64,000 bases of DNA from Candidatus Omnitrophota bacterium (lineage in GTDB: Bacteria > Omnitrophota > Gorgyraeia > Zapsychrales > JANLHA01): positions 72,189 through 136,188 of the forward strand of contig JAKQKX010000090.1 in assembly GCA_029560465.1 (NCBI GenBank). Reading direction: 5' to 3'. The notes under the pieces were generated by a model that did not search any database, had not been told where the DNA came from, and saw only the letters and a list, made by a program, of their open reading frames with translations. This document shows positions 1 through 64,000 of the stretch, one piece after another. The translations under genes and the position numbers were made by a program. Every line of letters starts with the position of its first letter. Within the stretch, counting starts at the first letter, position 1.

Positions 1-601
1 TGGCATTGATTAAAAGGTCCGAGATCTCCAGGTTGAGATCATCCAGGCTATGAACCACCTTAATCAGCCTTGTATCAAACCGCTGCCCCAGATCTTGAAC
101 CAGGGCCTCGGCTTTATGATGGTCGATATCATAAATCAGGACGGCTTCCGGCCGTTCCGGGACAAGGCACAAAACAGTGACGATCGCCCTGGCGGCTCCG
201 CCGGCGCCCAGGATGGATACCCGTTTGCCGGCCGTGTTAAAACCCAGTTCGGTCAGATGCGTCAAGAACCCCGGGCCGTCCGTGTTGTGTCCGGTTAATT
301 GTCTTTTCGCAGAAACCACCACGGTGTTCACCGCCCCGACCTTTTCCGCAAAAGGCGACAGGCTGTCCATATAAACGAGGACTTTCTCCTTATATGGCAC
401 GGTCACGTTCAAGCCGAAAATCGGGCTGCCGTCTTTTTTTAAATCAGAGAAGAACGGCTCCAGCTCGCCTTCCTGAAGCGGAAACAGCTTATAGACAGCG
501 TCCACTCCCAGTTCCTGAAAAGCGGCGTTATGCATAAGCGGGGAGAGAGAATGTTGAACAGGATACCCCACCAACCCGTATGTCGATTTATATTGTTCCA
601 T
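1..601 (-). CDS. aroE: shikimate dehydrogenase; start codon at 601, C-terminus runs off the window start
   Basis: The minus-strand translation from the ATG at 601 reads MEQYKSTYGLVGYPVQHSLSPLMHNAAFQELG...GLNVTVPYK, matching the AroE N-terminus and the substrate-binding motif. The frame stays open to position 1. Confidence 0.8.
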   Translation of the reverse strand, partial: MEQYKSTYGLVGYPVQHSLSPLMHNAAFQELGVDAVYKLFPLQEGELEPFFSDLKKDGSPIFGLNVTVPYKEKVLVYMDSLSPFAEKVGAVNTVVVSAKRQLTGHNTDGPGFLTHLTELGFNTAGKRVSILGAGGAARAIVTVLCLVPERPEAVLIYDIDHHKAEALVQDLGQRFDTRLIKVVHSLDDLNLEISDLLINA

Positions 602-612
602 GATTTATATCA

Positions 613-634
613 GGCCGGCCTCAAAAAAGGCCGG
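613..634. terminator. GC hairpin (CCGGCC / GGCCGG stem with a tcaaaaaa loop) between the leuA stop and the aroE start
   Basis: The inverted repeat is visible directly in the sequence. On the minus strand the T-run sits inside the loop, so this is not a canonical rho-independent terminator. It could be a terminator or attenuator-like element. Confidence 0.25.
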
Positions 635-668
635 AGAAGGGGAAGCATTTTAAAAGCCTCAAGAAACC

Positions 669-2234
669 TTAAACGTTGGCGCGCTTGTCTTCAGTTAGGT
701 TATAAATATCCCCGTGGGTAAGCGCCTTGTTGATGGCCTCGATATACGCTTGAGCCGAAGCGACAATAATATCCGTGCTGGTTCCCCGGGCCGTGACAAT
801 TTTGTCATTCACTTTAACCCGGATCGTCACCTCCCCCAACGCGTCTTTCCCCTGGGTGACGGACTGAATAGAATAATCCAGCAATTTCCCTTTGATCTTT
901 GTGATGGCATCAATGGCCTTATAACAGGCGTCGACCGGACCGTCACCGGAGGAAACCTTGGTATACTTCCGGCCTTTGGATTTTAATACAATTTTAACTT
1001 CCGAGGTGATCTTCGCCCCGCTGGTTGTGATAAGGTCATCCAAGGACCAGATCCGCTTCGTAACCTTGATTTCATCTTCGACAATCGCAATCAAATCTTC
1101 ATCAAAGACCTGCTTCTTTTTATCCGCCAAAACCTTAAACCGCTCAAACGCGATGTCCAGCTGATCCTCTTTGAGTTCGATCCCCAAGGACTTCAGCCGG
1201 ACTTTAAAAGCGTGACGCCCGGAATGTTTTCCCAGGACCAGCCCGGTCCCCACGAACCCCACATCCTCCGGGCTCATAATCTCATACGTTGACCGCTCTT
1301 TTAATATCCCGTCCTGGTGAATCCCCGCCTCATGCCGGAACGCGTTGCTCCCGACAATCGCTTTATTCGGGGGAACGAGAAACCCGGTAAACCTGGACAC
1401 CAGCCGGGAAGCCTTGCAGATCTCACGGGTGTTAATGTTCGTCGAACACCCATAAAAATCCGCCCGGGTCCGCAGGGCCATCACAATTTCTTCCATCGAG
1501 GCGTTTCCGGCCCGCTCTCCGATCCCGTTGATCGTGCACTCCACCTGACGGGCGCCATTTTTGACCGCCATGAGAGAATTGGCCACGCCTAATCCCAGGT
1601 CGTTATGGCAATGCACGGAAATAACCGCTTTATGGATATTCGGGACATTATTTTTAATATCCGCGATAAGCTGGCCGTATTCCGCCGGCATGCTGTAGCC
1701 GACCGTGTCCGGGATATTCACGGTTTGAGCCCCGGCCTTGATCACCTCTTCCAAAATACGGAAGAGGAACTCCCGCTCCGTGCGCGAGGCGTCTTCCGGA
1801 GAAAACTCGATATCCGCAATTTTCGTTTTCGCGTATTGGACCGCGTCCACCGCCATCTGGACGATCTCTTCTTTACTTTTTTTCAACTTATGCTCCATAT
1901 GAATCTTGGACGTGGCCAAGAACACGTGGATCCGCCCGTTCTGGGCCCCCTTGACCGCGTCATACGCCGCGTCAATATCCTTCTTGATGGACCGGGCCAG
2001 ACCGCAAACAACAGCATTCTTGATTTTTTTCGCCACGTTACTAACCGAGTCGAAATCCCCGGGGGAAATCACCGGGAACCCCGCCTCGATGATGTCCACA
2101 CCGAGCTTTTCCAACTGCAGGGCGACCTCGAGTTTCTCGCTCATATTCATGCTAGCGCCAGGCGCCTGCTCCCCGTCCCGCAGCGTGGTGTCAAAAATCA
2201 ATACTTTATCAGCTTTCGTCATGTTCTGTCCCAT
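669..2234 (-). CDS. leuA: 2-isopropylmalate synthase
   Basis: The 521-aa product has an N-terminus IFDTTLRDGEQAPGASM and the HxH and GIGERAGN motifs of the DRE-TIM metallolyase family. It carries a C-terminal LeuA dimerisation/regulatory domain and is collinear with E. coli LeuA along its full length. Confidence 0.85.
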   Translation of the reverse strand: MGQNMTKADKVLIFDTTLRDGEQAPGASMNMSEKLEVALQLEKLGVDIIEAGFPVISPGDFDSVSNVAKKIKNAVVCGLARSIKKDIDAAYDAVKGAQNGRIHVFLATSKIHMEHKLKKSKEEIVQMAVDAVQYAKTKIADIEFSPEDASRTEREFLFRILEEVIKAGAQTVNIPDTVGYSMPAEYGQLIADIKNNVPNIHKAVISVHCHNDLGLGVANSLMAVKNGARQVECTINGIGERAGNASMEEIVMALRTRADFYGCSTNINTREICKASRLVSRFTGFLVPPNKAIVGSNAFRHEAGIHQDGILKERSTYEIMSPEDVGFVGTGLVLGKHSGRHAFKVRLKSLGIELKEDQLDIAFERFKVLADKKKQVFDEDLIAIVEDEIKVTKRIWSLDDLITTSGAKITSEVKIVLKSKGRKYTKVSSGDGPVDACYKAIDAITKIKGKLLDYSIQSVTQGKDALGEVTIRVKVNDKIVTARGTSTDIIVASAQAYIEAINKALTHGDIYNLTEDKRANV

Positions 2235-2285
2235 TATCCAAAAGACTTAGGGCATTGAAGCCATTGGCTCCCCTGCCACAAATCC

Positions 2286-3278
2286 TTATTTCTTCATCCA
2301 GGGCATCATGGCGCGCAACTGTTCGCCAATTTTTTCGATCGGATGATTCTTGCCCTCACTGCGCATTTTATTAAAATTCGGCCGGCCTTTTTTATTTTCC
2401 CGCATCCATTCCCGGGCGAACTTCCCTGATTGTATTTCCTTCAGGATTTTCTTCATTTCCTTGTGCGTACGGTCATTGATAATACGCTTGCCCCGGCTAT
2501 AATCCCCGTATTCCGCGGTATCCGAAACCCGTTGGCGCATCCCCTGCATTCCGTATTCATAAATTAAATCCACGATAAGCTTGAGTTCATGACAACATTC
2601 AAAATAAGCAATTTCCGGCTGATAACCCGCTTCCACGAGTGTTTCAAAACCCGCTTTCACCAGCTCCGAAGCGCCCCCGCACAAAACCGTCTGTTCCCCA
2701 AAAAGGTCGGTTTCGGTTTCTTCCTTAAATGTGGTTTTCAGAACCCCGGCCCGGCTGCCTCCGATCCCTTTCGCATAAGCCAGCGCGTCCTGCAAGGCGT
2801 GTCCGGACGCATCCTGGTGAATCGCCACCAGACAGGGAACCCCCTTGCCTTCTTCATATTGACGCCGGACCAACGCCCCAGGCCCCTTCGGGGCGATCAT
2901 CCAAACATCCACATCCGGAGGAGGGACAATCTGTTTAAAATGGATATTAAACCCGTGGGAGAAAACCAACGCCTTCCCCGCGGTTAAATTCCGCTTAATC
3001 GCCTTTTTGTAAAGCGTCGCCTGGATATGATCCTGGGTCAAAATCTGGATAATATCCGCTTTCTTGGCCGCTTTTTTGGCATCAACCGGCGTAAAACCGT
3101 CCGCCACCGCGGTCTTATAATTCTCCGTGCCTTCCAGTTCGCTCACGATCACTTTCAGCCCGCTGTCACGCAGGTTGAGCGCCTGCCCCCGACCCTGAAT
3201 ACCGTAACCGATAATCGCGATCGTGCGGGCCTTGATACTGTCCAAGTTTGCATCCTTGTCATAATAAATCTTTGCCAT
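2286..3278 (-). CDS. ilvC: ketol-acid reductoisomerase
   Basis: The 330-aa product starts [40 protein letters not shown], a Rossmann fold, and the remainder matches the KARI family. It lies directly upstream of leuA. Confidence 0.9.
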
Positions 3279-3377
3279 TTCCTTCTTCCCTTCTTTTCAG
3301 GTTTAAAATTGCCGTTATTGTATCATATTTTACTTTTAATGTTAACACCTTTATCATTTCAGCCAAAGCCGCCCAGC

Positions 3378-5096
3378 TTAAAGGCCCGGGACCTGCATGT
3401 CGCGGGGGTGCTCCACGGTGAACGAATAAAGGATTTCTTTTTTCCCCCGTGGCGGCAGCTCAAGCTCCCACAACCAGACCCCCGCGCGGTCTTTCCAATC
3501 TTTTTGATTGGGCTTAAGGCTCACGTTAAAAATATTGACCCGTATCTTATCATTCTGCGAAACCGGCATGGGTTCAAAGAGCAACACTTTAACAATCTTA
3601 TCCTTATAATTTTCTACGGTTAACTTATATTCAAATTGCGTTTTCCGATTAGGCGAGGGGATCCCGGCAATCAGCACATCGTCCACGTTCTTAACGGTCT
3701 GCTGGCGGGCGACTTTCACGTTGTCATCAACCCCCAGGTAGAGATCAAATTCCTCTCCCGGCCCGATATTGTCGATGCTCGATTTCCCGACGAACTCCCC
3801 ATCCAGGAACAGGTTCACCGGCCCGGCCATGAGCTGCTGGTCTTTCGCGTTCGCCACCCGGCTGCCCAGATAAGCCTCCGGCGCGGCTTGAGGATAAGCA
3901 GAATAATGATAATCCGCTTTCAGCACCTGCACGGCCACCGGGAACTTACTTTCCACACCGTCCGATTTAATAGAAACCAGCCGCGGAACTTTATAAATAA
4001 ACGCCACGCCTTTCTGCTCCACTGTGGAAAGCGCCAACTCCGCCGGCTGTTCTGTCGCCTGATTCACCGCCAGATCAAACGCCTCCATCTGCATCATCGG
4101 CGCTCCGGCCCTCTCCTCTCGCATCGATAACGCTTTAGCAGCGCGGCGCGGCTGGGGCTGATACGGATTCAGCACCCAAGGGGCCACATACGGCATGCGT
4201 CCGCTGCGGGTCGGCCGGGCCGTGGACAATGTCAGTTGGACATTGTCCCAGTCTGCCCCCGTGGTCTGTTTAATAACCCCGTAAGAGGTAAGTTCAACGT
4301 CACCTTTCGTGTAATCCGCCCGGGCGTCATACTGCGCCCACCACTCGGCCCCCCGGGCCAGATACCCGACCTCAAGCTCCAAGGTTCCGGGCTTCACACA
4401 GGACAGGTCAACAATAATCGCGTGCTGCAGTTTCTTCCCCTGGTGGCCCAGTTGACTGAGTTCATTTTTAAGCCGCTCCACGTCCCGCTGTAACGCACGG
4501 ATATTTTTACGAATCTCTTCCTCCCGGCTTTCAACATCCGTCATGCGGGAGCGGATAAACTCCAGGGTATTACCCAACGATTCAACCGACGGCATGGTCG
4601 TGACCAAATCTTGAGGGATCTGCTTATCGGCGAAAAGCCGGACAGACTGGAGGAACTCCCGTTCCTTCTGCAGAACCTGCTGCTTGCGCTGCTCCCCCGC
4701 CAAACGGTCTTCATGGGTTTCAATGGCGTCTTTAAGCTCTTGCACCCGCTGATCCGGAACCACCGACAGGAATTCCTTTTTAAGAGAAGCGCCGTATATC
4801 TTAACCCCGGCCGTTCCCGCCCCGGAAACCGTGATAGTGCTTTCGTCAACATCCTGTTTAAGGTCATGAAAGACAACGCTGTGCTCCCCCGCGGTGAGGC
4901 TCACATCCGCCTTGCGCACAATCAAAGCTGAACCAGGATAAACCGTGACTTCCGTGATGCGGTTCGCGGGCGTGATCTCCCCGGAAATTCCAGGGAGAGG
5001 GACAGCTGCCGTAAAAAAGAACACGAGGCCAGCCGCCCAGAAAAGGTTCTTGCTCATCAGGACCTCCCAAAAGTTCATAGGCCTTCTTAAAAACAA
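3378..5096 (-). CDS. DUF4139/DUF4140 (TIGR02231-like, mucoidy-inhibitor MuiA-like) secreted protein with a central coiled coil
   Basis: The product is 572 aa. A signal-peptide-like segment (MSKNLFWAAGLVFFFTAAVP) suggests the true start may be the internal Met near 5058. The protein is built as an N-terminal beta domain, a long coiled coil and a C-terminal beta domain, typical of this family. Confidence 0.55.
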   Translation of the reverse strand: MFLRRPMNFWEVLMSKNLFWAAGLVFFFTAAVPLPGISGEITPANRITEVTVYPGSALIVRKADVSLTAGEHSVVFHDLKQDVDESTITVSGAGTAGVKIYGASLKKEFLSVVPDQRVQELKDAIETHEDRLAGEQRKQQVLQKEREFLQSVRLFADKQIPQDLVTTMPSVESLGNTLEFIRSRMTDVESREEEIRKNIRALQRDVERLKNELSQLGHQGKKLQHAIIVDLSCVKPGTLELEVGYLARGAEWWAQYDARADYTKGDVELTSYGVIKQTTGADWDNVQLTLSTARPTRSGRMPYVAPWVLNPYQPQPRRAAKALSMREERAGAPMMQMEAFDLAVNQATEQPAELALSTVEQKGVAFIYKVPRLVSIKSDGVESKFPVAVQVLKADYHYSAYPQAAPEAYLGSRVANAKDQQLMAGPVNLFLDGEFVGKSSIDNIGPGEEFDLYLGVDDNVKVARQQTVKNVDDVLIAGIPSPNRKTQFEYKLTVENYKDKIVKVLLFEPMPVSQNDKIRVNIFNVSLKPNQKDWKDRAGVWLWELELPPRGKKEILYSFTVEHPRDMQVPGL

Positions 5097-5126
5097 AGAA
5101 GGCCTATGATGACAAAAAAATAACGT

Positions 5127-6545
5127 TTAATATCTATAATGCTCGGGCTTATAAGGACCTTCTTGAGAAACCCCGATATATTTCGCCTGTTCGGGAGTTA
5201 ACACGGTCAATTCGGCTCCCACATGCGCCAAATGCAAACGGGCGACTTCTTCGTCAAGGTCTTTAGGAAGGCGGTACACATCCACCGGTTTACGGTTAGA
5301 CCAAAGATCCAGCTGGGCTAGGACCTGGTTGGTAAACGAGTTGCTCATAACAAAAGACGGATGCCCGGTCGCACAGCCCAAGTTCACCAACCGCCCTTCC
5401 GCCAGGATGATAATGGACTTTCCGTTCGGGAAACAATACTCGTCCACCTGGGGTTTAATATTGATCTTCTTGATCCCCGGCCATTTATCCAATTTGTTCA
5501 TCTGGATTTCATTGTCAAAATGCCCGATGTTGCACACGATGGCTTTGTCTTTCATCTTAGACATATGCACCGCTGTAATCACGGAACAGTTCCCGGTGGC
5601 TGAAACATAAATATCCCCGATATCCAGGACGCTCTCAATCCGCTTGACTTCAAATCCTTCCATGGCGGACTGCAAAGCGCAGATGGGATCAATTTCCGTG
5701 ACAATCACCCGCGCGCCGTAACTGCGCATGGACCGGGCGCACCCCTTGCCCACATCGCCGTAACCGCACACCACGACGACCTTCCCGGCGATCATGATAT
5801 CCGTGGCCCGCTTGATGCCGTCGGCCAAAGATTCCCGGCAACCATAAAGGTTGTCGAACTTGGATTTCGTCACCGAATCGTTCACGTTAATGGCGGGAAA
5901 AAGCAGCTTGCCCTCCTGGACCATCTGGTAGAGGCGATGCACGCCCGTTGTGGTTTCCTCAGAAACTCCCCGGATATCCTTAACCGCCCGGTGCCACGTC
6001 TGAGAGTCCTCCGCCAGGGTCGCTTTCAAAGAGGCCAAAAGCTCACGCTCATCTTCAGCGTCAACTGTCTTTTCAAGAATGGACGGGTCGTTTTCCGCCT
6101 CATACCCCATATGGACCATCAACGTCGCGTCTCCCCCATCGTCAACAATCAGGTGGGGGCCCTGCCCGTCGGGGAAGGATAGCGCCTGCTTCGTGCACCA
6201 CCAGTAATCTTTCAGGTTTTCCCCTTTCCAGGCGAACACCGGCACGCCCAAGTCGGCGATCGCCGCAGCCGCGTGGTCTTGGGTTGAAAAAATATTACAG
6301 CTGCACCACCGCACATCCGCGCCTAAGGCCGTCAAAGTTTTGATCAAGACCGCCGTCTGAATCGTCATGTGCAGGGAGCCGGTGATGCGGGCCCCTTTAA
6401 ACGGCTGCTGTTGCGCGTATTTCGCCCGGAGCGCCATAAGCCCGGGCATTTCAAATTCCGCCAACTCTATTTCCTTATGACCCCAAGCCGCCAGGCCTAT
6501 GTCCTTAATTTTGTACTCCTGAGACATCGCTGTCATTGATTTCAT
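5127..6545 (-). CDS. ahcY: adenosylhomocysteinase
   Basis: The 472-aa product carries the NAD-binding motif [17 protein letters not shown] and conserved SAHH blocks along its full length. Confidence 0.9.
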
Positions 6546-6617
6546 AACCCCCTCACTTCTTTATCAAAATACCTCTCTTACATAAATAATCACTCTGGAG
6601 CTGGGACTGGACACAAA

Positions 6618-7781
6618 CTACACAGCCACCAGCGCCTCTTTCTTGAGGACCGCGGCTTTGTCGGTCTGCTCCCAAGAAAATTCCTTCCGGCCGAAATGCC
6701 CGTAAGCCGCCGTTTTCTGGTAAATCGGCTGCAGAAGATTTAACTGTTTGATAATCCCCCGGGGGGTCAAATCAAAATGTTTGCGGACCAAATCGACAAG
6801 TTTCTGCTCCGGAACCTTCCCGGTCCCGAACGTATCAACCATGACGCTGACCGGCTCTGCCTTACCGATGGCGTACCCCAACTGAATCCAGCATTTGTCT
6901 GCCAGCGCGGCAGCCACGATATTTTTAGCCACATACCGCGCCATATATGTTGCGGAACGGTCCACCTTGGTCGGGTCCTTCCCGGAAAAAGCGCCTCCGC
7001 CATGGGAAACGATCCCGCCGTAAGTATCCACAATGATCTTCCGCCCGGTCATCCCTGTATCTGACTGCGGGCCGCCGACCAGAAATTTGCCTGTTTCGTT
7101 CACATAATATTTTGTATCCCTATCAACCAGGTCCTTTAAAACCGGCAAAGCGATGGTTTTTATAATTTCCTGCTTGGACTCTTCCGTGATCCTCTTGCCC
7201 GTCTTATCAAGAATTTTGTCAGTATGCTGACAGGCCAGGACGACCGCATCCACCCTCTTAGGAACGCCATCACAATATTCCACCGTGACTTGACTCTTGC
7301 AATCCGGCCCCAAGTAATCCAGTTCCTGGCTCACCCGAACATCCGAAATCCTTCTGACAAGGTGATGCGCCAGCATGATCGGCAGGGGCATCAGTTCTGG
7401 CGTTTCATCGCACGCGTAACCGATCATGATCCCTTGATCACCGGCCCCTCCGGCGTCCACCCCCTGGGCGATATCCGGGGACTGGCTGTTAATCGCATTC
7501 AAGATCGAACAGGTCTGCGCGCTAAACCCGTATTTGATATGCGTATACCCGATCTCCGACAGAACCCGACGGACAAGATTCTGGACTTCAATATAAGACG
7601 TCGTGGTGATTTCCCCCCCGACGATGACAAGCCCCGTGGTGATAAATGTTTCGCAAGCCACACGCCCCGCTGGATCATTCTTAAGCACGCTGTCCAAAAC
7701 CGCGTCAGAAATCTGATCGCAAACCTTATCAGGATGCCCCGCCCCAACGGATTCAGAAGTAAAAAAATATTGTCCTTTCAC
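6618..7781 (-). CDS. metK: S-adenosylmethionine synthetase; GTG start
   Basis: The 387-aa product carries [24 protein letters not shown] and the [16 protein letters not shown] motif. It sits immediately upstream of ahcY on the same strand, forming a methyl-cycle operon. Confidence 0.9.
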
Positions 7782-7888
7782 CTTTTACCCTTCCTTTCTT
7801 GAATGTGTCTCACAAACACAGCAGCCCGCGCGCCCGCCATGCCTTGGCCAGCGGCAATATCTCCATAATCTACTGTCTTGCGATCTCA

Positions 7889-8629
7889 TTAAACATTAAA
7901 CCGCTCCTGCGCCTTCTGATACGTTTCTATGCTACCGATATCATACCATTTCCCCTGAAATTTAAAACCAAAAACTGTGTCAGTTTCCGTCAACCAATGA
8001 ATGTAATCCCCCGCTTTATCCGTTTTGTTCAACTCCGCGACATAATCAGAAATCAAAGCCTGCGATTGGACCGGGAAAAAATAGGAGCACATCGCGATCA
8101 GGGTCGACCGTGGGTGCGGAGGCTTCTCTTCAAAAACCTGGATACGGTTTTGAGCGTCCATCTGAACAACGCCAAATTTGCTGGCTTCCTTAATATCCCC
8201 GATATCATAAAGGCCGATGGAGGCATGCGGGGCTTTCCCATGTGCAAAACGGATAAATTCTTCCAGCGCATAATCGAAAAGATTGTCGCCGCCCAGGACA
8301 AAAAGGTCATCTTGCCCTCGAAGATGCTTCAAGACAAACAGGATATCCCCCACCGCGCCTAACCGGTCTTCCGGGGATGTCGTCCCGTCATTCATCACGG
8401 TGATCGGAACCGGAAAATCTTTGTGGAGCGTGGCCCAATCCTGGAAATCCGCGTAGAACTTCTCATTGGTCACCACAACAACTTCCCGAAGAGCCGGCAA
8501 AGGCCGGATTTTCTCCAGCAAATAATCAATAAGCGGCCGGGACGCGATCTGAAGCAAAGGTTTGGCCGTATCCTTAATGAGGGGATACAGCCGGGTCCCA
8601 TAACCTGCCGCTAATATCAAAACTCTCAT
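7889..8629 (-). CDS. sugar-phosphate nucleotidyltransferase (NTP_transferase family)
   Basis: The 246-aa product starts MRVLILAAGYGTRLYPL, with the G-x-G-T-R-L signature of glucose-1-P thymidylyl/uridylyl transferases. Confidence 0.7.
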   Translation of the reverse strand: MRVLILAAGYGTRLYPLIKDTAKPLLQIASRPLIDYLLEKIRPLPALREVVVVTNEKFYADFQDWATLHKDFPVPITVMNDGTTSPEDRLGAVGDILFVLKHLRGQDDLFVLGGDNLFDYALEEFIRFAHGKAPHASIGLYDIGDIKEASKFGVVQMDAQNRIQVFEEKPPHPRSTLIAMCSYFFPVQSQALISDYVAELNKTDKAGDYIHWLTETDTVFGFKFQGKWYDIGSIETYQKAQERFNV

Positions 8630-8703
8630 GTGCGTTTTTTCCGTTACGTTAAAAAAGGCTTCACCCCGAACAGCGCCCCAACAACCGGCCGCTCGAAAGG
8701 GCG

Positions 8704-10467
8704 TTAGGCTTTATCCGCGGTATATATCTGCGGAACCAATTCCTGCAACCGGGCTTTGCTTAACTCCTCAACTTCCTGCCCTGAAGAAAGGGTCAACGCC
8801 CTCTGGGATAACTCCTGGGCGTCTTTCCGATTAATGCTACGAATCAGTTTCTTGATCTGCGGGATATTCAAAGGGGACATGCTCAGTTCATCCACCCCCA
8901 ATCCGATCAGCAAAAAGGCCTGAATCGGCTCTGAAGACATTTCTCCGCAAAGACCGACAGGGATATTCTCCTGATGGCCGGCGTCGACAACCATTTTGAT
9001 AAGCCGCAGGATCGCCGGATGGCAGGGTTCGTAAAAATTGGCCAGCTGCTCATTACGCCGGTCCACCGCTAACGTGTACTGAATCAGGTCATTCGTTCCG
9101 ATACTGAAAAACCGGACTTCCTTGGCCAGCAGATCCGCGGTCACGGCGGCCGAAGGGACCTCGATCATGGCCCCGACTTCAATATTTTCGTCGAACCCGA
9201 TCCCCTCCTCCCGCAAATTTATTTTCACTTCATTTAAAATGGCATTGGCCTGCCGCATTTCACTGGGCCCGGAAATCATCGGGTACATAAGCCGGACTTT
9301 ACCAAAAACCGAAGCGCGAAGGATCGCCCTTAACTGTGATTTAAAAATATCCGGACGGGCGAGGCAGAACTTAATCGCCCGCCATCCCAGGAAAGGAGAC
9401 ATGTCCCTTGGAATCTGCACGCTGGAAATAAACTTATCCCCGCCCAAATCCAAGGTCCGGATCGTCACGGCCAAAGGCGCCAGGTGTTCGGCCACTGCCT
9501 TGTAAGCGACAAATTGTTCTTCTTCCGAGGGAAGATCAACCCGGTTCATGAAAAAATACTCCGTCCGGTACAATCCAATCCCCTGAGCCCCTGACTGCCG
9601 AATCATCGGAATTTCTTCCGGGAGTTCCAGATTAGCCAGAATCGGGATAGGGCATCCATCCGAGGTCTTGGAAGGGAGGTCAACAATGTCATCAAAACGG
9701 TGGCTCAGGGCCGAAATACGCTTTTTCTCGGTATTGTAAATTTCAATAGTTTTCTCGGTAGGGTGCGCGATCACCAGCCCCATCCGGCCATCCACGATCA
9801 GGAGGTCCTGATTGCTGATCCGCAAGGTGGCATCTTTGAGCCCCACGACCGCCGGCACCCCCAAAGATTTGGCCATAATCGCGGTATGAGACGTACGCCC
9901 CCCGATATCCGTCGCGAAAGCCAAAACGTTTTTGTTAAACATCGTCACAGTATCCGACGGCGAAAGGTCATGCGCAATGATAATCATCTCCTCATCGATA
10001 TGGTCCAGGTCGTGCAGTTTTTGTTCGTCCGTAAGGTTTTTAAGAAGACGGCGGCCGATATCATTCACGTCACTGCTGCGTTCCCGCAAATACTCATCCT
10101 GAATACTGGAGAAAATTTTGCTGTACTTCTTTAAAACCACCATAAACGAGTATTCTGCCGACTGTTTCTCCTTCTTAATCCGCTTGATCACCTCTTCAAT
10201 GAGCATACGGTCTTCCAGGACGAGCAGGTGAGCGTCAAAGATCTGGCCGTGCTGCCCATCCATTTCATGGCTGATCTTTTTTTTCAGTTCGGAGATCTCT
10301 TCCCGCGTTTTGATCAGGGCTTCTTCAAAACGGGCAATTTCGATAGGGACCTCCTTGTCCATGATAGCGCGGGGCGGCACGATAAAATCCTGTTTATCGA
10401 TAATGTAAGCCGGCCCGATCGCAATCCCCGGCGCGGCCGGGATTCCTTTTAAAACAATTTCATTCAT
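8704..10467 (-). CDS. ptsI: phosphoenolpyruvate-protein phosphotransferase (PTS Enzyme I)
   Basis: The 587-aa product has a PEP-utilising mobile-domain motif GGRTSHTAIMAKSLGVPAVVG with the catalytic His. It has an EI N-terminal domain and a C-terminal PEP-binding TIM barrel. Confidence 0.9.
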   Translation of the reverse strand: MNEIVLKGIPAAPGIAIGPAYIIDKQDFIVPPRAIMDKEVPIEIARFEEALIKTREEISELKKKISHEMDGQHGQIFDAHLLVLEDRMLIEEVIKRIKKEKQSAEYSFMVVLKKYSKIFSSIQDEYLRERSSDVNDIGRRLLKNLTDEQKLHDLDHIDEEMIIIAHDLSPSDTVTMFNKNVLAFATDIGGRTSHTAIMAKSLGVPAVVGLKDATLRISNQDLLIVDGRMGLVIAHPTEKTIEIYNTEKKRISALSHRFDDIVDLPSKTSDGCPIPILANLELPEEIPMIRQSGAQGIGLYRTEYFFMNRVDLPSEEEQFVAYKAVAEHLAPLAVTIRTLDLGGDKFISSVQIPRDMSPFLGWRAIKFCLARPDIFKSQLRAILRASVFGKVRLMYPMISGPSEMRQANAILNEVKINLREEGIGFDENIEVGAMIEVPSAAVTADLLAKEVRFFSIGTNDLIQYTLAVDRRNEQLANFYEPCHPAILRLIKMVVDAGHQENIPVGLCGEMSSEPIQAFLLIGLGVDELSMSPLNIPQIKKLIRSINRKDAQELSQRALTLSSGQEVEELSKARLQELVPQIYTADKA

Positions 10468-10723
10468 TTCTAGACAAAAATGCCTCCAATTCCCCCATCA
10501 GTTGTTCAGCGTCACTCCCGTCGACGCAAACAAAAAGTTTACTGTTCTTCTCCGCGCCAAGCATAAGGATGCCCATAATCGACTTTCCGTTCACCTTTTC
10601 TCCATCTTTACTGACCGTCACGGTCGCATCAAACTTCGCGGCGATCTGGACAAAAAAAGCCGCCGGCCGTGCGTGCAAGCCCTGCTCATTTAAAACCGTA
10701 AGCTCTTTTTCAATTCTTGGCAT
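10460..10723 (-). CDS. ptsH: phosphocarrier protein HPr
   Basis: The 87-aa product contains the His15 region GLHARPAA and the Ser46 region GKSIMGIL. It overlaps the ptsI start by 8 nt. Confidence 0.85.
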   Translation of the reverse strand: MPRIEKELTVLNEQGLHARPAAFFVQIAAKFDATVTVSKDGEKVNGKSIMGILMLGAEKNSKLFVCVDGSDAEQLMGELEAFLSRNE

Positions 10724-10779
10724 AAACGAAATATCCCCGTTCTATCCGCCCAAAGGATCTTTCGGTAACAGGCTACCGC

Positions 10780-12018
10780 CTACCGTTTGAGAATACGGTG
10801 TTTTTCAATCAATTTAATCAAGGCCTTCGTCAACTTGATCGAATCGTGCCGGACATAATCCGTGATGCTCAACAGGTCCGTGGCCACCACCTCAATTCCC
10901 ATCTCCCGGATACGATCCACTTCAGGCACAACCGGGAACGAATCTTCGGACTTATACCGGCCTTGCGCTTCCGAAGGGACCTCTTCTGAATTCACCAGAC
11001 AAGCATCCATGACCTTCCGGTGCGAATGCTTGACAATCGCATCAACGTGGTCACTCGCCGTATACCCTTCTGATTCCCCCTGCTGTGTCATGACATTACA
11101 AACATAAATTTTATACGCGCTGGACTTGACCACCGCGTCCGTCAATTCTTTAATCAGCAGGTTCGGGATAACGCTCGTATATAAACTCCCCGGCCCCAGC
11201 ACAATGATCTCCGCTTCCCGTATCGCCTCCAGCGCTTCATCCGTCGGAGTGGCATCTTGAGGTTTTAAAAAGACACGCCGTATCTTCATGCCTTTCCTCG
11301 GGATTTTCGCTTCCCCTTCCGTGATGGAAGAATCCTCGTACTCCGCGACGAGATGAACATTGTGGACCGTGGAAGGGATCACTTTCCCGCGAATTGCCAA
11401 AACTTTGCTGGATTCCTTGACCGCCTTTTCAAAATCACCTGTCACCTGGACCATCGCCGTCAAAAATAAATTCCCGAAATTATGGCCCTGCAGCTGGGAC
11501 TCTTTTGGAAAACGAAACTGAAAAAGCTCTCCCATCAACGCCGGGGCGTCCGCCAAGGCAACCAGACAGTTACGGATATCCCCCGGAGCAACAATATTAA
11601 ATTCCTCCCGCAGCCGTCCGGACGACCCTCCGCTGTCAGCCACCGTAACAATCGCCGTAATATTGGACGTGTATTCCTTTAACCCCAAAATCAAATGAGA
11701 AAGGCCGTGTCCGCCGCCGATAGCCACAATTTTAGGCCCGCGATCCAGGAAGCGCTTCCGGTAAAGGATATTGACAAGTTCCCTCTCGCCTTTCGGGATA
11801 AACAGCGTTAACAAAGAAACAATCAATTTCCCGATGCCCATGACGATAAGCACAATCCCGCAAAGGATAATCACAACGCCGAAAATTCTGATGAGGATAA
11901 AATTTGAAGCGAAAGCAATGGCCCCACCGGCCACAACCCCAACGCCAAGGACAGAAGTAAAAAACCACCTCTTAATCTTCATGCCGGGATAAAGCCATTT
12001 GATCAAATTATTCGGCAT
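10780..12018 (-). CDS. yvcK: YvcK/UPF0052 (CofD-like) gluconeogenesis factor with an N-terminal membrane anchor
   Basis: The 412-aa product carries IVAIGGGHGLSHLILGL and TVADSGGSSGRLR motifs. Two predicted TM helices precede the domain. Confidence 0.7.
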   Translation of the reverse strand: MPNNLIKWLYPGMKIKRWFFTSVLGVGVVAGGAIAFASNFILIRIFGVVIILCGIVLIVMGIGKLIVSLLTLFIPKGERELVNILYRKRFLDRGPKIVAIGGGHGLSHLILGLKEYTSNITAIVTVADSGGSSGRLREEFNIVAPGDIRNCLVALADAPALMGELFQFRFPKESQLQGHNFGNLFLTAMVQVTGDFEKAVKESSKVLAIRGKVIPSTVHNVHLVAEYEDSSITEGEAKIPRKGMKIRRVFLKPQDATPTDEALEAIREAEIIVLGPGSLYTSVIPNLLIKELTDAVVKSSAYKIYVCNVMTQQGESEGYTASDHVDAIVKHSHRKVMDACLVNSEEVPSEAQGRYKSEDSFPVVPEVDRIREMGIEVVATDLLSITDYVRHDSIKLTKALIKLIEKHRILKR

Positions 12019-12029
12019 AGGAAAGAAAA

Positions 12030-12500
12030 TTATATCAACTGGTTATCTTCAAGGTCTATAAGCTTCAGAATAGATTTTTCATCTTTGGCGTTTTTTAGAT
12101 TTTCCCGGAAATACTTGTCTTTAAGCAACCTGGAAATCTTCGCCAAAGCTTTTAAGTGGGGGCCAGCCGAATCAATGGGGGCAACCAGGAGGAAAAAGAT
12201 ATACGCTGGTTCTCCATCCAGAGAGTCAAAATTTATCCCGTTCTTACTGATGCCCAGCGCGGCTGTTAGCTGGGTGACATTTTCGCATTTCCCGTGCGGG
12301 ATCGCGATCCCCTGCCCGATCGCCGTGGATCCCAGCGCTTCACGGGCCAGGAGAATTTCGATTAATTTTGATTTAAGCTTTTTTTCAACAGCATCCGCCT
12401 TCACTAAAAGGTCAACCAACTCACCGATAACTTCCTTCTTTGTTTGTGATTTCAAATCAGCGCAAACAGCGTCTTTACATAAAAACTCATTGATTCTCAT
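12030..12500 (-). CDS. ptsN: PTS IIA-Ntr type regulatory protein (fructose/mannitol EIIA family)
   Basis: The 156-aa product has a conserved GIAIPHGK active-site His region. It lies upstream of yvcK-ptsH-ptsI. Confidence 0.75.
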   Translation of the reverse strand: MRINEFLCKDAVCADLKSQTKKEVIGELVDLLVKADAVEKKLKSKLIEILLAREALGSTAIGQGIAIPHGKCENVTQLTAALGISKNGINFDSLDGEPAYIFFLLVAPIDSAGPHLKALAKISRLLKDKYFRENLKNAKDEKSILKLIDLEDNQLI

Positions 12501-12594
12501 CTACGGACTCCTTCTTACGGCCTAGCATTATAAAAGATTCCACAACCTGTTTATTTCTTCCAGCGTGTCTCTTGATAAAACAAGCATAAAAAAG

Positions 12595-12668
12595 AGCGGC
12601 GGATGGGATTTGAACCCACGACATCCACCTTGGCAAGGTGGCATTCTAGCCAACTGAATTACCGCCGC
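12595..12668 (-). tRNA. tRNA-Gly (anticodon GCC)
   Basis: A cloverleaf can be folded by hand. The acceptor stem is GCGGCGG/CCGCCGC, the anticodon stem CCACC/GGTGG with loop TTGCCAA, and the T-arm GGGTTCAAATCCC. The discriminator is U, and no CCA is encoded. Confidence 0.8.
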
Positions 12669-12818
12669 GAAATAATAAAGTATTATTGTTTTGAATTATA
12701 ACCTAAGATTTCTGTTTCTTCAAGAATTCAAGAAAATAAATGTGCCTGGGCCACAAACGCCCTATTTTTTATCAAATCAAAATTGGCCACGGCCGGGAAC
12801 CCCGCGCCACAAAGATCA

Positions 12819-12900
12819 TGGGCGGAAGAGGACTTGAACCTCCATGAGTTTCCCCACATGCTCCTAAGGCATGCGCGTCTACCAATTCCGCCATCCGCCC
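12819..12900 (-). tRNA. tRNA-Leu (anticodon TAG), type II with a long variable arm
   Basis: The acceptor stem is GGGCGGA/TCCGCCC. The D-arm GCGGAATTGGTAGACGCG is identical in pattern to E. coli tRNA-Leu. The anticodon stem is CATGC/GCATG with loop CTTAGGA, and the discriminator is A. Confidence 0.8.
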
Positions 12901-13142
12901 TTTAGATAGTTTGTGTCCCCGGCTTTATTGTAAATCCAAAGTGCGGTTCCCACACAAATATTTTACACTTTTATCCCGAGGCAAAAAGCATCTTCCCACA
13001 AAATCACGGATGAATCGCCCTCATGGCAGGATTCTAACCATATATTTTGAGCCGGGACAGCGCGATGAGCCGTGAAACATCCGGCCCGGGCAAGGTTACG
13101 CGTAAAATTCCATCTAAAGGACATCTTTGACTGAAAAATCAG

Positions 13143-13215
13143 TGACCCACCCGCGACTCGAACGCGGCACACCAGCCTTAAAAGGGCTGTGCTCTACCAC
13201 ATGAGCTAGTGGGTC
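13143..13215 (-). tRNA. tRNA-Lys (anticodon TTT)
   Basis: The acceptor stem is GACCCAC/GTGGGTC. The D-arm is GCTCATGTGGTAGAGC. The anticodon stem is CAGCC/GGCTG with loop CTTTTAA. The T-arm is CCGCGTTCGAGTCGCGG, and the discriminator is A. Confidence 0.8.
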
Positions 13216-13260
13216 ATAAAATACCAGTTAAGAAAGAACACATCGAATCTTCAAGCCAAA

Positions 13261-13824
13261 TCAATTAAAATCTTCCAATTCCTTGTTTTTCCCGGCAAGG
13301 ACATTGTCAATTTCTTTAATAAATTTATCGGTCAGCTTCTGAATATCTTCCTGCCCACGGAAAGCCTCGTCTTCGGCGATCACATGGTCATGCTCGGATT
13401 TCTTAATCTTTTCATTGGCTTCCCGGCGGATGGTGCGCAGAGAAACCCGGCCATGCTCCGCCATGTCCTTGACAACTTTCTTTAATTCTTCCCGCCGTTC
13501 CGTGGAAAGGGGAGGGACACTCAAACGGACCACTTTCCCGTCATTCTGCGGCATAATCCCAAGTTTGGAATTCATGATCGCCTTTTCAATCTCAACGATG
13601 GCGGTCGGGTCCCAGGGCTGAATCACAACGGTCTTCGGGTCCGGAACTGAAATAGAAGCCATTTGTTTTAACAATGTCATCGTCCCATAGTAATTGACGT
13701 GCAGCCCTTCAATGAGCCCCGGATGGGCCCTGCCCGTACGGACCTCGGTGAACTCCCGGCCCACCGACTCAACGGCCTTCTTCATCTTGATTTCAGTTTC
13801 TTTGTGGATTTCCTTCATATCCAT
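13261..13824 (-). CDS. frr: ribosome recycling factor
   Basis: The 187-aa product matches the RRF family throughout (VRTGRAHPGLIEGLHVNYYG...). It is the last gene of the rpsB-tsf-pyrH-frr cluster. Confidence 0.9.
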   Translation of the reverse strand: MDMKEIHKETEIKMKKAVESVGREFTEVRTGRAHPGLIEGLHVNYYGTMTLLKQMASISVPDPKTVVIQPWDPTAIVEIEKAIMNSKLGIMPQNDGKVVRLSVPPLSTERREELKKVVKDMAEHGRVSLRTIRREANEKIKKSEHDHVIAEDEAFRGQEDIQKLTDKFIKEIDNVLAGKNKELEDFN

Positions 13825-13837
13825 AGGTCATCCCTCG

Positions 13838-14572
13838 CTATTTCACAATGGTTCCAATATTTTCGCCCAACACCACTTTTTTAATATTTCCGGTTTTCGT
13901 CAAGTCGAAAACTATAATTGGAAGATTATTATCCATGCACATGCTGATCGCGGTGGCGTCCATGACTTTCAGGTTCTTCTTTAAGACCTCGATAAATTTC
14001 AGAGATGAGAACCGTTTCGCATCAGGATTTTTCTTGGGGTCGGCCGAGTACACCCCATCCACCTTCGTCGCTTTCATGATAACATCAGCGTCCATCTCCG
14101 CGGCCCTTAAAGCCGCGGCCGTATCCGTGGTGAAATAGGGATTCCCGGTCCCGGCGACAAAAATAACCACGCGCCCTTTCTCCAAGTGGCGTAACGCCCG
14201 CCTTCGGATATACGGCTCCGCGACCGACTGCATGGCGATCGCCGACATGACTCTCGTGGGCACTCCAACTTTTTCCAACGCGTTCTGCAAAGCGAGCCCG
14301 TTAAGCACCGTGGCCAACATCCCCATGTAATCAGCGACCGACCGGTCCAGGCCGAACCGTTTCGACGCGACCTGCCCCCGGAAAATATTGCCGCCACCCA
14401 CCACCAGCGCCACAGAAACCCCCAAGGCGCAGATCTCTTTGATCTGCCCTGCCATTGAGGCACACATCTCGGCGTCTATGCCATGCTCCTGCGAGCCCAT
14501 CATGGCCTCACCGCTAAGCTTCAGCAAAATACGTTTATACACCGTCTTTGTTTTAGGCAACGCCGACCTCAT
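13838..14572 (-). CDS. pyrH: UMP kinase; start moved to an internal Met
   Basis: The product carries [11 protein letters not shown] and [10 protein letters not shown] motifs. The ORF-track start at 14665 would overlap tsf by about 110 nt, whereas the Met of MRSALPKTK gives a canonical PyrH of about 244 aa. Confidence 0.85.
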
Positions 14573-15080
14573 AACGGGTAAACCGACCAATGACAATATT
14601 TTCTCCGATCTTCGCGACCAGCGCCGACAGGCAATCCTGGATCGTCTTGCTCTGATCCTTGACAAAAGGCTGGCTTAACAAACACCTCTCCTTCACAAAG
14701 GCCTTCGGATCTTTTGCCTCCGCTAAAACCTCTTTCGGGATATCCTGCTCGCTGATATAAGCCGGGCCCATCGCGGCGATATGCATCGCGAGGTCCTTGG
14801 CAAATTGGCAGAAATCCGAATTCTTGGCCACAAAATCCGTTTCACAGTTAACCTGGACCAAGACGGCAATCTTATTGCCCATATGGACATACGCTTCTAA
14901 CCGGCCATTTAAGGCGGCCCGGCTGCTTTTTTTGGCCGCAATTTCAAGCCCGCGCTTCTGCAGAAGTTCCTGGGCTTTCTTCATATCTCCCTTGGCTTCT
15001 TCAAGAGCTTTTTTACAATCAATCACTCCGCAAGATGTCATTTCTCTTAATTCTCGGATATCTTCTAATGAAGCCCCCAT
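14553..15080 (-). CDS. tsf: elongation factor Ts (short form)
   Basis: The 175-aa product has an N-terminal UBA-like EF-Ts domain ([37 protein letters not shown]). It sits between rpsB and pyrH. Confidence 0.85.
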
Positions 15081-15137
15081 GATCTCAATCTCCTTTCACA
15101 CAAAACACTATTTCTTCAACTGAAAACCAACCACCGA

Positions 15138-15968
15138 TCATGCGATCTCTTCTTCCTCATCCTCTTCTTCAACGATTTCCAAAATATCCCCAGAAGCAGG
15201 CTGAGGTGTTTCACTGATAACCGGCGCTTCCTGGGGTTCCTCAGTGGTAATATCAATCTTTTTCTGCACTTCCCGGGCTTCCACATATTCCTTGCGCCCC
15301 GCCAAGATCGAATCAGCGATCATCGTGGCGATGTACCGGATTGATTTTAACGCGTCATCATTCCCCGGGATGGGGAAATCGACAAAATCCGGATCACTGT
15401 TTGTATCAATCAACGCCAAAACCGGGATGTGAAGCCGATTGGCTTCCCGGATGGCGATCTCTTCCCGCTTGGAATCCACGACAAAAATCGCCTGCGGCAA
15501 CTGATGCATCTCACGGATACCGCCCAAATCCCTGAGCAACTTCCCCTTCTCTTTATTAAGGCGGGAAACTTCCTTCTTCTTCAAATTCTCCATCATCCCG
15601 TCCTCTTCCATTTTCTCGATCTTACACAACTTCTCCAAAGACTTGCGAACCGTCTCAAAATTAGTCAACAAGCCGCCCATCCACCGGTTATTAATATACG
15701 GCATTCCCGCGTTCTGGGCGATCTGGCTAAGCACATCTTTAGCCTGTTTTTTAGTTCCCACAAAGAGTACAAATCCGCCCTTAGCCGCGAGAGAATGCAC
15801 AAAGTCCTGGGCAAGAGCAAGCTGCTCTTTAGTTTTCTCTAAATCAATGATGTAAATTCCGCTTCTTTCCCCGAAAATGAACCTTTTCATTTTGGGGTTC
15901 CACCGGCGGGTCTGGTGTCCGAAATGGACTCCGCATTCCAACAGGGTTCTCAACACTTCATCTGGCAT
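15138..15968 (-). CDS. rpsB: 30S ribosomal protein S2
   Basis: The 276-aa product starts GVHFGHQTRRWNPKM and has a conserved S2 core with an acidic C-terminal tail. Confidence 0.9.
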   Translation of the reverse strand: MPDEVLRTLLECGVHFGHQTRRWNPKMKRFIFGERSGIYIIDLEKTKEQLALAQDFVHSLAAKGGFVLFVGTKKQAKDVLSQIAQNAGMPYINNRWMGGLLTNFETVRKSLEKLCKIEKMEEDGMMENLKKKEVSRLNKEKGKLLRDLGGIREMHQLPQAIFVVDSKREEIAIREANRLHIPVLALIDTNSDPDFVDFPIPGNDDALKSIRYIATMIADSILAGRKEYVEAREVQKKIDITTEEPQEAPVISETPQPASGDILEIVEEEDEEEEIA

Positions 15969-16472
15969 CGTTTCCTCCTCGTGCTTTGATCACTCATGGA
16001 AAACATAAAGGGAACCCTTTATCAAGCGAGCATAAGTGACGTTGTGGTTATTTTCAACACGGCTGGCGCTGCACAATCGTCTTAAAACAGCTTCCCGGAA
16101 CGGACTCTGTTTCAACATTTCACAGCCCTGCCGTATCGGCCCGGATTTTTCCCGGGCTCATGGTCTACTCGAACAACTCTCCTCTCTTCTTTTCCAGAGT
16201 TATTCGGACCTAAAATAGTTTCCCTAGTATACCTAACAATCTTTTTTTTTTCAACACATTATTTCATAAAGGCTTTCAGCCGGTTTTCGGACAGGACAAC
16301 GGTAAAAAAGCCGAATTCCCAAACGAAAAATTCTTTCCCCAGGTGTGGAAACCGCAGGGGCACCGGATCCCGGAGAATCCTGTCCCGGCCCGGGGCACAG
16401 AGATTTTCAAGCGGCCCCGCAGACTTTACACTAAAAAAGACTTTCAAAGCACCGCAACCTGTGCCAATATAG

Positions 16473-16484
16473 CATGCTAGCATG
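16473..16484. promoter_or_regulatory. perfect 12-bp palindrome CATGCTAGCATG, 74 bp upstream of the giant activase gene
   Basis: The palindrome was read directly in the sequence. It lies in a 590-bp divergent intergenic region. Confidence 0.3.
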
Positions 16485-16557
16485 AAGGAATTTAGGAGCC
16501 CAAAAGAGACTCTTAAGGAACCGGCCGAGGCATACCCGCCCACCGGAAGGAGCTGAC

Positions 16558-19500
16558 ATGAAACTCGGTTTTGATTTGGGGTCAAGAAACATCCATTATG
16601 TGGCTCTTGACAACGACACCGTTGTTGCGCGCGAAACGACCGAACACCAGGGTGATGTTCTGGGCCGGGTTCAGGATCTGATCCAGGGCGCCCGGCAGCG
16701 CTTCGGGGCTATCGAAAGTTTCGGGATCACGGGGAACACCTCCGCAGCCGCCCTCTGCCTTATTGATCCGGTCCTCGCCTGCACCCGCGCCAATCGGTTT
16801 CTAAAAACCGGCTGCCGGCATATCCTGGCTATCGGCTGCGAAACGTTCGCACTCATATTCCTGGACGCGGAGGGGAATTACCTCGAACATTCCTTCAGCT
16901 CCGACTGTGCCTCCGGCACCGGGAGCTTTTTAGACCAACAGGCCAAACGGCTAGGTTATTCGACAGAAGAGTTCGCCGACAAAGCGTTTCACTTTCAAGG
17001 AAAAACCCCGGCCATCGCCACGCGGTGCTCGGTCTTCGCCAAATCCGACATTATTCACTCCCAAGCAGAAGGGTTTTCCAAAGACGCGATCGCCGCGGGG
17101 ATCTGCGAAGGGGTCGTCCGAAGCATCCTCTCCTACACTTTAGGCGGCCGGAAACCAGACGGGCCGCTGCTTTTAATCGGCGGGGTCAGCCGCAACCGGA
17201 AAATCGTCTCCGAAATAGAAAAAAAACTCGGCGTGCCGGTGATCGTGCCAGAGAACCCTTTGACATTCAACGCCCTGGGCGCCGCGCTTTTGGGGAACGG
17301 GTCCGACCAGCCCCTCCTGGACGGGCTTTCAGATATCCGGGTCCACCGGCCATCCCGGGAAAAACTCGAGATCAAATTAACCCGGTATCCGGATTTCAGC
17401 CAAGACAAGACTTACACGAACGACGGCGTGGAAGTGATCCTGTACAGGGCCCTGCCCGGAGAAACGCTCAACGCCTTTCTCGGCATTGACGTCGGCTCCA
17501 CAAGCACAAAATGCATCCTGCTGGATGAAAACAAGACGGTGCTTTACGGGTTATACACAACCACGGCCGGCGACCCCGTCGCCGCGGTCGCCAAACTCTT
17601 TAAAGAGCTGTCCCGCATTTTCGTTTCAAAAACCTTAAACATCCGGGGCGCGGCCGTCACCGGGTCGGGCCGCCAGATCATCAAGGAAATCACGGGAGCG
17701 GATCTCGCCGTGAATGAAATCACCGCGCACGCCCGGGGGGCCACTTTTCTGGACCCGGACGTGGACACGATCATTGAAATCGGCGGGCAGGACTCCAAAT
17801 TCACGCTTTTAAAAAACGGCTACGTCGCCAGCTCGGTCATGAATTACGTCTGCGCGGCGGGGACAGGCTCTTTCATCGAAGAACAGGCCAAAAAACTGGA
17901 CGTGCCGCTCGCCGCCGTCTCCGACCTGGCCCTGGGACAGGAAGCGCCGCTCACATCCAGCCGCTGCACGGTCTATATGGAACGGGACCTGAACACGTAT
18001 ATCGCCGAAGGGTGGAGCAAGCCGCAGATCCTCGCGTCGGTCCTCTTCAGCGTGCGGGACAACTATCTCTCCAAAGTGGCCGGGCGGACACTGCTGGGAA
18101 ACACCATTTACTTTCAGGGCGCGACGGCGAGGAACAAGGCGCTTGTCGCAGCGTTCGAAAACGAAATCGGCAAACCGATCCTTGTTTCAAAATATTGCCA
18201 TTTAACCGGGGCCTTAGGCGCCGCCGTGATTCTCATGGAAACAGGGGCACCCGATTCCCGCTTCCGGGGCATCGACCTGGATTTCAAAACCGACAGCGAG
18301 CTGTGCGATTTGTGCGCGAACCACTGCTCCCTCACGGTCTTTAACATCAACGGGGCGCGAGTCGCCTGGGGCATGAAATGCGGACGGGACTATGACGAAC
18401 GCCGGCCGGGCCGGGCCAACCCCCTCTCCCGCCTTGAGCAGGAGTATCAAAACATTTTCGAACCCCTCCCCCGTCCGCACGAAAACGCGAAAACAGTAGG
18501 GATCCCCTTAACTCTTTACATGAAAGAATACGCCGCGCTCTTTGTGGACTTCTTTGAAAACCTGGGCCTTAATCTTATCCTGGAACGCAACGCAGCAGGC
18601 CACCTCGAGCAGGGCAAAGCCATCGCCCGCGCGGATTTCTGTTCGCCCATGCTTGTCATTCACGGCCTGGTCAAAGCCCTCGCCGGGAAAAAAATCGACA
18701 TGCTGTTCCTTCCGGCCTTCATCAACACCCAGAGTCTTCTGGATTCTTTACCGGAAGAAGAGCATTTCCTTAAGAAAAACCGGGACAGCTATTTCTGCTA
18801 CTATTCCGAATACGCGCCCACGATCGTGAACAACCTGGTGACCCTGGATATTAAAGACATCCTGGTTTCCCCCAAAATCAAGCTGAATAACCAGCCCGTG
18901 GAAAAAGTCGCGGAAGACATCGCTCAATCCTTGGCCGGCCATATCCCGCTTCCACAAGCAGACATCGTCGAGTCTTTCCTCACCGCTTACCGCGCTGACA
19001 TGAAACGAAAAGCGCAATGGCGGGAGACCGGAACCCGGCGCTTAGCTTCCGGCAAAGACCGGATCAAGATCCTGCTCCTCGGCCGGCCCTACGTTGTCTT
19101 TGACCGCACGATCAACAGCGGAATCCCCGCCAAACTCGAAGCGCTGGGCTACGAGTTGATCCACCAATCGATGCTCGATCTCCCCAACGAGCCGGGGCCG
19201 TTCTCTTCGCGCTACCTTGACCGGATGCACTGGTATTACGGCCAGCAGATCCTCCTCGCCACAGAGACAGCCCTGAAGAATGACAACATTTACCCCGTGT
19301 TCCTGACGAATTTCCACTGCAGCCCGGACGCGTACGTCGTGACATATTTTAAAGAAATGATGGAAAACGCCGGCAAACCGTATCTGGTCATACAACTGGA
19401 CGAACATTGCAGCGATATCGGTTATCAAACCCGGCTCGAGGCCGGGATGGACGCGTTCCTAAACGATTTTAACCGCCGGAAGGGCCATCCGAACCTTCCC

Positions 19501-20859
19501 ATTCCGGGCCGGTCGGCGCCGGGGGCTTCCGTTTACGAACCCCGCATCACCAAAGACGACATCATTTATTTCCCTTACCTCAGCCCCGTCCTGGATGAAA
19601 TCCTCATCGCCGCCTTTACCGCGCACGGGTATACCGCGCAGATCCTGCCGGTTGACCCGGCCATGATTCATCTCGGGTACAAGTATGTTTCCGGGGGAGA
19701 ATGTTTACCGAATGTCGCCGTGGTGGGTTCGATCATCGACCTTTTTCAAAAAGGCCGCTTCGACGTCAAGAAAGGCGTCTTGTATCTGGGCGACTCCTGC
19801 GTGGCCTGTAATTTCCATCAATACACGTCCCTGATCTGGGCCGCCTGCCGGAAAGCGGGGATTAAAAACTTGAGGATCTTCTCCCCCAAGCTGGGGGTCA
19901 CGGGCCAGGGGCTGCCCCAGGAACTTTCCTTTGACATAAGCGCTTCCAGCGTTTTAGGGTCACTCCTTTACAAACTGTATTTCCGCGTGCACCCCTACGA
20001 ACAGGAGCCCGGGGCGACTCAGCGCGCCCTGGACCGCTCCATCGCGATCATCAAAGGCTATTTAAATAAAAAACTGCCGCTTTGGGAAATTCCTGTTCAG
20101 AAACTCGGCGGAGAGCTTAGCGAACTTTATATAAAACATTTTATAAACGCCGGCCCAACCGCGGCCGGGGCGGAGCCGTCCGGCCGGGAGGATGAAAAGC
20201 AAAAAACTTTCTTTATAAATAAAATCAAAGAATTCCTGCACCCCAGCAAACATCTGCTCAACGCGGCGAAAGAAATCCGGTCGCTCTTTGAAGCCATCGC
20301 GGGAGCCGGGGAGAGAAAGCCTCGGGTCGGCCTTCTGGGGGACCTTTACGTGAAGTATAACCCGGTTTTAAACCAGGACATCTACAGCCTGATTGAAGAA
20401 CTCGGCGGCGAAATCCTCATCCCTTCCTATCTGGAAACCGGCGCGCATTTCATGGACGCAGCGGTCCGGGAAAGCGGGGCGGACAGGATGCCCCTGGTCA
20501 AACTGACAATGTACGAAAAAAGTTTTGAAGAGATCTTCCAGGGACTCCTGGACGAAGTGTTTGAGCCGCCGGTGGAAGAATGCGTCGAACTCATGCGGGC
20601 GTACGGGATAAAACATTTCATCCCCGGAGAAACGACAATCAACGTCTGCCGTCTGCTTTATTACGTCAAGCATAAACTGGTCGACGCCGTCATCCACCTT
20701 AACCCCATCCTCTGTTGTCCGGGGTCAGTGACGTCCTCGATCTACCGTAAAATGCAAAAAGATTTCAACATCCCGATCGTTGATATTTTTTATGACGGCA
20801 CCAACCGGCCCAACAGGATGATCGTCCCGCCCATGAGCACCCTAAAAAAGCCGCGATAA
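16558..20859 (+). CDS. giant fusion of two BadF/BadG/BcrA/BcrD-type (HgdC-like) ATPase/activase domains with an HgdB/DUF2229-like C-terminal domain
   Basis: The product is 1433 aa. A first acetate/sugar-kinase-fold ATPase domain starts at aa 1 (LGFDLGSRNIHYVAL ... LLLIGGVSRN). A second starts near aa 305 (LGIDVGSTSTKCILLD ... ASSVMNYVCAAGTGSF). A Cys-containing dehydratase-component-like region of about 850 aa follows. Confidence 0.7.
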   Translation: MKLGFDLGSRNIHYVALDNDTVVARETTEHQGDVLGRVQDLIQGARQRFGAIESFGITGNTSAAALCLIDPVLACTRANRFLKTGCRHILAIGCETFALIFLDAEGNYLEHSFSSDCASGTGSFLDQQAKRLGYSTEEFADKAFHFQGKTPAIATRCSVFAKSDIIHSQAEGFSKDAIAAGICEGVVRSILSYTLGGRKPDGPLLLIGGVSRNRKIVSEIEKKLGVPVIVPENPLTFNALGAALLGNGSDQPLLDGLSDIRVHRPSREKLEIKLTRYPDFSQDKTYTNDGVEVILYRALPGETLNAFLGIDVGSTSTKCILLDENKTVLYGLYTTTAGDPVAAVAKLFKELSRIFVSKTLNIRGAAVTGSGRQIIKEITGADLAVNEITAHARGATFLDPDVDTIIEIGGQDSKFTLLKNGYVASSVMNYVCAAGTGSFIEEQAKKLDVPLAAVSDLALGQEAPLTSSRCTVYMERDLNTYIAEGWSKPQILASVLFSVRDNYLSKVAGRTLLGNTIYFQGATARNKALVAAFENEIGKPILVSKYCHLTGALGAAVILMETGAPDSRFRGIDLDFKTDSELCDLCANHCSLTVFNINGARVAWGMKCGRDYDERRPGRANPLSRLEQEYQNIFEPLPRPHENAKTVGIPLTLYMKEYAALFVDFFENLGLNLILERNAAGHLEQGKAIARADFCSPMLVIHGLVKALAGKKIDMLFLPAFINTQSLLDSLPEEEHFLKKNRDSYFCYYSEYAPTIVNNLVTLDIKDILVSPKIKLNNQPVEKVAEDIAQSLAGHIPLPQADIVESFLTAYRADMKRKAQWRETGTRRLASGKDRIKILLLGRPYVVFDRTINSGIPAKLEALGYELIHQSMLDLPNEPGPFSSRYLDRMHWYYGQQILLATETALKNDNIYPVFLTNFHCSPDAYVVTYFKEMMENAGKPYLVIQLDEHCSDIGYQTRLEAGMDAFLNDFNRRKGHPNLPIPGRSAPGASVYEPRITKDDIIYFPYLSPVLDEILIAAFTAHGYTAQILPVDPAMIHLGYKYVSGGECLPNVAVVGSIIDLFQKGRFDVKKGVLYLGDSCVACNFHQYTSLIWAACRKAGIKNLRIFSPKLGVTGQGLPQELSFDISASSVLGSLLYKLYFRVHPYEQEPGATQRALDRSIAIIKGYLNKKLPLWEIPVQKLGGELSELYIKHFINAGPTAAGAEPSGREDEKQKTFFINKIKEFLHPSKHLLNAAKEIRSLFEAIAGAGERKPRVGLLGDLYVKYNPVLNQDIYSLIEELGGEILIPSYLETGAHFMDAAVRESGADRMPLVKLTMYEKSFEEIFQGLLDEVFEPPVEECVELMRAYGIKHFIPGETTINVCRLLYYVKHKLVDAVIHLNPILCCPGSVTSSIYRKMQKDFNIPIVDIFYDGTNRPNRMIVPPMSTLKKPR

Positions 20860-20936
20860 AAAACGCGGCATCCCCGCCCCATGGCCAGCCGGGCTAGGCA
20901 TCCGAGCAACACCACCCCGGCACAGGCGCCCGGACG

Positions 20937-21905
20937 TTATCTAAAATCTTCGATGTCCGCGTTGAGCAATTCTCCGGCGATATCTTCCAAAGTCACGATC
21001 CCGACACAATGATTCTGGTCATCCACCACGGAAAGGAGATGTTCTTTATTCTGCAGCATGGAACGCAGGGCTGTCATGAGCGTATCGCGGCGGTTGACCG
21101 TGTGAATGGGTTTGGCATTGGCCACAAGACCGATGATGTCATCGTCGGAGGTGGGAATAACGTTCTTGGTAACAATATAGGCGAAGATGTCTTTAATCTC
21201 CATGCTGGCGCTCACCGGGTAGCGGGTATGCCCGCACTGGCGGGCCAGCGCCAGGACCGCTTCCGGCTTATCCCCCTTCCTGATGAAACGGACCTCTGGG
21301 GGGGGGATCATGGCGTGGGTGATCAACGTGTGGCTAAGACGCACGGCGTTGACAATGATGGTTTCCTGTTCCAGATTGATCGCCTTGCCTGACCGCGCCA
21401 GTGTCGCCAGCGTTATGAGGTCAGCCGTCGTGATCTGCTCCGACTCGCCTTCGGATACCAGCCGTTTGAACATGCGTTCGCTGATCTGTATAAGGGGCCG
21501 CATTAACGTTGTCACGGCCTCCAGGATCGGCCCGGCGACCGGGGCCAGTTGATTGCGGAAAGTAACGGCGAGAATTTTGGGCAGGATCTCGGTGCCGAAA
21601 AGGATAACGACCGTAAACAGGACAGAAAATACCCAGATGTTGTTTTCCCCGAAAATTTGCGCGAAAGCCCCGCCGGCCACCGTGGCCCCGCCTGTGTGGG
21701 CGACCGTGTTTAAAATCAGGATTGCGGTGATCGGCCGGGCAACATTGCGTTTCAGGCGCCGCCAGGCCTCCGCGGCTTGCGGACGGACGGATTGCAGACG
21801 GTTCAATGTCAAAGGATTCAGGCTTAACAGCAGGGCTTCTGCCAGCGAACAGAGGAACGAAACGATAACCGCAATGGTCGAGCTTATAATCAGGACGAAC
21901 GTCAT
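20937..21905 (-). CDS. CNNM/DUF21 + tandem CBS domain protein (CorC/TlyC-family Mg2+/Co2+ transporter)
   Basis: The 322-aa product has an N-terminal membrane domain of about 4 TM helices, followed by a CBS pair. Confidence 0.75.
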   Translation of the reverse strand: MTFVLIISSTIAVIVSFLCSLAEALLLSLNPLTLNRLQSVRPQAAEAWRRLKRNVARPITAILILNTVAHTGGATVAGGAFAQIFGENNIWVFSVLFTVVILFGTEILPKILAVTFRNQLAPVAGPILEAVTTLMRPLIQISERMFKRLVSEGESEQITTADLITLATLARSGKAINLEQETIIVNAVRLSHTLITHAMIPPPEVRFIRKGDKPEAVLALARQCGHTRYPVSASMEIKDIFAYIVTKNVIPTSDDDIIGLVANAKPIHTVNRRDTLMTALRSMLQNKEHLLSVVDDQNHCVGIVTLEDIAGELLNADIEDFR

Positions 21906-21939
21906 TTTATGATCCTCCCCTCATATATTTCCCAATGCC

Positions 21940-22212
21940 CTATTCCAGATATCTTTCCAACTGTATATTACATGCAGGACATTTGGAATAACCCACCGGA
22001 TAGGAAGTCCAGGGAAGAGAAGAACAACAATCATTGCAATATAACGCGCCGCATTGAGGGCATTTATGAGCTTGAAGTAGCGTCTTTCCCGTAAAGGGAG
22101 ATTCAAATGGTTTCAACGCTGCCTTGTGACATTTTGCACATCTAGGACCAAACCATTTCTTAAAAAAGCTCAACTTATTAGCCTTCCGGCCAAGTTCACT
22201 GTACAACGTCAA
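21940..22212 (-). CDS. small Cys-rich putative zinc-ribbon protein
   Basis: The 90-aa product has CAKCHK ... CPQCGALYCNDCC ... CPAC cysteine pairs. No family was recognised. Confidence 0.4.
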   Translation of the reverse strand: MTLYSELGRKANKLSFFKKWFGPRCAKCHKAALKPFESPFTGKTLLQAHKCPQCGALYCNDCCSSLPWTSYPVGYSKCPACNIQLERYLE

Positions 22213-22286
22213 CGGCCGCGCGGAGCAGCGCCAGTTTCTAAAGGCACCGAGGCGCGTTTTTCGATAGCGCCTTTTTAAAACCTTGT

Positions 22287-22637
22287 TTATTCTGCTTTTT
22301 TGAAATTCTCAATCCTGTTTCGCATACTTTCCTCATGCTGCTCATCCGTATAGTTCGGGTCTTTCAGGTCTCTCCATAATTGGCAAGGGATTTCTGGACA
22401 CCTCCCGCAATGATTAATTTTCTTTTTATCAATCACGCAAGCGTAAATCGGACAAACGGTAGCAGAAATATAACTGGCCCACCAAACTTTGCCTTTAATT
22501 TTAAAACATCCGGAGCACTCGGATTTCTTTAAATATTCACAGTCCGAACATACACAACCGCAGACCGACAACTCTTTATTCATGTTTTTCCTTTTCTCTA
22601 AATTCTCATGAAGGATAAAAATCCACCGGCGGAGCAA
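22287..22637 (-). CDS. DUF3795-like Cys-rich protein; probable true start at the internal Met MNKELS near 22583
   Basis: CGCVCSDCEYL ... CSGCFKIKG ... CPIYAC ... CGRCPEIPC is the cysteine pattern typical of DUF3795. Confidence 0.5.
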   Translation of the reverse strand: MLRRWIFILHENLEKRKNMNKELSVCGCVCSDCEYLKKSECSGCFKIKGKVWWASYISATVCPIYACVIDKKKINHCGRCPEIPCQLWRDLKDPNYTDEQHEESMRNRIENFKKAE

Positions 22638-22640
22638 GGA

Positions 22641-24503
22641 TCATTTCCAAGCCGGGACCGTGGCTGCCTGCCGCTCTTCCACCACCAGGCTCCTCACCAT
22701 GTCCTCAAAGATCTTCCGGCTTCCCTCAAATTGCTCCTGGCTGTTGGTATACTGAAAAGAAAAAATCGCGCCGCTGATTAAAAACTGATACCAGGCGGTT
22801 TTCCGGGTGCGGGCCTTATCCCCCATCTCAATATACGCCGCGCTCAAGCCGTTAATATCAACAGCCCTTGGCTCCGGGATATCCATCTCCCCGCCGACTT
22901 CTTTCTCCATGATCTTGTTGACATACCGGGAAAATTCCAGAGCGGTCGTGACCCCTTCCGGCAAATTATCCCGTGTCACGGCCACAGAAGGGAGCAGGCT
23001 GGCCGGGTCTTGAGCGTAGAGTAAAATCACGTATGTCCCGTTGGGCATCCTCGTGTTCCGGGCCCTCTGCCAGTTGTGAGGTGGGTTGATGGTCATGCGC
23101 GCCGACTGATAAAGGATTTCGTCCGGCTCACCGTCTTGGCCCGGGACGCCCACCCCGAGATTGGCGATCGCCTGCGTCGCGTCAAATAAAGTCGGGAAGC
23201 CTTCAAACGTCGCGTCCTCCGGCATGTCTCCGCCATAATAATGATCCCGGGCGTATTCCAGTGTCTCTTTCAGCTCCAGGGCAGCGGAATCATCCGGCTT
23301 CTTTTCCAGGGCCCGGGCGACCATTGCGTAACTCTTTTTAATATTCCCGGAATAATAATACCCCATCGCCGCCACCATCACCGCGTCCCGGCTGGCAGCG
23401 GCCTCGGGATTGACGGCGAGGGCTTTCTCGGCGAACTCCGCGGCCAAATCCCCCTTGCCGATCGCCACATAAGCGCCGGCCAAGTAAAGCAGGGCGTCGA
23501 GGTTATTTGGATCTTTTTTAAGCACCTCTAATTTTTCCTGTTCCATGGGAACGATTCCACGGGGCCCCGACACTCCCGCCGCCGGCGCAAGGCCGCCCTG
23601 GGCTCCCTTTTTATTATTAATATGCGCGGCCATTTTCTCACCGACACCCGCATATTGCGCGTCCATTTTTTCCGCCGCCTTAAAGTCAGCCATGGCTTTG
23701 TCCTGCTGGCCCATTTCAGCGTAAATCATCCCGCGGAAAAACCGGAACGAGGGGTCTTCAGGCGCAAGCTTAACAGCCTTATCAAGGTCTGCCACGGCCT
23801 TATCAAAAGCTTTCTGAAAGATATAAACCGCGGCCCGGGCGCCGTACCATTGCACGTTTTGTGGGTCCAATTCAATAATTTTCGTGCGGTCTTCCACGGC
23901 TTTATCCAGCTGGCCGGTTTCAGCATACAGTGTCCCTCGCGTCAAGTAAGCCTTAAGATACGAGGGATTCAGTTCAATCGCCCGGTTATAATCAGCCATC
24001 GCTTCCTGTTTTTTTCCCATTAAGGAATACGTCAAGCCACGGTTATAGTAAAGGATCGCTTCCGACGGTTTTAAATCAATCGCCCGTTGATAATCCTGCA
24101 AGGCTTTTTCAAATTCTTTTTTTATAGCGTAACAGCTGCCGCGGTGATTATAACCATCAAAGAAATCCGGCTGCTGCTCGATCACTTTGCTGAATATTTC
24201 AATCGCCTGGTCATACTGTCCGGATCTTTCATGAGACAAGCCCTCCTGGAACAACGGCCCCCCCACGAGAGGATCGGACGGGGAGTCCGCGGCGACCGGA
24301 GACGACACGGATGTTCCCTGCGCCTGTCGCACCAAAAACTGCAGATGGCGCATGGAATATTCCTGCACAATGATCGCCAGCCCCACGGCAAGCATAATAA
24401 ACGACAGGATCTTAACGAGTTTTACAACTTTTGTGAAGCACACGACGCCAAAAAGCAGCACCGCGATGTGAAAGAGGATAAAAGAAATATCATTCATAGT
24501 CAT
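22641..24503 (-). CDS. membrane-anchored tetratricopeptide-repeat protein
   Basis: The 620-aa product has two N-terminal TM helices. Multiple TPR units (AxxYxxxGxxyxxxgxydxAixxyxkA) run through the C-terminal 450 aa. Confidence 0.7.
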   Translation of the reverse strand: MTMNDISFILFHIAVLLFGVVCFTKVVKLVKILSFIMLAVGLAIIVQEYSMRHLQFLVRQAQGTSVSSPVAADSPSDPLVGGPLFQEGLSHERSGQYDQAIEIFSKVIEQQPDFFDGYNHRGSCYAIKKEFEKALQDYQRAIDLKPSEAILYYNRGLTYSLMGKKQEAMADYNRAIELNPSYLKAYLTRGTLYAETGQLDKAVEDRTKIIELDPQNVQWYGARAAVYIFQKAFDKAVADLDKAVKLAPEDPSFRFFRGMIYAEMGQQDKAMADFKAAEKMDAQYAGVGEKMAAHINNKKGAQGGLAPAAGVSGPRGIVPMEQEKLEVLKKDPNNLDALLYLAGAYVAIGKGDLAAEFAEKALAVNPEAAASRDAVMVAAMGYYYSGNIKKSYAMVARALEKKPDDSAALELKETLEYARDHYYGGDMPEDATFEGFPTLFDATQAIANLGVGVPGQDGEPDEILYQSARMTINPPHNWQRARNTRMPNGTYVILLYAQDPASLLPSVAVTRDNLPEGVTTALEFSRYVNKIMEKEVGGEMDIPEPRAVDINGLSAAYIEMGDKARTRKTAWYQFLISGAIFSFQYTNSQEQFEGSRKIFEDMVRSLVVEERQAATVPAWK

Positions 24504-24542
24504 CTCCTTAATTGTGCGAGCAGTTTCTCCCAGCCCAACGCT

Positions 24543-26336
24543 TTAAATCTGAAACTGAGTTTCGTACAGCCGTGTGTAAAGGCCACAGGTTTTCAGGAGC
24601 TCTTCATGAGGACCCAGGCCGACAATCTGCCCCTGGTCAAGGACCACAATTTTATCAGCTTTCATAATGGTGGACAGGCGGTGCGCGATGGCGATAACCG
24701 TACGGCCCTGCATCAGTTGGTCCAGGGCTTCCTGAACGAATTTCTCGGACTCGGAATCCAACTGGGAAGTGGCTTCATCCAAAATCAGGACCGGCGGATT
24801 GCGCAGGATAGCCCGGGCGATCGCGATACGCTGTTTCTCCCCACCGGAAAGCCGGAATCCCCTGTCGCCGACGACTGTTTCATAAGCCTGCGGCATCTGA
24901 ACGATGAACCGGTGGGCGTACGCCCGCTGCGCCGCGGTTTCAATATCAGCCTGGGTCGCGTTAGGCGTGCCGTAAGCGATATTGCTGCGTACCGTGTCGT
25001 TAAACAAAAATGTTTCCTGAGCCACGATCCCGATCTGCTGGCGCAGCGATAAAAAGCTCACGTCCTTAAGATCCACCCCGTCCATAGCGACCACGCCCTC
25101 CACCGGGTCATAAAACCGCGGGATAAGGTTGGCCAGGGTCGATTTCCCTGTGCCGGTGGGCCCCACGATCGCGACCAGTTCCCCGACTCTGATGGACAGG
25201 TCGATATCCTTCAACACCAGATCCGATTCGTTATCATAACGGAAAGAGACATTTTTCAGGTCGATCCCGACCCGGATCGTCGCCAGGTGAACAGCGTCCG
25301 GCTTTTCCTTAACCGTCGGTTCTTTGTCAAGCACGTCATAAATGCGCTCATTGGCGGCCAGCGCCTGCTGCACCATGGCGTGCACGTTGCCGAGTTTCTT
25401 CATGGGGCTGATGATCGACATGACGGACGCGAAAAAGAGGAAAAAAACCCCGGTGGAAAGTTTTTCGTCCATCACCTGCCGGCCAAGCCAGAAGATGATC
25501 AAAACCCCGAAAATCACCGAAAAAATTTCCGTGATCGGCGCGATCAAAAGAGTCCGGCGCACCGCCTTCATGCGCAGTTTATAAAAATCATGGTTTTTGG
25601 CGCGGAACCGCGCAATTTCAAACGCCTCGGTGCAAAACGCTTTCACAACCCGAACCCCGGAGATAGTCTCCAGCAAAATCGTGTTGATGTCCGCCATGCG
25701 TTCCTGAGTGCTGCGGGAGAGCTTACGGAGTTTTTTCCCGATCAGGCTGATCGGCCAAATAATAAACGGGAAAACAAAGAAAATCAGGACAGCGGCCTTG
25801 AGATGAATCGCAAACGCGATCGAAACATACATGACGACCGTAAACGACTGAACAAACATGTCCGTGATGCTGTAAGACACCGCGTTCTCGACAACCTGCA
25901 CATCATGCGTGACGCGGGAAAGAAGCTCCCCGGTGCGTTTCTTGCTGAAATAGTCCAGGGAAAAACTCTGAATTTTGGCATAAAGTTGAAAGCGCACATC
26001 CCGCATGATGAGTTGAGAGATATCGTTCATTAGAAGAGAATAAATATAAATAATGACGTTCTTCAACACAATCACCACCAAAACAACGACAGGAAGCGCC
26101 AAGAACATGGTTTCCGGTTCAATGCTGTTAAGCCAGTCGATAATCTCTTCAAAAGCCGGAGGCAATTTATTCGGAAGGATGATGGGTTTCTTGGTGAATA
26201 TCCTATCCATCACCGGGACGATCAGCGACATCTGGAAACCCTCGAAAATCCTGGAAAGGAACATCACCATCACGGCGAGACCAAACCTATTTTTGTATTT
26301 GGCCAGGAATTTCAGCAATTTGAGGTAATTTTTCAT
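24543..26336 (-). CDS. ABC transporter permease/ATPase fusion (MsbA/lipid A exporter family)
   Basis: The 597-aa product has a 6-TM domain, a Walker A motif GPTGTGKST, an ABC signature LSGGEKQRIAIARA and a Walker B motif ILILDEATS. Confidence 0.85.
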   Translation of the reverse strand: MKNYLKLLKFLAKYKNRFGLAVMVMFLSRIFEGFQMSLIVPVMDRIFTKKPIILPNKLPPAFEEIIDWLNSIEPETMFLALPVVVLVVIVLKNVIIYIYSLLMNDISQLIMRDVRFQLYAKIQSFSLDYFSKKRTGELLSRVTHDVQVVENAVSYSITDMFVQSFTVVMYVSIAFAIHLKAAVLIFFVFPFIIWPISLIGKKLRKLSRSTQERMADINTILLETISGVRVVKAFCTEAFEIARFRAKNHDFYKLRMKAVRRTLLIAPITEIFSVIFGVLIIFWLGRQVMDEKLSTGVFFLFFASVMSIISPMKKLGNVHAMVQQALAANERIYDVLDKEPTVKEKPDAVHLATIRVGIDLKNVSFRYDNESDLVLKDIDLSIRVGELVAIVGPTGTGKSTLANLIPRFYDPVEGVVAMDGVDLKDVSFLSLRQQIGIVAQETFLFNDTVRSNIAYGTPNATQADIETAAQRAYAHRFIVQMPQAYETVVGDRGFRLSGGEKQRIAIARAILRNPPVLILDEATSQLDSESEKFVQEALDQLMQGRTVIAIAHRLSTIMKADKIVVLDQGQIVGLGPHEELLKTCGLYTRLYETQFQI

Positions 26337-26605
26337 AAACGTATCAGTGCGGGGGATGACCGGAAACAGCCCGGAATCGTTGCGATATTAGCATACCCAT
26401 CGATTTCTGTCGAGGCATTTGTTATTTTCTTCCCCCCTCCGTTTGACGTGAAAGACGTTTGGCGTATGTGCCCGTTGATAATTTATTGTATAACTGGTTT
26501 CTGAAAAAACCACGAAAAAATGAACAAGAAATCTGGCCCAAGAATTACTTCATCCAGGGTTTGAATCCGCTGAAAAAAACGATATAATAGTAAAAAAATC
26601 AGGAG

Positions 26606-27283
26606 GTGATCATGGTTTTAAAAAGCGTAAAAGTTCCCGCGCCCATGGTGCCAATTTTTGAAGAGGCTGAGAAGTTTGTTAATAAATACTTTGACTCTTT
26701 TTATTCCAACAAGCTGGAGGGCAAGATCTCCATCAGCGGCGAGCGCTATATCTTGCTGAACGCCAAATCGTTAAGGGTTAACTTCGCCAAAAACTTAAGC
26801 GAAGCCATGGGCTTGTCTGACGACATGGCTCAGGACGCTGCCGATAATTTCCTGTACATCTTAGCCAGATCTATCGGCCGGGAAGACGCCAAAAGATTCG
26901 CGGCCAAACAACAGGTCGCCGACCCGGTTGCCAAGCTGGCCGCAGGGCCGATAAGCTTTAATTACACCGGCTGGGCGTTCGTAGACATTTTCCCTGAAAG
27001 CAAACCATCCCCGGACAAAAATTATTTGCTGATATATGACCACCCCTATTCTTTTGAATGCGACGCTTACCTCTCCGTTAAAGGCGCTCAGTCCGTCAAG
27101 CCGGTTTGTGTCATGAATGCGGGTTACTCTTCGGGTTGGTGCTCCGAAAGCTTTGGCATGGAATTGGACGCGAAAAAAATTATGTGCAAAGCCAAAGGAG
27201 ACCCGGCCTGCCGTTTTGTCATGGGTGTTAAAGAAAAGTTGGCTGGCTACGCCGAGTGGGCGTTAAACAATATCCGGCGGTAA
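26606..27283 (+). CDS. V4R (4-vinyl reductase / hydrocarbon-binding-like) domain protein
   Basis: The 225-aa product has a C-terminal block GYSSGWCSESFG ... CKAKGDPACRFVMG, matching the conserved Cys/Gly pattern of V4R domains. The assignment is by motif only. Confidence 0.45.
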   Translation: MIMVLKSVKVPAPMVPIFEEAEKFVNKYFDSFYSNKLEGKISISGERYILLNAKSLRVNFAKNLSEAMGLSDDMAQDAADNFLYILARSIGREDAKRFAAKQQVADPVAKLAAGPISFNYTGWAFVDIFPESKPSPDKNYLLIYDHPYSFECDAYLSVKGAQSVKPVCVMNAGYSSGWCSESFGMELDAKKIMCKAKGDPACRFVMGVKEKLAGYAEWALNNIRR

Positions 27284-27292
27284 GGTTAAACC

Positions 27293-27535
27293 ATGCCCGA
27301 TCTTTATGATAAAGTTTATAAGGAATGCGCGGTCTATTTCGGGGCGGAGACAAAAAGATTCCTGGACCGGCAGATAGAATGCCATCTCAGCAAAACACCG
27401 CGGAGCCTCGACTATCCTGATATAAACATGCTGGCCAAATGGATCCGGATTTCCGGGGGGCTTCTCCTGCCGAAGGAGAAAGCGGAAAAGCTGTCCGCGA
27501 AAATACTCGCGTTAAAGCCGGGACCGGTCTCTTGA
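27293..27535 (+). CDS. small hypothetical protein
   Basis: The 80-aa ORF starts 9 nt after the V4R stop and ends 18 nt before lpxB on the same strand, so it is probably co-transcribed. No family was recognised. Confidence 0.35.
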   Translation: MPDLYDKVYKECAVYFGAETKRFLDRQIECHLSKTPRSLDYPDINMLAKWIRISGGLLLPKEKAEKLSAKILALKPGPVS

Positions 27536-27553
27536 AGGCGTTTTCATAAACTC

Positions 27554-28714
27554 ATGTCAAAAACTAATCCCCATTTCATTATCGTGGCCGGCGAAGCCTC
27601 CGGAGACATGCACGCAGCCCACCTGGTCCGCGCGATCAAAGAACGCTGCCCCCAGGCGTCCTTTTCCGGGCTCGGCGGGCCCCAAATGGCAGCCGAAGGG
27701 GTTGATCTCCTGACCGACTTAACCCGTTGGGCCGTCGTGGGGTTTGTGGAAGTCCTGAAACATTACCAAAAATTCAAAAAAATTTTTTACCTCCTGCTCG
27801 CCCACGTCAAAGACACCCGGCCCGACGCCGTTATCCTGGTGGATTACCCGGGCTTCAACCTGCGACTGGCCCCGGAAATCAAAAAACTGGGTATCCGGGT
27901 GATCTACTACATCAGCCCGCAGGTCTGGGCCTGGAAAGAAAAGCGCGTAGAGACGATCCGGGATCACACCGACCGCTTGCTCGTGCTGTTCCCGTTTGAA
28001 AAAGGATTTTACGCGCGCCATCACATTGACGTCACCCTGGTGGGGCACCCCCTTGTTGACATCGTAAAAACGCAGGAAGAACCGCGCGATTACCTCCGGG
28101 ACCACGGGATCCCCGAGGGCAAAACCGTGATCGGCCTCCTCCCCGGCTCCCGCCTCAACGAAATCAATAATTTGCTCCCGGCGATGCTTGAGGCCGGCCA
28201 TGAGATCAGAGCCAAAACCCTGTCCCCTGTCCAGTTTCTGCTCTTTAAAGCCCCCACCATCCCTCTCGATCTTTTAGAACAGCACATCCGGAAGCAGGGG
28301 CTGCCTGTCCGGATCCTGGAAACCAACATCTACGACGGAATCCAGTCCTGCGCCCTCTGCCTCGTGGCATCAGGGACCGCGACACTTGAAACCGCCATCC
28401 TCAACACGCCCATGGTCATCATCTACAAGACCACGTTCCTCACCTGGCTGCTGGCCAAACTGTTCATTAAGATTCCCTGCATCGGACTGGTTAATATCGT
28501 GGCGGGGAAAAAAATAGTCCCGGAATGCGTTCAGCAGGAAGCCAACGCGCGCACCATCGCGCAGGAAGCCATGAAGATATTAAGCGACAGCGAAAAACGG
28601 ATACACATGAAGAAAGAATTGAGCCGGGTTAAAGAGCTTCTGGGAGACCCCGGAGCCAGCGGACGAGCCGCGGAAGAAGTGCTGCGCGTGGTTCAAGACA
28701 CGGCGGCAAGATGA
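27554..28714 (+). CDS. lpxB: lipid-A-disaccharide synthase
   Basis: The 386-aa product starts IVAGEASGDMHAAHLVRAIK, with GT19 family blocks along the full length. Confidence 0.85.
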   Translation: MSKTNPHFIIVAGEASGDMHAAHLVRAIKERCPQASFSGLGGPQMAAEGVDLLTDLTRWAVVGFVEVLKHYQKFKKIFYLLLAHVKDTRPDAVILVDYPGFNLRLAPEIKKLGIRVIYYISPQVWAWKEKRVETIRDHTDRLLVLFPFEKGFYARHHIDVTLVGHPLVDIVKTQEEPRDYLRDHGIPEGKTVIGLLPGSRLNEINNLLPAMLEAGHEIRAKTLSPVQFLLFKAPTIPLDLLEQHIRKQGLPVRILETNIYDGIQSCALCLVASGTATLETAILNTPMVIIYKTTFLTWLLAKLFIKIPCIGLVNIVAGKKIVPECVQQEANARTIAQEAMKILSDSEKRIHMKKELSRVKELLGDPGASGRAAEEVLRVVQDTAAR

Positions 28715-28733
28715 CCCCTGTTATTTCAGGGGT
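28714..28733. terminator. hairpin (ACCCCTG-ttattt-CAGGGGT) overlapping the convergent stop codons of lpxB and the Cys-rich protein gene
   Basis: A perfect 7-bp inverted repeat is visible directly. No strong T-tract is present on either side. Confidence 0.3.
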
Positions 28734-29263
28734 TCCCCGCAATCTTCAGGACAATTGCACCGACTTTCAAAATTAGTACAAACCCCATCCCCGCAAGGGA
28801 TGCAAATCGGCAGGCTGTATATTGACCCCCGGCCTTCCATGTCACAGGTACCGTCCAGGAATTCAATTCCGCAGCGGCGGATCAGCCCTGGACAACATTC
28901 CACATCCTGCCCCTCGTAAGCCAGGTCCCCGCACTGGGCCTTCTCCCCCAGCATCTGGTAATGACACACTTTCTCGTTCGAACAGTTCACCATAACCGCG
29001 CAGTAATCTTGAGGGCAGGAGTCAGCGGAGATGTCCGGGCATTCCCGGGGCAGGCACAGGACTTGGTCTTTGCCCTCCGAATCTATAACCGTCTTTTCCC
29101 AACAGATTTCTTCCGGGCATTCCCCCGTTTCTCCGTACTGTTGGGCGCAAAGTTCCCGGAACGTCTTCTTCCCTGCCGCATGCGTCCCCGGGATCAGCAC
29201 AGCGGCGCAAGCAACCGAAACTCCCGTTATCATCAGCCATTTGGCCCTGCATGTCCTTATCAT
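28721..29263 (-). CDS. secreted cysteine-rich protein (26 Cys in 180 aa)
   Basis: The product has an N-terminal signal peptide, then Cys-dense modules. The C-terminal CGDGVCTNFESRCNCPEDCG resembles the CGDGxC...CPxDCG bacterial extracellular Cys-rich repeat. Confidence 0.55.
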   Translation of the reverse strand: MIRTCRAKWLMITGVSVACAAVLIPGTHAAGKKTFRELCAQQYGETGECPEEICWEKTVIDSEGKDQVLCLPRECPDISADSCPQDYCAVMVNCSNEKVCHYQMLGEKAQCGDLAYEGQDVECCPGLIRRCGIEFLDGTCDMEGRGSIYSLPICIPCGDGVCTNFESRCNCPEDCGEPLK

Positions 29264-29611
29264 TTTTCCTCCATCTTATATTTCTTATTGACAAATTTTC
29301 TGTGGCTCATCGGTTAAACGCCCCGCCTTTTTCCGGTATCCATCCGGACGATTTCCCGCCGCAGCGATCTTCCGTCCGATCAAACGCGTGACAGGAAAAA
29401 CTTCAATTTTATCCTGCACATTCCCGGCAACTCCATAATATCATAAAAATTAAGGTAATTTGCGCACATTTTTTGATTGTAAAAATTACCGCATTCCCGT
29501 TTCCGGCGTAATCAGCGCGGCTTCCCGCTCCGCGTTGGGAAGGACCTCCCGGGCATGATAAGCTTTAATAAACGGCCCCAGCCCTGCGGTAAAGATTCCC
29601 GCCGACAAATC

Positions 29612-30373
29612 TCACAGGAGCTCAACCGTGCCTGCCTCAACCCAGCCTGTCTTCTGGTCAGGCCTCTCAATCTTAAGCCATGGCCCTTCCCTCTTGAGGG
29701 CCTTCACCTTCTGTCCTTCCTTAACCGTAAAATGAACGGTGGCATCATGGCGGGGCTCGAAGCGCGCTTCCGTGGAAGACACGGCAAACCCCTCCCCCGC
29801 CCGGACATGCATTTTAACAATAACACCCGCCGCACATAACACGCTCAACGTCAAACAGGCGGTTATGACAAAGGATATTTTCTGCCGTGGCCAGGTGAAA
29901 AACAGTGCCGCTAAAAATAACCCGCCGGCCATAGTCATGAGGACAACCGTCAACACAACAAGTTCATTGACCGTATAATAATTCAGGGCGCCTTCCGCCG
30001 TCTTTTGTATCATGCTCTTGCGAGGCAAAGGAAAATTTTGTTCTTTTTGTGAAAGCGTCAGTTTATAATTTGACAGGACATCGGAATCACGGGGCAGGAG
30101 CTCCCGGGCGCGTTCATAATTCAGGATCGCTTTCCCAAGTTGCCCCTTTTTAAAATAAGCGTTGGCTAAATTATAATAGAGTGCGCCGCTGACCCGGCCC
30201 TGCTGAAGCAGGTGTTCATACTGAACGATGGCTTCGTCATACCGGCCTTCTTGATAAGCAAAGCCCGCCTTGATAAACGTCGCCCAGGCATCCTCTTTCG
30301 GCCTCTCCGCCGCCGCGGCCGGCCTGAAAAGAATCACTCCTGTTATGATAATAACGGCTACAAACTGTTTCAT
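29612..30373 (-). CDS. batE: BatE-like TPR + TM + SH3b protein
   Basis: The 253-aa product has a signal peptide, TPR repeats, two TM helices and a C-terminal SH3-like region (GWVEAGTVELL). It is the last gene of the Bat operon. Confidence 0.65.
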   Translation of the reverse strand: MKQFVAVIIITGVILFRPAAAAERPKEDAWATFIKAGFAYQEGRYDEAIVQYEHLLQQGRVSGALYYNLANAYFKKGQLGKAILNYERARELLPRDSDVLSNYKLTLSQKEQNFPLPRKSMIQKTAEGALNYYTVNELVVLTVVLMTMAGGLFLAALFFTWPRQKISFVITACLTLSVLCAAGVIVKMHVRAGEGFAVSSTEARFEPRHDATVHFTVKEGQKVKALKREGPWLKIERPDQKTGWVEAGTVELL

Positions 30374-32193
30374 TTTCCGTTCTTTTCTATAGATTCAATC
30401 ATCTCCGTGACTCTGGCAAAGCTCCCGGCCATCTGTTCCCTGCGCGGCTGAACCAAAGCGTACCGGACGCTCTCGCATTCCGCATAAAACGCCCGGACCT
30501 GTTCAAGGACCGTTTCCGCGGCCTTTTTCTCCTTCAGGACGTTAAGAACGACGTCCATCGACACCGCCCCTCCCGGGATATGAAATGTGTTGCTGAAATA
30601 ATTCTGCACGGTCTTAAACAACATATCGTAAAACTGCCGGCTGTCACCCTGCGCCATAAAACCCTGGGCCTCTTTGAGCCCCGCCCTCGCCACGCGGGGG
30701 GCGTGAAACCGCCGGGCAAAACGGGTATCCGTCGCCAGTTTCCGGTGAAAATGATAATAGCCATATAAACCGCTCCAGGTCAGGACAAGGACAACGGCCA
30801 GCACCCAGAAGCCTGGACGCTGAAAAAGAAACAAGCGGTCCCTGGGATAAAACGGGCCGGGCCGGTCTTTGATAAAAAGGATATCCTGGCCGAGGGTTTC
30901 CGGCTCAATCGAATATTGCCCCGGAACCGCGCCCAGCCCCACGATCTTAAGCTGCTCGCCCTCTTTAAGCTTGGAAATCGTTAGCGGAAACGGGCCGCGA
31001 GTGACCGTTTTGTACTGACGGCTTCCTGTGTCAAAATAAGAAAAACTCACCGCGGGAAACGCCTTGATATTTTCGGAAGTCGGCACCGCCACCTGCTCGA
31101 TGGACTTACTGTTCGCATTCTCCGTGGACTGGGGTTCGTAGAACTTAAAAGCGCCCTCCCCGCCCAGCGCCGGCATCTGAACCGCGTCAGGGTTCCCGGG
31201 CCCGGTCACCGTCATGCGCACGGTGAGCGGATCGCCCACCTTAAGTTCCGTCGGGGTGACAGTGGCGTCGAAATCATACGGGCCCACCGCCCCCGAAAAA
31301 TCTTTCGGCCGGCCCTCTTCCGGCAGCGGCAGGACCGGGATTCTCAAGTCCGCCGACTTGACCGAAATGGTCTGCTGATCGTAATCTTCAAACAACCCCC
31401 GGAAAAAACTGTCGTTGAGGAAACCGTCCACACGGCTGAACGGCGAGCGCGCCGCGGGGTTCTTAAACAGGATATCACAGACGATCTCGGCCGGCCCCAA
31501 GGTCAGGGCTCCTGGCCTCGTCGGGTAAACCTGGGCATAGAACGTGATGACGTCGTATTTCAGGCCGCCGAGGATTTCGGTCGACTGCTGAATGTCCTGC
31601 GAACTCTTCAGCGCGAACCCGACATGATCCATCTCCGGATAATGGACATTCCGGACCGACAAATTCTGGATATAAAGTTTCATCGTCACCGGGACCCGCT
31701 CATTGACGTAATATTCCCTCTGCGGCACGGACAAGGTTAAAAATATTTTATCCTGCAGGGAATCCTTGGGGCCGTTGAGACGGTTCTGCCCCGCCGCCGG
31801 GGACGCGGTGACTTCCAAATATATCGGTTCGGTGGAATATGTCTTCCCGTTGACAGCCACGTTCATCGCCGGGATCGTGTAACGGCCTTCGGAAAGCGGA
31901 TAAAGGTTATACTGAAAAGACCGGGAGGCGGAGTATTGGCCGTTGATCAACGTGATGCTGGTGGACGGGCCCAGATAGCGCGATTCCATCCCTTCAATCT
32001 TGGGCAACACCACGGGTTCTACTTTTTGCGCCCCCTGAACCGTGATTTTAAGCTGGCAAAACGATCCAAGCTCAAGGCTCCGGCGGTCCACTTCCGCGGT
32101 GACAGAAACATCATCCGCCGCAGCCGGCCTCCCTGCGCAGGACAACAGCGCGAGGCATATGAAAAACACTTGGCCAATTTTCTTGGAAATCAT
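30370..32193 (-). CDS. batD: BatD-like (oxygen-tolerance) protein
   Basis: The 607-aa product has a signal peptide, a large extracytoplasmic beta-rich domain and a C-terminal TM helix plus cytoplasmic tail. Its position between batC and batE supports the call. Confidence 0.65.
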   Translation of the reverse strand: MISKKIGQVFFICLALLSCAGRPAAADDVSVTAEVDRRSLELGSFCQLKITVQGAQKVEPVVLPKIEGMESRYLGPSTSITLINGQYSASRSFQYNLYPLSEGRYTIPAMNVAVNGKTYSTEPIYLEVTASPAAGQNRLNGPKDSLQDKIFLTLSVPQREYYVNERVPVTMKLYIQNLSVRNVHYPEMDHVGFALKSSQDIQQSTEILGGLKYDVITFYAQVYPTRPGALTLGPAEIVCDILFKNPAARSPFSRVDGFLNDSFFRGLFEDYDQQTISVKSADLRIPVLPLPEEGRPKDFSGAVGPYDFDATVTPTELKVGDPLTVRMTVTGPGNPDAVQMPALGGEGAFKFYEPQSTENANSKSIEQVAVPTSENIKAFPAVSFSYFDTGSRQYKTVTRGPFPLTISKLKEGEQLKIVGLGAVPGQYSIEPETLGQDILFIKDRPGPFYPRDRLFLFQRPGFWVLAVVLVLTWSGLYGYYHFHRKLATDTRFARRFHAPRVARAGLKEAQGFMAQGDSRQFYDMLFKTVQNYFSNTFHIPGGAVSMDVVLNVLKEKKAAETVLEQVRAFYAECESVRYALVQPRREQMAGSFARVTEMIESIEKNGK

Positions 32194-32199
32194 ACAGGA

Positions 32200-33171
32200 T
32201 TACCAATCTTTCTCCACCGGCGCTTCCGCATTGGGCGGAAGGACGGCATTAAAAAACATTTGCGGCTCTTCATTGCTTTGATATCTGTTTAAAAGCATGC
32301 GGGCTTCTTCCGGAGTAAAATACGTGTATTGCTTTTTAGCCTGCGCTTTCCCCTGGCCCGTTTGTGGCGGGGACGCCGAGGCGTCGTCTCCAGAATCCCC
32401 CCCGGAGCCGTCATTTTGCTGCTGCTCTTGCCCCTCCGCCTCGGGAGGGCGTTCTTCCCCCTCCCCGTCACGCTGTCCCCGGCTCCCATCATTCTCTTGC
32501 GAGCCGTTTTGCGGCTGATCGTCCGCTTCCCTGGAGGAGGGGTCCTTGTCTTGAGCGTCCCCGCGGCCGTCCTGATCCTGACTTTTAGAACTCTGGTCTT
32601 GCCCTTCCTGACCGCCCTTTTTCTGCGATTCGCTCTCCTGCTTTTCCTGCTCTTTCTTCAGCCGCTCGAGTTCTTGGCGCGCAATTTCATAATTATAATG
32701 AGCGTCCTCGTCTTTGTCATCTATTTTAAAAGCGTTTTCATAAAAAGTCATTGCCTCTTCCAGGGAAGAAATCGCCTTCTTAAGGTCGGACGGTTCCTGC
32801 TGAAGCCCCAATCGGAAAGACGCGTTCCCCAAATTATAATAAGCCTTCTGGCGAAGGGCGTCCTTTTCCGCAAGCAGGGCTTTCTGCAGATGAATCCGCG
32901 CCTGGTCATAATGATTCGTCTTGTATTGCGCCGTCCCAAGGTTATAATTCATCAACGAAGATTCCGGGTCCCGGCTCAGCGCCTCCTGATACCGCGCGGC
33001 GGCGTCCTCATACTGGCCGTCTTGGTAAAGCGCGTGCCCCAAACGCGTGCTCTTTTGGGGCGACCGGGCCAGGGCACACGGCGACACCGCCATGTTAATC
33101 CCGGCGGCCAGAAGCAGCCATCCGAGGGTCTTCATCCTCGTCCCCGCCCACTCACGCGTCCAATCGGCCAT
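32200..33171 (-). CDS. batC: BatC-like TPR protein with a long acidic, low-complexity C-terminal tail
   Basis: The product has a signal peptide and TPR units. The tail is rich in Q/E/D/G/S (QEKQESESQKKGGQEGQDQSSKSQDQDGRGD...). Confidence 0.6.
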   Translation of the reverse strand: MADWTREWAGTRMKTLGWLLLAAGINMAVSPCALARSPQKSTRLGHALYQDGQYEDAAARYQEALSRDPESSLMNYNLGTAQYKTNHYDQARIHLQKALLAEKDALRQKAYYNLGNASFRLGLQQEPSDLKKAISSLEEAMTFYENAFKIDDKDEDAHYNYEIARQELERLKKEQEKQESESQKKGGQEGQDQSSKSQDQDGRGDAQDKDPSSREADDQPQNGSQENDGSRGQRDGEGEERPPEAEGQEQQQNDGSGGDSGDDASASPPQTGQGKAQAKKQYTYFTPEEARMLLNRYQSNEEPQMFFNAVLPPNAEAPVEKDW

Positions 33172-34174
33172 TGCGGTCCTCTCTCCTTAAAGGCAGAAAA
33201 AATTCCCATAACAAAAAAAACAGCGCGGCTCCGAGAGGGAGCTGAAAACGCTCAAAATAATTTTTCGCCATCGTGGTTTCCAATTCCCGCTTCTCCAAAC
33301 GAGCCAGCTGTTTTTCATAAATCACGTCCAGCCCGAATTCCGCCCCGCTGGCCCGCACATAGACACCGCCGGTCTCAAGCGCGATCCTCTGAAGCAGCTC
33401 CTCATTCAGGCGGGATTTGACAATATTGCCCTGCCCATCCTTGAGGTAACTCGGCTGGCCGAAAATATCGGCGTCTTTGATCAATTCCCCGGATTGTGTC
33501 CCGATCCCGACACAATAAATTTTAACCCCCTTGTCCTTGGCTTCCTTAACAGCCACAAACGGGTCTTCTTCCAGGTTTTCCCCGTCCGTTATGATAATCA
33601 CCGCCTTGTACCGGCTGGGAGTATTGTCGTATTCCCTCAACGCTTCCTGCAGGGCCCGCGCGATATTGGTCCCGCCCCGGGGAATGGTCTTTTTGTCCAA
33701 ATGATCCAGGCTTAACAAAAACCCTCCGTAATCGACGGTCAGCGGGCAGATCAAAAACGCGTCGCCGGAAAAGGCGATTAACCCGACGCGGTCACCCTTC
33801 AACTGCCGCAGGAAATCCCGGACCGCCAGCTTCGCCCGCTCAAGCCGGTTTGGCTTCACATCATCAGCGAGCATGCTGCGGGATGTGTCGATCACCAGCA
33901 GGATATCCAGCCCCTGCCGTTTGATTTCCCGCATTTCATAACCCCACTGCGGCCGGGCTAACGCCACCAGGCTGAATGCAAAAACAGCCAGGAGCAGACC
34001 GTGCTTAAACACGTGCCGTCCCGGGACCAGCGTGGCCGCGAGATCCAGGAATAACTTCTGTTCAGCGAAGCGATCATAACACTTCTGCCGGCGGCGCCGG
34101 GCCAGGCTCAAGAAAGCGGCCAAGAGCACCAGCCCCCAGAGGCCATAAAAAAATTCAGGGAAGACAAAACGCAT
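33152..34174 (-). CDS. batB: BatB-like vWA domain protein
   Basis: The 340-aa product has an N-terminal TM and a vWA domain with the MIDAS motif DTSRSM. A C-terminal TM follows. Confidence 0.75.
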   Translation of the reverse strand: MRFVFPEFFYGLWGLVLLAAFLSLARRRRQKCYDRFAEQKLFLDLAATLVPGRHVFKHGLLLAVFAFSLVALARPQWGYEMREIKRQGLDILLVIDTSRSMLADDVKPNRLERAKLAVRDFLRQLKGDRVGLIAFSGDAFLICPLTVDYGGFLLSLDHLDKKTIPRGGTNIARALQEALREYDNTPSRYKAVIIITDGENLEEDPFVAVKEAKDKGVKIYCVGIGTQSGELIKDADIFGQPSYLKDGQGNIVKSRLNEELLQRIALETGGVYVRASGAEFGLDVIYEKQLARLEKRELETTMAKNYFERFQLPLGAALFFLLWEFFLPLRREDRNGRLDA

Positions 34175-35170
34175 TTAAGGAATCCTCAGCCAGACCGTAT
34201 GGAATAATAACAACTCGACCCCAAGCAACACCAAGGCCGCCGCCAGGGCATAGGGAAAAAGTTCTTTATAGTCCCGGTAACCCGTTTCTTCAAACGGCGT
34301 CTTTTCCATTTGATCAATTTCTTTGTAAATCTGCCGCAGGGACGCCGTGTCCGTGGCCCGGAAATACTGTCCCCCCGAGACACGGGCCATCTCCCGCAAA
34401 GTGTCCTCATCCACATCCGTGATGACCTGCTGATACCGGGTCCGGCCAAACACATCCTCCACGGGATACGGGGCGTAACCTTTCGTGCCCGCGCCGATCG
34501 TATAAATTCTGACCCCGTACGCCGCAGAAGCGTGAGCCGCCTCCAGCGGGTCAACGGTCCCGGCATTATTGACTCCGTCAGTCAAAAGGATAATGACCTT
34601 ACTTTTAGCGTCACTCTCCCGCAGGCGGATCAGCGCCGTGCTGGTTGCGGATCCGATCGCCGTGCCATCTTTAATCAAGTCAAACTCGATCCGCTTCAGG
34701 TTCTCTTTCAGCCAGACATAATCCTTGGTCAGCGGGCAGACCGTGTAAGCCAGGCCGGAAAAAACCACGAGCCCGATCCGGTCGTGCTGGCGGCCGTCAA
34801 CAAATTCCTCCACCACCTTCTTACTGATCTCCAGCCGGTTGTACCGTTTCCCCAGGAACGAAAAATCCTCGGCAGCCATGCTGCGGGAAGCGTCCAGCGC
34901 CAGCATAATATCAATGCCTTCAAAATGGTACTTCGTCTCTTCCCGCACAGCGCGCGGCCCGGCCAGCGCCACGATGAACAGCCCCACCGTCAAGACCCGA
35001 AGGATAAACAGGACCCCCATAAACCGGGTCTTCCAGCTGCGGGGCAGCGGGAGCAGCAGGTGCCGGGACGGAAAACGCACCGAAGGCGGCCTGGCGTTCC
35101 GGTTCCGCCAGATCATAAACGGCACAACCACCGGAATGAGGATCAAAATCCACGGCGTTTTAAAAATCAT
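34175..35170 (-). CDS. batA: BatA-like vWA domain protein
   Basis: The 331-aa product has an N-terminal TM, a vWA domain with MIDAS motif DASRSM and a C-terminal TM. The batB start follows immediately. Confidence 0.75.
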   Translation of the reverse strand: MIFKTPWILILIPVVVPFMIWRNRNARPPSVRFPSRHLLLPLPRSWKTRFMGVLFILRVLTVGLFIVALAGPRAVREETKYHFEGIDIMLALDASRSMAAEDFSFLGKRYNRLEISKKVVEEFVDGRQHDRIGLVVFSGLAYTVCPLTKDYVWLKENLKRIEFDLIKDGTAIGSATSTALIRLRESDAKSKVIILLTDGVNNAGTVDPLEAAHASAAYGVRIYTIGAGTKGYAPYPVEDVFGRTRYQQVITDVDEDTLREMARVSGGQYFRATDTASLRQIYKEIDQMEKTPFEETGYRDYKELFPYALAAALVLLGVELLLFHTVWLRIP

Positions 35171-35239
35171 AATTCTTCCTGATGGTCAATTCTTCCCCAA
35201 TGTTTAAACAAAACCATGTTGTTCATAAACCCGATATAT

Positions 35240-35797
35240 TTATGTCTGCGGCTGCGTGTCCGCAACCAGCTGCCAAACCAGATTCCAACCGCGCTCCATT
35301 TCATGGAGCGACGATGAAAACCTGGCGAACTTCACCATATCGCAACAGGTAAGGAACTCCTGCAAAGACAATTTATGTTGAGCGTTGAGCGCGGGCGCCG
35401 CCTTAAGGTGAGACAAAAATTCCTCGGTGGTCATCTCCGGGGCCCGGATTTGGAAACGCCCTTCCATATACCGGCGGAGGATGTCGGATAATTCCGTATA
35501 AAAACTTTTCACATCCTCCCCGCCGGACAAGCCCGTGTCCTTCAAAGCTCTCAAGCGTTGGAACGCCGTTTCCCAGGGCGGGGAAGCCGGGGGCGGCGGG
35601 GTAACACATCGCGGGGACAACCTGTTGCGCAACACCCACGCCGCCAGTCCTCCCAGAAAAATCAGGAGCACCAACACCGCCCAAATCCCGTTATGCCCAG
35701 GCAAAAGGACCGGCGGCTTAACGTCGCGGATATCGTCAGCCCAGGCCATCGCCGGCACGAAAAAGCCCGAAATCAAAAATAAAAGAAATTCCTGCAT
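35240..35797 (-). CDS. DUF4381-like membrane protein of the Bat/MoxR operon
   Basis: The 185-aa product has a signal/TM segment, a Pro-rich linker and a C-terminal helical domain. Its position between the DUF58 gene and batA matches the canonical operon. Confidence 0.5.
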   Translation of the reverse strand: MQEFLLFLISGFFVPAMAWADDIRDVKPPVLLPGHNGIWAVLVLLIFLGGLAAWVLRNRLSPRCVTPPPPASPPWETAFQRLRALKDTGLSGGEDVKSFYTELSDILRRYMEGRFQIRAPEMTTEEFLSHLKAAPALNAQHKLSLQEFLTCCDMVKFARFSSSLHEMERGWNLVWQLVADTQPQT

Positions 35798-35804
35798 GCC
35801 AACC

Positions 35805-36719
35805 TCACTTCAAGCGCCTGCGCCGCTTTGAAAAAAATTTCACCAACTCCTTGGCGTAAGGGACCCCGGTGGAAACCGGGACATGATCAATCCCGACCGA
35901 GCGGAACAGCTTCTCCCTGGCCCTCCATCTCCGGTCAGCCAGCCCGCGGTATTGGGCTCTAACACCCGCGTTCGTCGTATCCACAATCGCCCGTTCCCCT
36001 GTTTCCGCGTCTTCAAGGGTCAGAAGCCCGCAGTCCGGGAGTTCCGCCTCCCGGCGGTCATTCAGGGTTATGGCAATAACGTCATGCTTTTTATTGGCAA
36101 TGGCGAGCGCCTTTCTAAGGCGGGAGTCGGCTGGGATTTCTTCCCCGGACAGGCATTCCCGGTCCATGAAATCCGAAATCAAAAAGGCCACGCTGCGGCG
36201 GTTCGTCACCTTGCTCAAATATTCCAGCGCCCAGGCGATATCGGTTTTCGCGCTTTGCGGGCGGAAATACAGCACCTCACGGATGACTTTCAGGACGCTT
36301 TTAACCCCTTTCCGGGGAGGCATGAATTTCTCAATCTGGTCCGTGAAAATAATAAGGCCGACTTTATCTTTGTTGCGGATGGCTGAAAACGCCAACACCG
36401 CTGCGATTTCCGCCGCCAGTTTGGCCTTCAGCGCGTTCTCGGAGGCGAAACGGCAGGACAGGGACACGTCCACGCAAATCATGACGGTTAACTCCCGCTC
36501 CTCGACGAACTTTTTGACATGCGCCTTCCCCGTGCGGGCCGTGACGTTCCAATCAATTGTCCGGATGTCGTCCCCCAGCTGATACTCCCGGACTTCATCA
36601 AACTCAATGCCCTGCCCCTTGAACACACTATGGTATTGCCCGGCGAAGATATCATTCACAAGCCGGGACGACGTGATCTGAATACGCCGGACCTTTTGCA
36701 ACAATTCCTTGGGGATCAT
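35805..36719 (-). CDS. DUF58 (vWA-like) protein, MoxR partner
   Basis: The 304-aa product sits directly downstream of the MoxR ATPase. It has a DUF58-typical conserved core (VREYQLGDDIRTIDW). Confidence 0.75.
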   Translation of the reverse strand: MIPKELLQKVRRIQITSSRLVNDIFAGQYHSVFKGQGIEFDEVREYQLGDDIRTIDWNVTARTGKAHVKKFVEERELTVMICVDVSLSCRFASENALKAKLAAEIAAVLAFSAIRNKDKVGLIIFTDQIEKFMPPRKGVKSVLKVIREVLYFRPQSAKTDIAWALEYLSKVTNRRSVAFLISDFMDRECLSGEEIPADSRLRKALAIANKKHDVIAITLNDRREAELPDCGLLTLEDAETGERAIVDTTNAGVRAQYRGLADRRWRAREKLFRSVGIDHVPVSTGVPYAKELVKFFSKRRRRLK

Positions 36720-36730
36720 GGCCGCTCCCT

Positions 36731-37744
36731 TTAAGGCACTTCAATTTCATCAAATATTTTCTTAATAATGTCTTCGGAAGTCTGCTCTTCGGCTTCGGCT
36801 TCATAGCTGATGATCACGCGATGGCGCAGGACATCCATTCCGATCGTCTTGATATCCTGGGGGGTCACGTAACCCCGCCCCAGCAGAAACGCGTATGCCT
36901 TGGACGCCAAAGCCAGGTTGATGGTCGCGCGCGGAGACGCGCCATATTGGATCAGCCCTTTTAATTCCGGCATATCATACGCTTCGGGGTTGCGGGTGGC
37001 GTCAATAAGGTTAACGATATACTGCTCAATTTTTTCATCCATGTAAATCTCATCGACAACGGATCTGGCCCTGATAATGTCCGCCGGGGTCACAACCTGC
37101 TGGACATGAAACTGCGGATTGGTAAAAGACATCCTCTTGAGGATTTTGAGCTCCTCGCTTTTGTAAGGATATCCGATTCTGACTTTCAGCATGAACCGGT
37201 CGACTTGGGCTTCCGGCAGAGGATAGGTGCCCTCTTGTTCGATGGGATTCTGGGTCGCCAGGACCAAAAACGGATCTTGGAGTTTCAGGGTTTCTTCCCC
37301 GATCGTGATCTGGCGTTCCTGCATAGCCTCCAGAAGGGCGCTCTGGACCTTGGCCGGCGCCCGGTTAATTTCGTCAGCCAGGATAATATTAGCGAACAGC
37401 GGCCCTTTTTTAATGGAAAAATCTCCCGTGCGCTGGTCATAAATAAGCGTGCCGGTCAGGTCCGCGGGCAGCATATCAGGCGTAAACTGCAGCCGCTGGA
37501 ATTTTGTTTGAATCGTTTCCGAAAGGGTCTTCACGGCAGTGGTTTTAGCCAAACCGGGCACCCCTTCAATCAGGATATGCCCGTTGGCGAGCAACCCGAC
37601 AAGCAGCCTCTCCAAGAGATCCCGCTGCCCGATGATCACCTTCCCCACCTCCATCAGGATCGCTTCCACGAAACTGCTTTCTTGCTTCACCTTTTCATTG
37701 ATTGCGGCAATGTTATGATCCGTCATAACCTGGCCTCCTCTCAC
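36731..37744 (-). CDS. moxR: MoxR-family AAA+ ATPase
   Basis: The 337-aa product has a Walker A motif GVPGLAKT and a Walker B motif IILADEINRA. The C-terminal AAA lid is typical of MoxR. Confidence 0.85.
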   Translation of the reverse strand: MRGGQVMTDHNIAAINEKVKQESSFVEAILMEVGKVIIGQRDLLERLLVGLLANGHILIEGVPGLAKTTAVKTLSETIQTKFQRLQFTPDMLPADLTGTLIYDQRTGDFSIKKGPLFANIILADEINRAPAKVQSALLEAMQERQITIGEETLKLQDPFLVLATQNPIEQEGTYPLPEAQVDRFMLKVRIGYPYKSEELKILKRMSFTNPQFHVQQVVTPADIIRARSVVDEIYMDEKIEQYIVNLIDATRNPEAYDMPELKGLIQYGASPRATINLALASKAYAFLLGRGYVTPQDIKTIGMDVLRHRVIISYEAEAEEQTSEDIIKKIFDEIEVP

Positions 37745-37987
37745 TGATTAAAAAATATGGATACGCTGCTGATCTAAACAGATGGAACCCCCGAGAAGGG
37801 AGTTAAAAACCACGGCCCGTTTTAGGCTGCCCCGCCCGGCCTTAAAGGCCGCGGCTGTCTGGGCGGCGGGGCAGGAATTTCGGCAGGATATTATTTTAAT
37901 AATTCCAACTTTTATTGTCAAGGGGATGCCCAGAAAAACCGCCAATCCTCTCCGGGATATCTCATGCGCCTTGCCCCGGGATGTCCT

Positions 37988-40900
37988 CTAATCGAGAAAA
38001 ACATCGATGCGCCGGATCTTGTTATCTCTCACGTCCTCGGCATAAGGGGCGGGAATCACTGGCCCTTCAATTTCCACGGAGCCTTTCCGGTTATAATATT
38101 GAAGGGTTATATTCCGGGCAACGGCCGGGTCTCGGCCGAAAGTGCTTTTCATCTTGGGATTATGATAAACCGTCAGCGTATGTCCCCGCAGGTTAAAAGC
38201 AAACGCGTGAGCCGGCAGCGTTTCGGGCTGACCGTCGCCGGGCCCTCCAAACACCTTCGTCGCCGCTTTAGGGCTGAAAAGCCAGGCCGGCAACACAGGC
38301 TTAAGCTCCAGGTTCAATTCCCGGTTGTTGTCCACATAAAACGGCTGGCGGCCAGCGCACATCCAGAGCCACATCTGGATAAATTCCGCGGTGCTCCCCG
38401 ATAACCGGGCCACAAAACCCTGCCCGTGCAGGGACGCGTCCGGATGAGCACTGCTGACGATAAAGGAGCTGTTCTCTAAATGGCTCCGCCCGTATCGTTC
38501 CGGATTCTGAAACGGGATAAGGACATCCCGGAATGTTTCATAAAATTCCTCATACAAACCGTTGCGCAGCAACTCAAGACAATATTTATACTCCATATGA
38601 AGCCAGATCGACTCGTTCTCGAGCCATCCCGGCGGGAAAATCCGCGTGCGGCCGATTTCTTCCGTTTCCCGGGAGAGGTCGGCGTTGACCTTATACATTT
38701 TCAACTTCTTGTCATACAGCGGGCTCCGTCGCAACGCCCGGTACAGCGTCCGGGCATGATCCGGATCAGACTCGACCCGCAGCCAATGGACAAACCCTTC
38801 CAGAAAAAGCGGCAGGGTATGCCGGCGGAAATTAACCGGCATGACATAATGCCAATCCTGATGCGTCTTGTCCAGCAAAGCGTAATCCGTCACCTCATGA
38901 TAGAAATACGTCGGCAGGAGTTCATCCCCGGGGGCCGCCAGGGCCACGCCCCGGTCAACCCGATTGATAACGGCGGACAAGAAAGCGCGGATCTGCCCGA
39001 CCGTTAATTCATGCTCACCGCCCTCGATCCCCTTACGGATCCGTAACCGGTAATGTTCCTTGATATCATGACTCCGGTGCCAAAGCTGCAGCGGATCGTC
39101 TTCCTCGGAAAAAAGGGCCTGAAGTTCCCGGATAAAATTCCCCAGTTCCGCGAAGACCCATAAAGGTTCCCCCTCCCCCAAAAGCAACCGGTCAAAAGCG
39201 TTCTCCAAAAACAGGCAAAGCCGCTTCAGCTCCAGGGTTTCGGAGATCGAGGAGCCGAGCAGGCCGGGAAGCCCATTTAAAGCATCATACCAACTTGGTT
39301 TATCCGCTTCCATTTCAATGCCGATCCCGCTGGGGTCAAAGCTCGCCGCTTTATTCGCGACAAGACAAAGCAATTTAGCGAAAAGGTTTGTGTAATAAAC
39401 ATCCCCCTCCCCGTCCTGAACCCGCAGTTTATACCCTTTCGCGGCGGCGTCAATGTTCTTGATATCGTTATAGACCGCATGATATTGCCGGACGCCTTGA
39501 GGGGTCAAAAGAAACCGCTGCCCCCGGGGCAAAACGTAATGAGTGTTTAAAAAGAAACTGAATCCCTTCTTGTCCCAGAGCAAGGACCGCAGCATTTCCG
39601 GGTAAATGGCCAAATAACTCTCGATCAGGTCCAGGTTATATGTCCAGTGATCGGTCCAGAACCCTTCTCCGTGGTCGGCAAGCTCGTTCTTTTGACAGAG
39701 GCTTAAAATCTCCCCAAGGAACGCGGCTGGCGCGACGGCCAGTTTGATGTCATGATCAACGACCATTTTAAGCAGCTGCCCAGGCTGAAAACTCTGTTCC
39801 AAAAACACCCCCAGTTTTTCAATGTCCTGCCCAGGATTCTTCAGGCATGTTTTTAAAACACCTTTGAGTTTATCCGGCTTGGCGACCGCGTAGGACAGCC
39901 CTTTGACGACTAGGGGATTATAACCGTCCGCCTGGATCAAATTGAGGAACGTGAAAATGTGCGTGTCCTTCACATCCCGGTTAAACCACACGTCGGTCCG
40001 GCGGTTCTGATTGACGTCGCGATAATTGCCGTTCCCCTGCGAGAAATAGCTCGGGGACAAGACAAAATAATTATAATCCCGCTCCGGGTCGCCATGCTTG
40101 CGGCTATAGACATTAAAAACCTCGCTCCCCTCCGCTGTCGGCAAAGAAACCGGCAATCCGCCCCGTAAAACGTTATCCAGGAATGTCTGCCGGACATACT
40201 GATCCAGGTCCGGGGACGCGCTGTGCATCCACACATAGTGCTTGACCTCGTCCACCACGGCCTTATTCTCCAGGGCCTTTTTGTCAACATATCCCGGCGC
40301 CGTCGCCTGGCGCACGATCCGGTTCAGCTGTTTCTCGCTGGACGCGTACCCGGTCAACGCGGTCAAAGTTTTGGCCCGGCCCAACGGCAGGGAAAACGCC
40401 CCGTAACTCATCGCGGAAGGCGTGCGGTTGCTCGTATGCTGCACAGTCGGAATTTTAAATATTTTCCGGTTAAAGAATTCCTGCGGGCAGACATAATCCA
40501 GGTTGGGGCCGAACACCACCGCCGGATCCACGATCGGGTCCAACAAAACCGGCTTCGGCGTGCCTTCGGCAAAGCAAAAATAAAAATGACCTTCCGTGAT
40601 ATGCTGAACCTGCGGTGAATCCGCCACCTCGACATTCAAATGATAATACGGGGCTTTATGCTTGAGGTTATTGACCCTCACCCAGGCTTCCACGGTCCGC
40701 GACATGTTCTTGAGCGCCCAGTCCCTCATCCCATACGGCATAAGAAGCGGCAAGCCGTCCACGCATTCAATCCTCATATTTTTCCGGGACATATTCTCAA
40801 AACAGACCCTTCGAACCAGGGCCGGATAGCTCTCAGAAGCCACCGTGAAATAGTTGACCGTGACGCGCAACCCTAGTCCGGGGTGGACATCTTCGATGGT

Positions 40901-41275
40901 TAAATCATGGGCGCGGATCTTCATCGTTTGGCGGGTCGCGGCTCCCGCCCCCCGAAACGGCTCCCAAACGTGGACTTGGGCGCCAGAAGAAACTTTTAAA
41001 AACGTCCGGAATCCCTGCAAAGAAGTTAAACGGTACGCTTTATTGGCCGGAAGGAATTCCAGGATCGCTTTATCTTTGCTTTCAATGCCAAAGCTGGAAA
41101 TGCACTGCCCGCGGTTCACGTAGAACACCCACATCGGAATCCCCCAGAGGCCGGCGATTCCCGGGAAAAAATTGCTGAAAGGTTTGGTTTGGTTATATTG
41201 GCGGATCACAAATTCTTCTTCTGCCGTAAAATGATACGTGGAAGCAGATGTTCTCTGGGTACTCTTTGTTTTCAT
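37988..41275 (-). CDS. large (1095 aa) putative glycoside phosphorylase/hydrolase, distantly GH94/GH161-like
   Basis: The ORF is long and continuous. A motif ADKPSWYDALNGLPG resembles the catalytic xDWND(A/G)LN block of GH94-type phosphorylases. The overall size fits bacterial beta-glucan phosphorylases. The gene call is secure; the function is a low-confidence inference. Confidence 0.35.
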   Translation of the reverse strand: MKTKSTQRTSASTYHFTAEEEFVIRQYNQTKPFSNFFPGIAGLWGIPMWVFYVNRGQCISSFGIESKDKAILEFLPANKAYRLTSLQGFRTFLKVSSGAQVHVWEPFRGAGAATRQTMKIRAHDLTIEDVHPGLGLRVTVNYFTVASESYPALVRRVCFENMSRKNMRIECVDGLPLLMPYGMRDWALKNMSRTVEAWVRVNNLKHKAPYYHLNVEVADSPQVQHITEGHFYFCFAEGTPKPVLLDPIVDPAVVFGPNLDYVCPQEFFNRKIFKIPTVQHTSNRTPSAMSYGAFSLPLGRAKTLTALTGYASSEKQLNRIVRQATAPGYVDKKALENKAVVDEVKHYVWMHSASPDLDQYVRQTFLDNVLRGGLPVSLPTAEGSEVFNVYSRKHGDPERDYNYFVLSPSYFSQGNGNYRDVNQNRRTDVWFNRDVKDTHIFTFLNLIQADGYNPLVVKGLSYAVAKPDKLKGVLKTCLKNPGQDIEKLGVFLEQSFQPGQLLKMVVDHDIKLAVAPAAFLGEILSLCQKNELADHGEGFWTDHWTYNLDLIESYLAIYPEMLRSLLWDKKGFSFFLNTHYVLPRGQRFLLTPQGVRQYHAVYNDIKNIDAAAKGYKLRVQDGEGDVYYTNLFAKLLCLVANKAASFDPSGIGIEMEADKPSWYDALNGLPGLLGSSISETLELKRLCLFLENAFDRLLLGEGEPLWVFAELGNFIRELQALFSEEDDPLQLWHRSHDIKEHYRLRIRKGIEGGEHELTVGQIRAFLSAVINRVDRGVALAAPGDELLPTYFYHEVTDYALLDKTHQDWHYVMPVNFRRHTLPLFLEGFVHWLRVESDPDHARTLYRALRRSPLYDKKLKMYKVNADLSRETEEIGRTRIFPPGWLENESIWLHMEYKYCLELLRNGLYEEFYETFRDVLIPFQNPERYGRSHLENSSFIVSSAHPDASLHGQGFVARLSGSTAEFIQMWLWMCAGRQPFYVDNNRELNLELKPVLPAWLFSPKAATKVFGGPGDGQPETLPAHAFAFNLRGHTLTVYHNPKMKSTFGRDPAVARNITLQYYNRKGSVEIEGPVIPAPYAEDVRDNKIRRIDVFLD

Positions 41276-41327
41276 CAGTCCTTTATCTCCTGGCCTGCGG
41301 CCGGACGCCGTTTGTTTTTAAAAAAGG

Positions 41328-42119
41328 CTATTCTGGATTTTTTAATTTCCGAAAAATGTTGTAATACCCGGAAAGTTTAGCCCAAAGGACAAGCGAAGAC
41401 CTGTCTTTGTCGCTAAACCGAATCCGTTTCAATTCATACACGTCCCTATTAAAACGGTCATGCCCGCGGTTGGTGGCAAGGGCGCCTTGATATCCCGACC
41501 GGAGGACCAGGTCTTTGATACGGTCATTGAACCCGCCGACAGGATAACAGAAATAGTCCACCCCCGTGTTCAGGTCGGCCATAAGGATGCGGCGGCTCTC
41601 CCGCACCTCCAAAAACCGCTGGGCATCGTCCAAATCAGGCAGATACGCCTGGGACATGCCGTGACTTCCGAATTGAACACCGGCCCGCTGCATGTCCAAA
41701 ATCTGTCTCGAGGACAGGAACCCTTCCGCGCCGATAAAATCCGGGGACACAAAAATCATTGCGGGGAACCCGTATCTCTTCAGCAGCGGGAACACGTACA
41801 TATAATTATTTTCGTACCCGTCATCAAAGGTCAAAACCACGGATTTTTTCCCGAGCGGACGCCCAGATTTTATTCCTTGGACAAGCGCGTCCAGAGAAAT
41901 GACCCGGTACCCGCGCGTCTTAAGGAATTCCATTTGCCGCAGGAATATCTCCGGGCTGACGGTGTCTGCCTTCCCTGCCGGATTCGGTTCGACGTTATGA
42001 TACATGATGATCGGAACCGTGTAATGACTGTCGAGCCAAAGCCATCCCGCAACAAAGGCCACGGCCAAAACAAAAACCGCAGCGAAACGAAATGTTTTTA
42101 TACGACCCTGTCTTTTCAT
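41328..42119 (-). CDS. polysaccharide deacetylase (NodB homology domain, CE4)
   Basis: The 263-aa product has an N-terminal TM, a TFDDGY motif and an FGSHG(M) His motif. Confidence 0.8.
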   Translation of the reverse strand: MKRQGRIKTFRFAAVFVLAVAFVAGWLWLDSHYTVPIIMYHNVEPNPAGKADTVSPEIFLRQMEFLKTRGYRVISLDALVQGIKSGRPLGKKSVVLTFDDGYENNYMYVFPLLKRYGFPAMIFVSPDFIGAEGFLSSRQILDMQRAGVQFGSHGMSQAYLPDLDDAQRFLEVRESRRILMADLNTGVDYFCYPVGGFNDRIKDLVLRSGYQGALATNRGHDRFNRDVYELKRIRFSDKDRSSLVLWAKLSGYYNIFRKLKNPE

Positions 42120-42129
42120 TCGCCCCCGC

Positions 42130-42579
42130 TCATAACTCCGCTAATTCTTTCTTAACCAGTTCGCTGACCACCCGGTTGTCCGCGCAGTCGCCGACCCGGG
42201 ACAAAACCTCTTTCATCACAAGCCCCATGTCTTTCATCCCCTGGGCCCCCACAGCCTGTATCGCCTCCCGAACAACCGGCCGAAGCTGGGCCTCCCCCAA
42301 CTGCGCAGGTAAATACGCGAGTAAAATGTTCATTTCCTGTGTTTCCCTGTCCGCCAGGTCCGGCCGCCCGCCCTTCTCGTACTGGGCGATGGAATCCCGC
42401 CGCTGTTTCACCTGTTTCTTAATGACCTCCTGGACCTGTTCATCCGTGAGCCGGTCAATCTTTAAGTCAATCTGGACATTCTTCATCTGGGCCCGAAGGA
42501 AGGACAGGGTGGACACCTTCACGGCTTCTTTTTGTTTCATGGCCTGAATATAATCCCGGCTGATCGTGTCTATTAACAT
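42130..42579 (-). CDS. GatB/YqeY domain protein
   Basis: The 149-aa product has the YqeY-like pattern (RRDSIAQYEKGGRPDLADRE...LLAYLP). Confidence 0.7.
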   Translation of the reverse strand: MLIDTISRDYIQAMKQKEAVKVSTLSFLRAQMKNVQIDLKIDRLTDEQVQEVIKKQVKQRRDSIAQYEKGGRPDLADRETQEMNILLAYLPAQLGEAQLRPVVREAIQAVGAQGMKDMGLVMKEVLSRVGDCADNRVVSELVKKELAEL

Positions 42580-42639
42580 GCGCCCCTCCCGCTCTGTCTA
42601 TAAGGATTTTTCCCGATTCTATTGAACTCGGTGACAAGT

Positions 42640-42867
42640 TTAATTGTCTATCATAATGGTTTTATGCCTTGATTTCAATCCTTTTATAATCCGGACCTGC
42701 CTCTGCGGAACGTTAAAATGCCCGGCCAAAACTCCAATAAGGGCGTCGTTTGCCTTGCCGTCAACCGGGGGCGCCGTAAGATAAACTTTTAACTGATGCT
42801 CCTCTGGTTTAACCAGGTTCTTTTTCGCGCCAGGGATCACTTTAACGTTAACAATCATAGCGTTCAC
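42640..42867 (-). CDS. DUF167 (YggU-like) protein
   Basis: The 75-aa product carries VKVIPGAKKN...PVDGKANDALIGVLAGHF, characteristic of DUF167. Confidence 0.55.
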   Translation of the reverse strand: MNAMIVNVKVIPGAKKNLVKPEEHQLKVYLTAPPVDGKANDALIGVLAGHFNVPQRQVRIIKGLKSRHKTIMIDN

Positions 42868-42896
42868 ATCTTGAGAGAAGAATTACACGGCAGAAA

Positions 42897-43286
42897 TCAC
42901 GATTCCGGGAGGAGATTGCGGATGCCTTTCAAAAGGTCTCCGATCGTGATAGGTTTCGGAAGGGCTGGATAAGATTGACCTCCGACCGTAAGCTCCATAT
43001 ACTTGTCCCGTTCTTCCCCGGTGACAATGCCGGACAGGAACAAGACCGGGATTTTCCTTTCGATAAAAGGATGTTCGCGGATACGCTGCACCACTTCAGA
43101 CCCATCAATATCCGGGAGCACAATGTCCAACAGGATTAAGTCTGGCTGCTCTTTGACGGCCCGGTCAACGGCCATCTGCCCCGCGGTGGCGGTGAAGACC
43201 TCAAAACCCTCGAGCTTGAGCTTTCTTTCAAGGATCTCCAGGACTTCCGGTTCATCATCAACGATAAGGATTTTTTTCCCCTGCAT
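42897..43286 (-). CDS. single-domain response regulator (CheY-like receiver)
   Basis: The 129-aa product starts KKILIVDDE. The phospho-acceptor Asp lies in LILLDIVLPDIDG, and a conserved Lys lies near the C-terminus. Confidence 0.8.
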   Translation of the reverse strand: MQGKKILIVDDEPEVLEILERKLKLEGFEVFTATAGQMAVDRAVKEQPDLILLDIVLPDIDGSEVVQRIREHPFIERKIPVLFLSGIVTGEERDKYMELTVGGQSYPALPKPITIGDLLKGIRNLLPES

Positions 43287-43491
43287 AAATCAGCTCCTTG
43301 ATTTATTTTACATTAAATCATTGTGATGCAAATAGTTATTTAGAAATTCTTATCCGCCCCCCTGCTGAGGGGACAGGGGCCGGCCAACCCGGCGCAAAGG
43401 GGGATCTTTACCGACACACATTTTTTCTTGAAAAACGATCCGCTTGCCGGAGCGGGAAAAAGCAAGGGTCACGGCGGACAACACAACACCA

Positions 43492-44103
43492 TCAAGGCCC
43501 TTTCTGTAATGGCGCCATCCCGCCGCTTAAATCATCGGCGATGCCGCGGACTTCCTCCAGCATTTCCTGGCGTTTCTCATCGGAACAGTTCCCGACGGAT
43601 CCGAAAAAGGTGTGCCCCGCCAGAGTGATGGAACAAAAGCTGAAAATAATTTCCCCGATCGTCTTCTTCATGCTCTCGATCAGGCCGGCCTGTTCGTAAA
43701 TAGCGACCGGAGCCCCGATCGTATTGATCAAATACCCCCTTTTCCCGTTCAATAAACCCTGCGGGCCGGAGGCTGTTTCCCGATAGGCGAAGTTCAAGCT
43801 GAAAACCCGGTCACAATACCCTCGCATAATAGACGTCAGCCCCCCCCACCAGATCGGGCTGATAAAAACAAGCGTGTCCGCCCAGCGGACATACTCCTGT
43901 TCCCGGCGGATATCTTCGGGATAGACGTTCTTTTTAAACCCCTCCAACTCTTCCGCTTTCAACACCGGGTCAAAACGGACCGCATACAAGTCCCGCACGA
44001 TCACGTCCTGCCCCTTCTCTTTTAACCGGTCCCCGAACACTGTCATAATCGCGTGGTTAAAACTGTGCGGATACGGGTGTCCGTAAACAATTAAAAACTT
44101 CAT
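43492..44103 (-). CDS. flavodoxin-like fold NAD(P)H:quinone oxidoreductase (NQO1/YwrO-like)
   Basis: The 203-aa product starts MKFLIVYGHPYPHSFNHAI, with the FISPIWWGG motif. Confidence 0.7.
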   Translation of the reverse strand: MKFLIVYGHPYPHSFNHAIMTVFGDRLKEKGQDVIVRDLYAVRFDPVLKAEELEGFKKNVYPEDIRREQEYVRWADTLVFISPIWWGGLTSIMRGYCDRVFSLNFAYRETASGPQGLLNGKRGYLINTIGAPVAIYEQAGLIESMKKTIGEIIFSFCSITLAGHTFFGSVGNCSDEKRQEMLEEVRGIADDLSGGMAPLQKGP

Positions 44104-44142
44104 GTCCTCTCCAATTCAGGCAAGCCCATCACGGCCTGCCGT

Positions 44143-44889
44143 TCATGAAACCACCATCCGGGCCGCGTTGATCTTCAACCATTGGCGATGCTGTTGATAA
44201 TCCGGCAACACGCGTTCCACCCTTTCCCAGAATTTTCTGGAATGATTCGGGACCTCCAGGTGACTCAATTCATGGACAATCACGTAATCAATGACCGCCG
44301 GGGGGAAGAACACCAATTGCCAGTTGAGGTGAATCGCCCGGGTCCGATAATAACAATTGCCCCAGATACGCCGGTGCGTCCGCACAGCGATTTTTTCAGG
44401 GGTCAGCCCGGTTAAACGGGAAAAGTGAAACACCCGACTTCCAAGAATTTCTTCAGCCTCTCGTCGGTACCATTTCATCAGTTGCTGTTTGATAATTTCT
44501 GCCTGCAAAGGGCCGGGAGTGCCTGCGGAAAGGAGCACCCGCCATTGACGCCCGTCAAAATGGATCTCCGACCGTTTTTGATCCCCGGGTTGCACGCACA
44601 GGGGATACTCTGTTCCAAGGAAAAAGAATGTCGCCCCGGCCCGGAAGGCTCTCTGCGGCAAGGAACCGTGGCGATGGCGCATGTCATTCAGCGCGTTAAT
44701 AATCCAGTCTGCTTTTTCAAAAATAAAATTATGAATATCTTTTAAAAGAACAAACCGGGGGGCCGCGACACGGACCTGCAGCCTGTCGGAAACACTAATC
44801 CCGATCGTCCTCCTGCGCGAAGAACGGGACAATGTGTATTCAATGACACCAGCTTTTGTGTCCAAAGTTCGAACCCGTTCCGTTGCCAT
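44143..44889 (-). CDS. YgjP-like metal-dependent hydrolase (DUF45, M48/WLM-like)
   Basis: The 248-aa product has an HELSHL zinc-binding motif near the C-terminus. Confidence 0.7.
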   Translation of the reverse strand: MATERVRTLDTKAGVIEYTLSRSSRRRTIGISVSDRLQVRVAAPRFVLLKDIHNFIFEKADWIINALNDMRHRHGSLPQRAFRAGATFFFLGTEYPLCVQPGDQKRSEIHFDGRQWRVLLSAGTPGPLQAEIIKQQLMKWYRREAEEILGSRVFHFSRLTGLTPEKIAVRTHRRIWGNCYYRTRAIHLNWQLVFFPPAVIDYVIVHELSHLEVPNHSRKFWERVERVLPDYQQHRQWLKINAARMVVS

Positions 44890-44924
44890 AGCCTCTTTAT
44901 ACCAGTAAGTCAGCCGGCCGTAAA

Positions 44925-45641
44925 CTACAGGGCCCCTTCCCCGGAGACCTGGGCACTTCCCCGAAAAAGATATCCCTTATTCCCTATCAGAGACTGCACC
45001 CGGTCCATCTCTTCCTGAATGGCAAGCTGTTCTGCCTCATCATCAGCGACAAGGACTTTCATCCTTTCCTGGACAGAGCGGATCCGGATTTTCGCTTTTT
45101 CCAGGGTTGCCCGCGCCTCATCCAAAGTCGCCCAAGAAAGAGCCCCTTGCGGCAAGCCCGGACCCGCATTCCCCTCTTTTCCCGGGGCATCCTGGATTTC
45201 TTGTTCTTTGAGTTGAAAAATAGATTGCTGCAGATGGACAAGCCGGTTCATAAGTAAAATTTTATCCCGTAGCTGCAAATTTTCTTCTTTAACCTTGTTC
45301 AGCCAGGTGTCCTGATGCGCCACCGCCTGCTCCAAATCCTTCAATTGACGGATTAACCGTTCGTTTTCAAAAAGAAGGTGTTGATGTTCCAACTGATAAC
45401 CCTGATATTCATCCCGGCTCATCCCCATCATCCCGATCGGCTTACGCAAAGACACCCGATGATGCTGATAGAAGACACCTCCAAGGACACACAAAAAAAA
45501 CAAAGCGGCCGTTCCCAGGGAAATAATGCGTTTGTTGCTCATTTCAGGATTTTCTCCTCTTCCGTCCCCTGTTGATTCATCATGCCGCGCTAAATCCTTT
45601 ACGCCGAACACCTGCCAGAAGATATAATTCTGCCAGGACAC
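44925..45641 (-). CDS. membrane-anchored coiled-coil protein; probable true start at the internal Met MSNKRIISL
   Basis: The product has a TM helix (LGTAALFFLCVLGGVFY) and a long heptad-like region. No family was recognised. Confidence 0.4.
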   Translation of the reverse strand: MSWQNYIFWQVFGVKDLARHDESTGDGRGENPEMSNKRIISLGTAALFFLCVLGGVFYQHHRVSLRKPIGMMGMSRDEYQGYQLEHQHLLFENERLIRQLKDLEQAVAHQDTWLNKVKEENLQLRDKILLMNRLVHLQQSIFQLKEQEIQDAPGKEGNAGPGLPQGALSWATLDEARATLEKAKIRIRSVQERMKVLVADDEAEQLAIQEEMDRVQSLIGNKGYLFRGSAQVSGEGAL

Positions 45642-45674
45642 GACATCCTTTATCCGTCTCCCTAAACAAAAATA

Positions 45675-47291
45675 TTATCGCAAGGAAGACGGGAAAGTGC
45701 GGTCGTAGAAACCTTGATCCCGGGCCTTGTCCCTAAGCCGCCGCATTTGCTCTTTAGCCTGGTTCGCGATGTCCGAATTCCGCGCTGCGGCGCTATCCAG
45801 CATCGCCCTGGTGTCCTGGACAGTATAATTTCTTTGCTGAATACCGGCGGCCGTGGATGACGGGCGCGTGGGTGGCGTGGATGACGGGCGTGCGGATGAC
45901 ATGGATGACGAGCGTGCGGATGGGGCATGGGCCTGCCGGTTATTGTGCTCAACACGGATCCCCCGGGCCCGCCCCGGGAGGCCCTGGCGATTCTCCCGGA
46001 CAATCCTCGCAAGACTGTTCCCCAAATCCCGTTGGCGTTGATACGTATCATCGCTGGCCAGCAAATTCTCCTCTAAACGGCTCAAAAGTTCCGACTGCTT
46101 TTTCTTGATCGCCTCCAGTGGGGCCATATCCGTTTGCCCATCGGCTCCGAGGGACAGCCCCTTGGCATGATTCATCTGCCATTCCAGCATCTTCTGTTTT
46201 TCATCCAACCGCCTTAAATTTAATGCCAAATTTTCCAAGACCACATCGTATTCGAACAGAAGGTCTTTATATAAAATATTAATTTCCTCAACGCCAAGGT
46301 CCGTCACCTCCACCAGTTGAGTGCTTAATTGTTTCAAATCACCCTCGATGCGCTGATTGTGCTGTTCCAAAAATTGTTCACTCGCGGTATAATTCTCCGC
46401 TGCCATATAATATTCTTGGGATAAACTTTTAATAACGCCTTTCAGTTCATTCACGTCAGCGGCCAATTCCTCACCTCCGGCATGAAGAATTTTCTGCGCC
46501 AGCTCTTGCGCCTGTTGCGGATCCGCATTCAGGCATTCCGCCGGATCCGGGTTCTCACAAAACGATTGGAACTGTTCCGGATACCGGTCCTGAATCGTGG
46601 TTAAAATATTTCTTAAATGATTCTTCAGGCGTTGAGCCTCCCCATCAGCCCCTCCTCCTTCCGCCTTGAACAGCTTCCCCATGCTTTCCTCGGCTTTAAG
46701 GAGCTGTTGGGTTCTTTCCGCCGGATCCTCTGTCATATAGGCCTTGGCCATCTGAACCGCCATTTCTTTTAATTCAGGGAATTCTTCCAAAAACTGGGCC
46801 TGTTCTTGTGAAAGGGCTTCAGCATAAGTGCCCGCCTCTCGCAACAACTGATTATTAAGGGAGGAAAGTTCGGCCAAAATCTCCTGCCGCTTCTTGATCA
46901 GGGCGCCTCTTTCTTTATAAAGAGCGTCATAAGTCTCCTGAAGGCGCAGCAAATACTCCTGGATATTAACCGTATCCTCTTCGCCGGTTATCCGGGAGGT
47001 GCGTTCCCGGTCTTGCGCGTATTTGCCGAAACGGACAAAATCAATAAGCTGGCTCACTGGGCCGATCTGCCCCTGATTGGCCAAATGCCGCTCATAAACA
47101 TAAATCCCTGTCGACATAAGAAAAACTAAAACAATAATTATCGTGCGCGCGAATATCATAATTTCAGAAGCAAAAATTATAAAAATTACGGTTCCCCTAA
47201 AGGGGGCTTTAATAAGGGGCCCTTCACCTTTTGGTTTTATTTTGATAGTTTTCACGACTTTCGTCAAGTCATAAAACCACCAATCATCCAT
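45675..47291 (-). CDS. membrane-anchored coiled-coil protein with a C-terminal Ser/Pro/Thr/Ala-rich repeat; start moved to the Met of MDDWWFYDL
   Basis: The ORF-track N-terminus (to 47348) would run through the upstream terminator T-tract, so the Met at about 47291 is preferred. The product has a TM helix, then about 350 aa of coiled coil. The C-terminal tail carries 8-aa repeats encoded by a 24-bp tandem repeat. Confidence 0.5.
   Translation of the reverse strand: MDDWWFYDLTKVVKTIKIKPKGEGPLIKAPFRGTVIFIIFASEIMIFARTIIIVLVFLMSTGIYVYERHLANQGQIGPVSQLIDFVRFGKYAQDRERTSRITGEEDTVNIQEYLLRLQETYDALYKERGALIKKRQEILAELSSLNNQLLREAGTYAEALSQEQAQFLEEFPELKEMAVQMAKAYMTEDPAERTQQLLKAEESMGKLFKAEGGGADGEAQRLKNHLRNILTTIQDRYPEQFQSFCENPDPAECLNADPQQAQELAQKILHAGGEELAADVNELKGVIKSLSQEYYMAAENYTASEQFLEQHNQRIEGDLKQLSTQLVEVTDLGVEEINILYKDLLFEYDVVLENLALNLRRLDEKQKMLEWQMNHAKGLSLGADGQTDMAPLEAIKKKQSELLSRLEENLLASDDTYQRQRDLGNSLARIVRENRQGLPGRARGIRVEHNNRQAHAPSARSSSMSSARPSSTPPTRPSSTAAGIQQRNYTVQDTRAMLDSAAARNSDIANQAKEQMRRLRDKARDQGFYDRTFPSSLR
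45844..45915. repeat. tandem repeat, about 3 copies of a 24-bp unit (GGATGACGGGCG(C/T)G(T/C)GG...)
   Basis: The repeat was read directly in the sequence, in frame within the 3' end of the 45675..47291 CDS. It encodes SARSSSMS / SARPSSTP / PTRPSSTA. Confidence 0.7.
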
Positions 47292-47328
47292 ACGCCCCCG
47301 GCTTCCCTGGTGGCGTTTCTTCCCCGTC

Positions 47329-47362
47329 AGGAAAACAAAACCCCCCACTTTCTTGTGGAGGG
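47329..47362 (-). terminator. rho-independent terminator downstream of the 47412..47858 gene
   Basis: On the minus strand an 8-bp stem (CCCTCCAC / GTGGGGGG, one mismatch) with a 6-nt loop is followed by TTTTGTTTTCC. Confidence 0.5.
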
Positions 47363-47411
47363 TTTGAATGACTCAATCCTGGAAGGAAAAGAAATATATG
47401 ATTTCCAAATT

Positions 47412-47858
47412 CTAACGGTTTCTTTGCTGCATATCTCTCAATTTTGCCTGCATATCCTGGATGCGCTGCTGTTGCATCTCATTTTTAGCCCGGACATCCT
47501 GCATCCGGTATTTGATTTCCTGATTTTTCTGTTCCATATCTTTGATCTTTTGTTCCGCCAACTGCTTATTTCTTTCAATCAAATCACGCATCCGCTGTTG
47601 AGACATTTCATTCTTATCCTGCATGTCACGAATCCGCTGTTTCTGGGATTCAATTCTCGCCATTAAATCCTTGATGCGCAACGCGGCATCCTGGCTTTTC
47701 ATCCTGATCACCTGAGTAAAATTTTGCGTATTTGTTGAACTTCCTCCGCTCTCGGTCGTCTTCTTCTCACTCTGCTGCGCGGTCGTTGTCTGCGCCCAAA
47801 CCGGGGTGCTGAAAATGACCCATACCGCAGCTAACATACATACTTTCTGAAGGCTCAT
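47412..47858 (-). CDS. secreted low-complexity coiled-coil repeat protein
   Basis: The 148-aa product has a signal peptide (MLAAVWVIFSTPVWA), a T/S-rich linker and about five 11-14-aa repeats of the form (R/I)(I/M)xDMQ(D/A)KN(E/Q)MxQQR. Confidence 0.5.
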   Translation of the reverse strand: MSLQKVCMLAAVWVIFSTPVWAQTTTAQQSEKKTTESGGSSTNTQNFTQVIRMKSQDAALRIKDLMARIESQKQRIRDMQDKNEMSQQRMRDLIERNKQLAEQKIKDMEQKNQEIKYRMQDVRAKNEMQQQRIQDMQAKLRDMQQRNR

Positions 47859-47992
47859 AGGGTTCGCTTCCTTTCAAAATATTCTGCCGTTGCCTGTCTT
47901 ATTGTGCAGTCGTGTTATTATACCCTTCCCGTTTGGTTCTGTCTAATAAAAATGCCCGGGGCTGTCAGCTCAAATTCTGGCTTATATTTTGT

Positions 47993-49504
47993 TTATTCAA
48001 CCGCTTCCAAATCCTGTTGAGAAAAAACATCCGCCGTGAAAATCTCGATCTGAATCTTGGGGTCTTTCCAGGCATCAGGCGGCAATCCGGCTTTATGCGC
48101 GCACAGGTTTGATAAAAACTGCTCCCGGTTCCAACCGGTTTCCGTGGCCACCTGCGGGAGAAAAACCCCCTGATGAAATATTCCCTTGCGCACAATCACG
48201 CCGTGCGTCCCCATTTCAATCTCACGGACATCCCGGCATCGGCGCGGCTGGGATAAAACCGATATCTCTATGTCCAACTGATCCAGTTCCTCCTTTGTCA
48301 CAGCCGGAAAACGGGGGTCCTGGGTGGCGGCCGCGATCGCCATATCCCGGACCGTAAGATACAACGGCCCCCGGGCGACAATATTCCCAATACAGCCACG
48401 CAGGGCTTTGCGTTTATGCAGGGTCACAAACGCCCCTTCTTCCGCCGAAAGGCGCGGGTCAGTCTCCTGAAAACTCATAACGGTCCCGTTAAGGATATGG
48501 TCCTGAATTGTCTTGCGGGCGATCTCAATCAACCGGGCCTTTTGCCCGCGGGTTAACGGGGCGACGCCCTCTGGCGTGCCCGCCTCTTTCTGAAGGTCGT
48601 CCTTTCCCGCTTTCATCGCTCCCCCCGGCTTATAAAACAGGATAGACGTGTACCCCACGACGCGGCCCTTGTCCCCAGACACATCCCCGGAATTGGCGTA
48701 TTTCAACACCTGGGGCTTAAGCCCCCGCTTCCGGGCCAAGAATAACGCGGCGGTCACCGGGTGCGACCCGCACATTTCAAATTCACGGGAGCTCGTTTTT
48801 GTCCAAAAGTCCTCCAACGCCAAATTCTCAATCGCCTGAATCGTCCTTCGATCCTTGTCCCGTGCGGTTCTGTCATCATGATAATGCGACATGTCAGAAC
48901 TCACCACGATCAAAACGTCCTGGCGATCTCCGATCAAGGCATCAAGGCTGTCGGCGAAGGACTCGCAAAGGTCCTTACCGGGCTGCCCAAAAATCACGGG
49001 AACGATCTTAAAATCCTTAAATGTTTTTTGCAGAAACGGCAGATGAACCTCAAGGGCATGCTCACGGTCAAACGCCTGCGGGGCATTGATAAAGGCTTCA
49101 TTTTTCTCAAGCAATTTGGCGGCAAACTCACTGTCAACCGGAATATCGCCTAACGGGGTGGTGAAGGCCCCCTCCTTCCAGATGGACACTCCGTCAAAAG
49201 GATAATGATGGCTGGGAGAGATGACAACAATTGTGCGGTATGCCTTGTGGCTCAAAGCCTTGTAGCCGTAAGCGGCCACGCCTCCGGAATACACATAACC
49301 AGCGTGAGGAGCGATCAGGATAAGCGCCTCCTTATCCGTCGGGGCGACATCCGCCTCCTTAAAAAACTGGTCAATATCAGCCGCGAGCCGGCCGGGGTTT
49401 GCGCTATAAAACTGGCCGCTGACATTCGGCTGTTTTATATTGTTACCATGAGCTCCGGGAGTCATAAAAAAAAATACCCACAATAATATAATAACGGTTT
49501 TCAT
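47993..49504 (-). CDS. fusion of AmmeMemoRadiSam system protein B (Memo-like) and protein A (AMMECR1 domain), with an N-terminal signal peptide
   Basis: The product is 503 aa. The N-terminal half matches Memo/extradiol-dioxygenase-like proteins (GQFYS ... ILIAPHAGYVYSG ... SSDMSHYH). The C-terminal half matches AMMECR1 (GAFVTLHK ... LRGCIG ... FLPQV). The first 20 aa (MKTVIILLWVFFFMTPGAHG) look like a cleavable signal peptide. Confidence 0.75.
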   Translation of the reverse strand: MKTVIILLWVFFFMTPGAHGNNIKQPNVSGQFYSANPGRLAADIDQFFKEADVAPTDKEALILIAPHAGYVYSGGVAAYGYKALSHKAYRTIVVISPSHHYPFDGVSIWKEGAFTTPLGDIPVDSEFAAKLLEKNEAFINAPQAFDREHALEVHLPFLQKTFKDFKIVPVIFGQPGKDLCESFADSLDALIGDRQDVLIVVSSDMSHYHDDRTARDKDRRTIQAIENLALEDFWTKTSSREFEMCGSHPVTAALFLARKRGLKPQVLKYANSGDVSGDKGRVVGYTSILFYKPGGAMKAGKDDLQKEAGTPEGVAPLTRGQKARLIEIARKTIQDHILNGTVMSFQETDPRLSAEEGAFVTLHKRKALRGCIGNIVARGPLYLTVRDMAIAAATQDPRFPAVTKEELDQLDIEISVLSQPRRCRDVREIEMGTHGVIVRKGIFHQGVFLPQVATETGWNREQFLSNLCAHKAGLPPDAWKDPKIQIEIFTADVFSQQDLEAVE

Positions 49505-49989
49505 AAATTTTTTGCTTCAAAATACCGGTCAAGGCTCATACAGGACGTCTTGGAAAAATATTTTAAGAGTCCCCCGACAGCCAGAAATAATCCCATATCG
49601 AGTAATATACTAACATGAAGCGGGAGAGAAAGCAACTCACCGTAACAGCCGCAATCCTGCATCGGCAGTTTCCGGAGGACCGCCTGAGTTAGCATAATAA
49701 TGAACGCGCTGATCATGAGCAGCGAAAGCCGAAGCACCGGTTTAAGCCATAAACCTAACACCAGAAAAACCCCCAGGAAGAACTCAACCCAGGGAACGAT
49801 CATCGCTGCGAAACGGGCCAGGAATGGGGGAAGAATGTCGTACCCCTGAATGACATAAAAGAAATTTTCATAAGGGGCCAACAGCTTTTCAGCGGCCACA
49901 ACCACAAAAAACCCCCCGATAAGAACCCGGGCAACAACATGAATATGACAGGACACTTTCATAGACATATGGACAGGGCCGTGGAACAA
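49501..49989 (-). CDS. DoxX/MauE-like integral membrane protein with a CGC motif
   Basis: The product has four predicted TM helices. A C-terminal MQDCGCYGELLSL motif is present. It overlaps the start of the Memo-AMMECR1 gene by 4 nt. Confidence 0.5.
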   Translation of the reverse strand: MFHGPVHMSMKVSCHIHVVARVLIGGFFVVVAAEKLLAPYENFFYVIQGYDILPPFLARFAAMIVPWVEFFLGVFLVLGLWLKPVLRLSLLMISAFIIMLTQAVLRKLPMQDCGCYGELLSLPLHVSILLDMGLFLAVGGLLKYFSKTSCMSLDRYFEAKNL

Positions 49990-50277
49990 GGAACAAAATC
50001 CAGCCCTTTATTTCAACTGATAATCCAGCATATCTTTTAAAGCTTTTGTGCCAACAAACATCTGGCCATTCACAAAATACGTCGGGGCCGAGTTAACCAT
50101 TTCCCCTGACCTTGGGCCTTTGATTCTCTCACCAAAGCCAAAGTACGTTCATCCTGGCGGCAGGACTCCAGTAATTTTTATTAAGACCCGCTGTTTCGGC
50201 AATTTGAATTCAATACTGTTCTCGATCCGGACTTTCTTTCCATTCCTGATACGGGGATTGGGAATCTTTAAAAAACC

Positions 50278-51933
50278 TCACGCCAGCTGCGGCCCGGCCT
50301 TCTCCAACTCTTTTCCGACATCCGTGTCAGTAAAGTTCTTAAAATGGGTTTGAAACATTTCCGCGAGTTTCCTGGCGGAATTGTCATATTCATTTTTATC
50401 CTTCCAGCATTCCCTGGGATTGAGATATTGATTGCTTCCCCCCGCCACATGTTTAGGAATCCTTAAGTTAAAAACCGGCATCACGTTACATTCCTCGTGG
50501 TCAATAGACCCTTCCAGGATCGCATCAATGATCGCCCGGGTCTCCTGAATCGGGATACGGTGCCCCACGCCGTATTTCCCTCCGATCCATCCGGTATTAA
50601 CCAGGTACGCCGCTGAACCGTGCTGCGCCATTTTCTTCCCCAGTATTTCCGCGTAAACCGTTGGGTGAAGCGGCAAAAAGGCCTGACCGAAGCAGGCGGA
50701 AAAAGACGGCTGCGGCTCTTTGATCCCCAACTCCGTGCCCGCGACTTTTGCGGTATACCCGCTCAAGAAATGATACATCGTCTGTTCTTTCGTCAATTTG
50801 GCAACCGGAGGTAAAATTCCATAAGCGTCACAAGTCAGGAAAATAATCTTCAAAGGATGCGTCCCCTTAGAAACAGGCTTCACGATATTATCAATATGAT
50901 AAATCGGATAGGACACCCGGGTGTTCTGGGTTTTAGCCACAGAGGTAAAATCCACCGTCCCTTGAGGATCAACAACAACATTCTCCAAAAGGGCGTCCCG
51001 ACGGATCGCCTTACAAATTTCAGGTTCATTTTGGGGGGAAAGGTTGATGCATTTGGCGTAACACCCGCCCTCAAAATTAAAAACCCCATCATCATCCCAT
51101 CCGTGTTCATCATCACCGATCAGCTGGCGCTTCGGATCCGTGGACAGGGAGGTCTTGCCCGTCCCGGACAAGCCAAAAAACAAAGCCGTATCCCCGTTCT
51201 TCCCCTTATTCGCGGAACAGTGAAAAGAGCCGATGCCTTTCAACGGGAGGAAATAATTCATGATGGTAAAAATCCCTTTTTTGATTTCCCCGCCATACCA
51301 AGTCCCTCCGATACACGTCATTCTCTCCGCGATATGAAACGCGGCGAACACCTCCGACCGCATCCCGTATTTTTGAAAATCCGGGCAGGCGGCTTTGCAC
51401 GCATGCAAAATCGTCCAGTCCGGCTTAAAATCATTCAGCTCTTTTTCAGCCGGACGGATAAACATGTTCTTAAAGAAATGCGCCACCCAGGCGACCTCGG
51501 TGATAATCCGCACCGAAAGCCGGGTGTCTTTGTTCGCTCCGCAAAATCCGTCCATGACATACAGCGTCTTGCCGCTAAGCTGTTTCAGAGAGATTTCTTT
51601 CAGGGCCGCCCAGCCTTCCGGAGAAAGACGGCGGTTATCGGCATTATTACCCGTTGGGGAAGACAATCCCGTGCCCCACCAAATATTGTCTTTAGACGAC
51701 GGCTCTTCCACGAAATATTTATCTTTGGGAGAACGTCCGGTAAAACGGCCGGTGTCCACAGCAACAGCCCCGAGGTCTGTCAGGACCCCTTTCTCATACC
51801 CATCTAAAGCCGGGTTAAGCTCTTCTTGATATATTTCATCATAGGAAAGATTATATAAAATCTTTTCTACGTTTGTAATTCCGACTTTTTCGAGTCCAAG
51901 ATCCGCAATAGTCTTCATCAACGACTCCTCCAT
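50278..51933 (-). CDS. pckA: phosphoenolpyruvate carboxykinase (ATP)
   Basis: The 551-aa product has a kinase-1a motif [14 protein letters not shown] and a conserved ATP-PEPCK core. Confidence 0.9.
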
Positions 51934-52073
51934 TAATAATAATCTTTCCTTAATTATTCACCCCTTATTCGGAGTCCTATCATACACATTTTTCAAAGGT
52001 AACGCAATTCAAAATTCAGCCGGCTGATCTCTGCCTGGATTCGCCATGGACCCGGTTCTAATGGGAAAAAACG

Positions 52074-53480
52074 TTAAAAATTCGAACAAAACAGGATAAA
52101 CCTTTTCTGTCCAGGGGACACGGCAACGTCCCCCAGCAAAACATCCTGCCCCAGAAAAAACGTATAATGCCCCGGATCAAGAATAAACCGGGCGATCCGG
52201 ATTTCTGCCGGGAGAGTCTGCCATGATCTCAGGTCCGCCCGGTCAACCGCCAAGTTAAGAAAACTGGCCAAGACGGGAAACCATCGGGCTCTGTCTCGCC
52301 CATGCTTTTCCGCGATTTCATTCTCGATATGCCTTTCAATAAAATACCGGCCAGCTGACCGGGCCGCCCCTTTAATCATAATTCTTGTCTTGCGGTCAGC
52401 AAGATTCTTGCTCGCGATACGGCTGATCTCTTCTCCGGCTTCCGTCTCGGCATGCCTAACCTTCCCCTGCTGATCCCGCACGCTGATCACGCGCAACCCG
52501 TCCTCATGGGAACGCGCGGAATATTGGGGAAAAGAAAAGCTGGAAACATACCCCCCGGGAAGAGGGATCAGCACGCTTTCCGTCCGTTTGTCCGGCACTG
52601 ATCCGTGATATTGGATAATAATCACTTCTGCTTTGAGACTTTTTTCTTTTAAGCTCGGGCAGTCCTGTCCTGATAGCGCGCCCTGATACTGTCCCTCATC
52701 CGGACCGCCCGTCCATCGGGCCAAGGTGCACAAATTTTCCAACAACACCCGAGGCGGTTCCAAGCCATAATGCTCCCGATAATCGTTCGCATAAGCATCA
52801 TAAGCCTTTTCATAGGAAATCAACGCGTCATTCAGGTTGCCGTACGAACCTGCCGACTCATACAGGATTCCGGCTAACAACCTGGCGAAAGCGTCCTCCC
52901 GGTAAACATTTTTCTGTCCCGGGGGATACTGTTCATTAATAACCGCGAGTTTGCTGTCAACATCGCGGGCCTCCACGAGCGCGGATTCATAATCCTCAAG
53001 AGCGGCGAAATTCAAAGCCTGAAAAATATTCACCATGACCCGCTCAAAATCCTCCCCCCGGTAAGGAAGGGCATAATCATTCGCAACCCAGCTGGCCGCG
53101 ATCTTCGTCAAGGATTCAGTGTACAGGTCTTCCCACAGCGACTTCGCGTTTTCGAAAACAGCGATGCTCTCCCGGTACTGGCCGTTGAGATGCAGGATCA
53201 TTCCTTTTTCCAGCAGGAATAAAAGCTGATTATTCTTCCCGTAGAGCGCCTGACGGGTTTCAAGCGCAGTCAGGGCCTGGGCGTACCGGCCCGACGCCGC
53301 CAAACGGCCCACCTGCGGCTGCACCGTCATCACCGAGGCGCAGGAGGACAGGCTAACGGCCGTCCCGGCTAACAATAAAAAAAAAATGCCATACAACAAA
53401 GAGGGCACCGCCGCTCCAATCACGTAAACATCATCTGAAGGGAGGGGTTTAGGAAGAAAACGCCAGCGGGGAAACATCAC
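52074..53480 (-). CDS. hypothetical lipoprotein (possibly COG3014-type), translationally coupled to lpoB
   Basis: The 468-aa product has a lipobox (LSSC) and a TPR-like N-terminal region. Its stop overlaps the upstream LpoB-like gene by 4 nt (ATGA). Confidence 0.45.
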   Translation of the reverse strand: MMFPRWRFLPKPLPSDDVYVIGAAVPSLLYGIFFLLLAGTAVSLSSCASVMTVQPQVGRLAASGRYAQALTALETRQALYGKNNQLLFLLEKGMILHLNGQYRESIAVFENAKSLWEDLYTESLTKIAASWVANDYALPYRGEDFERVMVNIFQALNFAALEDYESALVEARDVDSKLAVINEQYPPGQKNVYREDAFARLLAGILYESAGSYGNLNDALISYEKAYDAYANDYREHYGLEPPRVLLENLCTLARWTGGPDEGQYQGALSGQDCPSLKEKSLKAEVIIIQYHGSVPDKRTESVLIPLPGGYVSSFSFPQYSARSHEDGLRVISVRDQQGKVRHAETEAGEEISRIASKNLADRKTRIMIKGAARSAGRYFIERHIENEIAEKHGRDRARWFPVLASFLNLAVDRADLRSWQTLPAEIRIARFILDPGHYTFFLGQDVLLGDVAVSPGQKRFILFCSNF

Positions 53481-54091
53481 AACGAATATTTGCTTCTTTT
53501 AACGGATTTCTTGATATTCTTCTGGCCGATCCAGACCTTCTGGTTCGTCTCAATATCGACAAGCTCGAGATTAACCTGATACAGGATGACATACCGCCCC
53601 GACACTTCATCCTTGACGGAATTGATACTCCCCAGCACGATAAAGTCAGCCCCGGTCTCTTTGCCGAACACCTTAATCGTGGCAGGATCAGTATAGCCTT
53701 CCTGCTGGGATGACCGTTCATCCCGGACAGCATCCCGCTCCTCGCCCTTAGCCGCGACGAACTTGATCTTCCCGGAATTCAGGAGGTTCCTTTCCAAGTC
53801 TTTAATAAACACAGCGGCGTTAATATGCTCATGACTGCGGTTCGTGACCGGGCCGACGACCACCACCGGAAGGCGTTTATGGATCTCCATAAATGTTTGA
53901 CTCCAAGGTCGAAACAACGCGTCCTGGATCATCTCTTTGGCAACTAGCTGCGAATCCGAATCATTCCAGCGGCCGCTGAGGTCAACGACCTCTTCAGGGT
54001 TAAGGCGTTTGACGCGTTTAGAAGCGCATCCCGGAAACGAGACCAAAGACAAGGCCAGAATGGCCACCCCAAAAATCTTTATATGACGCAT
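53477..54091 (-). CDS. lpoB: penicillin-binding protein activator LpoB-like lipoprotein
   Basis: The 204-aa product has a lipobox (FPGCAS). A DLSGRWNDSD block and a C-terminal FIVLGSI...YQVNLELVDIETNQKVW block match the COG3417/LpoB pattern. Confidence 0.65.
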   Translation of the reverse strand: MRHIKIFGVAILALSLVSFPGCASKRVKRLNPEEVVDLSGRWNDSDSQLVAKEMIQDALFRPWSQTFMEIHKRLPVVVVGPVTNRSHEHINAAVFIKDLERNLLNSGKIKFVAAKGEERDAVRDERSSQQEGYTDPATIKVFGKETGADFIVLGSINSVKDEVSGRYVILYQVNLELVDIETNQKVWIGQKNIKKSVKRSKYSL

Positions 54092-54132
54092 ACCCCTCTC
54101 CTATGTTAGAAATCCTTACACACTGTTATCGG

Positions 54133-54696
54133 TTATTTCCCGTTACGGATAATAAAACTGTCAGGATAAGCTTTCTTGACTTGAGGCAAATATTTATCCG
54201 CTTCTTCTTTTGTATTAAAAGTCCCGACATAAATCCGGTGCCACAGGCCTTTATCACCCAAATCTTTGGTCGCGAGATACGCCGTAGGGTACCCGGAATC
54301 CTTGATTTTCTTCAAAGCCTCTTGAGCCCGGAGCTGATCTTTGGAAGACAGCACCTGGATCGTAAACGGGATCTTTGAAAAATCTTTCTGGTCAAGGTCT
54401 TGAGGCTTGAGCGCCGGCGGGCTGCCGGCCGGCTTCTCGGCAGGCGGGGGGACAACCGGGGCAGCGGTCGAAACCAGCGTCGGGGTTCTTTCTAAAGGCG
54501 CGGCCACGCTGCCGTCGGACTGTACGAATTCATATTCAATAGCGGGTTCCAACTCGCTTTCATCTTCCGTGAAAACTTCTCCCAAAGGCAGCACATCCTG
54601 TCCGCTCTGGTAATTAAACGTAACCAGAACCAAAACCACGACCCCCACTACGATGAACCAGATCAACCATTGATTTTTCATAAGACACCTCCTCAA
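54133..54696 (-). CDS. SPOR domain protein
   Basis: The 187-aa product has an N-terminal TM and a Pro-rich linker. The C-terminal SPOR fold reads FTIQVLSSKD...YPTAYLATKDLGDKGLWHRIYVGTF. Confidence 0.7.
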   Translation of the reverse strand: MRRCLMKNQWLIWFIVVGVVVLVLVTFNYQSGQDVLPLGEVFTEDESELEPAIEYEFVQSDGSVAAPLERTPTLVSTAAPVVPPPAEKPAGSPPALKPQDLDQKDFSKIPFTIQVLSSKDQLRAQEALKKIKDSGYPTAYLATKDLGDKGLWHRIYVGTFNTKEEADKYLPQVKKAYPDSFIIRNGK

Positions 54697-54789
54697 AGAC
54701 CTAAAATTTAATATTGTCTATTTTGCGGGATATAATATTTTAACCTCTTGTATGATACCGCTCAACCCTCTTCTGTTCAACCCCGAAAT

Positions 54790-55629
54790 CTAAAATAATT
54801 CGTTCTGATACCCGGGCCCCACGGGCGGAGCTTCAAAATGGCCTGTTTTGGGCAGGGTCGGGGGTTGTGGGAAATGCCCTTCCAGAGCGCCTTCAACGAG
54901 GTCTTTAATCTCGTCGGTAAAATTCTGGGTCAGGATCCATTCCAAATATTTGCGGTCTTTTTGCGCAATGGTTTTCAACCCTTCCTTCCGGGCATATTTC
55001 CCAAACATCATGTACAATTCTCCGTTCCACCAGCGGAACTTACGGCCGGTATCATAAAAATCCGTCCGTTGCTTATAATCAAAACCCTGCAGGGCGTCCA
55101 AGTTCTCCGCTCCCCGCCCATATTTATTCAACTGGGCGGCCAGGACTTCAAGGGTCGCCTCAGAATCGACGATGGCGGAATGCGCCCCCTCCAGCTCTTT
55201 ATGGCAATAAAAATTGTAAGCGGCCGTCAGGTCCCGCCGTTCGTGCAGGTGATAAATCTTCTGGGCGTCATAAACCGCCCGCCGGGAATAGTCAAATTTG
55301 ATCCCGGCATCCGAAAATTCTCTCGTCAAAAGCGGCAAATCAAACCGCTCGATGTTGAATCCAGCCAGATCCGCGTCGGCCAGGAACTCCAGGACTTCTC
55401 CGGCGATCTGCCGGAAATAAGGGGCGTCCCTCACGTCGTCATTGTTGATCCCGGTCACCTCGACCACTTCAGGAGGAATGGGCATCCCGGGATTCACCCT
55501 TTTCTCATAAGAAAGACGCCCGCCGTCGGCAAGGCACCGGATCATCCCGACTTCTATAATCCGATCCTTGTCGATCCAGGTCCCGGTCGTCTCAAGGTCC
55601 AGCACAACCAAAGGTCGTTGAAGCTTCAT
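54790..55629 (-). CDS. DnaQ-like 3'-5' exonuclease (DEDDh) with a C-terminal extension
   Basis: The 279-aa product has an Exo I motif VVLDLETTG, an Exo II motif AGFNIERFDLPLL and an Exo III motif HSAIVDSEA. Confidence 0.75.
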   Translation of the reverse strand: MKLQRPLVVLDLETTGTWIDKDRIIEVGMIRCLADGGRLSYEKRVNPGMPIPPEVVEVTGINNDDVRDAPYFRQIAGEVLEFLADADLAGFNIERFDLPLLTREFSDAGIKFDYSRRAVYDAQKIYHLHERRDLTAAYNFYCHKELEGAHSAIVDSEATLEVLAAQLNKYGRGAENLDALQGFDYKQRTDFYDTGRKFRWWNGELYMMFGKYARKEGLKTIAQKDRKYLEWILTQNFTDEIKDLVEGALEGHFPQPPTLPKTGHFEAPPVGPGYQNELF

Positions 55630-55711
55630 AAAATCTCCTCATGTTTCCTCTGACGGGTTAACCGAACGGCGCATTGATGTTCAGCCGCCGTTCCGTCGGA
55701 CGCCCGCCAGA

Positions 55712-56980
55712 TCAAGGTCCGGCGGGCGTATACCAGCCAAACGTATTCCCTTCTTTTTCATTAGCGAGAAGGCCGATCTTCCCAGTCTGGGGTTCCAGGA
55801 CCAGCAACCCCAGGAAATAATGCTCCATCACCACATAACGACCGCTGGGTGTCCAGCGCATATGCTTGATCGCCAGTTCCCCACCGCTATATTGATACCG
55901 GGGGATATCGCTCCTGCGGGGAACACGGGGAATGCGGAACAATTTCCTTCGCCACCAGCGGTTATGGATATAATAAAGATAATCAAAATCATCAACCCCG
56001 ATCCTAGCGCCCTGCGCGGATATCCGAGAAAAGTGCTTCTTCCCCTCCTGGCCGAACGACAGGTCCTGCCCCCTGGTAAAAATATCAATCCCGCGCAAAG
56101 AGAGGTTCTCTTGAGGGAGCTTTTGTTCATCAAAAGGGAACATGATGATCAATTCCGGTTTCAGCGTCGTCAAGGGGATCTGATAAACTTTCACCTCATA
56201 CGGGTTAGCGTACACCGTCGTATCCAATGCGTTGAACCAGAGGTTGTAAAGGTGCTCTCCCTTCTTGTCCCACAGCAGGGCGTTTATCTTCAACGCCGGG
56301 CTCTTGAGCATCTGCTTGGATTGATCGGCCAGGTTGTAAATAATCCAATGATCTATCGATGAAAATTCGGTCCATCTCGCGACATGGTAACAAAAGCGCC
56401 GGCTGTCCGGGCCCCAGACGACACCATCAACGACCCCCTTGACGGCACCAGGGGGCTCGTCACCCTGGGCCAAAATTTCGATCTCCCGGCGGCTCTGGTC
56501 TCTCTGATGGAGGGCCCACAAGCCGCTTTCCGTCGCGATCAGCACATGCATCCCGTCCGGGGAAAAATGATACGTCCGCACCGCGCCCGCCGATTCAAAC
56601 ACAACCTCCCGCTGCGTGCCATTGGCGTTCATCCGCACCAACTGGTTCTCGTGGATAAAATAGATCTTCAAATCTTCTTCCACCCACTCCGTTGTGGGGG
56701 TGACCTTGTAAGAAAAATCCAAAGATGCCTTTTCGACAAGGTTGACCATATAACTATAAAACGTCAAGGCGATGAGCAGGGCAAACCCGGCCAAAAGGCA
56801 ATAATGCAGCACATGATTGACCGTTTGGACAACCACCTTGCGCCTGATCCGCCGTAAAAAAAGGGTCAGGACAATCGACCCGAGTCCGGCCACGTAGAGA
56901 ATCAAGATAAGCAGAATATGCTCAAAATGGCTGTTAATAAAATCAATGACCTGTTTGAAAAAAGAAATAATCAGTTCCAT
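55712..56980 (-). CDS. membrane-anchored putative beta-propeller protein
   Basis: The 422-aa product has two N-terminal TM helices. It then shows a beta-strand-rich repeat pattern (W/Y-rich), like TolB/WD40-type propellers. No family was recognised. Confidence 0.4.
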   Translation of the reverse strand: MELIISFFKQVIDFINSHFEHILLILILYVAGLGSIVLTLFLRRIRRKVVVQTVNHVLHYCLLAGFALLIALTFYSYMVNLVEKASLDFSYKVTPTTEWVEEDLKIYFIHENQLVRMNANGTQREVVFESAGAVRTYHFSPDGMHVLIATESGLWALHQRDQSRREIEILAQGDEPPGAVKGVVDGVVWGPDSRRFCYHVARWTEFSSIDHWIIYNLADQSKQMLKSPALKINALLWDKKGEHLYNLWFNALDTTVYANPYEVKVYQIPLTTLKPELIIMFPFDEQKLPQENLSLRGIDIFTRGQDLSFGQEGKKHFSRISAQGARIGVDDFDYLYYIHNRWWRRKLFRIPRVPRRSDIPRYQYSGGELAIKHMRWTPSGRYVVMEHYFLGLLVLEPQTGKIGLLANEKEGNTFGWYTPAGP

Positions 56981-57024
56981 AATGTTCTCTCATTAAATAT
57001 TCCGGGCGCTGCCCCCTCCTCCCG

Positions 57025-58980
57025 TCAGGGCATGGCGTAGTCATCGCAGTCCGACTGCACGTCCACATAGCGGTGCAAGATATTGCCTTCGGCGAGAAAG
57101 CGGGACAAGCGCGTGTACACATATCCGGAATAGGACAGCCCCCCGCGCGCCGGCCTGTCAACCTGAGGCCGGAGAAGAAACAGATGCTCCTTGGCCCGTG
57201 TCATCGCCACGTAAAGCAACCGGCGCTCTTCTTCCACGCCTTCAGCATTATTCAAAGACTGATAAGACGGGAGGTACCCTTCCGCCACAAAAAGGATAAA
57301 AACCGTATGCCATTCCAGTCCTTTGGCAGAGTGGATCGTCGACAAAACAAGGTGGGGCTGCCGCGGGGCGCGCCGCTCTTTCTCAACCCGGTCCTTTTCC
57401 GGAGGGTCCAGGGCAATATCCGCCAGGAATTGCTCTAAAGAATCATACCGGCCCGCGATGTGCTGCAAAGATTCCAGGTCATTGACCCTCTTGTCAAAAT
57501 CATCATACACGTCCGGCATGAGGGAAAGATAAAATCCCAACACGAAATCAAGGAGCTCCGCTGGCTTCTGCTGTTGGGGGTCGCTTTTCTTAAAAAGATC
57601 CATGAGCTTGAGAACGCTGTCCTTAGGTTTCAGCCGGGATAAATCAGCTTGAAAACCCTGTTTTTGAGCAACGATTTCCTGAGTGATCCGGCGGGCGGTC
57701 TGCGGCCCCACCCCGCGCAGAAGCCCCAGGACCCTCATCCAGCTAAGGTCATGATACGGTTGGGACAAAATCCGCAAAAAGCTGATCACGTCCTTAATAT
57801 GCGCGGACTCGACAAATTTCTGGCCTCCGTATTTCATAAAAGGGACCCCCCATCTGGTCAATTCCACTTCGAGATCATTGGAATGCCAGCCGGAACGGAA
57901 CAAAACCGCGATCTCCTTATAAGGCACCCCCTCTTCGTGCAGACGCGTGATCTGATTCACCACGAATTTGGACTGGCTGTTTTCATTCGGGACGTCCACA
58001 TAAACCGGCAACCCGGCCCCGGGCCGGTCGGAAAACAACTGTTTCTCATACTTTTCCGACGCGGCCTGAATCAGCTGATTGGTTAAATCAAGAATCGGCT
58101 GAGAGGACCGGTAGTTTTGCTCTAAAAGAATGACACGCGTTTCCGGGAACATCTGCGGGAATAAAATGATATTTTTGTAATGCGCGCCACGGAACGAGTA
58201 AATGCTCTGCGCATCATCCCCCACCACCATGATATTCTGATGAGACGACGCCAGCATCTGGACAATCTCGGCCTGAATTTTATTGGTGTCCTGGTATTCA
58301 TCGACCATAATGTACGGATAAGACAAAGAAAGTTTCTGGCGCAGGGTAGGGTTATCGGAAAGCAGCTGCTTCAACAAAACCAAGAGATCATCAAAATCCA
58401 GCAACGACTGCTGGCGTTTATACCCCGTGTACTCTTCCGCGATCCGGCGAATTTCCGGGAGCCAAGCCAGGAAATGCGGGTAATCTTTACACAACACGCT
58501 TTCAAAATCTTCATCGCGGTTGACGCTCGATGACAAAATCGACATCAAAGCCTCTTTCTTGGGGAAACGGCGGTCCAGTTTATCCATCCCCAGACGGATC
58601 CTCAGGCTTTGCAAAGCGCTCTGGGCGTCACTCTGGTCCATAATGATAAAACGGGAATCCAGCCCCACATATTCACCGTAACGCCTTAAAAGCGCATTGG
58701 CAAAAGAATGGAACGTTCCTCCCGTAACATGCTCGCATCGGGCATCCAGGATCATCGAGGCTCTTTTAAGCATCTCCTGGGCGGCCCGGCGGGTAAAAGT
58801 GAGGAGCAGCACCTCTTCAGGATTAACCCCTTGTTCGATCAGATAGGCGGTGCGATAAATAAGCACCCGGGTTTTCCCGGAGCCTGCTCCGGCAATAACC
58901 AAATATGGGCCATCCACAGAAGTGGCCGCTTTATACTGGGCAGGATTCAGTTCCTGCTGGTAATTGATCTTTAAAGACAT
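57025..58980 (-). CDS. uvrD: ATP-dependent DNA helicase, UvrD/Rep/PcrA family
   Basis: The 651-aa product has motif I AGAGSGKT, motif II DEYQDTN, motif V STIHSAKGLEW and motif VI LYVAMTRAKEHL. Confidence 0.85.
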   Translation of the reverse strand: MSLKINYQQELNPAQYKAATSVDGPYLVIAGAGSGKTRVLIYRTAYLIEQGVNPEEVLLLTFTRRAAQEMLKRASMILDARCEHVTGGTFHSFANALLRRYGEYVGLDSRFIIMDQSDAQSALQSLRIRLGMDKLDRRFPKKEALMSILSSSVNRDEDFESVLCKDYPHFLAWLPEIRRIAEEYTGYKRQQSLLDFDDLLVLLKQLLSDNPTLRQKLSLSYPYIMVDEYQDTNKIQAEIVQMLASSHQNIMVVGDDAQSIYSFRGAHYKNIILFPQMFPETRVILLEQNYRSSQPILDLTNQLIQAASEKYEKQLFSDRPGAGLPVYVDVPNENSQSKFVVNQITRLHEEGVPYKEIAVLFRSGWHSNDLEVELTRWGVPFMKYGGQKFVESAHIKDVISFLRILSQPYHDLSWMRVLGLLRGVGPQTARRITQEIVAQKQGFQADLSRLKPKDSVLKLMDLFKKSDPQQQKPAELLDFVLGFYLSLMPDVYDDFDKRVNDLESLQHIAGRYDSLEQFLADIALDPPEKDRVEKERRAPRQPHLVLSTIHSAKGLEWHTVFILFVAEGYLPSYQSLNNAEGVEEERRLLYVAMTRAKEHLFLLRPQVDRPARGGLSYSGYVYTRLSRFLAEGNILHRYVDVQSDCDDYAMP

Positions 58981-59150
58981 GGCGGATATTATAACACACG
59001 TACCGCGTGTTGGGACTGGCTATACTCAAGAAAATATCAGAGACAGTAACGATGGGTGCGATTCCGTGACGGCCTGTATTCCGGATAAACATTAATGAGG
59101 ACCATACGTTGAGCCGTATTGCCTTGCCTACATATTTTTGAAATGCAGCA

Positions 59151-59741
59151 CTACCGCCCTCTGGTTTTGTGCGTTGAAAGTTCTTTCAGCTTTTCCTCTT
59201 TAAGGCGGATCTGTTTTTTGATCTCGTCCGCCTCCTTCTCCACGTTGCGACTACTTTCCTCCAGGAGGCTCAATTTCCCATCCAATTCTTTAATCATCTT
59301 TTCCTTCTTCTTAATCTGACCGACCGATTCTTCCTGCTTCGCGGAAAGCGTCATTAATTTCTCTTGGTACTGTCCATAATTTTCCTGCGTCTGCCAATAT
59401 TCCTGGTTTAATCGTACGCTTTCCGATTCATATTCTTTCAAATGGCTCTGCAGTTTTGCGGTCTCATCCTGCAAAAGGTCTCTTTGGGCCTTAAGGGAGA
59501 TCCTTTTCCCTTCAAGCTCTCTTAACTTTTTAATCAAGGTGTACCGGCTATGCTGATAACTGGTAATTTCATACTCAATTTGTTTTTTGGCTTCCTGTTG
59601 CTGACTATAATTATCCCATAATTTATCATATCGTTGTAACTGCTGAAGGTACAAGCTATCCTCTTCTTCTTGTGCTTCCACCACGAATGTTGCTGTGCTA
59701 AAGACGCTAATAAATAATATGAATATTAATAACTTTTTCAT
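59151..59741 (-). CDS. secreted coiled-coil protein
   Basis: The 196-aa product has a signal peptide (MKKLLIFILFISVFSTATFVVEA), then a continuous heptad-rich helix. The gene and its upstream region are markedly AT-rich. Confidence 0.5.
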   Translation of the reverse strand: MKKLLIFILFISVFSTATFVVEAQEEEDSLYLQQLQRYDKLWDNYSQQQEAKKQIEYEITSYQHSRYTLIKKLRELEGKRISLKAQRDLLQDETAKLQSHLKEYESESVRLNQEYWQTQENYGQYQEKLMTLSAKQEESVGQIKKKEKMIKELDGKLSLLEESSRNVEKEADEIKKQIRLKEEKLKELSTHKTRGR

Positions 59742-59830
59742 TTATACACTCCTTTTAAATAAAATATATACTCTATTTAAATTAGAAAATATTATATAAC
59801 AAGTTTAACAGGTAAAAAGGAGTTTCGCAA

Positions 59831-60433
59831 TTAATTAAGTTTGCGGATGACACTGATCACTTTCCCGATCAGCACCACATCTTCGTTGACAGGAATAGGC
59901 TCATACTGCGGATTAGCCGGTTCAAGGAAATAATGCCGACCGCGTTTCCGGAGATATTTCACAGTCGCCTCATCCCGGATAAGGGCAACCACAATCTCCC
60001 CGGTCTGGGCCACGGCCTGGCGTTTGACCAGCACCAAGTCATCAGGGAAAATCCCCGCCCCATTCATACTGTCTCCCCGGACGCGCAAGGCGAATGTGTT
60101 GCTGTCTGAAAAAACCAGGCTGTCGAGATCAAGATACCCTTCAATCTCCTCGACCGCAAGCGTGGGAAGTCCCGCCTGGACCCGGCCAAGGATAGGGATT
60201 TGGAAAAGATTTTCCTTAATAATTTCAATAGCCCGGGATTTATTGGCTGAAACGCGAATGTAGCCTTTCTCAACTAAAGCGTGCAGGTAATCCCGGACCG
60301 TCCCAGTTGACGAAAACCCAAATTGGGCCGCAATCTCCCGGACAGTTGGAGGCAGCTGGGATTGCTTTATTCTTTTATAAATAAATTTAAAAACATCCTT
60401 TTGTTTGTCCGTAAGCTGGGCACTTTTATTCAT
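59831..60433 (-). CDS. lexA: LexA repressor
   Basis: The 200-aa product has an N-terminal winged HTH (LTDKQKDVFKFIYK...VREIA). The C-terminal S24 peptidase domain carries the Ser of GDSM and a downstream Lys (LIGKV). Confidence 0.9.
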   Translation of the reverse strand: MNKSAQLTDKQKDVFKFIYKRIKQSQLPPTVREIAAQFGFSSTGTVRDYLHALVEKGYIRVSANKSRAIEIIKENLFQIPILGRVQAGLPTLAVEEIEGYLDLDSLVFSDSNTFALRVRGDSMNGAGIFPDDLVLVKRQAVAQTGEIVVALIRDEATVKYLRKRGRHYFLEPANPQYEPIPVNEDVVLIGKVISVIRKLN

Positions 60434-60445
60434 GGGAAAATGTTA

Positions 60446-60461
60446 CCACCCATAAGTGTGG
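60446..60461. promoter_or_regulatory. candidate LexA operator: palindrome CCAC-N8-GTGG, 13 bp upstream of the lexA start
   Basis: CCACCCATAAGTGTGG was read directly in the sequence. Its position suits autoregulation, but the motif does not match any LexA box I can name. Confidence 0.25.
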
Positions 60462-60621
60462 ATGTCAAGCCGATTTTCAAAATGGCAAACATAGATATTT
60501 AACCCGTTCGGCATTAAAGAATTTCTTAAAAAAAAAGGCGATCATCCCAATTTTAGGATAAAATAAATTTGTTCTCTAAGGACCTCCGGGCATAAACCAA
60601 CCCGGCACAATATCGATTGTC

Positions 60622-61062
60622 ATGAGTGAAATTCGGGATGAAATAAGATTTATCGAACTGGTGGGGCTTGTCAAACACCTGAATGATCTGGCCACGCGCT
60701 GGGTGATAGGGTATTTTGTGATCCAAAGCGGAATACTCATTGCCGAGGCCGCGTTTATTTCAAGAGATCCGATCGTCGGGAACCCGGTTCTCCTGATCTT
60801 CCTGGTCCTGGCCCTGGCGATTTTTGCTATCGCCTGTTCAGAAACCATAACCCGTATCCTTGTCCGGAACCGGTTTTGGCTCCGGCATTACATTTCTGAA
60901 GCGATCCGGATCGAAGGCAAAAACGGCATCTGGCTCGAAAAATTTTCCCCACCCGGAAAAAGCCTGGACCAGCAATTCATTTTTCTGAATAATTGTCTTG
61001 TGGTGGGATGGATCCTTTTTGTGTTCACTTTCTTATATTCAGGCATCCGAACCCTGTTGTGA
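60622..61062 (+). CDS. hypothetical integral membrane protein
   Basis: The 146-aa product has 3-4 predicted TM helices and is transcribed divergently from lexA. Confidence 0.4.
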   Translation: MSEIRDEIRFIELVGLVKHLNDLATRWVIGYFVIQSGILIAEAAFISRDPIVGNPVLLIFLVLALAIFAIACSETITRILVRNRFWLRHYISEAIRIEGKNGIWLEKFSPPGKSLDQQFIFLNNCLVVGWILFVFTFLYSGIRTLL

Positions 61063-61086
61063 CCGGTTAACCGTCACCCCCCGTCA

Positions 61087-61674
61087 TTGGAGGAAAATAT
61101 TATGGCGACAGCACCAGCCACCGTTAAGGGATTGATTATCAACGGTACGATCCGCTTTCTAAAAGAAACATATGGAGAAGCAGGGTTCCAGAAATTTTTG
61201 GATAAAACCCCGGAAGAAGACCGCAAAGTCTGGACCGAACAGCAAATATTGGCTGTTTCCTGGGTTCCGGCTGTCATCTATAAGAATGCCTACGAAACCA
61301 TCGAAAGCATTTGGGGTAACGGCGACGGGAAAACATTTGAAAAAGTGGCCGGCATTGTTGCGTTTTATGACTTAAGCACCACAATGAAATTTTTCATGAA
61401 GATCGGCAGCCCGGGGTTCGTGGCCCAACGCTTCCCCAGTGTGTGGAAGAAATATTTCAGCGCGGGGGTTGCCAGAATCCTTCATATAACCGGCAATGAG
61501 ATGGAAATGGTCCTGGAAGGAGCGGAGGGATACGGGTTAGCCGGATGTGCCGGAACTTTGGGGTGGACCCGCGCCGCACTTGAATTCGCCGGAGCGAAGA
61601 ATCTTAAATTAACCCAAAAACAATGCCTCAGGAACGGAGACCCTCGGTGCCATTACGTTTATCTTTGGGAATAA
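61087..61674 (+). CDS. V4R-like / DUF2378-like small protein
   Basis: The 195-aa product ends with GCAGTLGWTRAALEFAG...CLRNGDPRCHYVYLW. This repeats the G...C...GD..C.F pattern of the V4R protein at 26606, so the two are paralogue-like. Confidence 0.4.
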   Translation: MEENIMATAPATVKGLIINGTIRFLKETYGEAGFQKFLDKTPEEDRKVWTEQQILAVSWVPAVIYKNAYETIESIWGNGDGKTFEKVAGIVAFYDLSTTMKFFMKIGSPGFVAQRFPSVWKKYFSAGVARILHITGNEMEMVLEGAEGYGLAGCAGTLGWTRAALEFAGAKNLKLTQKQCLRNGDPRCHYVYLWE

Positions 61675-61715
61675 TTTCCATCCCCCCACCCCCAACAACA
61701 TCCCGTTCCGGACCC

Positions 61716-64000
61716 CTACTCGACAGGGACATCGGAAGCTGTGACCAACCCCAAACGGGCAGGAAGGACATCTTCGCCTGAAATGACATCAAGAATAATG
61801 GGCAAGAATCCGCTGACATCAACCTCTTCAACGGACTGTTTCGCTAATGGAAGCGGGACCCCGCGTCCGTCCCGTTTGATCTGCAAATCGAGCGCCACCG
61901 GGTTAAGATTAATACCCCCGAGCGGCAGTTCAGCGGTTATCCCGTTTCGGGCCGCCTGGATCGCCGATGACACCGTCATATCCTTCTGAGTCAAGGACCG
62001 CATTATCATCTCCACCCGAGGCCCCTCTATGTCCTGAACAATGCTCAACACCCGGACCGAAACGGCTTCTTCCGCCGGCTCCACCCCGGGCTGGACAAAA
62101 ACGCCATTCGCGCTGATGAAAGAAAAAGCCCCGAGAATTCGCCCTTTAACATCCTCATCGGTAAAAAGCTTCTTCCCGGAAAGAATTTGTTGGGCGTCCT
62201 CCGGCCGCAGACTCGTGATATCCGACACTTCTTGAGAAGTAAAAGCATATCGCCGGGAATGATCTTTCATCACTTCTCCGGAGGGTTTATGGTTCAACTG
62301 GGCGCTATAAACCCTCAACCCGCCCACAGCCCCCACCGATTTCAATGCCCCCGCCACCGCCAGGGTCATAAACCCCTCCGCCGAGCCCCCGATAGTCAAA
62401 AGTGTTTTATGCATGCCGTACGGCGCCCCGGTGGCCGCCTCGTACATCTCACGGGTCATAGCCGCTTTCAACCCATGCATCACCGTCCCGTCAGGAATCG
62501 TGGTAACTTTTAACCCTTCTATCCGGTAAGCGGTTTTAATTTCGTCCAGAGCCTCCAGCATCTGCGTTTCCCGGTCACGGTCCATCAGGAGGATTTCCTC
62601 CCGGAGGGCCGAAAGTTCCTGACCGCGTGTCTCAGCCAGAAATTTCAAATATTCAATGATCAGCCCGGGATACCGGGCGTAAAGCTCGGGGTCTTTCATG
62701 GAATATTCGACCTCGACCCCTTGCTCCCTCACCCGAATCACCCGCTGATTAAAAACGGCCACAGCGGCTTCGTCCCCCAAGTTCGTTATAAACTGTCCCA
62801 CATAACCGTCCGGAGCATTGCCCAAATCCCGAACCCCCAGCCCGGTGACAATAACACTGGTCGCCCCGGACTCATAATCGGGGATGTCCAGCAATGTTTT
62901 ACCCTCGGCATTCGTCACAAACTGGTTGGTCCCTTCCACCACGTCAATGATGGCGTCCACGATCGGATAAAGTTTGCCCGAACGTGCCCGGTAAAACTCG
63001 GCGTTTTCCTTAATGGCATTGTACACCAGGTCAATCTCGGCCTTAATCGCGACGGGCAGAATCACTTCATTGGACTTCAAGCTCTCCGCCACTTCATCCC
63101 GGCCAAACCCCTCGCTGACCCGGACCATTAAAATGATGTCATTTTCCCTGACCGTTCTTTCAAAAATCCGTTTCGCCAAAGCATCTGCGGTATCCTTAAT
63201 AGCCCGTTCCATCTGATTTAAATCTTGTGTGGTAATCCGGACATTGTCCCCATTCTTCTGAGACAGCATCCCGATCATCGCCCTTAATTCTTCCTTGTCC
63301 GTCCTGGAATACAACTCGGTGAACAAATACCGCAGAGTAAGGACCTTATCTTTCACCGACGTTTCCCTCTGCAGAATATCTTTCACCCTTTGGTAAGCGC
63401 CCCGTAATCCCAAGGCTGTCAACTCAACGGCCGCTTGGGCGGCGACGCGCTCCGGGTACTCCCTCCGGGCGCGTTCCATGCGGGCGACCGCCGCCCTCTC
63501 TTTTTCAATCGGCGAAGACACCCTGTCCCGGGCGATGTCCCCGAACAGCGCCAAAGACAGGGTTTCCACGCGCCCCACTTCTTCACTGTTAGCCCGGTCG
63601 CCGGTTTCCACCAAGGCAGAAGAAACAATCAAGGTTTCCCCCAATCGGTCAGCCAGTTGACGGGTTTCCTCTTCCCTGAGGGACGCGATCTTCGACTTGA
63701 CCCGGCTTAATTCTTTAAAAGAACTTCCCCCGGAGAAATACTTCCGCGGGATAATCTCATGAGTGTCCAGATCCAGATCTGCCCGGATATAATTAAAAAC
63801 CCCTTTCTTAAACGCTTCCAAATATCGGTTATAAATTTTCCGGCTGACTTCTTTATCCTCAATATCAATCCCGGCTACTTTCTCCTGATTCACATAAACT
63901 TTTCCAAGTAAACTTTCTTTTAAAGTATCCTTGTACCAGGACGCTAAAATAATCGCATGGTAAATCTGCCGCAGTTGGATAAAAATCCGGCCCTCATTCA
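61716..64000 (-). CDS. GlpX-like (class II fructose-1,6-bisphosphatase fold) domain protein with a long N-terminal extension; 5' end off-window
   Basis: The frame is open from 64000 down to the stop at 61716, and the track's GTG at 63893 is only the first start inside the window. The region from about aa 300 to 640 aligns by eye with E. coli GlpX: DAIIDVVEGT to DIAVDPIEGT, IPDGTV to IPDGDV, LTIGGSAEGFMTLAVAGALKSVGAVGGLRV to GIGGAPEGVVSAAVIRALDGDMNGRL. Confidence 0.5.
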   Translation of the reverse strand, partial: NEGRIFIQLRQIYHAIILASWYKDTLKESLLGKVYVNQEKVAGIDIEDKEVSRKIYNRYLEAFKKGVFNYIRADLDLDTHEIIPRKYFSGGSSFKELSRVKSKIASLREEETRQLADRLGETLIVSSALVETGDRANSEEVGRVETLSLALFGDIARDRVSSPIEKERAAVARMERARREYPERVAAQAAVELTALGLRGAYQRVKDILQRETSVKDKVLTLRYLFTELYSRTDKEELRAMIGMLSQKNGDNVRITTQDLNQMERAIKDTADALAKRIFERTVRENDIILMVRVSEGFGRDEVAESLKSNEVILPVAIKAEIDLVYNAIKENAEFYRARSGKLYPIVDAIIDVVEGTNQFVTNAEGKTLLDIPDYESGATSVIVTGLGVRDLGNAPDGYVGQFITNLGDEAAVAVFNQRVIRVREQGVEVEYSMKDPELYARYPGLIIEYLKFLAETRGQELSALREEILLMDRDRETQMLEALDEIKTAYRIEGLKVTTIPDGTVMHGLKAAMTREMYEAATGAPYGMHKTLLTIGGSAEGFMTLAVAGALKSVGAVGGLRVYSAQLNHKPSGEVMKDHSRRYAFTSQEVSDITSLRPEDAQQILSGKKLFTDEDVKGRILGAFSFISANGVFVQPGVEPAEEAVSVRVLSIVQDIEGPRVEMIMRSLTQKDMTVSSAIQAARNGITAELPLGGINLNPVALDLQIKRDGRGVPLPLAKQSVEEVDVSGFLPIILDVISGEDVLPARLGLVTASDVPVE

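Follow-up and report, generated by a model that had tools for sequence, protein, structure and literature searches.

CysR, an uncurated family of cysteine-rich, predicted secreted proteins across Omnitrophota that is frequently encoded behind the Bat operon

Introduction

Small extracellular domains in which a few short strands are stapled together by many disulfides form a well-known general class, exemplified by the EGF, LDL-A, Dickkopf/colipase, TIL, and cystine-knot modules of eukaryotes. Among bacterial proteins, the Myxococcus cysteine-rich repeat (TIGR02232; DUF4215, PF13948) is known from extracellular proteins, among them proteins of Myxococcota, and is marked by a motif of the CGDG.C type that is followed, a few positions on, by an acidic residue. 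Cysteine-rich exported envelope proteins are also found in chlamydiae (OmcA and OmcB), and the OP3/Omnitrophota lineage is generally placed near the PVC group.

A further described system with a bearing on this work is the Bat (Bacteroides aerotolerance) operon, MoxR-DUF58-BatA-E, which is functionally obscure (PMC3557215). The canonical operons of Bacteroides and Leptospira consist of bat genes only (PMC3557215). As summarized in that source, the original 1999 proposal was of a periplasmic Bat complex that supplies reducing power and keeps the periplasm reduced, and the phenotype of a Bacteroides fragilis Bat mutant was partly rescued by reducing agents (Tang 1999, via PMC3557215). Leptospira bat deletion mutants have no oxidative-stress phenotype (PMC3557215). 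In Borrelia, the VWA domain of a BatA-like protein was shown experimentally to face the periplasm (PMC5700661).

Here, we describe a cysteine-rich protein, CysR, that is encoded at the end of a complete Bat operon in an Omnitrophota genome. CysR falls within the general class of small disulfide-rich extracellular domains and, judged by sequence comparison, is a new uncurated family found across Omnitrophota.

Results

The window analyzed here is a stretch of 64,000 nucleotides from a Candidatus Omnitrophota bacterium (contig JAKQKX010000090.1). Its list of open reading frames contains, on the minus strand at 28721-29263, an ATG-started frame of 180 aa with the stop codon at 28721-28723, which is where a sequence-only reading of this DNA had placed a secreted cysteine-rich protein; we refer to this protein as CysR. 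Direct reading of the sequence reveals a Shine-Dalgarno element, GGAGG (29268-29272, minus strand), 4 nt 5′ of the ATG. The composition of the gene (GC 0.55, GC3 0.62) is similar to that of neighboring genes, and dN/dS amounts to 0.07 against the orthologue from L005 and 0.16 against that from L001. Because of the ribosome-binding site, the neighbor-like composition, the low dN/dS, and the homologues described below, we conclude that CysR is a real gene under purifying selection. A spurious-ORF reading of 28721-29263 was dropped on the basis of the dN/dS values, the ribosome-binding site, and the homologues. The reservation voiced beforehand, that the frame might have no homologues and poor codon usage, does not apply, given at least 117 homologues and a GC3 like that of the neighbors.

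The protein contains 22 cysteines (12% Cys) and not the 26 previously counted, with C5 and C19 in the leader and 20 in the 151-aa mature part, which is acidic (calculated pI 4.3) and has a mass of 16.6 kDa. The cysteine motifs quoted in the sequence-only reading (CPEEIC, CLPREC, CPQDYC, CCPG, and CIPCGDGVCTNFESRCNCPEDCG) are all present, and the spacings include a CxxC (C154/C157) and a CxC (C169/C171). Residues 1-29 (29177-29263, minus strand; MIRTCRAKWLMITGVSVACAAVLIPGTHA, followed by AGKK) were assigned as a signal peptide from the hydrophobic stretch, the helix in the AF2 model (residues 3-22), and the leaders of homologues. The earlier suggestion of a signal peptide agrees with the hydrophobic, signal-like segment at residues 7-25, which forms the core of a leader with a basic N terminus and a THA/AG site. 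All CysR homologues in the alignment carry an N-terminal hydrophobic leader, the sequence of which is unconserved. The leader thus resembles a type I Sec signal, with probable cleavage after THA. A lipobox-like VSVAC is present at residues 15-19; however, C19 is not conserved, and a loose lipobox pattern was found in only 9 of 117 homologues, with some of these matches outside of the leader. A lipoprotein reading is therefore disfavored and type I cleavage favored. Together, an export-like leader and 20 cysteines in a 151-aa mature part agree with the prior description of a small, secreted, cysteine-dense protein.

The mature protein is divided into two subdomains. The N-terminal subdomain (residues 30-105; 28949-29176, minus strand) has nine conserved cysteines and contains CP...C motifs; AF2 predicts one helix and two beta-hairpins in it, at a pLDDT of 95-98 over residues 31-100. 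The C-terminal subdomain (residues 106-180; 28724-28948, minus strand) has 11 conserved cysteines, was delimited by sequence identity and by its recurrence as a repeat in other proteins, and carries the motif CGDLAY.GQDVECC.GL..RCG...DGTCDM.G......PICIPCGDG.C..FE..CNCPEDC, which corresponds to a promiscuous module of ∼60 aa. Against homologues, the median identity is 38% over residues 35-105 (29% without Cys) and 72% over residues 106-176 (67% without Cys). Since non-Cys identity in the C-terminal subdomain is high, its conservation suggests an interaction surface there and not a scaffold alone.

As proposed in the sequence-only reading, the structure was predicted, and the AF2 model built from a 60-sequence alignment is confident (pLDDT 89.4, pTM 0.72), with one helix and several short hairpins; for the disulfide pairing, which the same proposal had assigned to AlphaFold, the co-loss of cysteines described below served as a proxy. 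When modeled alone, the C-terminal subdomain has a pLDDT of 75.5, a decrease consistent with tight packing against the N-terminal subdomain. Scans of CysR against Pfam and NCBIfam, including TIGR02232, returned no family at E≤10. Among PDB sequences, neither the single sequence nor a 60-sequence profile retrieved anything but noise (E≥0.2). Foldseek found no match at E≤0.001 for the full model in PDB (best E 1.5) or BFVD, or for the C-terminal subdomain in PDB (best E 2.2). No enzyme, metal-cluster, or known-fold match for CysR was thus found in Pfam, NCBIfam, PDB sequences, or Foldseek against PDB and BFVD.

These searches bear on the described systems introduced above. The TIGR02232 scan suggested in the sequence-only reading gave no match even at E≤10, and none was obtained for multi-repeat relatives either, so that membership of CysR in TIGR02232/PF13948 was rejected. 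The CysR unit is also longer (∼60 aa, 11-12 Cys) than the Myxococcus repeat and ends in C.CP.DC, and CysR and all of its Omnitrophota homologues have one CGDG.C...CP.DC unit per protein instead of tandem arrays. In contrast to the eukaryotic modules, CysR has no Pfam match and no Foldseek match in PDB, although its acidic loops are reminiscent of the calcium-binding LDL-A or cbEGF modules. OmcA and OmcB, as cysteine-rich exported proteins of related bacteria, offer an analogy for a disulfide-stabilized envelope, but CysR has no sequence or Pfam relationship to them (E≤10), and its pairwise cysteine pattern suggests intramolecular knots and not intermolecular cross-linking.

A search of 5.8 billion proteins identified at least 117 CysR homologues with E values down to 1e-102. 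Those with a named source are all from Candidatus Omnitrophota/Omnitrophica and are all annotated as "hypothetical protein," and no Pfam domain was found in any of the 117. Among 60 aligned homologues (34-83% identity), each of the 20 mature cysteines is either invariant or conserved to 90% or more, and the same holds for the string CIPCGDG.C..FEN.CNCPEDC near the C terminus. When one genome per GTDB species was scanned, 193 relatives were obtained, among which the full-length matches come from ∼46 distinct loci in Omnitrophota, with a single locus in each genome; some of these MAGs are mislabeled "Planctomycetales." A few Myxococcota/Polyangiales proteins of 196-219 aa share the two-subdomain layout and, unlike CysR, look like lipoproteins with lipoprotein signal peptides. 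The homologue survey called for in the sequence-only reading thus outlines a full-length family across Omnitrophota with few members in Myxococcota. Based on the alignment and an HMM census of 175 full-length members, the family is defined by a signal peptide followed by two subdomains, an N-terminal one with CP...C motifs and a C-terminal one of the form CC.GL...CIPCGDG.C..FEN.CNCPEDC, and by a total of 20-22 conserved cysteines. Literature searches combining Omnitrophota with "cysteine-rich" or with Bat, or using the literal motifs CGDGIC, CGNGIC, and CPEDC, returned nothing relevant.

For the census, an HMM was built from the CysR alignment and the presence of each cysteine was scored in the 175 full-length members, with co-loss taken as an evolutionary proxy for disulfide connectivity. 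An extra pair of cysteines at profile positions 54 and 63 is present in 87 of the 175 members, and both are absent in at least 30 sequences, including the clade of the window. This pair sits in the loop after C54 and was lost by the window's clade. Co-absence was also observed, in small numbers out of 175, for C94 and C131 (three sequences), C140 and C169 (two), and C54 and C70 (two). Profile positions 35 and 55 hardly ever carry a cysteine in the same sequence, a pattern that suggests a positional switch of the partner in one disulfide. Because cysteines are lost in pairs and motifs of the CxxCH or ferredoxin type are absent, this pattern points to disulfides over metal clusters. No HMM match to metallothionein, ferredoxin, or c-type cytochrome was obtained, their diagnostic motifs are absent, and the predicted fold is ordered. 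Counted against a disulfide knot is that many Omnitrophota are anaerobes.

The same data allow a partial assignment of connectivity. A minimal four-cysteine unit, C-x4-C-x8-C-x3-C, stands alone in archaeal proteins (e.g., P0209), which implies that C157, C162, C171, and C175 form a self-contained unit with two disulfides. Given subdomains with nine and 11 cysteines, respectively, at least one bridge would have to connect the two, and the co-loss data point to C94-C131. In total, CysR would hold about ten intramolecular disulfides.

Beyond the full-length family, the C-terminal subdomain is found in many other proteins. The CysR profile gave 672 matches at E≤1e-3, 38 of them below 1e-30, among 1.84 billion cluster representatives, and profile positions ∼117-177 occur as two to nine tandem copies in larger proteins such as P0138 (746 aa, eight copies), P0172, P0209, and one of 7,017 aa. 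Module-bearing loci were identified in Myxococcota, Woesearchaeota, Altiarchaeia, Methanosarcinales, Patescibacteria, and Phycisphaerae, often with SLH-like, Ig-like, or CARDB domains or beta-helix-like repeat sequence as partners. In Myxococcota, archaea, and Patescibacteria, the module resides in extracellular proteins that have a signal peptide, bear SLH domains, or are lipoproteins. Pfam and NCBIfam scans of ten and then eight multi-repeat relatives found no curated model covering the module, but only unrelated Ig-like, Kazal, and SLH-type or subthreshold matches. This surface-protein module, CC.GL...C..CGDG.C...E...C.CP.DC (P0138, P0172, P0209; L059, L065, L083), is homologous to the C-terminal subdomain of CysR, with profile E values of 1e-10 to 1e-37 and the same cysteine framework. 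It differs in that it occurs in two to nine tandem copies, its conservation is limited to the cysteines and the G/D/E/N/P motif, and the proteins that carry it have no N-terminal subdomain, whereas Omnitrophota CysR has a single, highly conserved copy fused to one. The sequence-only reading was therefore right that the C-terminal block resembles a repeat of extracellular proteins (672 cluster representatives, up to eight to nine tandem copies), although not in pointing to TIGR02232, and its view that such proteins are rare in bacteria is overstated for the C-terminal module, which is widespread in uncultured lineages. In one Myxococcota MAG (L067), a secreted 171-aa protein with the C-terminal module (10001-10228) is encoded 8.5 kb upstream of a MoxR-DUF58 pair (18731-20226); this proximity is probably a coincidence.

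The gene had been described as lone. In the window, CysR is the last gene of a co-directional array, all on the minus strand, that includes a complete Bat operon identified by Pfam: a MoxR ATPase (36731-37744), DUF58 (35805-36719), DUF4381 (35240-35797), BatA (34175-35170), BatB (33152-34174), the TPR protein BatC (32200-33171), BatD (30370-32193), and batE (29612-30373; TPR and SH3_3, also supported by synteny) immediately upstream of CysR. BatA, BatB, and DUF58 have each kept the MIDAS motif DxSxS intact. The 348-bp gap between batE and CysR (29264-29611) contains, on the same strand at 29287-29572, the remnant of a frameshifted DUF4288 gene; a tblastn search that used the intact ∼140-aa genes from L001, L005, and L006 as queries matched it in two separate frames (E 3e-18 and 2e-11). 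Of these genes, the one from L001 matches PF14119. An intact ∼140-aa DUF4288 gene fills the batE-CysR slot in L001, L006, L044, L045, and L046, and in relatives the intact gene and the CysR start codon overlap by at least 4 bp. On the minus strand of the gap, neither a promoter-like nor a terminator-like site was detected.

On the other side, CysR converges with lpxB (27554-28714, plus strand; assigned by PF02684 on orthologous genes and by tblastn synteny), with 6 bp separating the two stop codons, in line with the convergent arrangement noted earlier. A perfect 7-bp GC-rich hairpin without a U-tract (ACCCCTG-6 nt-CAGGGGT, 28714-28733) covers both stop codons at this junction, with folding energies of −19.3 and −20.0 kcal/mol (z −2.2 and −2.5). 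No canonical terminator was scored at the junction; the hairpin could stop transcription in both directions or influence RNA stability.

Several other features of the window were recorded. Between msbA and lpxB (26606-27535, plus strand) lie the gene for a 225-aa protein with a V4R domain and an ORF of 80 aa, a pair found among the loci compared only in the window and its closest relative, L005; elsewhere in Omnitrophota, no gene or a different one occupies this position, for example a GFO/IDH/MocA oxidoreductase gene in L001 and a response regulator gene in L002. Pfam assigns no family to a cytoplasmic protein of 1,095 aa (37988-41275, minus strand), which matches the NCBIfam model of GH149 beta-1,3-glucan phosphorylase far below threshold (E 1.5e-32, 112 bits versus a cutoff of 1150) and is, by this similarity, a distant GH149-like glucan phosphorylase relative. 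Some Omnitrophota are magnetotactic, and the best NCBIfam match of a 620-aa TPR protein (22641-24503, minus strand) is MamA (E 8.8e-36, 123 bits, cutoff 200), which probably reflects generic TPR similarity. A 1,433-aa protein (16558-20859, plus strand) has two acyl-CoA dehydratase activase (BcrA/BadF-type ATPase) regions (TIGR00241, E 4e-84). The sole Rfam matches in the window are three clustered tRNA genes, Gly-GCC, Leu-TAG, and Lys-TTT (12594-13215, minus strand).

Across Omnitrophota, the most constant neighbor of CysR is the convergent lpxB, followed by msbA; lpxB is convergent and adjacent in 41 of the 46 distinct loci. A same-strand batE lies directly upstream of CysR in ∼35 of the 46, and the window shares this adjacency to batA-E. 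Many of the junctions have gaps of 0-20 bp or 4-bp/ATGA-type overlaps (e.g., L023, L030, L033, L050, L011, L013). However, no bat genes were found upstream of CysR in 11 loci (L017, L019, L028, L032, L035, L037, L039, L042, L047, L048, L052) within the 10 kb scanned in most of them and the 1.7-2.8 kb scanned in L017 and L032, so that co-occurrence is not obligate within this sequence. There, CysR is equally tightly placed behind an orthologue of the 1,095-aa gene (56% identity) or behind an ExbB-ExbD-cyclophilin-PqiA block. The Bat-less loci form a loose cluster in a distance tree, with Bat-containing loci interspersed. No Bat neighbors were found beside the full-length Myxococcota homologues. 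Because of these 11 loci and the Myxococcota homologues, the link of CysR to Bat is frequent and not obligatory, and it is probably transcriptional. The Bat operon is thus a same-strand and often translationally coupled genomic partner of CysR, which is absent among the bat genes described for Bacteroides and Leptospira (PMC3557215).

Discussion

The explanation that we prefer, with confidence somewhat better than even, is that CysR is a disulfide-knotted binding protein of the periplasm or envelope, encoded by the last cistron of the array, in which the conserved acidic face of the C-terminal subdomain is the functional part. Under this model, CysR would be a Sec-exported acidic protein of about 16.6 kDa that folds in the periplasm into a rigid knot of two subdomains, with about ten intramolecular disulfides and at least one bridge between the subdomains. 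It would be a non-enzyme in which the fast-evolving N-terminal subdomain serves as a scaffold for the strongly conserved C-terminal one. The putative binding surface would be formed by the invariant non-Cys residues Y116, G118, Q119, D137, M142, F165, E166, N170, P172, E173, and D174, and its ligand could be a partner protein and/or a divalent cation. A binding role is the default suggested by a conserved surface together with the lack of catalytic signatures, and residence in the periplasm or envelope is likewise what we infer. CysR would be translated last in a long, envelope-related co-directional array, behind the MoxR-VWA Bat operon in most Omnitrophota, and may be an accessory to the Bat complex.

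A closer tie to Bat is conceivable, but we consider it distinctly less probable: CysR could be a dedicated ninth Bat component, a periplasmic ligand or subunit that docks on the VWA (MIDAS) domains of BatA/BatB or on BatD/BatE. By analogy with integrin ligands, an invariant acidic residue of the FE..CNCPEDC loop could then complete the metal coordination. The same-strand adjacency of batE and CysR in ∼35 of 46 species-level loci, many with short gaps or 4-bp overlaps, argues for such a component, as do the minus-strand gap free of promoter-like or terminator-like sites, the intact MIDAS motifs of BatA and BatB, the invariance of E166, E173, and D174, and the periplasm-facing BatA-like VWA domain of Borrelia (PMC5700661). 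However, in 11 loci CysR sits beside lpxB and the upstream sequence, up to 10 kb, is free of Bat genes, the Bat-less CysR genes are equally tightly coupled to the GH149-like gene of about 1,100 aa or to a PqiA-like gene, full-length Myxococcota homologues have no Bat neighbors, and no such gene is reported in the Bat operons of Bacteroides and Leptospira (PMC3557215). The adjacency may also reflect mere gene-order conservation in one phylum. A more specific form, to which we give a little less weight still, would make CysR an Omnitrophota-specific periplasmic Bat subunit or ligand, with the invariant acidic CPEDC/FEN loop plugging the BatA/BatB MIDAS or with the ten disulfides acting as a redox-active element, which was missing from the 1999 hypothesis of periplasmic reducing power.

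Redox activity also enters a reading that we judge improbable, in which CysR is a thiol redox buffer or a metallothionein-like or Fe-S-like periplasmic metal-binding protein with the cysteines as functional ligands; in one version, CysR would be the carrier of the "reducing power" proposed for the Bat system. The 12% cysteine content, the CxxC and CxC spacings, and the partial rescue of the B. fragilis Bat mutant by reductants (Tang 1999, as summarized in PMC3557215) are consistent with this, whereas Leptospira bat deletions have no oxidative-stress phenotype (PMC3557215). In addition, Pfam and NCBIfam gave no metallothionein, ferredoxin, or cytochrome match at E≤10, CxxCxxCxxxCP and CxxCH motifs are absent, cysteines are gained and lost two at a time and not in the threes or fours of ligand sets, sequence alone yields a high-confidence fold prediction, and the C-terminal module serves as a structural repeat in large extracellular proteins. 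Cysteine spacing and pairwise co-loss likewise speak against a metallothionein or ferredoxin, a match to which the sequence-only reading had named as a reason to abandon its view. That reading had also raised a toxin or adhesin, to which nothing in the analysis points. Omnitrophota are thought to include host-dependent nanobacteria, and a protein acting against or on host cells would fit with CysR being small, acidic, and, as predicted, secreted and disulfide-stabilized, like many eukaryotic toxins and adhesive modules, and with related modules in giant surface proteins. Against this, CysR is present in one copy, keeps its place beside lpxB/msbA throughout the phylum, and evolves under strong purifying selection (dN/dS 0.07-0.16), whereas genes involved in conflict typically turn over fast; its neighbors include no gene of a secretion system and none that is immunity-like, and no toxin family or fold was matched in Pfam, NCBIfam, or Foldseek against PDB and BFVD. 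We therefore regard a toxin or adhesin as very improbable.

CysR is a discovery at the level of a DUF, with no evidence of a new mechanism, and merits a DUF-type family definition. The family and its cysteine-rich module of ∼60 aa have no Pfam or NCBIfam model, no relative of solved structure, and no Foldseek match in PDB or BFVD, and the module is widespread in uncultured Omnitrophota, Myxococcota, DPANN-type archaea, and Patescibacteria. Because CysR is single-copy, strongly constrained, located at the end of the Bat operon, and beside the LPS genes lpxB and msbA, it is a candidate envelope component in a phylum on which hardly any experimental work exists. CysR may also offer a way into the function of Bat/MoxR-VWA systems and, should the Bat-subunit reading be true, would provide the first concrete handle on the target of the widespread and functionally obscure Bat system.

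Follow-up and report, generated by a model that had tools for sequence, protein, structure and literature searches.

A Leader-Bearing Memo-AMMECR1 Fusion Encoded beside a MauE-Family Membrane Protein in Omnitrophota

RESULTS

The locus described here is likely the remnant of a three-gene envelope operon of Omnitrophota, encoding a DsbA-like protein, a MauE-family membrane protein, and an exported fusion of Memo and AMMECR1, and as such a member of a form of the AmmeMemoRadiSam system located outside the cytoplasm. Exported B-A fusions (AmmeMemoRadiSam protein B followed by protein A) make up a very large set spanning several phyla, in which this fusion is unremarkable, and the locus is typical for its phylum. 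Coordinates (Table 1) refer to the window, that is, the whole 64-kb stretch of DNA analyzed.

Table 1. Features of the locus, with their positions in the window and the evidence for each
Feature	Position	Strand	Evidence
Memo + AMMECR1 fusion CDS (AmmeMemoRadiSam protein B fused to A)	47993..49504	(-)	ORF, Pfam, NCBIfam, public gene call
AMMECR1 domain, residues 324-494	48023..48535	(-)	TIGR04335 span; LRGCIG (C371), C468-x-x-KAGL
Memo (LigB-superfamily) domain, residues 24-290	48635..49435	(-)	TIGR04336 span
Predicted Sec/SPase I signal peptide, fusion residues 1-20	49445..49504	(-)	Profile starts, conserved architecture
ATGA overlap of MauE stop with fusion start (translational coupling)	49501..49504	(-)	Read from sequence
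MauE-family (DsbB-like) four-helix membrane protein CDS, 153 aa from ATG	49501..49962	(-)	Pfam MauE, public call
CGC (then YG) in the loop joining helices 3 and 4, predicted redox-active CXC	49645..49653	(-)	Conserved column, topology
DsbA-like thioredoxin-fold remnant (pseudogene)	50008..50248	(-)	tblastn and blastn against intact L001/L002 genes

The fusion gene is an ATG-initiated open reading frame of 503 codons, and JGI called the identical product and start on the source contig. That a single 503-residue protein joins Memo to AMMECR1, as an earlier, sequence-only reading of this DNA had proposed, is borne out both by Pfam (Memo at residues 26 to 288, 221 bits, E = 1.9e-65; AMMECR1 at residues 327 to 494, 193 bits, E = 3e-57) and by the corresponding NCBIfam profiles, TIGR04336 (284.7 bits against a cutoff of 26, spanning profile positions 1 to 270 of 270) and TIGR04335 (185.6 bits against a cutoff of 99). 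Given profile E values of 1e-20 to 1e-85, the assignments of the domains, of the adjacent MauE, and of the overlap between the two genes are not due to chance.

Both predicted catalytic domains retain all of the residues that define their families. Among 34 homologues, H67, H99, D204, H207, C245, C371, and C468 are invariant. The residues expected at the metal site of Memo are present as H67 and H99 (the two His), D204/H207 (the Asp/His pair), and C245 (the Cys); the His residues and the Asp/His pair fall in motifs common to human MEMO1, and C245, which lies beyond the end of the printed alignment, is by motif similarity the probable equivalent of the MEMO1 Cys. In the AMMECR1 domain, the LRGCIG motif occupies residues 368 to 373, and alignment with the archaeal AMMECR1 structures 1vaj, 1zq7, and 1wsc shows that C371 and C468 are both kept. 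Being family-wide, C245, C371, and C468 are more likely to be catalytic than to be sites of structural disulfides, and catalytic cysteines would be a better fit to a reducing DsbD_2 neighbor, as found in related loci (see below), than to an oxidizing DsbA/MauE pair. Export-specific disulfide cysteines, considered as a candidate feature of the fusion, were rejected because the conserved cysteines also occur in cytoplasmic archaeal AMMECR1. A promoter and terminator scan returned counts near those expected from shuffled sequence.

The N terminus of the fusion consists of MK, then TVIILLWVFFFM, then TPGAHG, followed by NN. Because the match to TIGR04336 begins at residue 24, residues 1 to 23 constitute an extra leader. 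Signals of the Sec/SPase I type have a positive n-region, an h-region of 7 to 15 residues, and small residues at positions -3 and -1; by heuristic counts, the leader supplies these as K2, a 12-residue h-region, and A18-H-G20. It contains no Cys (and so no lipobox, L-[AS]-[GA]-C) and no RR (and so no Tat motif). The leader is kept in approximately 150 Omnitrophota homologues: among 155 with full-length starts, 153 have 9 or more uncharged residues in a row, and in 148 K/R comes before this stretch. The homologous leaders share a common build, with K/R, an uncharged run of 9 to 20 residues, and a small-x-small site 2 to 4 residues before IKxPNVSGQFY. A position profile of the same 155 homologues, anchored on the conserved K of KxPNVSGQFY, has K/R at -23/-22, hydrophobic residues from -21 to -12, A/S/G at -7, and G/S/A at -5, followed by D/E. 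On these patterns, the leader seems to act like a real export signal, and it probably directs the fusion through Sec, with predicted cleavage after Ala-His-Gly20.

The adjacent membrane protein had been described as MauE/DoxX-like, of which the MauE part stands (Pfam PF07291, 73.2 bits against a cutoff of 27) and the DoxX part falls just short (PF07681, 23.1 bits against a cutoff of 23.6), although the orthologue at locus L001 passes the DoxX cutoff at 26.8 bits. MauE and DoxX are related families that match over the same stretch. The longest open reading frame, 49501..49989 on the reverse strand, encodes 162 aa from a TTG codon; the public call begins at the ATG at 49962. The claimed CxC motif is present, and none of the 49 aligned homologues departs from the CGC (consensus LPxxxCGCFG); it does not, however, end the protein, as had been stated, but occupies residues 113 to 115 of 162 (CGCYG, 113 to 117) within the loop that connects the third and fourth hydrophobic segments. 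From hydropathy only, there are four such segments, with a charge pattern that puts the N terminus, loop 2, and the C terminus inside; the CGC loop is not net positive and is predicted to lie outside, facing the periplasm. E34-K35 in helix 1 and P66-W67-x-E69 in helix 2 fall in conserved columns. A recent preprint (10.64898/2026.03.05.709764) presents MauE as a generator of disulfides that resembles DsbB, is general in its action, and has its CXC site in the periplasm, reporting that MauE, in the form of the Caldithrix and Desulfatibacillum proteins only, complements E. coli dsbB and requires the CXC, and proposing the helix 1 Lys and helix 2 Glu as the quinone site. By analogy, the MauE of the window would be a quinone-linked DsbB analogue whose CGC loop generates periplasmic disulfides. 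The 4-nt overlap that had been noted between its stop codon and the start of the fusion is confirmed, and it recurs in many related loci, even where the fusions are only approximately 50% identical.

In 48 of 80 related loci, the gene immediately upstream of the fusion encodes a MauE orthologue, and in 47 related loci MauE is itself directly preceded by an intact DsbA-like gene (Pfam Thioredoxin_4 and DSBA, with a CPAC active site). In the window, this thioredoxin-fold partner of MauE is represented only by a frameshifted C-terminal remnant without CPAC: codons ~121 to 200 are left, in three frames and with one stop, and the N-terminal anchor and active site are deleted, leaving a gap of ~386 nt relative to the 200-aa genes of L001 and L002. 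The same operon, with a fusion 72% identical to that of the window, is present at L003 (chromosome OY759724.1). The fusion has been kept where both DsbA and MauE are lost (L007, L010, L024, and L039), where MauE alone is lost (L033 and L049), and where DsbA alone is lost (the window). The unrelated gene pckA is also a conserved upstream neighbor (19 loci).

No radical SAM (rSAM) gene had been seen close to the fusion, and this holds beyond the window as well. A search of the window with an HMM made from 120 TIGR04337 proteins of Omnitrophota gives no match, and the only open reading frame there of at least 100 aa with a CxxxCxxC motif is an unrelated one of 116 aa (22287-22637). The JGI contig Ga0116242_10000508 (85,022 bp) includes the window and was inspected over 77 kb, extending 6.4 kb past one window end and to the contig end past the other; none of the genes called in positions 8044 to 85022 has a Radical_SAM Pfam match. 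Likewise, no TIGR04337-like gene occurs within 10 kb of any of the approximately 68 loci of the window's clade (clade B). In a sister Omnitrophota clade (clade A), a true TIGR04337 protein (374 to 382 bits) is encoded directly upstream of the leader-bearing fusion, in 8 of 12 loci, and DsbD_2 is encoded directly downstream; L079 is a locus at which rSAM and fusion adjoin. Neither the window nor any DsbA/MauE-linked locus contains DsbD_2, and a neighbor-joining tree shows a clean division between a clade with rSAM and DsbD_2 and one with DsbA and MauE. A comparison of GenBank protein accessions, confined to 10 fusion and 10 rSAM clusters, found no shared MAG, which is informative in neither direction. 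A PflA-like rSAM in L007, 3.5 kb from the fusion and with the leader SRKDFLK, was rejected as a partner: its match to Radical_SAM is weak, an AsmA-like gene lies between, and it has no homologue in the window.

The leader of the fusion is no oddity, since homologous fusions with a signal peptide, sought through homologues and gene neighborhoods, are widespread. The best 150 representatives of clusters at 50% identity, which include Elusimicrobiota and Deltaproteobacteria, are all of fusion length (a few truncated), and of the 137 that could be anchored, 112 begin with a hydrophobic leader, which in many cases includes a lipobox; no leader is present at any of the 5 loci where Memo and AMMECR1 are separate genes. 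Tat motifs are found on the rSAM partners and on none of the fusions. Hydrophobic N termini are present on 114 of 120 Omnitrophota TIGR04337 proteins, and in other lineages 25 of the 40 rSAMs encoded next to fusions have RR-type Tat signals; the Tat-signal rSAMs were confirmed as TIGR04337 at 364 to 384 bits, and one passes TIGR01409. In six loci, a leaderless rSAM is paired with an exported fusion, so the partners need not share a compartment. The TIGR04335, TIGR04336, and TIGR04337 profiles start after these leaders and hence leave them uncovered. The premise from which the sequence-only reading set out, that the triad is normally made up of three cytoplasmic proteins, therefore fails for the fused form: most B-A fusions, across several phyla, have Sec or lipoprotein signals, and most TIGR04337 rSAMs adjoining them have Tat signals or hydrophobic leaders. 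We found no description in the literature of the exported fusion group or of the leader-bearing rSAMs (Burroughs et al. 2019, JBC, is outside this comparison).

DISCUSSION

Taken together, the two clades suggest an arrangement in which an exported Memo-AMMECR1 fusion with three conserved cysteines depends on thiol-redox support in the envelope, an inference that draws on their gene contexts. In the window's clade, the fusion would be translated in step with MauE by way of the ATGA overlap and exported by Sec through its leader, after which both catalytic domains would act in the periplasm, toward which the disulfide-forming loop of MauE would face. The fusion would thus work beside an oxidizing DsbA/MauE pair in this clade and, in the sister clade, between an rSAM and a DsbD/CcdA-like transporter of reductant; the cognate TIGR04337 rSAM, where adjacent, usually has a Tat signal or, in Omnitrophota, a hydrophobic leader. 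The decay of the DsbA partner in the window and the loss of both DsbA and MauE from several members of the clade count against this explanation. The sequence-only interpretation, a periplasmic and rSAM-independent variant, is supported in part: export is in keeping with the conserved leader, independence from an rSAM is a more tentative matter (see below), and the DsbA-like neighbor of MauE, here a pseudogene, had been overlooked.

Two alternatives would keep the fusion, or some of it, in the cytoplasm. We regard it as very improbable that the hydrophobic N terminus is no export signal at all, being instead a miscalled start or an uncleaved anchor that holds the fusion on the cytoplasmic face beside a membrane-tethered rSAM. 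Its advocates could point to the 31 of 120 database gene calls that begin at a conserved internal Met and so lose the hydrophobic core, to the approximately 20 hydrophobic, anchor-like residues at the N termini of Omnitrophota rSAMs, and to the inability of Fe-S enzymes to fold after Sec export. Yet n-, h-, and c-region features, on which the claim of a secretion signal turns, recur in frame in 153 of 155 full-length open reading frames although the sequence itself drifts freely; the upstream ATG is the very start that is coupled to the MauE stop codon; the hydrophobic run, mostly 11 to 13 residues, is too short to span a membrane; the distance from the small-x-small site to the domain is fixed; and relatives in other phyla have unambiguous lipoboxes. 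The same internal Met could instead give the protein a dual localization, with Met1 starting an exported form and the conserved Met14 a leaderless cytoplasmic form able to meet a cytoplasmic rSAM. In 52 of 71 loci, a Met does fall 7 to 11 residues ahead of the predicted point of cleavage, and 57 of 155 homologues have Met at profile position -11; so strong an enrichment is unusual for the c-region of a signal peptide, and gene callers often pick this Met. Against this second start, and against a miscall as well, only 2 of 52 loci have a Shine-Dalgarno-like core ahead of the internal Met; the Memo-AMMECR1 fusion family offers no experimental precedent, and the Met may be merely a favored c-region residue. 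We consider dual localization improbable, and export of the fusion by its leader remains our preferred reading.

The remaining alternatives concern the neighbors. Because the unrelated pckA is likewise a conserved neighbor, the linkage of MauE to the fusion may partly be inherited gene order, and it is quite conceivable, if somewhat short of an even prospect, that DsbA/MauE is a housekeeping oxidative-folding module that happens to sit between pckA and the fusion within one phylum, its adjacency having no specific function. MauE is reported to be a generalist replacement for DsbB, clade members have shed DsbA and MauE singly or together while all keep the fusion, and outside Omnitrophota MauE is rarely found beside the fusion (directly in 1 of 80 loci, with 2 more at ~1 to 2 kb). 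However, the 4-nt start/stop overlap persists across strongly diverged fusions, and DsbD_2, an independent and nonhomologous gene for membrane thiol redox, directly adjoins the fusion in the sister clade, L087, and L092; two redox modules converging on one exported protein are unlikely to result from drift alone. The fusion of the window's clade could also be independent of any rSAM, a quinone-linked DsbA/MauE pair having replaced rSAM and DsbD_2, which we treat as a tentative possibility. The rSAM is missing from the window, the 77 kb of contig, and the surroundings of the approximately 68 loci of this clade, as opposed to its position upstream of the fusion in most sister-clade loci; the two gene contexts are mutually exclusive on the tree; and eukaryotes, which have Memo and AMMECR1, are not known to have a TIGR04337 rSAM. 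The absences in these bacteria are nonetheless local, and 10 kb to either side, or 77 kb, reveals little about a genome of ~3 Mb; an adjacent rSAM is missing from 36 of 80 diverse loci as well, so nonadjacency is common; NCBIfam defines its models as components of a system of three; and the sister clade has an rSAM directly upstream of an equally leader-bearing fusion. A still bolder combination, in which Memo-AMMECR1 is widely periplasmic and thiol-redox dependent, the rSAM is Tat exported so that its radical chemistry would run outside the cytoplasm, and the window's clade lost both rSAM and DsbD import, replaced them with DsbA/MauE, and became truly rSAM independent, strikes us as unlikely.

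Conservation of Memo and AMMECR1 extends from archaea to humans, AMMECR1 is linked to an X-linked syndrome, and we know of no biochemical reaction for either protein. MEMO1 has been linked to cancer cell motility, and AMMECR1 is among the top-priority uncharacterized archaeal families (PMC6393860). A very large bacterial set of B-A fusions now appears to be exported, beside membrane proteins that form disulfides or import reductant and beside rSAMs with Tat signals. This apparent export narrows the search for substrates to envelope molecules, such as proteins, lipids, and quinones, and away from nucleic acids, and it offers simple genetic handles in the form of leader fusions and dsb or tat mutants. 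At the family level, a periplasmic Memo/AMMECR1 with a Tat-targeted rSAM appears, from leader motifs, to be the surprising feature. An rSAM outside the cytoplasm is biochemically awkward since there is no known source of SAM or of low-potential reductant there, and a Tat-exported rSAM, if true, would pose a sharp question about the periplasmic origin of SAM and of low-potential electrons. The window locus itself is of modest interest, being a typical member of its clade in which MauE is now explained and the DsbA partner has decayed.

Among known systems, the locus most directly invites comparison with AmmeMemoRadiSam (TIGR04335/TIGR04336/TIGR04337), with which it shares two domains that score far above the curated cutoffs and keep the family residues, as well as, in related Omnitrophota and other phyla, a bona fide TIGR04337 gene next to the fusion. 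It differs in that one protein combines the two components, B before A, behind a Sec signal, that the neighbors are envelope thiol-redox proteins with no rSAM in 77 kb, and that the rSAM of its relatives itself has a Tat signal or hydrophobic leader. The MauE of the window resembles that described in the preprint in its four helices, its periplasmic CGC-aromatic-Gly between helices 3 and 4, its helix 1 Lys and helix 2 Glu, and, in the window's relatives, the thioredoxin-fold partner encoded alongside; it has CGCYG in place of CGCFG, its DsbA-like partner is a pseudogene, and translational coupling to a specific exported enzyme is absent from the published description. In the methylamine dehydrogenase (mau) cluster, membrane MauE and an anchored CXXC thioredoxin-fold protein are encoded beside the gene of a periplasmic redox enzyme (10.64898/2026.03.05.709764). 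A pairing like that of MauD and MauE recurs in relatives of the window, but with no mauA, mauB, or other mau genes and with a thioredoxin-fold partner that matches the DSBA and Thioredoxin_4 profiles. Transporters of the DsbD/CcdA type (DsbD_2, PF13386) are encoded directly after the exported fusion in the sister clade and the two further loci named above; unlike DsbA/MauE, they provide reducing rather than oxidizing power, and the window lacks them. Human MEMO1 (3bcz/7kq8) and archaeal AMMECR1, which unlike the fusion are separate, leaderless, cytoplasmic proteins, are, of the solved structures, those nearest to it in sequence (E = 8e-24 and 8e-33, respectively).

Results

The fusion joins a Memo domain (residues 26-288, Pfam E value of 1.9e-65) to an AMMECR1 domain (residues 327-494, E value of 3e-57) and scores 284.7 bits against TIGR04336 (AmmeMemoRadiSam protein B) and 185.6 bits against TIGR04335 (protein A), both far above the NCBIfam cut-offs, which confirms the Memo+AMMECR1 fusion called in the sequence-only reading. 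Residues H67, H99, D204, H207, C245, C371, and C468 are invariant in the homologue alignment; the AMMECR1 cysteines are those of solved archaeal proteins, the His/Asp motifs are those of MEMO1, and both catalytic domains are intact in sequence. The nearest proteins carry the name Candidatus Omnitrophota, and at least 120 clusters (90% identity level) with 53-99% identity to the fusion all consist of Memo+AMMECR1 proteins of approximately 470-550 aa. Among the relatives, MBP7162286.1 and HQP11447.1 are 83% identical, and the complete chromosome OY759724.1 carries the DsbA-MauE-fusion gene order with a fusion of 72% identity. Scanning one genome per GTDB species yielded at least 589 fusion-encoding stretches, of which the best 80 loci, nearly all from Omnitrophota MAGs, were retained with 10-kb flanks. 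A search of 1.84 billion cluster representatives returned 3,678 relatives at an E value of ≤1e-30, the best 150 of which show 37-57% identity and, except for a few truncated entries, are of fusion length.

Residues 1-20 of the fusion read MK-TVIILLWVFFFM-TPGAHG, and coverage by both family profiles begins at residue 24. To profile this leader, we anchored the N-termini of 155 homologues with a full-length start at the invariant KxPNVSGQFY. Relative to the conserved K, the profile has K/R at -23/-22, hydrophobic residues from -21 to -12, S/T/P from -10 to -8, A/S/G at -7, G/S/A at -5, and D/E at -4. In 153 of the 155 leaders, 9 or more consecutive residues are uncharged (mode, 12-13), and in 148 of the 155 K/R precedes this run, features that mark the conserved leader as Sec-type and make a strong case for export of the fusion. 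The leader sequence itself varies freely among homologues and thus evolves as signal peptides do, unlike a miscalled start or a domain. Hydrophobic leaders also occur in 112 of the 137 anchorable proteins among the best 150 diverse representatives, many with a clear lipobox (e.g., ...LLAAC|SSQ), and the named leader-bearing examples include Elusimicrobiota and Deltaproteobacteria. Where Memo and AMMECR1 are encoded by separate genes, Memo has no leader (5/5 such metagenome loci). Within the signal peptide, 52 of 71 loci (from L001-L080, the first-scan set) have a conserved Met that precedes the predicted cleavage site by 7-11 residues; 31 of 120 database gene calls begin there, and only 2 of the 52 have an SD-like core in front of it.

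The membrane protein encoded next to the fusion matches Pfam MauE at 73.2 bits, with DoxX slightly below threshold; the public annotation starts it at an ATG at 49962, which gives 153 aa. The tetranucleotide ATGA is common to the MauE stop codon and the fusion start codon, an arrangement that couples the fusion translationally to a MauE whose CXC site is intact. In 48 of the 80 loci, the gene immediately upstream of the fusion, in the same orientation, encodes a MauE orthologue, very frequently with the same 4-nt overlap. The CGC of MauE is invariant in 49/49 homologues, the helix-1 E-K and the helix-2 PWxE are conserved, and the charge distribution of the window protein puts the CGC loop outside.

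Directly upstream of MauE, 47 of these 48 loci encode a DsbA-like protein of 200-220 aa that is anchored at its N terminus, contains a CPAC motif, resembles DsbA in its C-terminal part, and matches Pfam Thioredoxin_4 and DSBA. In the window, only codons ~121-200 (the ~80 C-terminal ones) remain, in three different frames and interrupted by one stop, and comparison with the 83%-identical relatives L001 and L002 shows a deletion of approximately 386 nt that takes in the CPAC site; with this gene decayed, the window MauE has lost its adjacent partner. Two other loci, L033 and L049, show the reverse, having kept the DsbA-like gene and lost MauE.

No rSAM gene is present in the window, where the sole CxxxCxxC ORF is unrelated and, at 116 aa, too short to be an rSAM enzyme, and where an HMM of 120 Omnitrophota TIGR04337 proteins finds no match. 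For the JGI metagenome contig that includes the window, Ga0116242_10000508 (85,022 bp), the gene tables list no Radical_SAM domain at record positions 8044-85022. An rSAM gene replaces MauE directly upstream of the fusion in 8 of the 80 loci, whose fusions share 45-47% identity with that of the window; these rSAMs score 374-382 bits on TIGR04337 (cut-off, 220), and the adjoining fusions carry the same leader type. Two more rSAM homologues occur in the same gene order: rSAM, fusion, DsbD_2/CcdA-like membrane protein, rsmE, and MiaB-like gene. Six of the 8 rSAM loci (L068, L069, L070, L074, L078, and L079) have the DsbD_2 gene directly after the fusion, as do all 3 places found with the two further rSAM homologues (L081-L083). 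When examined gene by gene, the latter three have rsmE and a MiaB-like rSAM methylthiotransferase gene after DsbD_2. A DsbD_2 (PF13386, CcdA-like) gene also directly follows the fusion in metagenome loci L087 and L092.

A neighbor-joining tree of the mature parts of the fusions splits cleanly into clade A, linked to rSAM and DsbD_2, and clade B, with links to DsbA and MauE, to which the window belongs. The loci that lack both modules fall within clade B; some of them lie at contig edges, and the others are real secondary losses in which pckA directly abuts the fusion. In L007, which is the nearest outgroup to the subclade of the window, a gene 3.5 kb away from the fusion encodes a PflA-like radical SAM protein that belongs to a different family, begins with a Tat-like leader (SRKDFLK), and has no homologue in the window.

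Leaders are also present on the rSAM enzymes. Among the 120 closest Omnitrophota TIGR04337 proteins (P0121-P0240), 114 start with K/R and then ~20 hydrophobic residues, a stretch that precedes the start of the TIGR04337 profile. It often reads ...AC-FYLPxIxA[QED] and is a Sec-like or anchor-like leader without an RR motif, borne by an Fe-S enzyme. A second scan, of metagenome contigs, employed an alignment of 30 diverse leader-bearing fusions and an Elusimicrobiota reference sequence, and a TIGR04337-like gene was found beside the fusion in 44 of 80 loci. Among the 40 near-complete rSAMs, the N terminus is a twin-arginine (Tat) signal followed by a hydrophobic stretch in 25 (e.g., SRRRFLK, SRRDFLK, NRRDFLK, and DRRSFLK), a hydrophobic leader without RR in 6, leaderless in 7, and of another kind in 2. 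Three RR-bearing rSAMs score 364-384 bits on TIGR04337, and one also passes the TIGR01409 Tat-signal model. At the two loci with leaderless fusions, the rSAM likewise has no export leader (one leaderless, one of the other kind). Six loci pair a leaderless rSAM with a fusion carrying a signal peptide or lipobox, which would place the two partners in different compartments; such an rSAM could have the fusion, or some substrate, as its target prior to export. Two of the six have a MauE-like gene that lies outside the Omnitrophota DsbA/MauE clade.

Downstream of the fusion, homologues of three genes are found only in the 3-4 closest relatives, and the strong promoter-like site ahead of them suggests that they form a separate transcription unit. 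By eye, the 557-aa and 238-aa proteins encoded downstream of the fusion look coiled-coil or membrane associated. The SAM synthetase (MetK) and adenosylhomocysteinase genes of the window are ordinary housekeeping genes.

Features of the window and of the compared loci (window positions unless a locus is named)
Feature	Position or loci	Strand	Remark
MauE ORF	49501-49989	-	162 aa from TTG; directly upstream of fusion
Memo+AMMECR1 fusion CDS	47993-49504	-	ORF, 503 aa
Met14 of fusion (conserved internal Met)	49463-49465	-	
DsbA-like pseudogene remnant	50008-50248	-	Between pckA and MauE; comparison with L001, L002
Promoter-like site	47945-47917		11/12 matches
148-aa secreted Q/K/E-rich coiled-coil protein	47412-47858	-	Downstream of fusion
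Three downstream genes	44925-47858	-	Compared with related loci
Cys-rich ORF (CGCVCSDCEYLKKSECSGC...), 116 aa	22287-22637	-	Only CxxxCxxC ORF in window
MetK and adenosylhomocysteinase genes	5127-7781	-	Side by side, ~40 kb from fusion
PflA-like radical SAM gene	L007 10893-11948	-	Pfam Radical_SAM 31.6 bits only
DsbA-like genes, MauE missing	L033 9256-9891; L049 6535-7161		Clade B; directly before fusion
MauE-like genes	L114 5037-5561; L141 5050-5574		~1.2 kb upstream of leaderless rSAM and exported fusion
rSAM-linked Omnitrophota loci	L065, L068-L070, L074, L076, L078, L079, L081-L083		
Tat-signal rSAM loci, including	L089, L093-L095, L097, L099, L101, L112, L115, L122, L123, L127, L132-L134, L139, L142, L144, L164		
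Leaderless rSAM with exported fusion	L109, L111, L114, L117, L141, L149		

Discussion

The interest of these results lies in the family-level picture, not in the window locus: the AmmeMemoRadiSam system has a widespread form that looks extracytoplasmic, combining a B-A fusion that bears a Sec or lipoprotein signal with an Fe-S rSAM that bears a Tat signal. We found no paper describing such a form in the literature covered, which excludes Burroughs et al. (2019). The sequence-only reading had proposed a periplasmic, rSAM-independent variant of a normally cytoplasmic system. Periplasmic location is well supported by the Sec-type leader conserved in 153 of 155 homologues; the premise of a cytoplasmic norm fails for the fused form, most fused B-A proteins being leader bearing. 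An export signal thus appears to be the rule for this form and no peculiarity of the window, whose sole peculiarity is the decayed DsbA gene in an otherwise ordinary clade member. The reported lack of a nearby rSAM gene holds for both the window and the covered part of the JGI contig, and the 10-kb flanks of the fusion contain no TIGR04337 gene at any clade-B locus. This pattern is compatible with an rSAM encoded elsewhere in clade-B genomes and also with its loss from them; both the sister clade and the Tat-signal rSAMs weaken the reading of the window locus as independent of rSAM.

In the mechanism that we propose, the fusion would be exported, cleaved after Gly20, and active in the periplasm, where MauE would use quinone to oxidize a DsbA-type partner encoded elsewhere in the genome, if one exists at all. 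The exported fusion would depend on envelope thiol-redox chemistry, to judge from the two nonhomologous redox modules that abut it, the DsbA/MauE pair of clade B and the DsbD_2 of clade A. The conserved fusion cysteines, which also occur in cytoplasmic archaeal homologues, probably have a catalytic role that would require them to remain reduced, for which DsbD_2 fits better than an oxidase. Part of the MauE-fusion linkage may be mere inherited gene order, as pckA, which is unrelated, is also a conserved neighbor. For a periplasmic rSAM, it is not obvious where SAM or low-potential electrons would come from. As a variant of a known system of unsolved function, the exported form makes the localization and redox dependence of Memo/AMMECR1 directly testable.

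The MauE neighbor, rightly named by the sequence-only reading from a protein whose Pfam match and invariant CGC bear it out, is explained by a 2026 preprint; the CGC motif is real, but its placing at the C-terminal end was wrong. MauE from two phyla replaces DsbB in Escherichia coli, is a generalist not bound to methylamine dehydrogenase, and has as its active site a CXC (in most cases CGC-FG) in the periplasmic loop that joins helices 3 and 4, with a conserved Lys (helix 1) and Glu (helix 2) near the predicted quinone site (10.64898/2026.03.05.709764). The window protein has every one of these sequence features (CGC loop outside, helix-1 Lys, and helix-2 Glu) and, judged by them, is a member of the MauE kind as now understood through that work.

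What the first reader, a model, noticed from the sequence alone, without database searches (positions are those of the whole stretch)
61716..64000. GlpX-like FBPase-fold domain embedded in a protein of more than 760 aa whose N-terminus runs off the window
Stand-alone GlpX is about 330 aa. Here the recognisable GlpX blocks (D-x-x-D-x-x-EGT, IPDG, GIGG-x-EG...GG-x-RL) start only after about 300 residues of unrelated, partly coiled-coil sequence. The reading frame continues past position 64000 with no stop. This is either a new multi-domain sugar-phosphatase or a regulatory fusion. It lies immediately next to a V4R-like protein and the lexA locus.
Basis: partly seen in the sequence, partly recalled or inferred. 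Interest (0 to 1): 0.55.

Follow-up and report, generated by a model that had tools for sequence, protein, structure and literature searches.

The report
Exported GlpX-type phosphatase on Omnitrophota carrier scaffold
The gene encodes a roughly 1,028-residue signal-peptide-bearing protein of an Omnitrophota bacterium, in which a divergent but apparently intact fructose-bisphosphatase module sits between an N-terminal domain and a C-terminal tail that thousands of other Omnitrophota proteins share around different "cytoplasmic" enzymes.

Summary
The minus-strand frame ending at 61716 is open to the window edge (760 codons), and it contains a real GlpX-type (class II FBPase) fold. An AlphaFold model (pLDDT 82.7) matches only GlpX structures in the PDB (E about 1e-12).

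A 99.7 % identical contig supplies the missing 5' end. The full protein is 1,013-1,028 aa and begins with a Sec signal peptide. Its order is:
- signal peptide;
- a ~320-aa N-domain of unknown fold;
- a linker;
- a ~490-aa GlpX-like module;
- a ~65-aa C-terminal tail.

All metal, nucleophile and phosphate-pocket motifs are kept. Only IxDGD is changed, to IPDGT. That change marks a whole clade, which includes stand-alone enzymes lying in gluconeogenic gene clusters.

The N-domain and tail match nothing in Pfam, NCBIfam, PDB or BFVD. They nevertheless frame at least 11,000 protein clusters, in Omnitrophota in every locus examined (the 80 best), with swapped cargo: receiver domains, methyltransferases, GlgA, radical SAM and others.

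Most likely this is an exported, active sugar-bisphosphatase on a phylum-specific carrier. Where it acts is unresolved, because much of the family's cargo needs ATP.

It is a multi-domain phosphatase, not a regulatory fusion and not a normal glpX with an internal start.

The parts
61716..64000 (-). The 3' 2,285 nt of a gene of about 3.09 kb. It covers residues 254-1013 of the full protein P0001 plus the stop codon at 61716-61718. The start lies about 757-802 nt beyond the window end.
   Evidence: The frame is open to the window edge. Contig L001 is 99.74 % identical without gaps to window 53825-64000 and carries the whole gene at 226-3267. It also has an in-frame ATG at L001:181 preceded by AAGGAAA.
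63723..63998 (-). The last 92 residues of the conserved N-domain of the Omnitrophota carrier family (...LRQIYHAIILASWYK...IPRKYFSGG).
   Evidence: phmmer and hmmsearch of the N-domain against more than 200 paralogues give E around 1e-120. The alignment has 46 invariant residues. No Pfam, NCBIfam, PDB or BFVD relative was found.
63513..63722 (-). A 70-aa linker rich in charged residues and serine.
   Evidence: Among the regions compared it has one of the two lowest orthologue identities (66-74 %; the C-terminal tail scores 67-68 %). It is not shared with the other GlpX-like proteins.
63231..63512 (-). The helical N-terminal part of the GlpX-like module. It contains the 'AVELTALGLRG' helix, which probably corresponds to E. 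coli GlpX helix 1 (AALAGYKWLGRG), and a helical insertion of about 55 aa found only in the subclade P0001-P0009.
   Evidence: The AF2 model shows helices at 2-33, 39-48, 53-71 and 74-84 with pLDDT 75-90. Alignment A1 shows the insertion is absent from P0011-P0014. The LGLRG motif is present in the stand-alone relatives. The helix-1 equivalence is my inference from the motif.
61983..63230 (-). The GlpX-type (class II FBPase) catalytic core, 416 aa. Its motifs are KDTAD 63183-63197, SEGFGRD 63096-63116, DAIIDVVEGT 62928-62957, NAPDGY 62802-62819, RDR 62571-62579, IPDGT 62484-62498 and GGSAEG 62373-62390.
   Evidence: Foldseek against the PDB returns class II FBPases for all top 18 hits. hhalign against E. 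coli GlpX supports the alignment. Motif coordinates were verified. The motifs are conserved in 16 clade members. Motif roles are taken from PMC10289334.
61938..61982 (-). A 15-aa spacer between the catalytic module and the C-terminal tail.
61719..61937 (-). The conserved C-terminal tail of the carrier family (LGGINLNPVALDLQIKRDGRGVPLPL...GFLPIIL...).
   Evidence: The tail is present once each in 213 of 239 sampled family proteins, at the extreme C-terminus, with a median of 18 aa following it. The AF2 model of paralogue P0103 gives a beta-beta-alpha-beta-alpha unit with pLDDT up to 88. It has no Pfam or NCBIfam match.

Best explanation
Shown: the gene encodes a modular protein of about 1,028 aa from an Omnitrophota bacterium. 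It begins with a classical cleavable Sec signal peptide (KRRNR - hydrophobic core - ALA|AP). This is followed by a ~320-aa phylum-specific N-domain, a linker, a ~490-aa divergent class II (GlpX-type) sugar-bisphosphatase module, and a ~65-aa phylum-specific C-terminal tail. The N-domain and tail form a shared chassis for at least 11,000 protein clusters whose middle parts are swapped.

Inferred: the phosphatase module is catalytically active. It would hydrolyse the 1-phosphate of fructose-1,6-bisphosphate, or of a closely related sugar bisphosphate, using Mn2+ or Mg2+ held by the DVVEGT and SEG...D loops. The Thr of EGT would act as nucleophile, and the RDR pocket would hold the distal phosphate.

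Inferred with less confidence: after Sec export and signal-peptide cleavage, the chassis directs the enzyme to a post-Sec destination such as the cell surface, a secreted state or an assembly. There it would process sugar phosphates outside the producer's cytoplasm, for example from lysed or attached prey.
For: Full gene and signal peptide.

Family-wide signal peptides: of 212 complete N-termini, 197 have a strongly hydrophobic 15-residue stretch, 200 have a net-positive n-region, and the motif '..SPAYA|Q' recurs.

GlpX fold: AF2 pLDDT 82.7 and pTM 0.85. The 18 best PDB hits are all class II FBPases, with E 5e-12 to 9e-10 and target-normalised TM-score (TMt) 0.62-0.69. hhalign gives probability 95 %. 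The profile search of the PDB returns GlpX chains as its five best hits (E 0.02-0.08); the only other matches, two cytochrome f chains, are at E 0.4-0.5.

Catalytic motifs: all are kept and are invariant in 10 homologues, and conserved with only minor variants in 16 clade members. Their roles follow PMC10289334.

The DGT variant is a clade trait, not decay. Stand-alone DGT-type enzymes of 407-453 aa without signal peptides pass PF03320. One of them lies in a GAPDH-PPDK-aldolase-GlpX cluster.

Fusion evidence for FBP as substrate: the same module is fused to class II FBP aldolase or to PGI in P0006, P0007, P0009 and P0011-P0013. It also sits next to PPDK and TIM-PGK genes.

Chassis.

Orthologues keep the whole architecture at 66-90 % identity per region.

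Literature: FBPase-, FBA-, PGI- and TPI-like domains have been reported in predicted extracellular parts of giant Omnitrophota proteins (10.1101/2023.11.21.568195).
Against: PF03320 scores only 16 bits against a cut-off of 27.

The third residue of the sugar-hydroxyl motif IxDGD is Thr.

The model has pLDDT below 50 at 135-142 and 193-207, which covers the two catalytic loops. The alignment behind it had only 10 sequences.

The equivalent of E57 is ambiguous. Reading by motif gives E134; hhalign in global mode gives E159.

No substrate for an FBPase is known in a periplasm or in the medium.

Much of the cargo in the same family and in neighbouring genes (PPDK, PGK, GlgA, radical SAM, receiver, GGDEF, HTH) needs ATP, SAM or DNA. 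This argues against simple extracytoplasmic function.

No activity, localisation or expression data exist.
Confidence: 0.6

Rival explanations
1. Effector reading. The chassis is a delivery device. The GlpX-like enzyme, like the other cytoplasm-type cargo, is transferred into the cytoplasm of a prey or host cell. There it rewires sugar-phosphate metabolism to the benefit of the epibiont.
For: The signal peptide is paired with cargo that needs ATP, SAM or DNA. Omnitrophota are proposed predators or parasites (PMC10066038). The family is large, diversified, multi-copy and arranged in tandem arrays, as effector repertoires typically are.
Against: No secretion or injection machinery is linked to the family genes. 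Sec export followed by delivery into another cell has no demonstrated route here. Gluconeogenic enzymes are unusual effectors.
Confidence: 0.12
2. Cytoplasmic or membrane-tethered reading. The N-terminal hydrophobic segment is not cleaved, or the protein is retained. In that case the module is the organism's working gluconeogenic FBPase, organised on a membrane-associated scaffold.
For: The cargo repertoire is of cytoplasmic type. Neighbouring SP-PPDK and SP-TIM-PGK proteins need nucleotides. West-Roberts et al. warn that the extracellular call for such domains may be a topology artefact. Stand-alone clade members are cytoplasmic.
Against: The N-termini have short h-regions, positive n-regions and AxA sites. 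They are therefore signal peptides rather than anchors, and the charge bias places the bulk of the protein outside. The same chassis also carries extracytoplasmic-type cargo, namely GH26 and LysM.
Confidence: 0.13
3. Pseudoenzyme reading. The GlpX fold is reused as a sugar-phosphate or carbohydrate binding module, or as a structural module, without catalysis.
For: The Pfam score is below the cut-off. DGD is changed to DGT. The catalytic loops are modelled with low confidence. The location is odd for an FBPase.
Against: Every metal, nucleophile and phosphate-pocket residue is invariant in the ten closest homologues, with only minor variants among the 16 clade members, at 37-84 % overall identity. 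The DGT clade includes stand-alone enzymes in gluconeogenic clusters. The most conserved block of the domain is the catalytic loop VRVSEGFGRD.
Confidence: 0.12
4. An ordinary glpX with an internal start. The upstream frame would be non-coding or belong to a separate gene.
For: None beyond the size mismatch with the 330-aa GlpX.
Against: There is no SD sequence before the only nearby Met. No promoter-like site exists on the minus strand inside the gene. The single ORF of 1,013-1,029 codons is kept in three complete orthologues, and a fourth lacks only the signal peptide; the three compared are 66-90 % identical in every region. The upstream part is a domain shared with thousands of proteins.
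Confidence: 0.01

Closest known systems
Class II fructose-1,6-bisphosphatase GlpX (E. coli 3D1R/2R8T, M. tuberculosis 6AYY/7TXB, F. tularensis) and the cyanobacterial dual FBP/SBPase (3RPL, 5A5L)
   Same: The fold is the same (Foldseek E about 1e-12, TMt 0.62-0.69). The following are shared: the M1 metal motif D-x-x-E-G-T with the Thr nucleophile, the upstream Glu loop, NAPDxY, the Arg-x-Arg phosphate pocket (literally RDR, as in F. tularensis) and GGxxEG.
   Different: Sequence identity is 14-17 %. The module is about 490 aa rather than about 330 aa, owing to helical and loop insertions. IxDGD is changed to IPDGT. The protein carries a signal peptide and the module is embedded in a 1,028-aa protein. 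The PF03320 score is below the Pfam cut-off.
Stand-alone 'DGT-type' long GlpX proteins annotated as class II FBPase in Patescibacteria and Omnitrophota MAGs (P0247-P0251)
   Same: They are 37-43 % identical over about 90 % of the core. All catalytic motifs match, including DGT and the N-terminal LGLRG helix. P0247 lies in a GAPDH-PPDK-aldolase cluster.
   Different: They are 407-453 aa and mostly lack a signal peptide. They have no N-domain, no C-tail and no 55-aa helical insertion.
Giant Omnitrophota proteins ('Archaeovorins', West-Roberts et al. 2023 bioRxiv; 2026 preprint 10.64898/2026.06.07.730766)
   Same: Same phylum. They carry signal peptides or TM segments, and the same unusual domain repertoire is placed outside the cytoplasm by prediction: FBPase, FBA, PGI, TPI, PGM, PPDK, starch synthase, methyltransferase, HATPase, GNAT, receiver and radical SAM.
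   Different: Those proteins are 10,000-147,000 aa with many TM helices. This one is about 1 kaa with a single cargo module between a defined N-domain and C-tail. Neither paper describes such a chassis. Whether the giants start or end with these elements was not testable here.
Type IX secretion cargo (signal peptide + variable passenger + ~80-aa C-terminal domain). This is an architectural analogy only.
   Same: A Sec signal peptide, a variable passenger and a short conserved domain at the extreme C-terminus, shared by many proteins of one phylum.
   Different: No Pfam or NCBIfam match of any kind, and so none to a T9SS CTD model, was found. The predicted tail is a beta-beta-alpha-beta-alpha unit rather than a 7-strand sandwich. 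A conserved 320-aa N-domain is also present. The phylum is Omnitrophota, not Bacteroidota.

Membership tests
Class II FBPase / GlpX (PF03320, TIGR00330) | Sequence match to the family HMM above the curated cut-off | tested here: not met
   PF03320 scores 16 bits, E 0.0056, against a cut-off of 27 on P0001, and gives no hit on the 760-aa window fragment. NCBIfam gives none. Homologues at 41-47 % identity do pass, with 31-48 bits.
Class II FBPase / GlpX | GlpX fold | tested here: met
   The AF2 model has pLDDT 82.7. The top 18 Foldseek PDB hits are all class II FBPases at E 5e-12 to 9e-10, and the next hit is at E 0.1.
Class II FBPase / GlpX | M1 metal site and nucleophile motif D-P-x-E-G-T-T (F. 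tularensis 84-90) | tested here: met
   The sequence is DVVEGTN at window 62928-62948. The Asp, Glu and Thr residues align with E. coli D85, E88 and T90. They are invariant in 10 homologues.
Class II FBPase / GlpX | Upstream Glu (E57) loop that completes metal coordination | tested here: inconclusive
   The invariant block VRVSEGFGRD follows the equivalent strand, so by motif the residue is E134. hhalign in global mode instead pairs E57 with the invariant E159. An acidic residue is present under either reading.
Class II FBPase / GlpX | Arg-x-Arg pocket for the 6-phosphate (RPR or RDR) | tested here: met
   RDR at 62571-62579 aligns with E. coli K164-P-R166. R-x-R is conserved in 15 of 16 clade members.
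Class II FBPase / GlpX | IxDGD motif contacting the furanose hydroxyls | tested here: not met
   The sequence is IPDGT. The last Asp is replaced by Thr in all 16 clade members, including the stand-alone enzymes.
Class II FBPase / GlpX | Second metal site and 6-phosphate contact (D116, Y118, E214 in F. tularensis numbering) | tested here: met
   NAPDGY and GGSAEG align with E. coli NAPDMY and GGAPEG.
Class II FBPase / GlpX | FBP hydrolysing activity dependent on Mn2+ or Mg2+ | not testable with these tools
   Only indirect support is available: fusions with FBA and PGI, and gluconeogenic neighbourhoods of clade members.
Omnitrophota N-domain/C-tail carrier family (undescribed; defined here) | Cleavable Sec signal peptide, then the ~320-aa N-domain (WVNLSPxE, GRDLLxxDYxLKQ, PRKYFSGG) | tested here: met
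   For P0001 and L001. The window itself holds only the last 92 aa of the N-domain. For family statistics.
Omnitrophota N-domain/C-tail carrier family | Single C-terminal tail GGI(D/N)xN...LQIKRDGxGVPLP...GFxPxI within the last ~70 residues | tested here: met
   Window 61719-61937.
Giant Omnitrophota proteins (Archaeovorins) | Length of tens of thousands of residues with many TM helices | tested here: not met
   The protein is 1,013-1,028 aa and has no hydrophobic segment other than the signal peptide.
T9SS cargo | C-terminal domain matching the Por secretion tail models | tested here: not met
   No Pfam or NCBIfam hit was found on the tail or on the whole protein.

The most novel reading that the evidence does not exclude
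The N-domain and C-tail together form a previously undescribed, phylum-wide sorting, display or delivery system. Through it, Omnitrophota would place a whole repertoire of 'cytoplasmic' enzymes outside their own cytoplasm. The repertoire includes gluconeogenic enzymes such as this FBPase, and at least 11,000 protein clusters use the chassis. The enzymes would end up on the cell surface, in a polymeric assembly, or inside prey cells. Some sugar-phosphate metabolism of these ultra-small predators or parasites would then be carried out extracellularly or in the victim.
Probability: 0.3. Interest if true: 0.85.

Novelty: new variant of a known kind. Interest (0 to 1): 0.62.

Why it matters
Omnitrophota are uncultured, ultra-small, probably predatory or parasitic bacteria. 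Their famous giant proteins are too large to study biochemically. This gene is a tractable version of about 1 kaa showing the same puzzle: a central-metabolism enzyme behind a textbook export signal.

It has a single cargo domain with readable catalytic motifs, so activity and export can be tested in E. coli.

Following this one gene also exposed a very large family of at least 11,000 clusters at 50 % identity. Up to 8 of the 80 best loci came from a single genome, and several loci hold tandem arrays. The family is built on a conserved N-domain and C-tail that have no relative in Pfam, NCBIfam, PDB or BFVD. I could not find them described in the papers I searched.

Knowing what this chassis does would help explain how these organisms interact with other cells. 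It would also help resolve whether their apparent 'extracellular glycolysis/gluconeogenesis' is real.

Tried and rejected
- Internal start giving a normal glpX. Rejected: there is no SD or promoter, and the upstream protein is conserved.
- Regulatory fusion. Rejected: no regulatory domain is detected.
- The N-domain as a known fold. Foldseek against the PDB and BFVD gives nothing at E <= 0.001. The profile search of PDB sequences gives only coiled-coil noise in the variable middle. This also speaks against an HK97/encapsulin-type shell, which both libraries contain in abundance.
- T9SS-type CTD or other curated sorting signals for the tail. No Pfam or NCBIfam hits.
- A conserved partner gene, such as a dedicated transporter or protease, next to family genes. 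None was found in 80 loci. Only an ABC-F ATPase (11 loci) and generic two-component proteins (12 loci) recur.
- Other family members, or a second GlpX, in the 64-kb window. None.
- GlpX-like cargo elsewhere in the chassis family. It occurs only in this orthologous group.
- Literature on the chassis. Four full-text searches, including the motif strings themselves, found nothing.
- Docking of the C-tail on the N-domain could not be checked, because no coordinates or PAE are returned.
Full report
OBSERVATION. On the minus strand, the frame that stops at 61716-61718 has no stop codon up to base 63998, which gives 760 codons. The ORF listing shows it as a 725-aa ORF from a GTG at 63893. That is only the first start codon inside the window. 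GC skew is negative across the region, as in the neighbouring minus-strand genes.

RECOVERING THE WHOLE GENE. A homology search found a protein that matches the window's 760-aa fragment at about 100 % identity (they differ at one residue) and is complete at 1,013 aa (P0001). It also found orthologues at 78-84 % identity of 986-1,029 aa, two of them on contigs of 228 and 584 kb. The contig that encodes P0001 (L001, a JGI metagenome) is 99.74 % identical to window 53825-64000 without gaps. It extends 982 nt beyond the window edge.

The called start is at L001:226. An in-frame ATG lies 15 codons upstream at L001:181 and follows AAGGAAA. Using it gives MRSFFQKRRNRYCPT-MVFVAVSLAIVPLLAPSMALA|AP, which has a positive n-region, a hydrophobic core and an AxA site. 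The gene is therefore about 3.09 kb, and its first 757-802 nt lie off the window.

THE GlpX-LIKE MODULE IS REAL. Plain HMM searches are weak:
- The window fragment has no Pfam, NCBIfam or PDB sequence hit to GlpX.
- Full-length P0001 hits PF03320 at 16 bits, against a cut-off of 27.

Three independent lines settle the matter:
- A profile built from ten homologues (alignment A1) returns class II FBPases as its five best PDB matches, at E 0.02-0.08; the only other matches are two cytochrome f chains at E 0.4-0.5.
- hhalign of A1 against E. coli GlpX gives probability 95 %, E 3e-8, over GlpX residues 80-224.
- An AlphaFold model of window residues 163-692 has pLDDT 82.7 and pTM 0.85. Its 18 best Foldseek hits in the PDB are all class II FBPases from E. 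coli, M. tuberculosis and cyanobacteria. They score E 5e-12 to 9e-10 and TMt 0.62-0.69, and the next hit is at E 0.1.

CATALYTIC RESIDUES. The motif roles described for the class (PMC10289334) map as follows:
- The M1 site and nucleophile DPLEGTT is DVVEGTN here.
- NAPDxY and GGxxEG, which form the second metal site and the 6-phosphate contact, are present.
- The Arg-x-Arg pocket is RDR.
- The N-terminal KxxAD helix is present.
- The catalytic loop after the first strand is VRVSEGFGRD, the most conserved block of the domain.

The only departure is IxDGD changed to IPDGT. The exact equivalent of E57 is ambiguous: E134 by motif, E159 by hhalign in global mode. Both residues are invariant. The model is of low confidence (pLDDT below 50) at 135-142 and 193-207. 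Those segments are the flexible catalytic loop and a 12-residue insertion after the nucleophile helix.

A DISTINCT 'DGT' CLADE OF LONG GlpX ENZYMES. Searching with the core alone found stand-alone proteins of 407-453 aa at 37-43 % identity. All carry PF03320, and two are named class II FBPase by NCBI. Most have no signal peptide. All 16 clade members examined carry DGT, and all but two carry every other motif; P0248 lacks a GG..E match and P0251 an R-x-R match.

One stand-alone member, from a MAG labelled Patescibacteria, lies directly after GAPDH, PPDK and a DeoC-type aldolase. In Omnitrophota the module is repeatedly fused to class II FBP aldolase (P0006, P0007, P0011, P0012, P0013) or to PGI (P0009). 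In one genome the signal-peptide GlpX-FBA protein is followed by a 1,486-aa PPDK protein and a TIM-PGK protein of more than 1,123 aa. Both of those also begin with signal-peptide-like N-termini.

These fusions and neighbourhoods are the best available evidence that the substrate is FBP or a close analogue, and that DGT is a clade trait rather than decay. The reference size for this clade is about 430 aa, not 330 aa. The 'extra' helices just upstream of the core include the clade's own LGLRG helix, plus a 55-aa insertion restricted to the subclade P0001-P0009.

WHAT THE REST OF THE PROTEIN IS. Splitting P0001 into segments showed which parts recur elsewhere. More than 100 other proteins of about 1 kaa, all from Omnitrophota sources where named, share only residues ~30-345 (E around 1e-120). 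Most of them also share the last ~65 residues, and nothing in between.

A profile of the two conserved parts finds 11,008 representatives of 50 %-identity clusters among 1.84 billion proteins. Of these, 6,851 have E <= 1e-30, and the 150 best listed range in length from 572 to 2,676 aa. It also finds at least 592 loci in species-representative genomes. The 80 best are all Omnitrophota MAGs, although some are labelled Planctomycetales or Elusimicrobia. Up to 8 of these 80 loci come from one genome.

In these loci the N-domain always starts at residues ~35-70. The tail always ends within ~20 residues of the C-terminus. Tandem arrays of two or three family genes are common. The tail occurs once each in 213 of 239 sampled proteins.

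Of 212 complete N-termini, 197 have a strongly hydrophobic 15-residue stretch and 200 have a net-positive n-region. The c-region is often ..SPAYA|Q, a signal peptidase I site. The family therefore carries cleavable Sec-type signal peptides and is predicted to be exported.

THE CARGO. The middle parts are unrelated to each other, with 7 % mean column identity. Most have no Pfam match. Those that do carry receiver, HATPase, GGDEF, cNMP-binding, HTH, RNAP alpha-CTD, methyltransferase, GNAT, radical SAM, DnaJ, aminotransferase, UDPGP, glycogen synthase, phosphoglycerate mutase, HEAT, WD40, LysM or GH26 domains. GlpX-like cargo occurs only in the window's orthologous group.

THE CHASSIS HAS NO KNOWN RELATIVE. 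The N-domain has 46 invariant residues in an alignment of 46 family proteins, including WVNLSPxE, GRDLLxxDYxLKQ and PRKYFSGG. A model of paralogue P0103 has pLDDT around 90 over the N-domain, which consists of two beta-hairpins and long helices. The tail reaches pLDDT up to 88 as a beta-beta-alpha-beta-alpha unit.

Nothing related was found:
- Foldseek finds nothing in the PDB or BFVD at E <= 0.001.
- Pfam, NCBIfam and a profile search of PDB sequences find nothing.
- No conserved neighbour gene exists.

A short DxAM motif is about 30-fold enriched in the linkers. It typically occurs right after the N-domain and right before the tail. The window protein lacks it.

LITERATURE. West-Roberts et al. 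(bioRxiv 10.1101/2023.11.21.568195) report TPI-, PGI-, FBPase-, PGM- and FBA-like domains in predicted extracellular parts of giant Omnitrophota proteins. They suggest these pre-process sugars, and they caution about topology errors.

A 2026 preprint (10.64898/2026.06.07.730766) finds the same Pfam repertoire in 916 long proteins, 94 % of which have a signal peptide or TM helices. Neither paper describes the N-domain/tail chassis. The motif strings occur in no paper of the library. Omnitrophota are argued to be mostly predators or parasites (PMC10066038).

MECHANISM. Shown: the architecture, the fold, the motif conservation, the signal peptides, and the size and taxonomic restriction of the family.

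Inferred: the module is an active metal-dependent sugar-bisphosphate 1-phosphatase of the GlpX type. The protein crosses the inner membrane by Sec and is cleaved. The chassis determines its later destination.

Unresolved: where it acts. A periplasm or the medium offers no ATP, SAM or DNA for much of the family's cargo. However, FBPase, FBA, PGI and the mutases need only metals, so they could work outside the cell.

The alternatives cannot be excluded with these tools: delivery into prey, retention at the membrane, or a non-catalytic role.

VERDICT. The finding is real, and it is more interesting for its context than for the fusion itself. It is a new variant of a known enzyme kind, mounted on an undescribed, very large, phylum-specific carrier architecture.

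Noticed in passing
L087:8001-19279 (GCA_028715785.1, Omnitrophota MAG): Three consecutive large genes all begin with signal-peptide-like N-termini: GlpX-like+FBA-like (1,092 aa), PPDK (1,486 aa) and TIM+PGK (more than 1,123 aa, cut by the locus end). In each, a short D/S-x-LR-(P/T) motif follows the N-terminus. They lack the N-domain and C-tail. This looks like an 'exported' gluconeogenic gene cluster, even though PPDK and PGK need nucleotides.
   Followed up: partly
L084:719-8515 (GCA_024239015.1, MAG labelled Patescibacteria): A stand-alone 429-aa DGT-type GlpX without a signal peptide lies directly downstream of PPDK and a DeoC-family aldolase, with GAPDH a few genes further upstream. This is a compact gluconeogenic cluster.
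   Followed up: partly
Family linkers, e.g. P0036, P0122, P0154 (protein coordinates): The short motif D-x-A-M is roughly 30-fold enriched in the variable regions of the carrier family. It typically occurs just after PRKYFSGG and immediately before the GGID of the tail. It may be a processing site or a linker motif. It is absent from the window protein.
   Followed up: partly
L023, L033, L036, L041, L043, L060, L061, L005: Two or three carrier-family genes lie head-to-tail in tandem arrays. One MAG (JABDGZ01) contributes 8 of the 80 best loci.
   Followed up: partly
L030:5929-13074 and L071:5956-13158: Family ORFs that begin with the N-domain are still open after more than 2,380 codons at the end of the fetched locus. 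Some members may therefore be very long and could link the family to the giant Omnitrophota proteins.
   Followed up: no
It is conserved next to the gene in L001 and L002.
   Followed up: partly
window 57025-60433 (-): Three genes lie here: a UvrD-family helicase (651 aa, 57025-58980), a 196-aa coiled-coil protein with a signal-peptide-like N-terminus (59151-59741), and lexA (59831-60433). The same order is kept in the 78-82 % identical contig L002.
   Followed up: no
P0006 (1,060 aa on a 3,201-bp contig): The ORF fills the whole contig and reads GlpX-like (C-terminal part) - class II FBA - GlpX-like (N-terminal part). This implies tandem GlpX-FBA units in a larger multi-enzyme protein.
   Followed up: no
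Loci L005, L008, L013, L015-L019 and others; L083; L034: Many MAGs that carry this Omnitrophota-specific family are titled 'uncultured Planctomycetales'. One is titled 'Elusimicrobia' and one 'Elulimicrobium'. At least the Planctomycetales and Elusimicrobia titles probably reflect labelling rather than a wider distribution.
   Followed up: no
11 of 80 family loci (e.g. L083:1260-3260): An ABC-F type ATPase of about 667 aa recurs next to family genes. This is probably synteny within one orthologous group rather than a functional partner.
   Followed up: no
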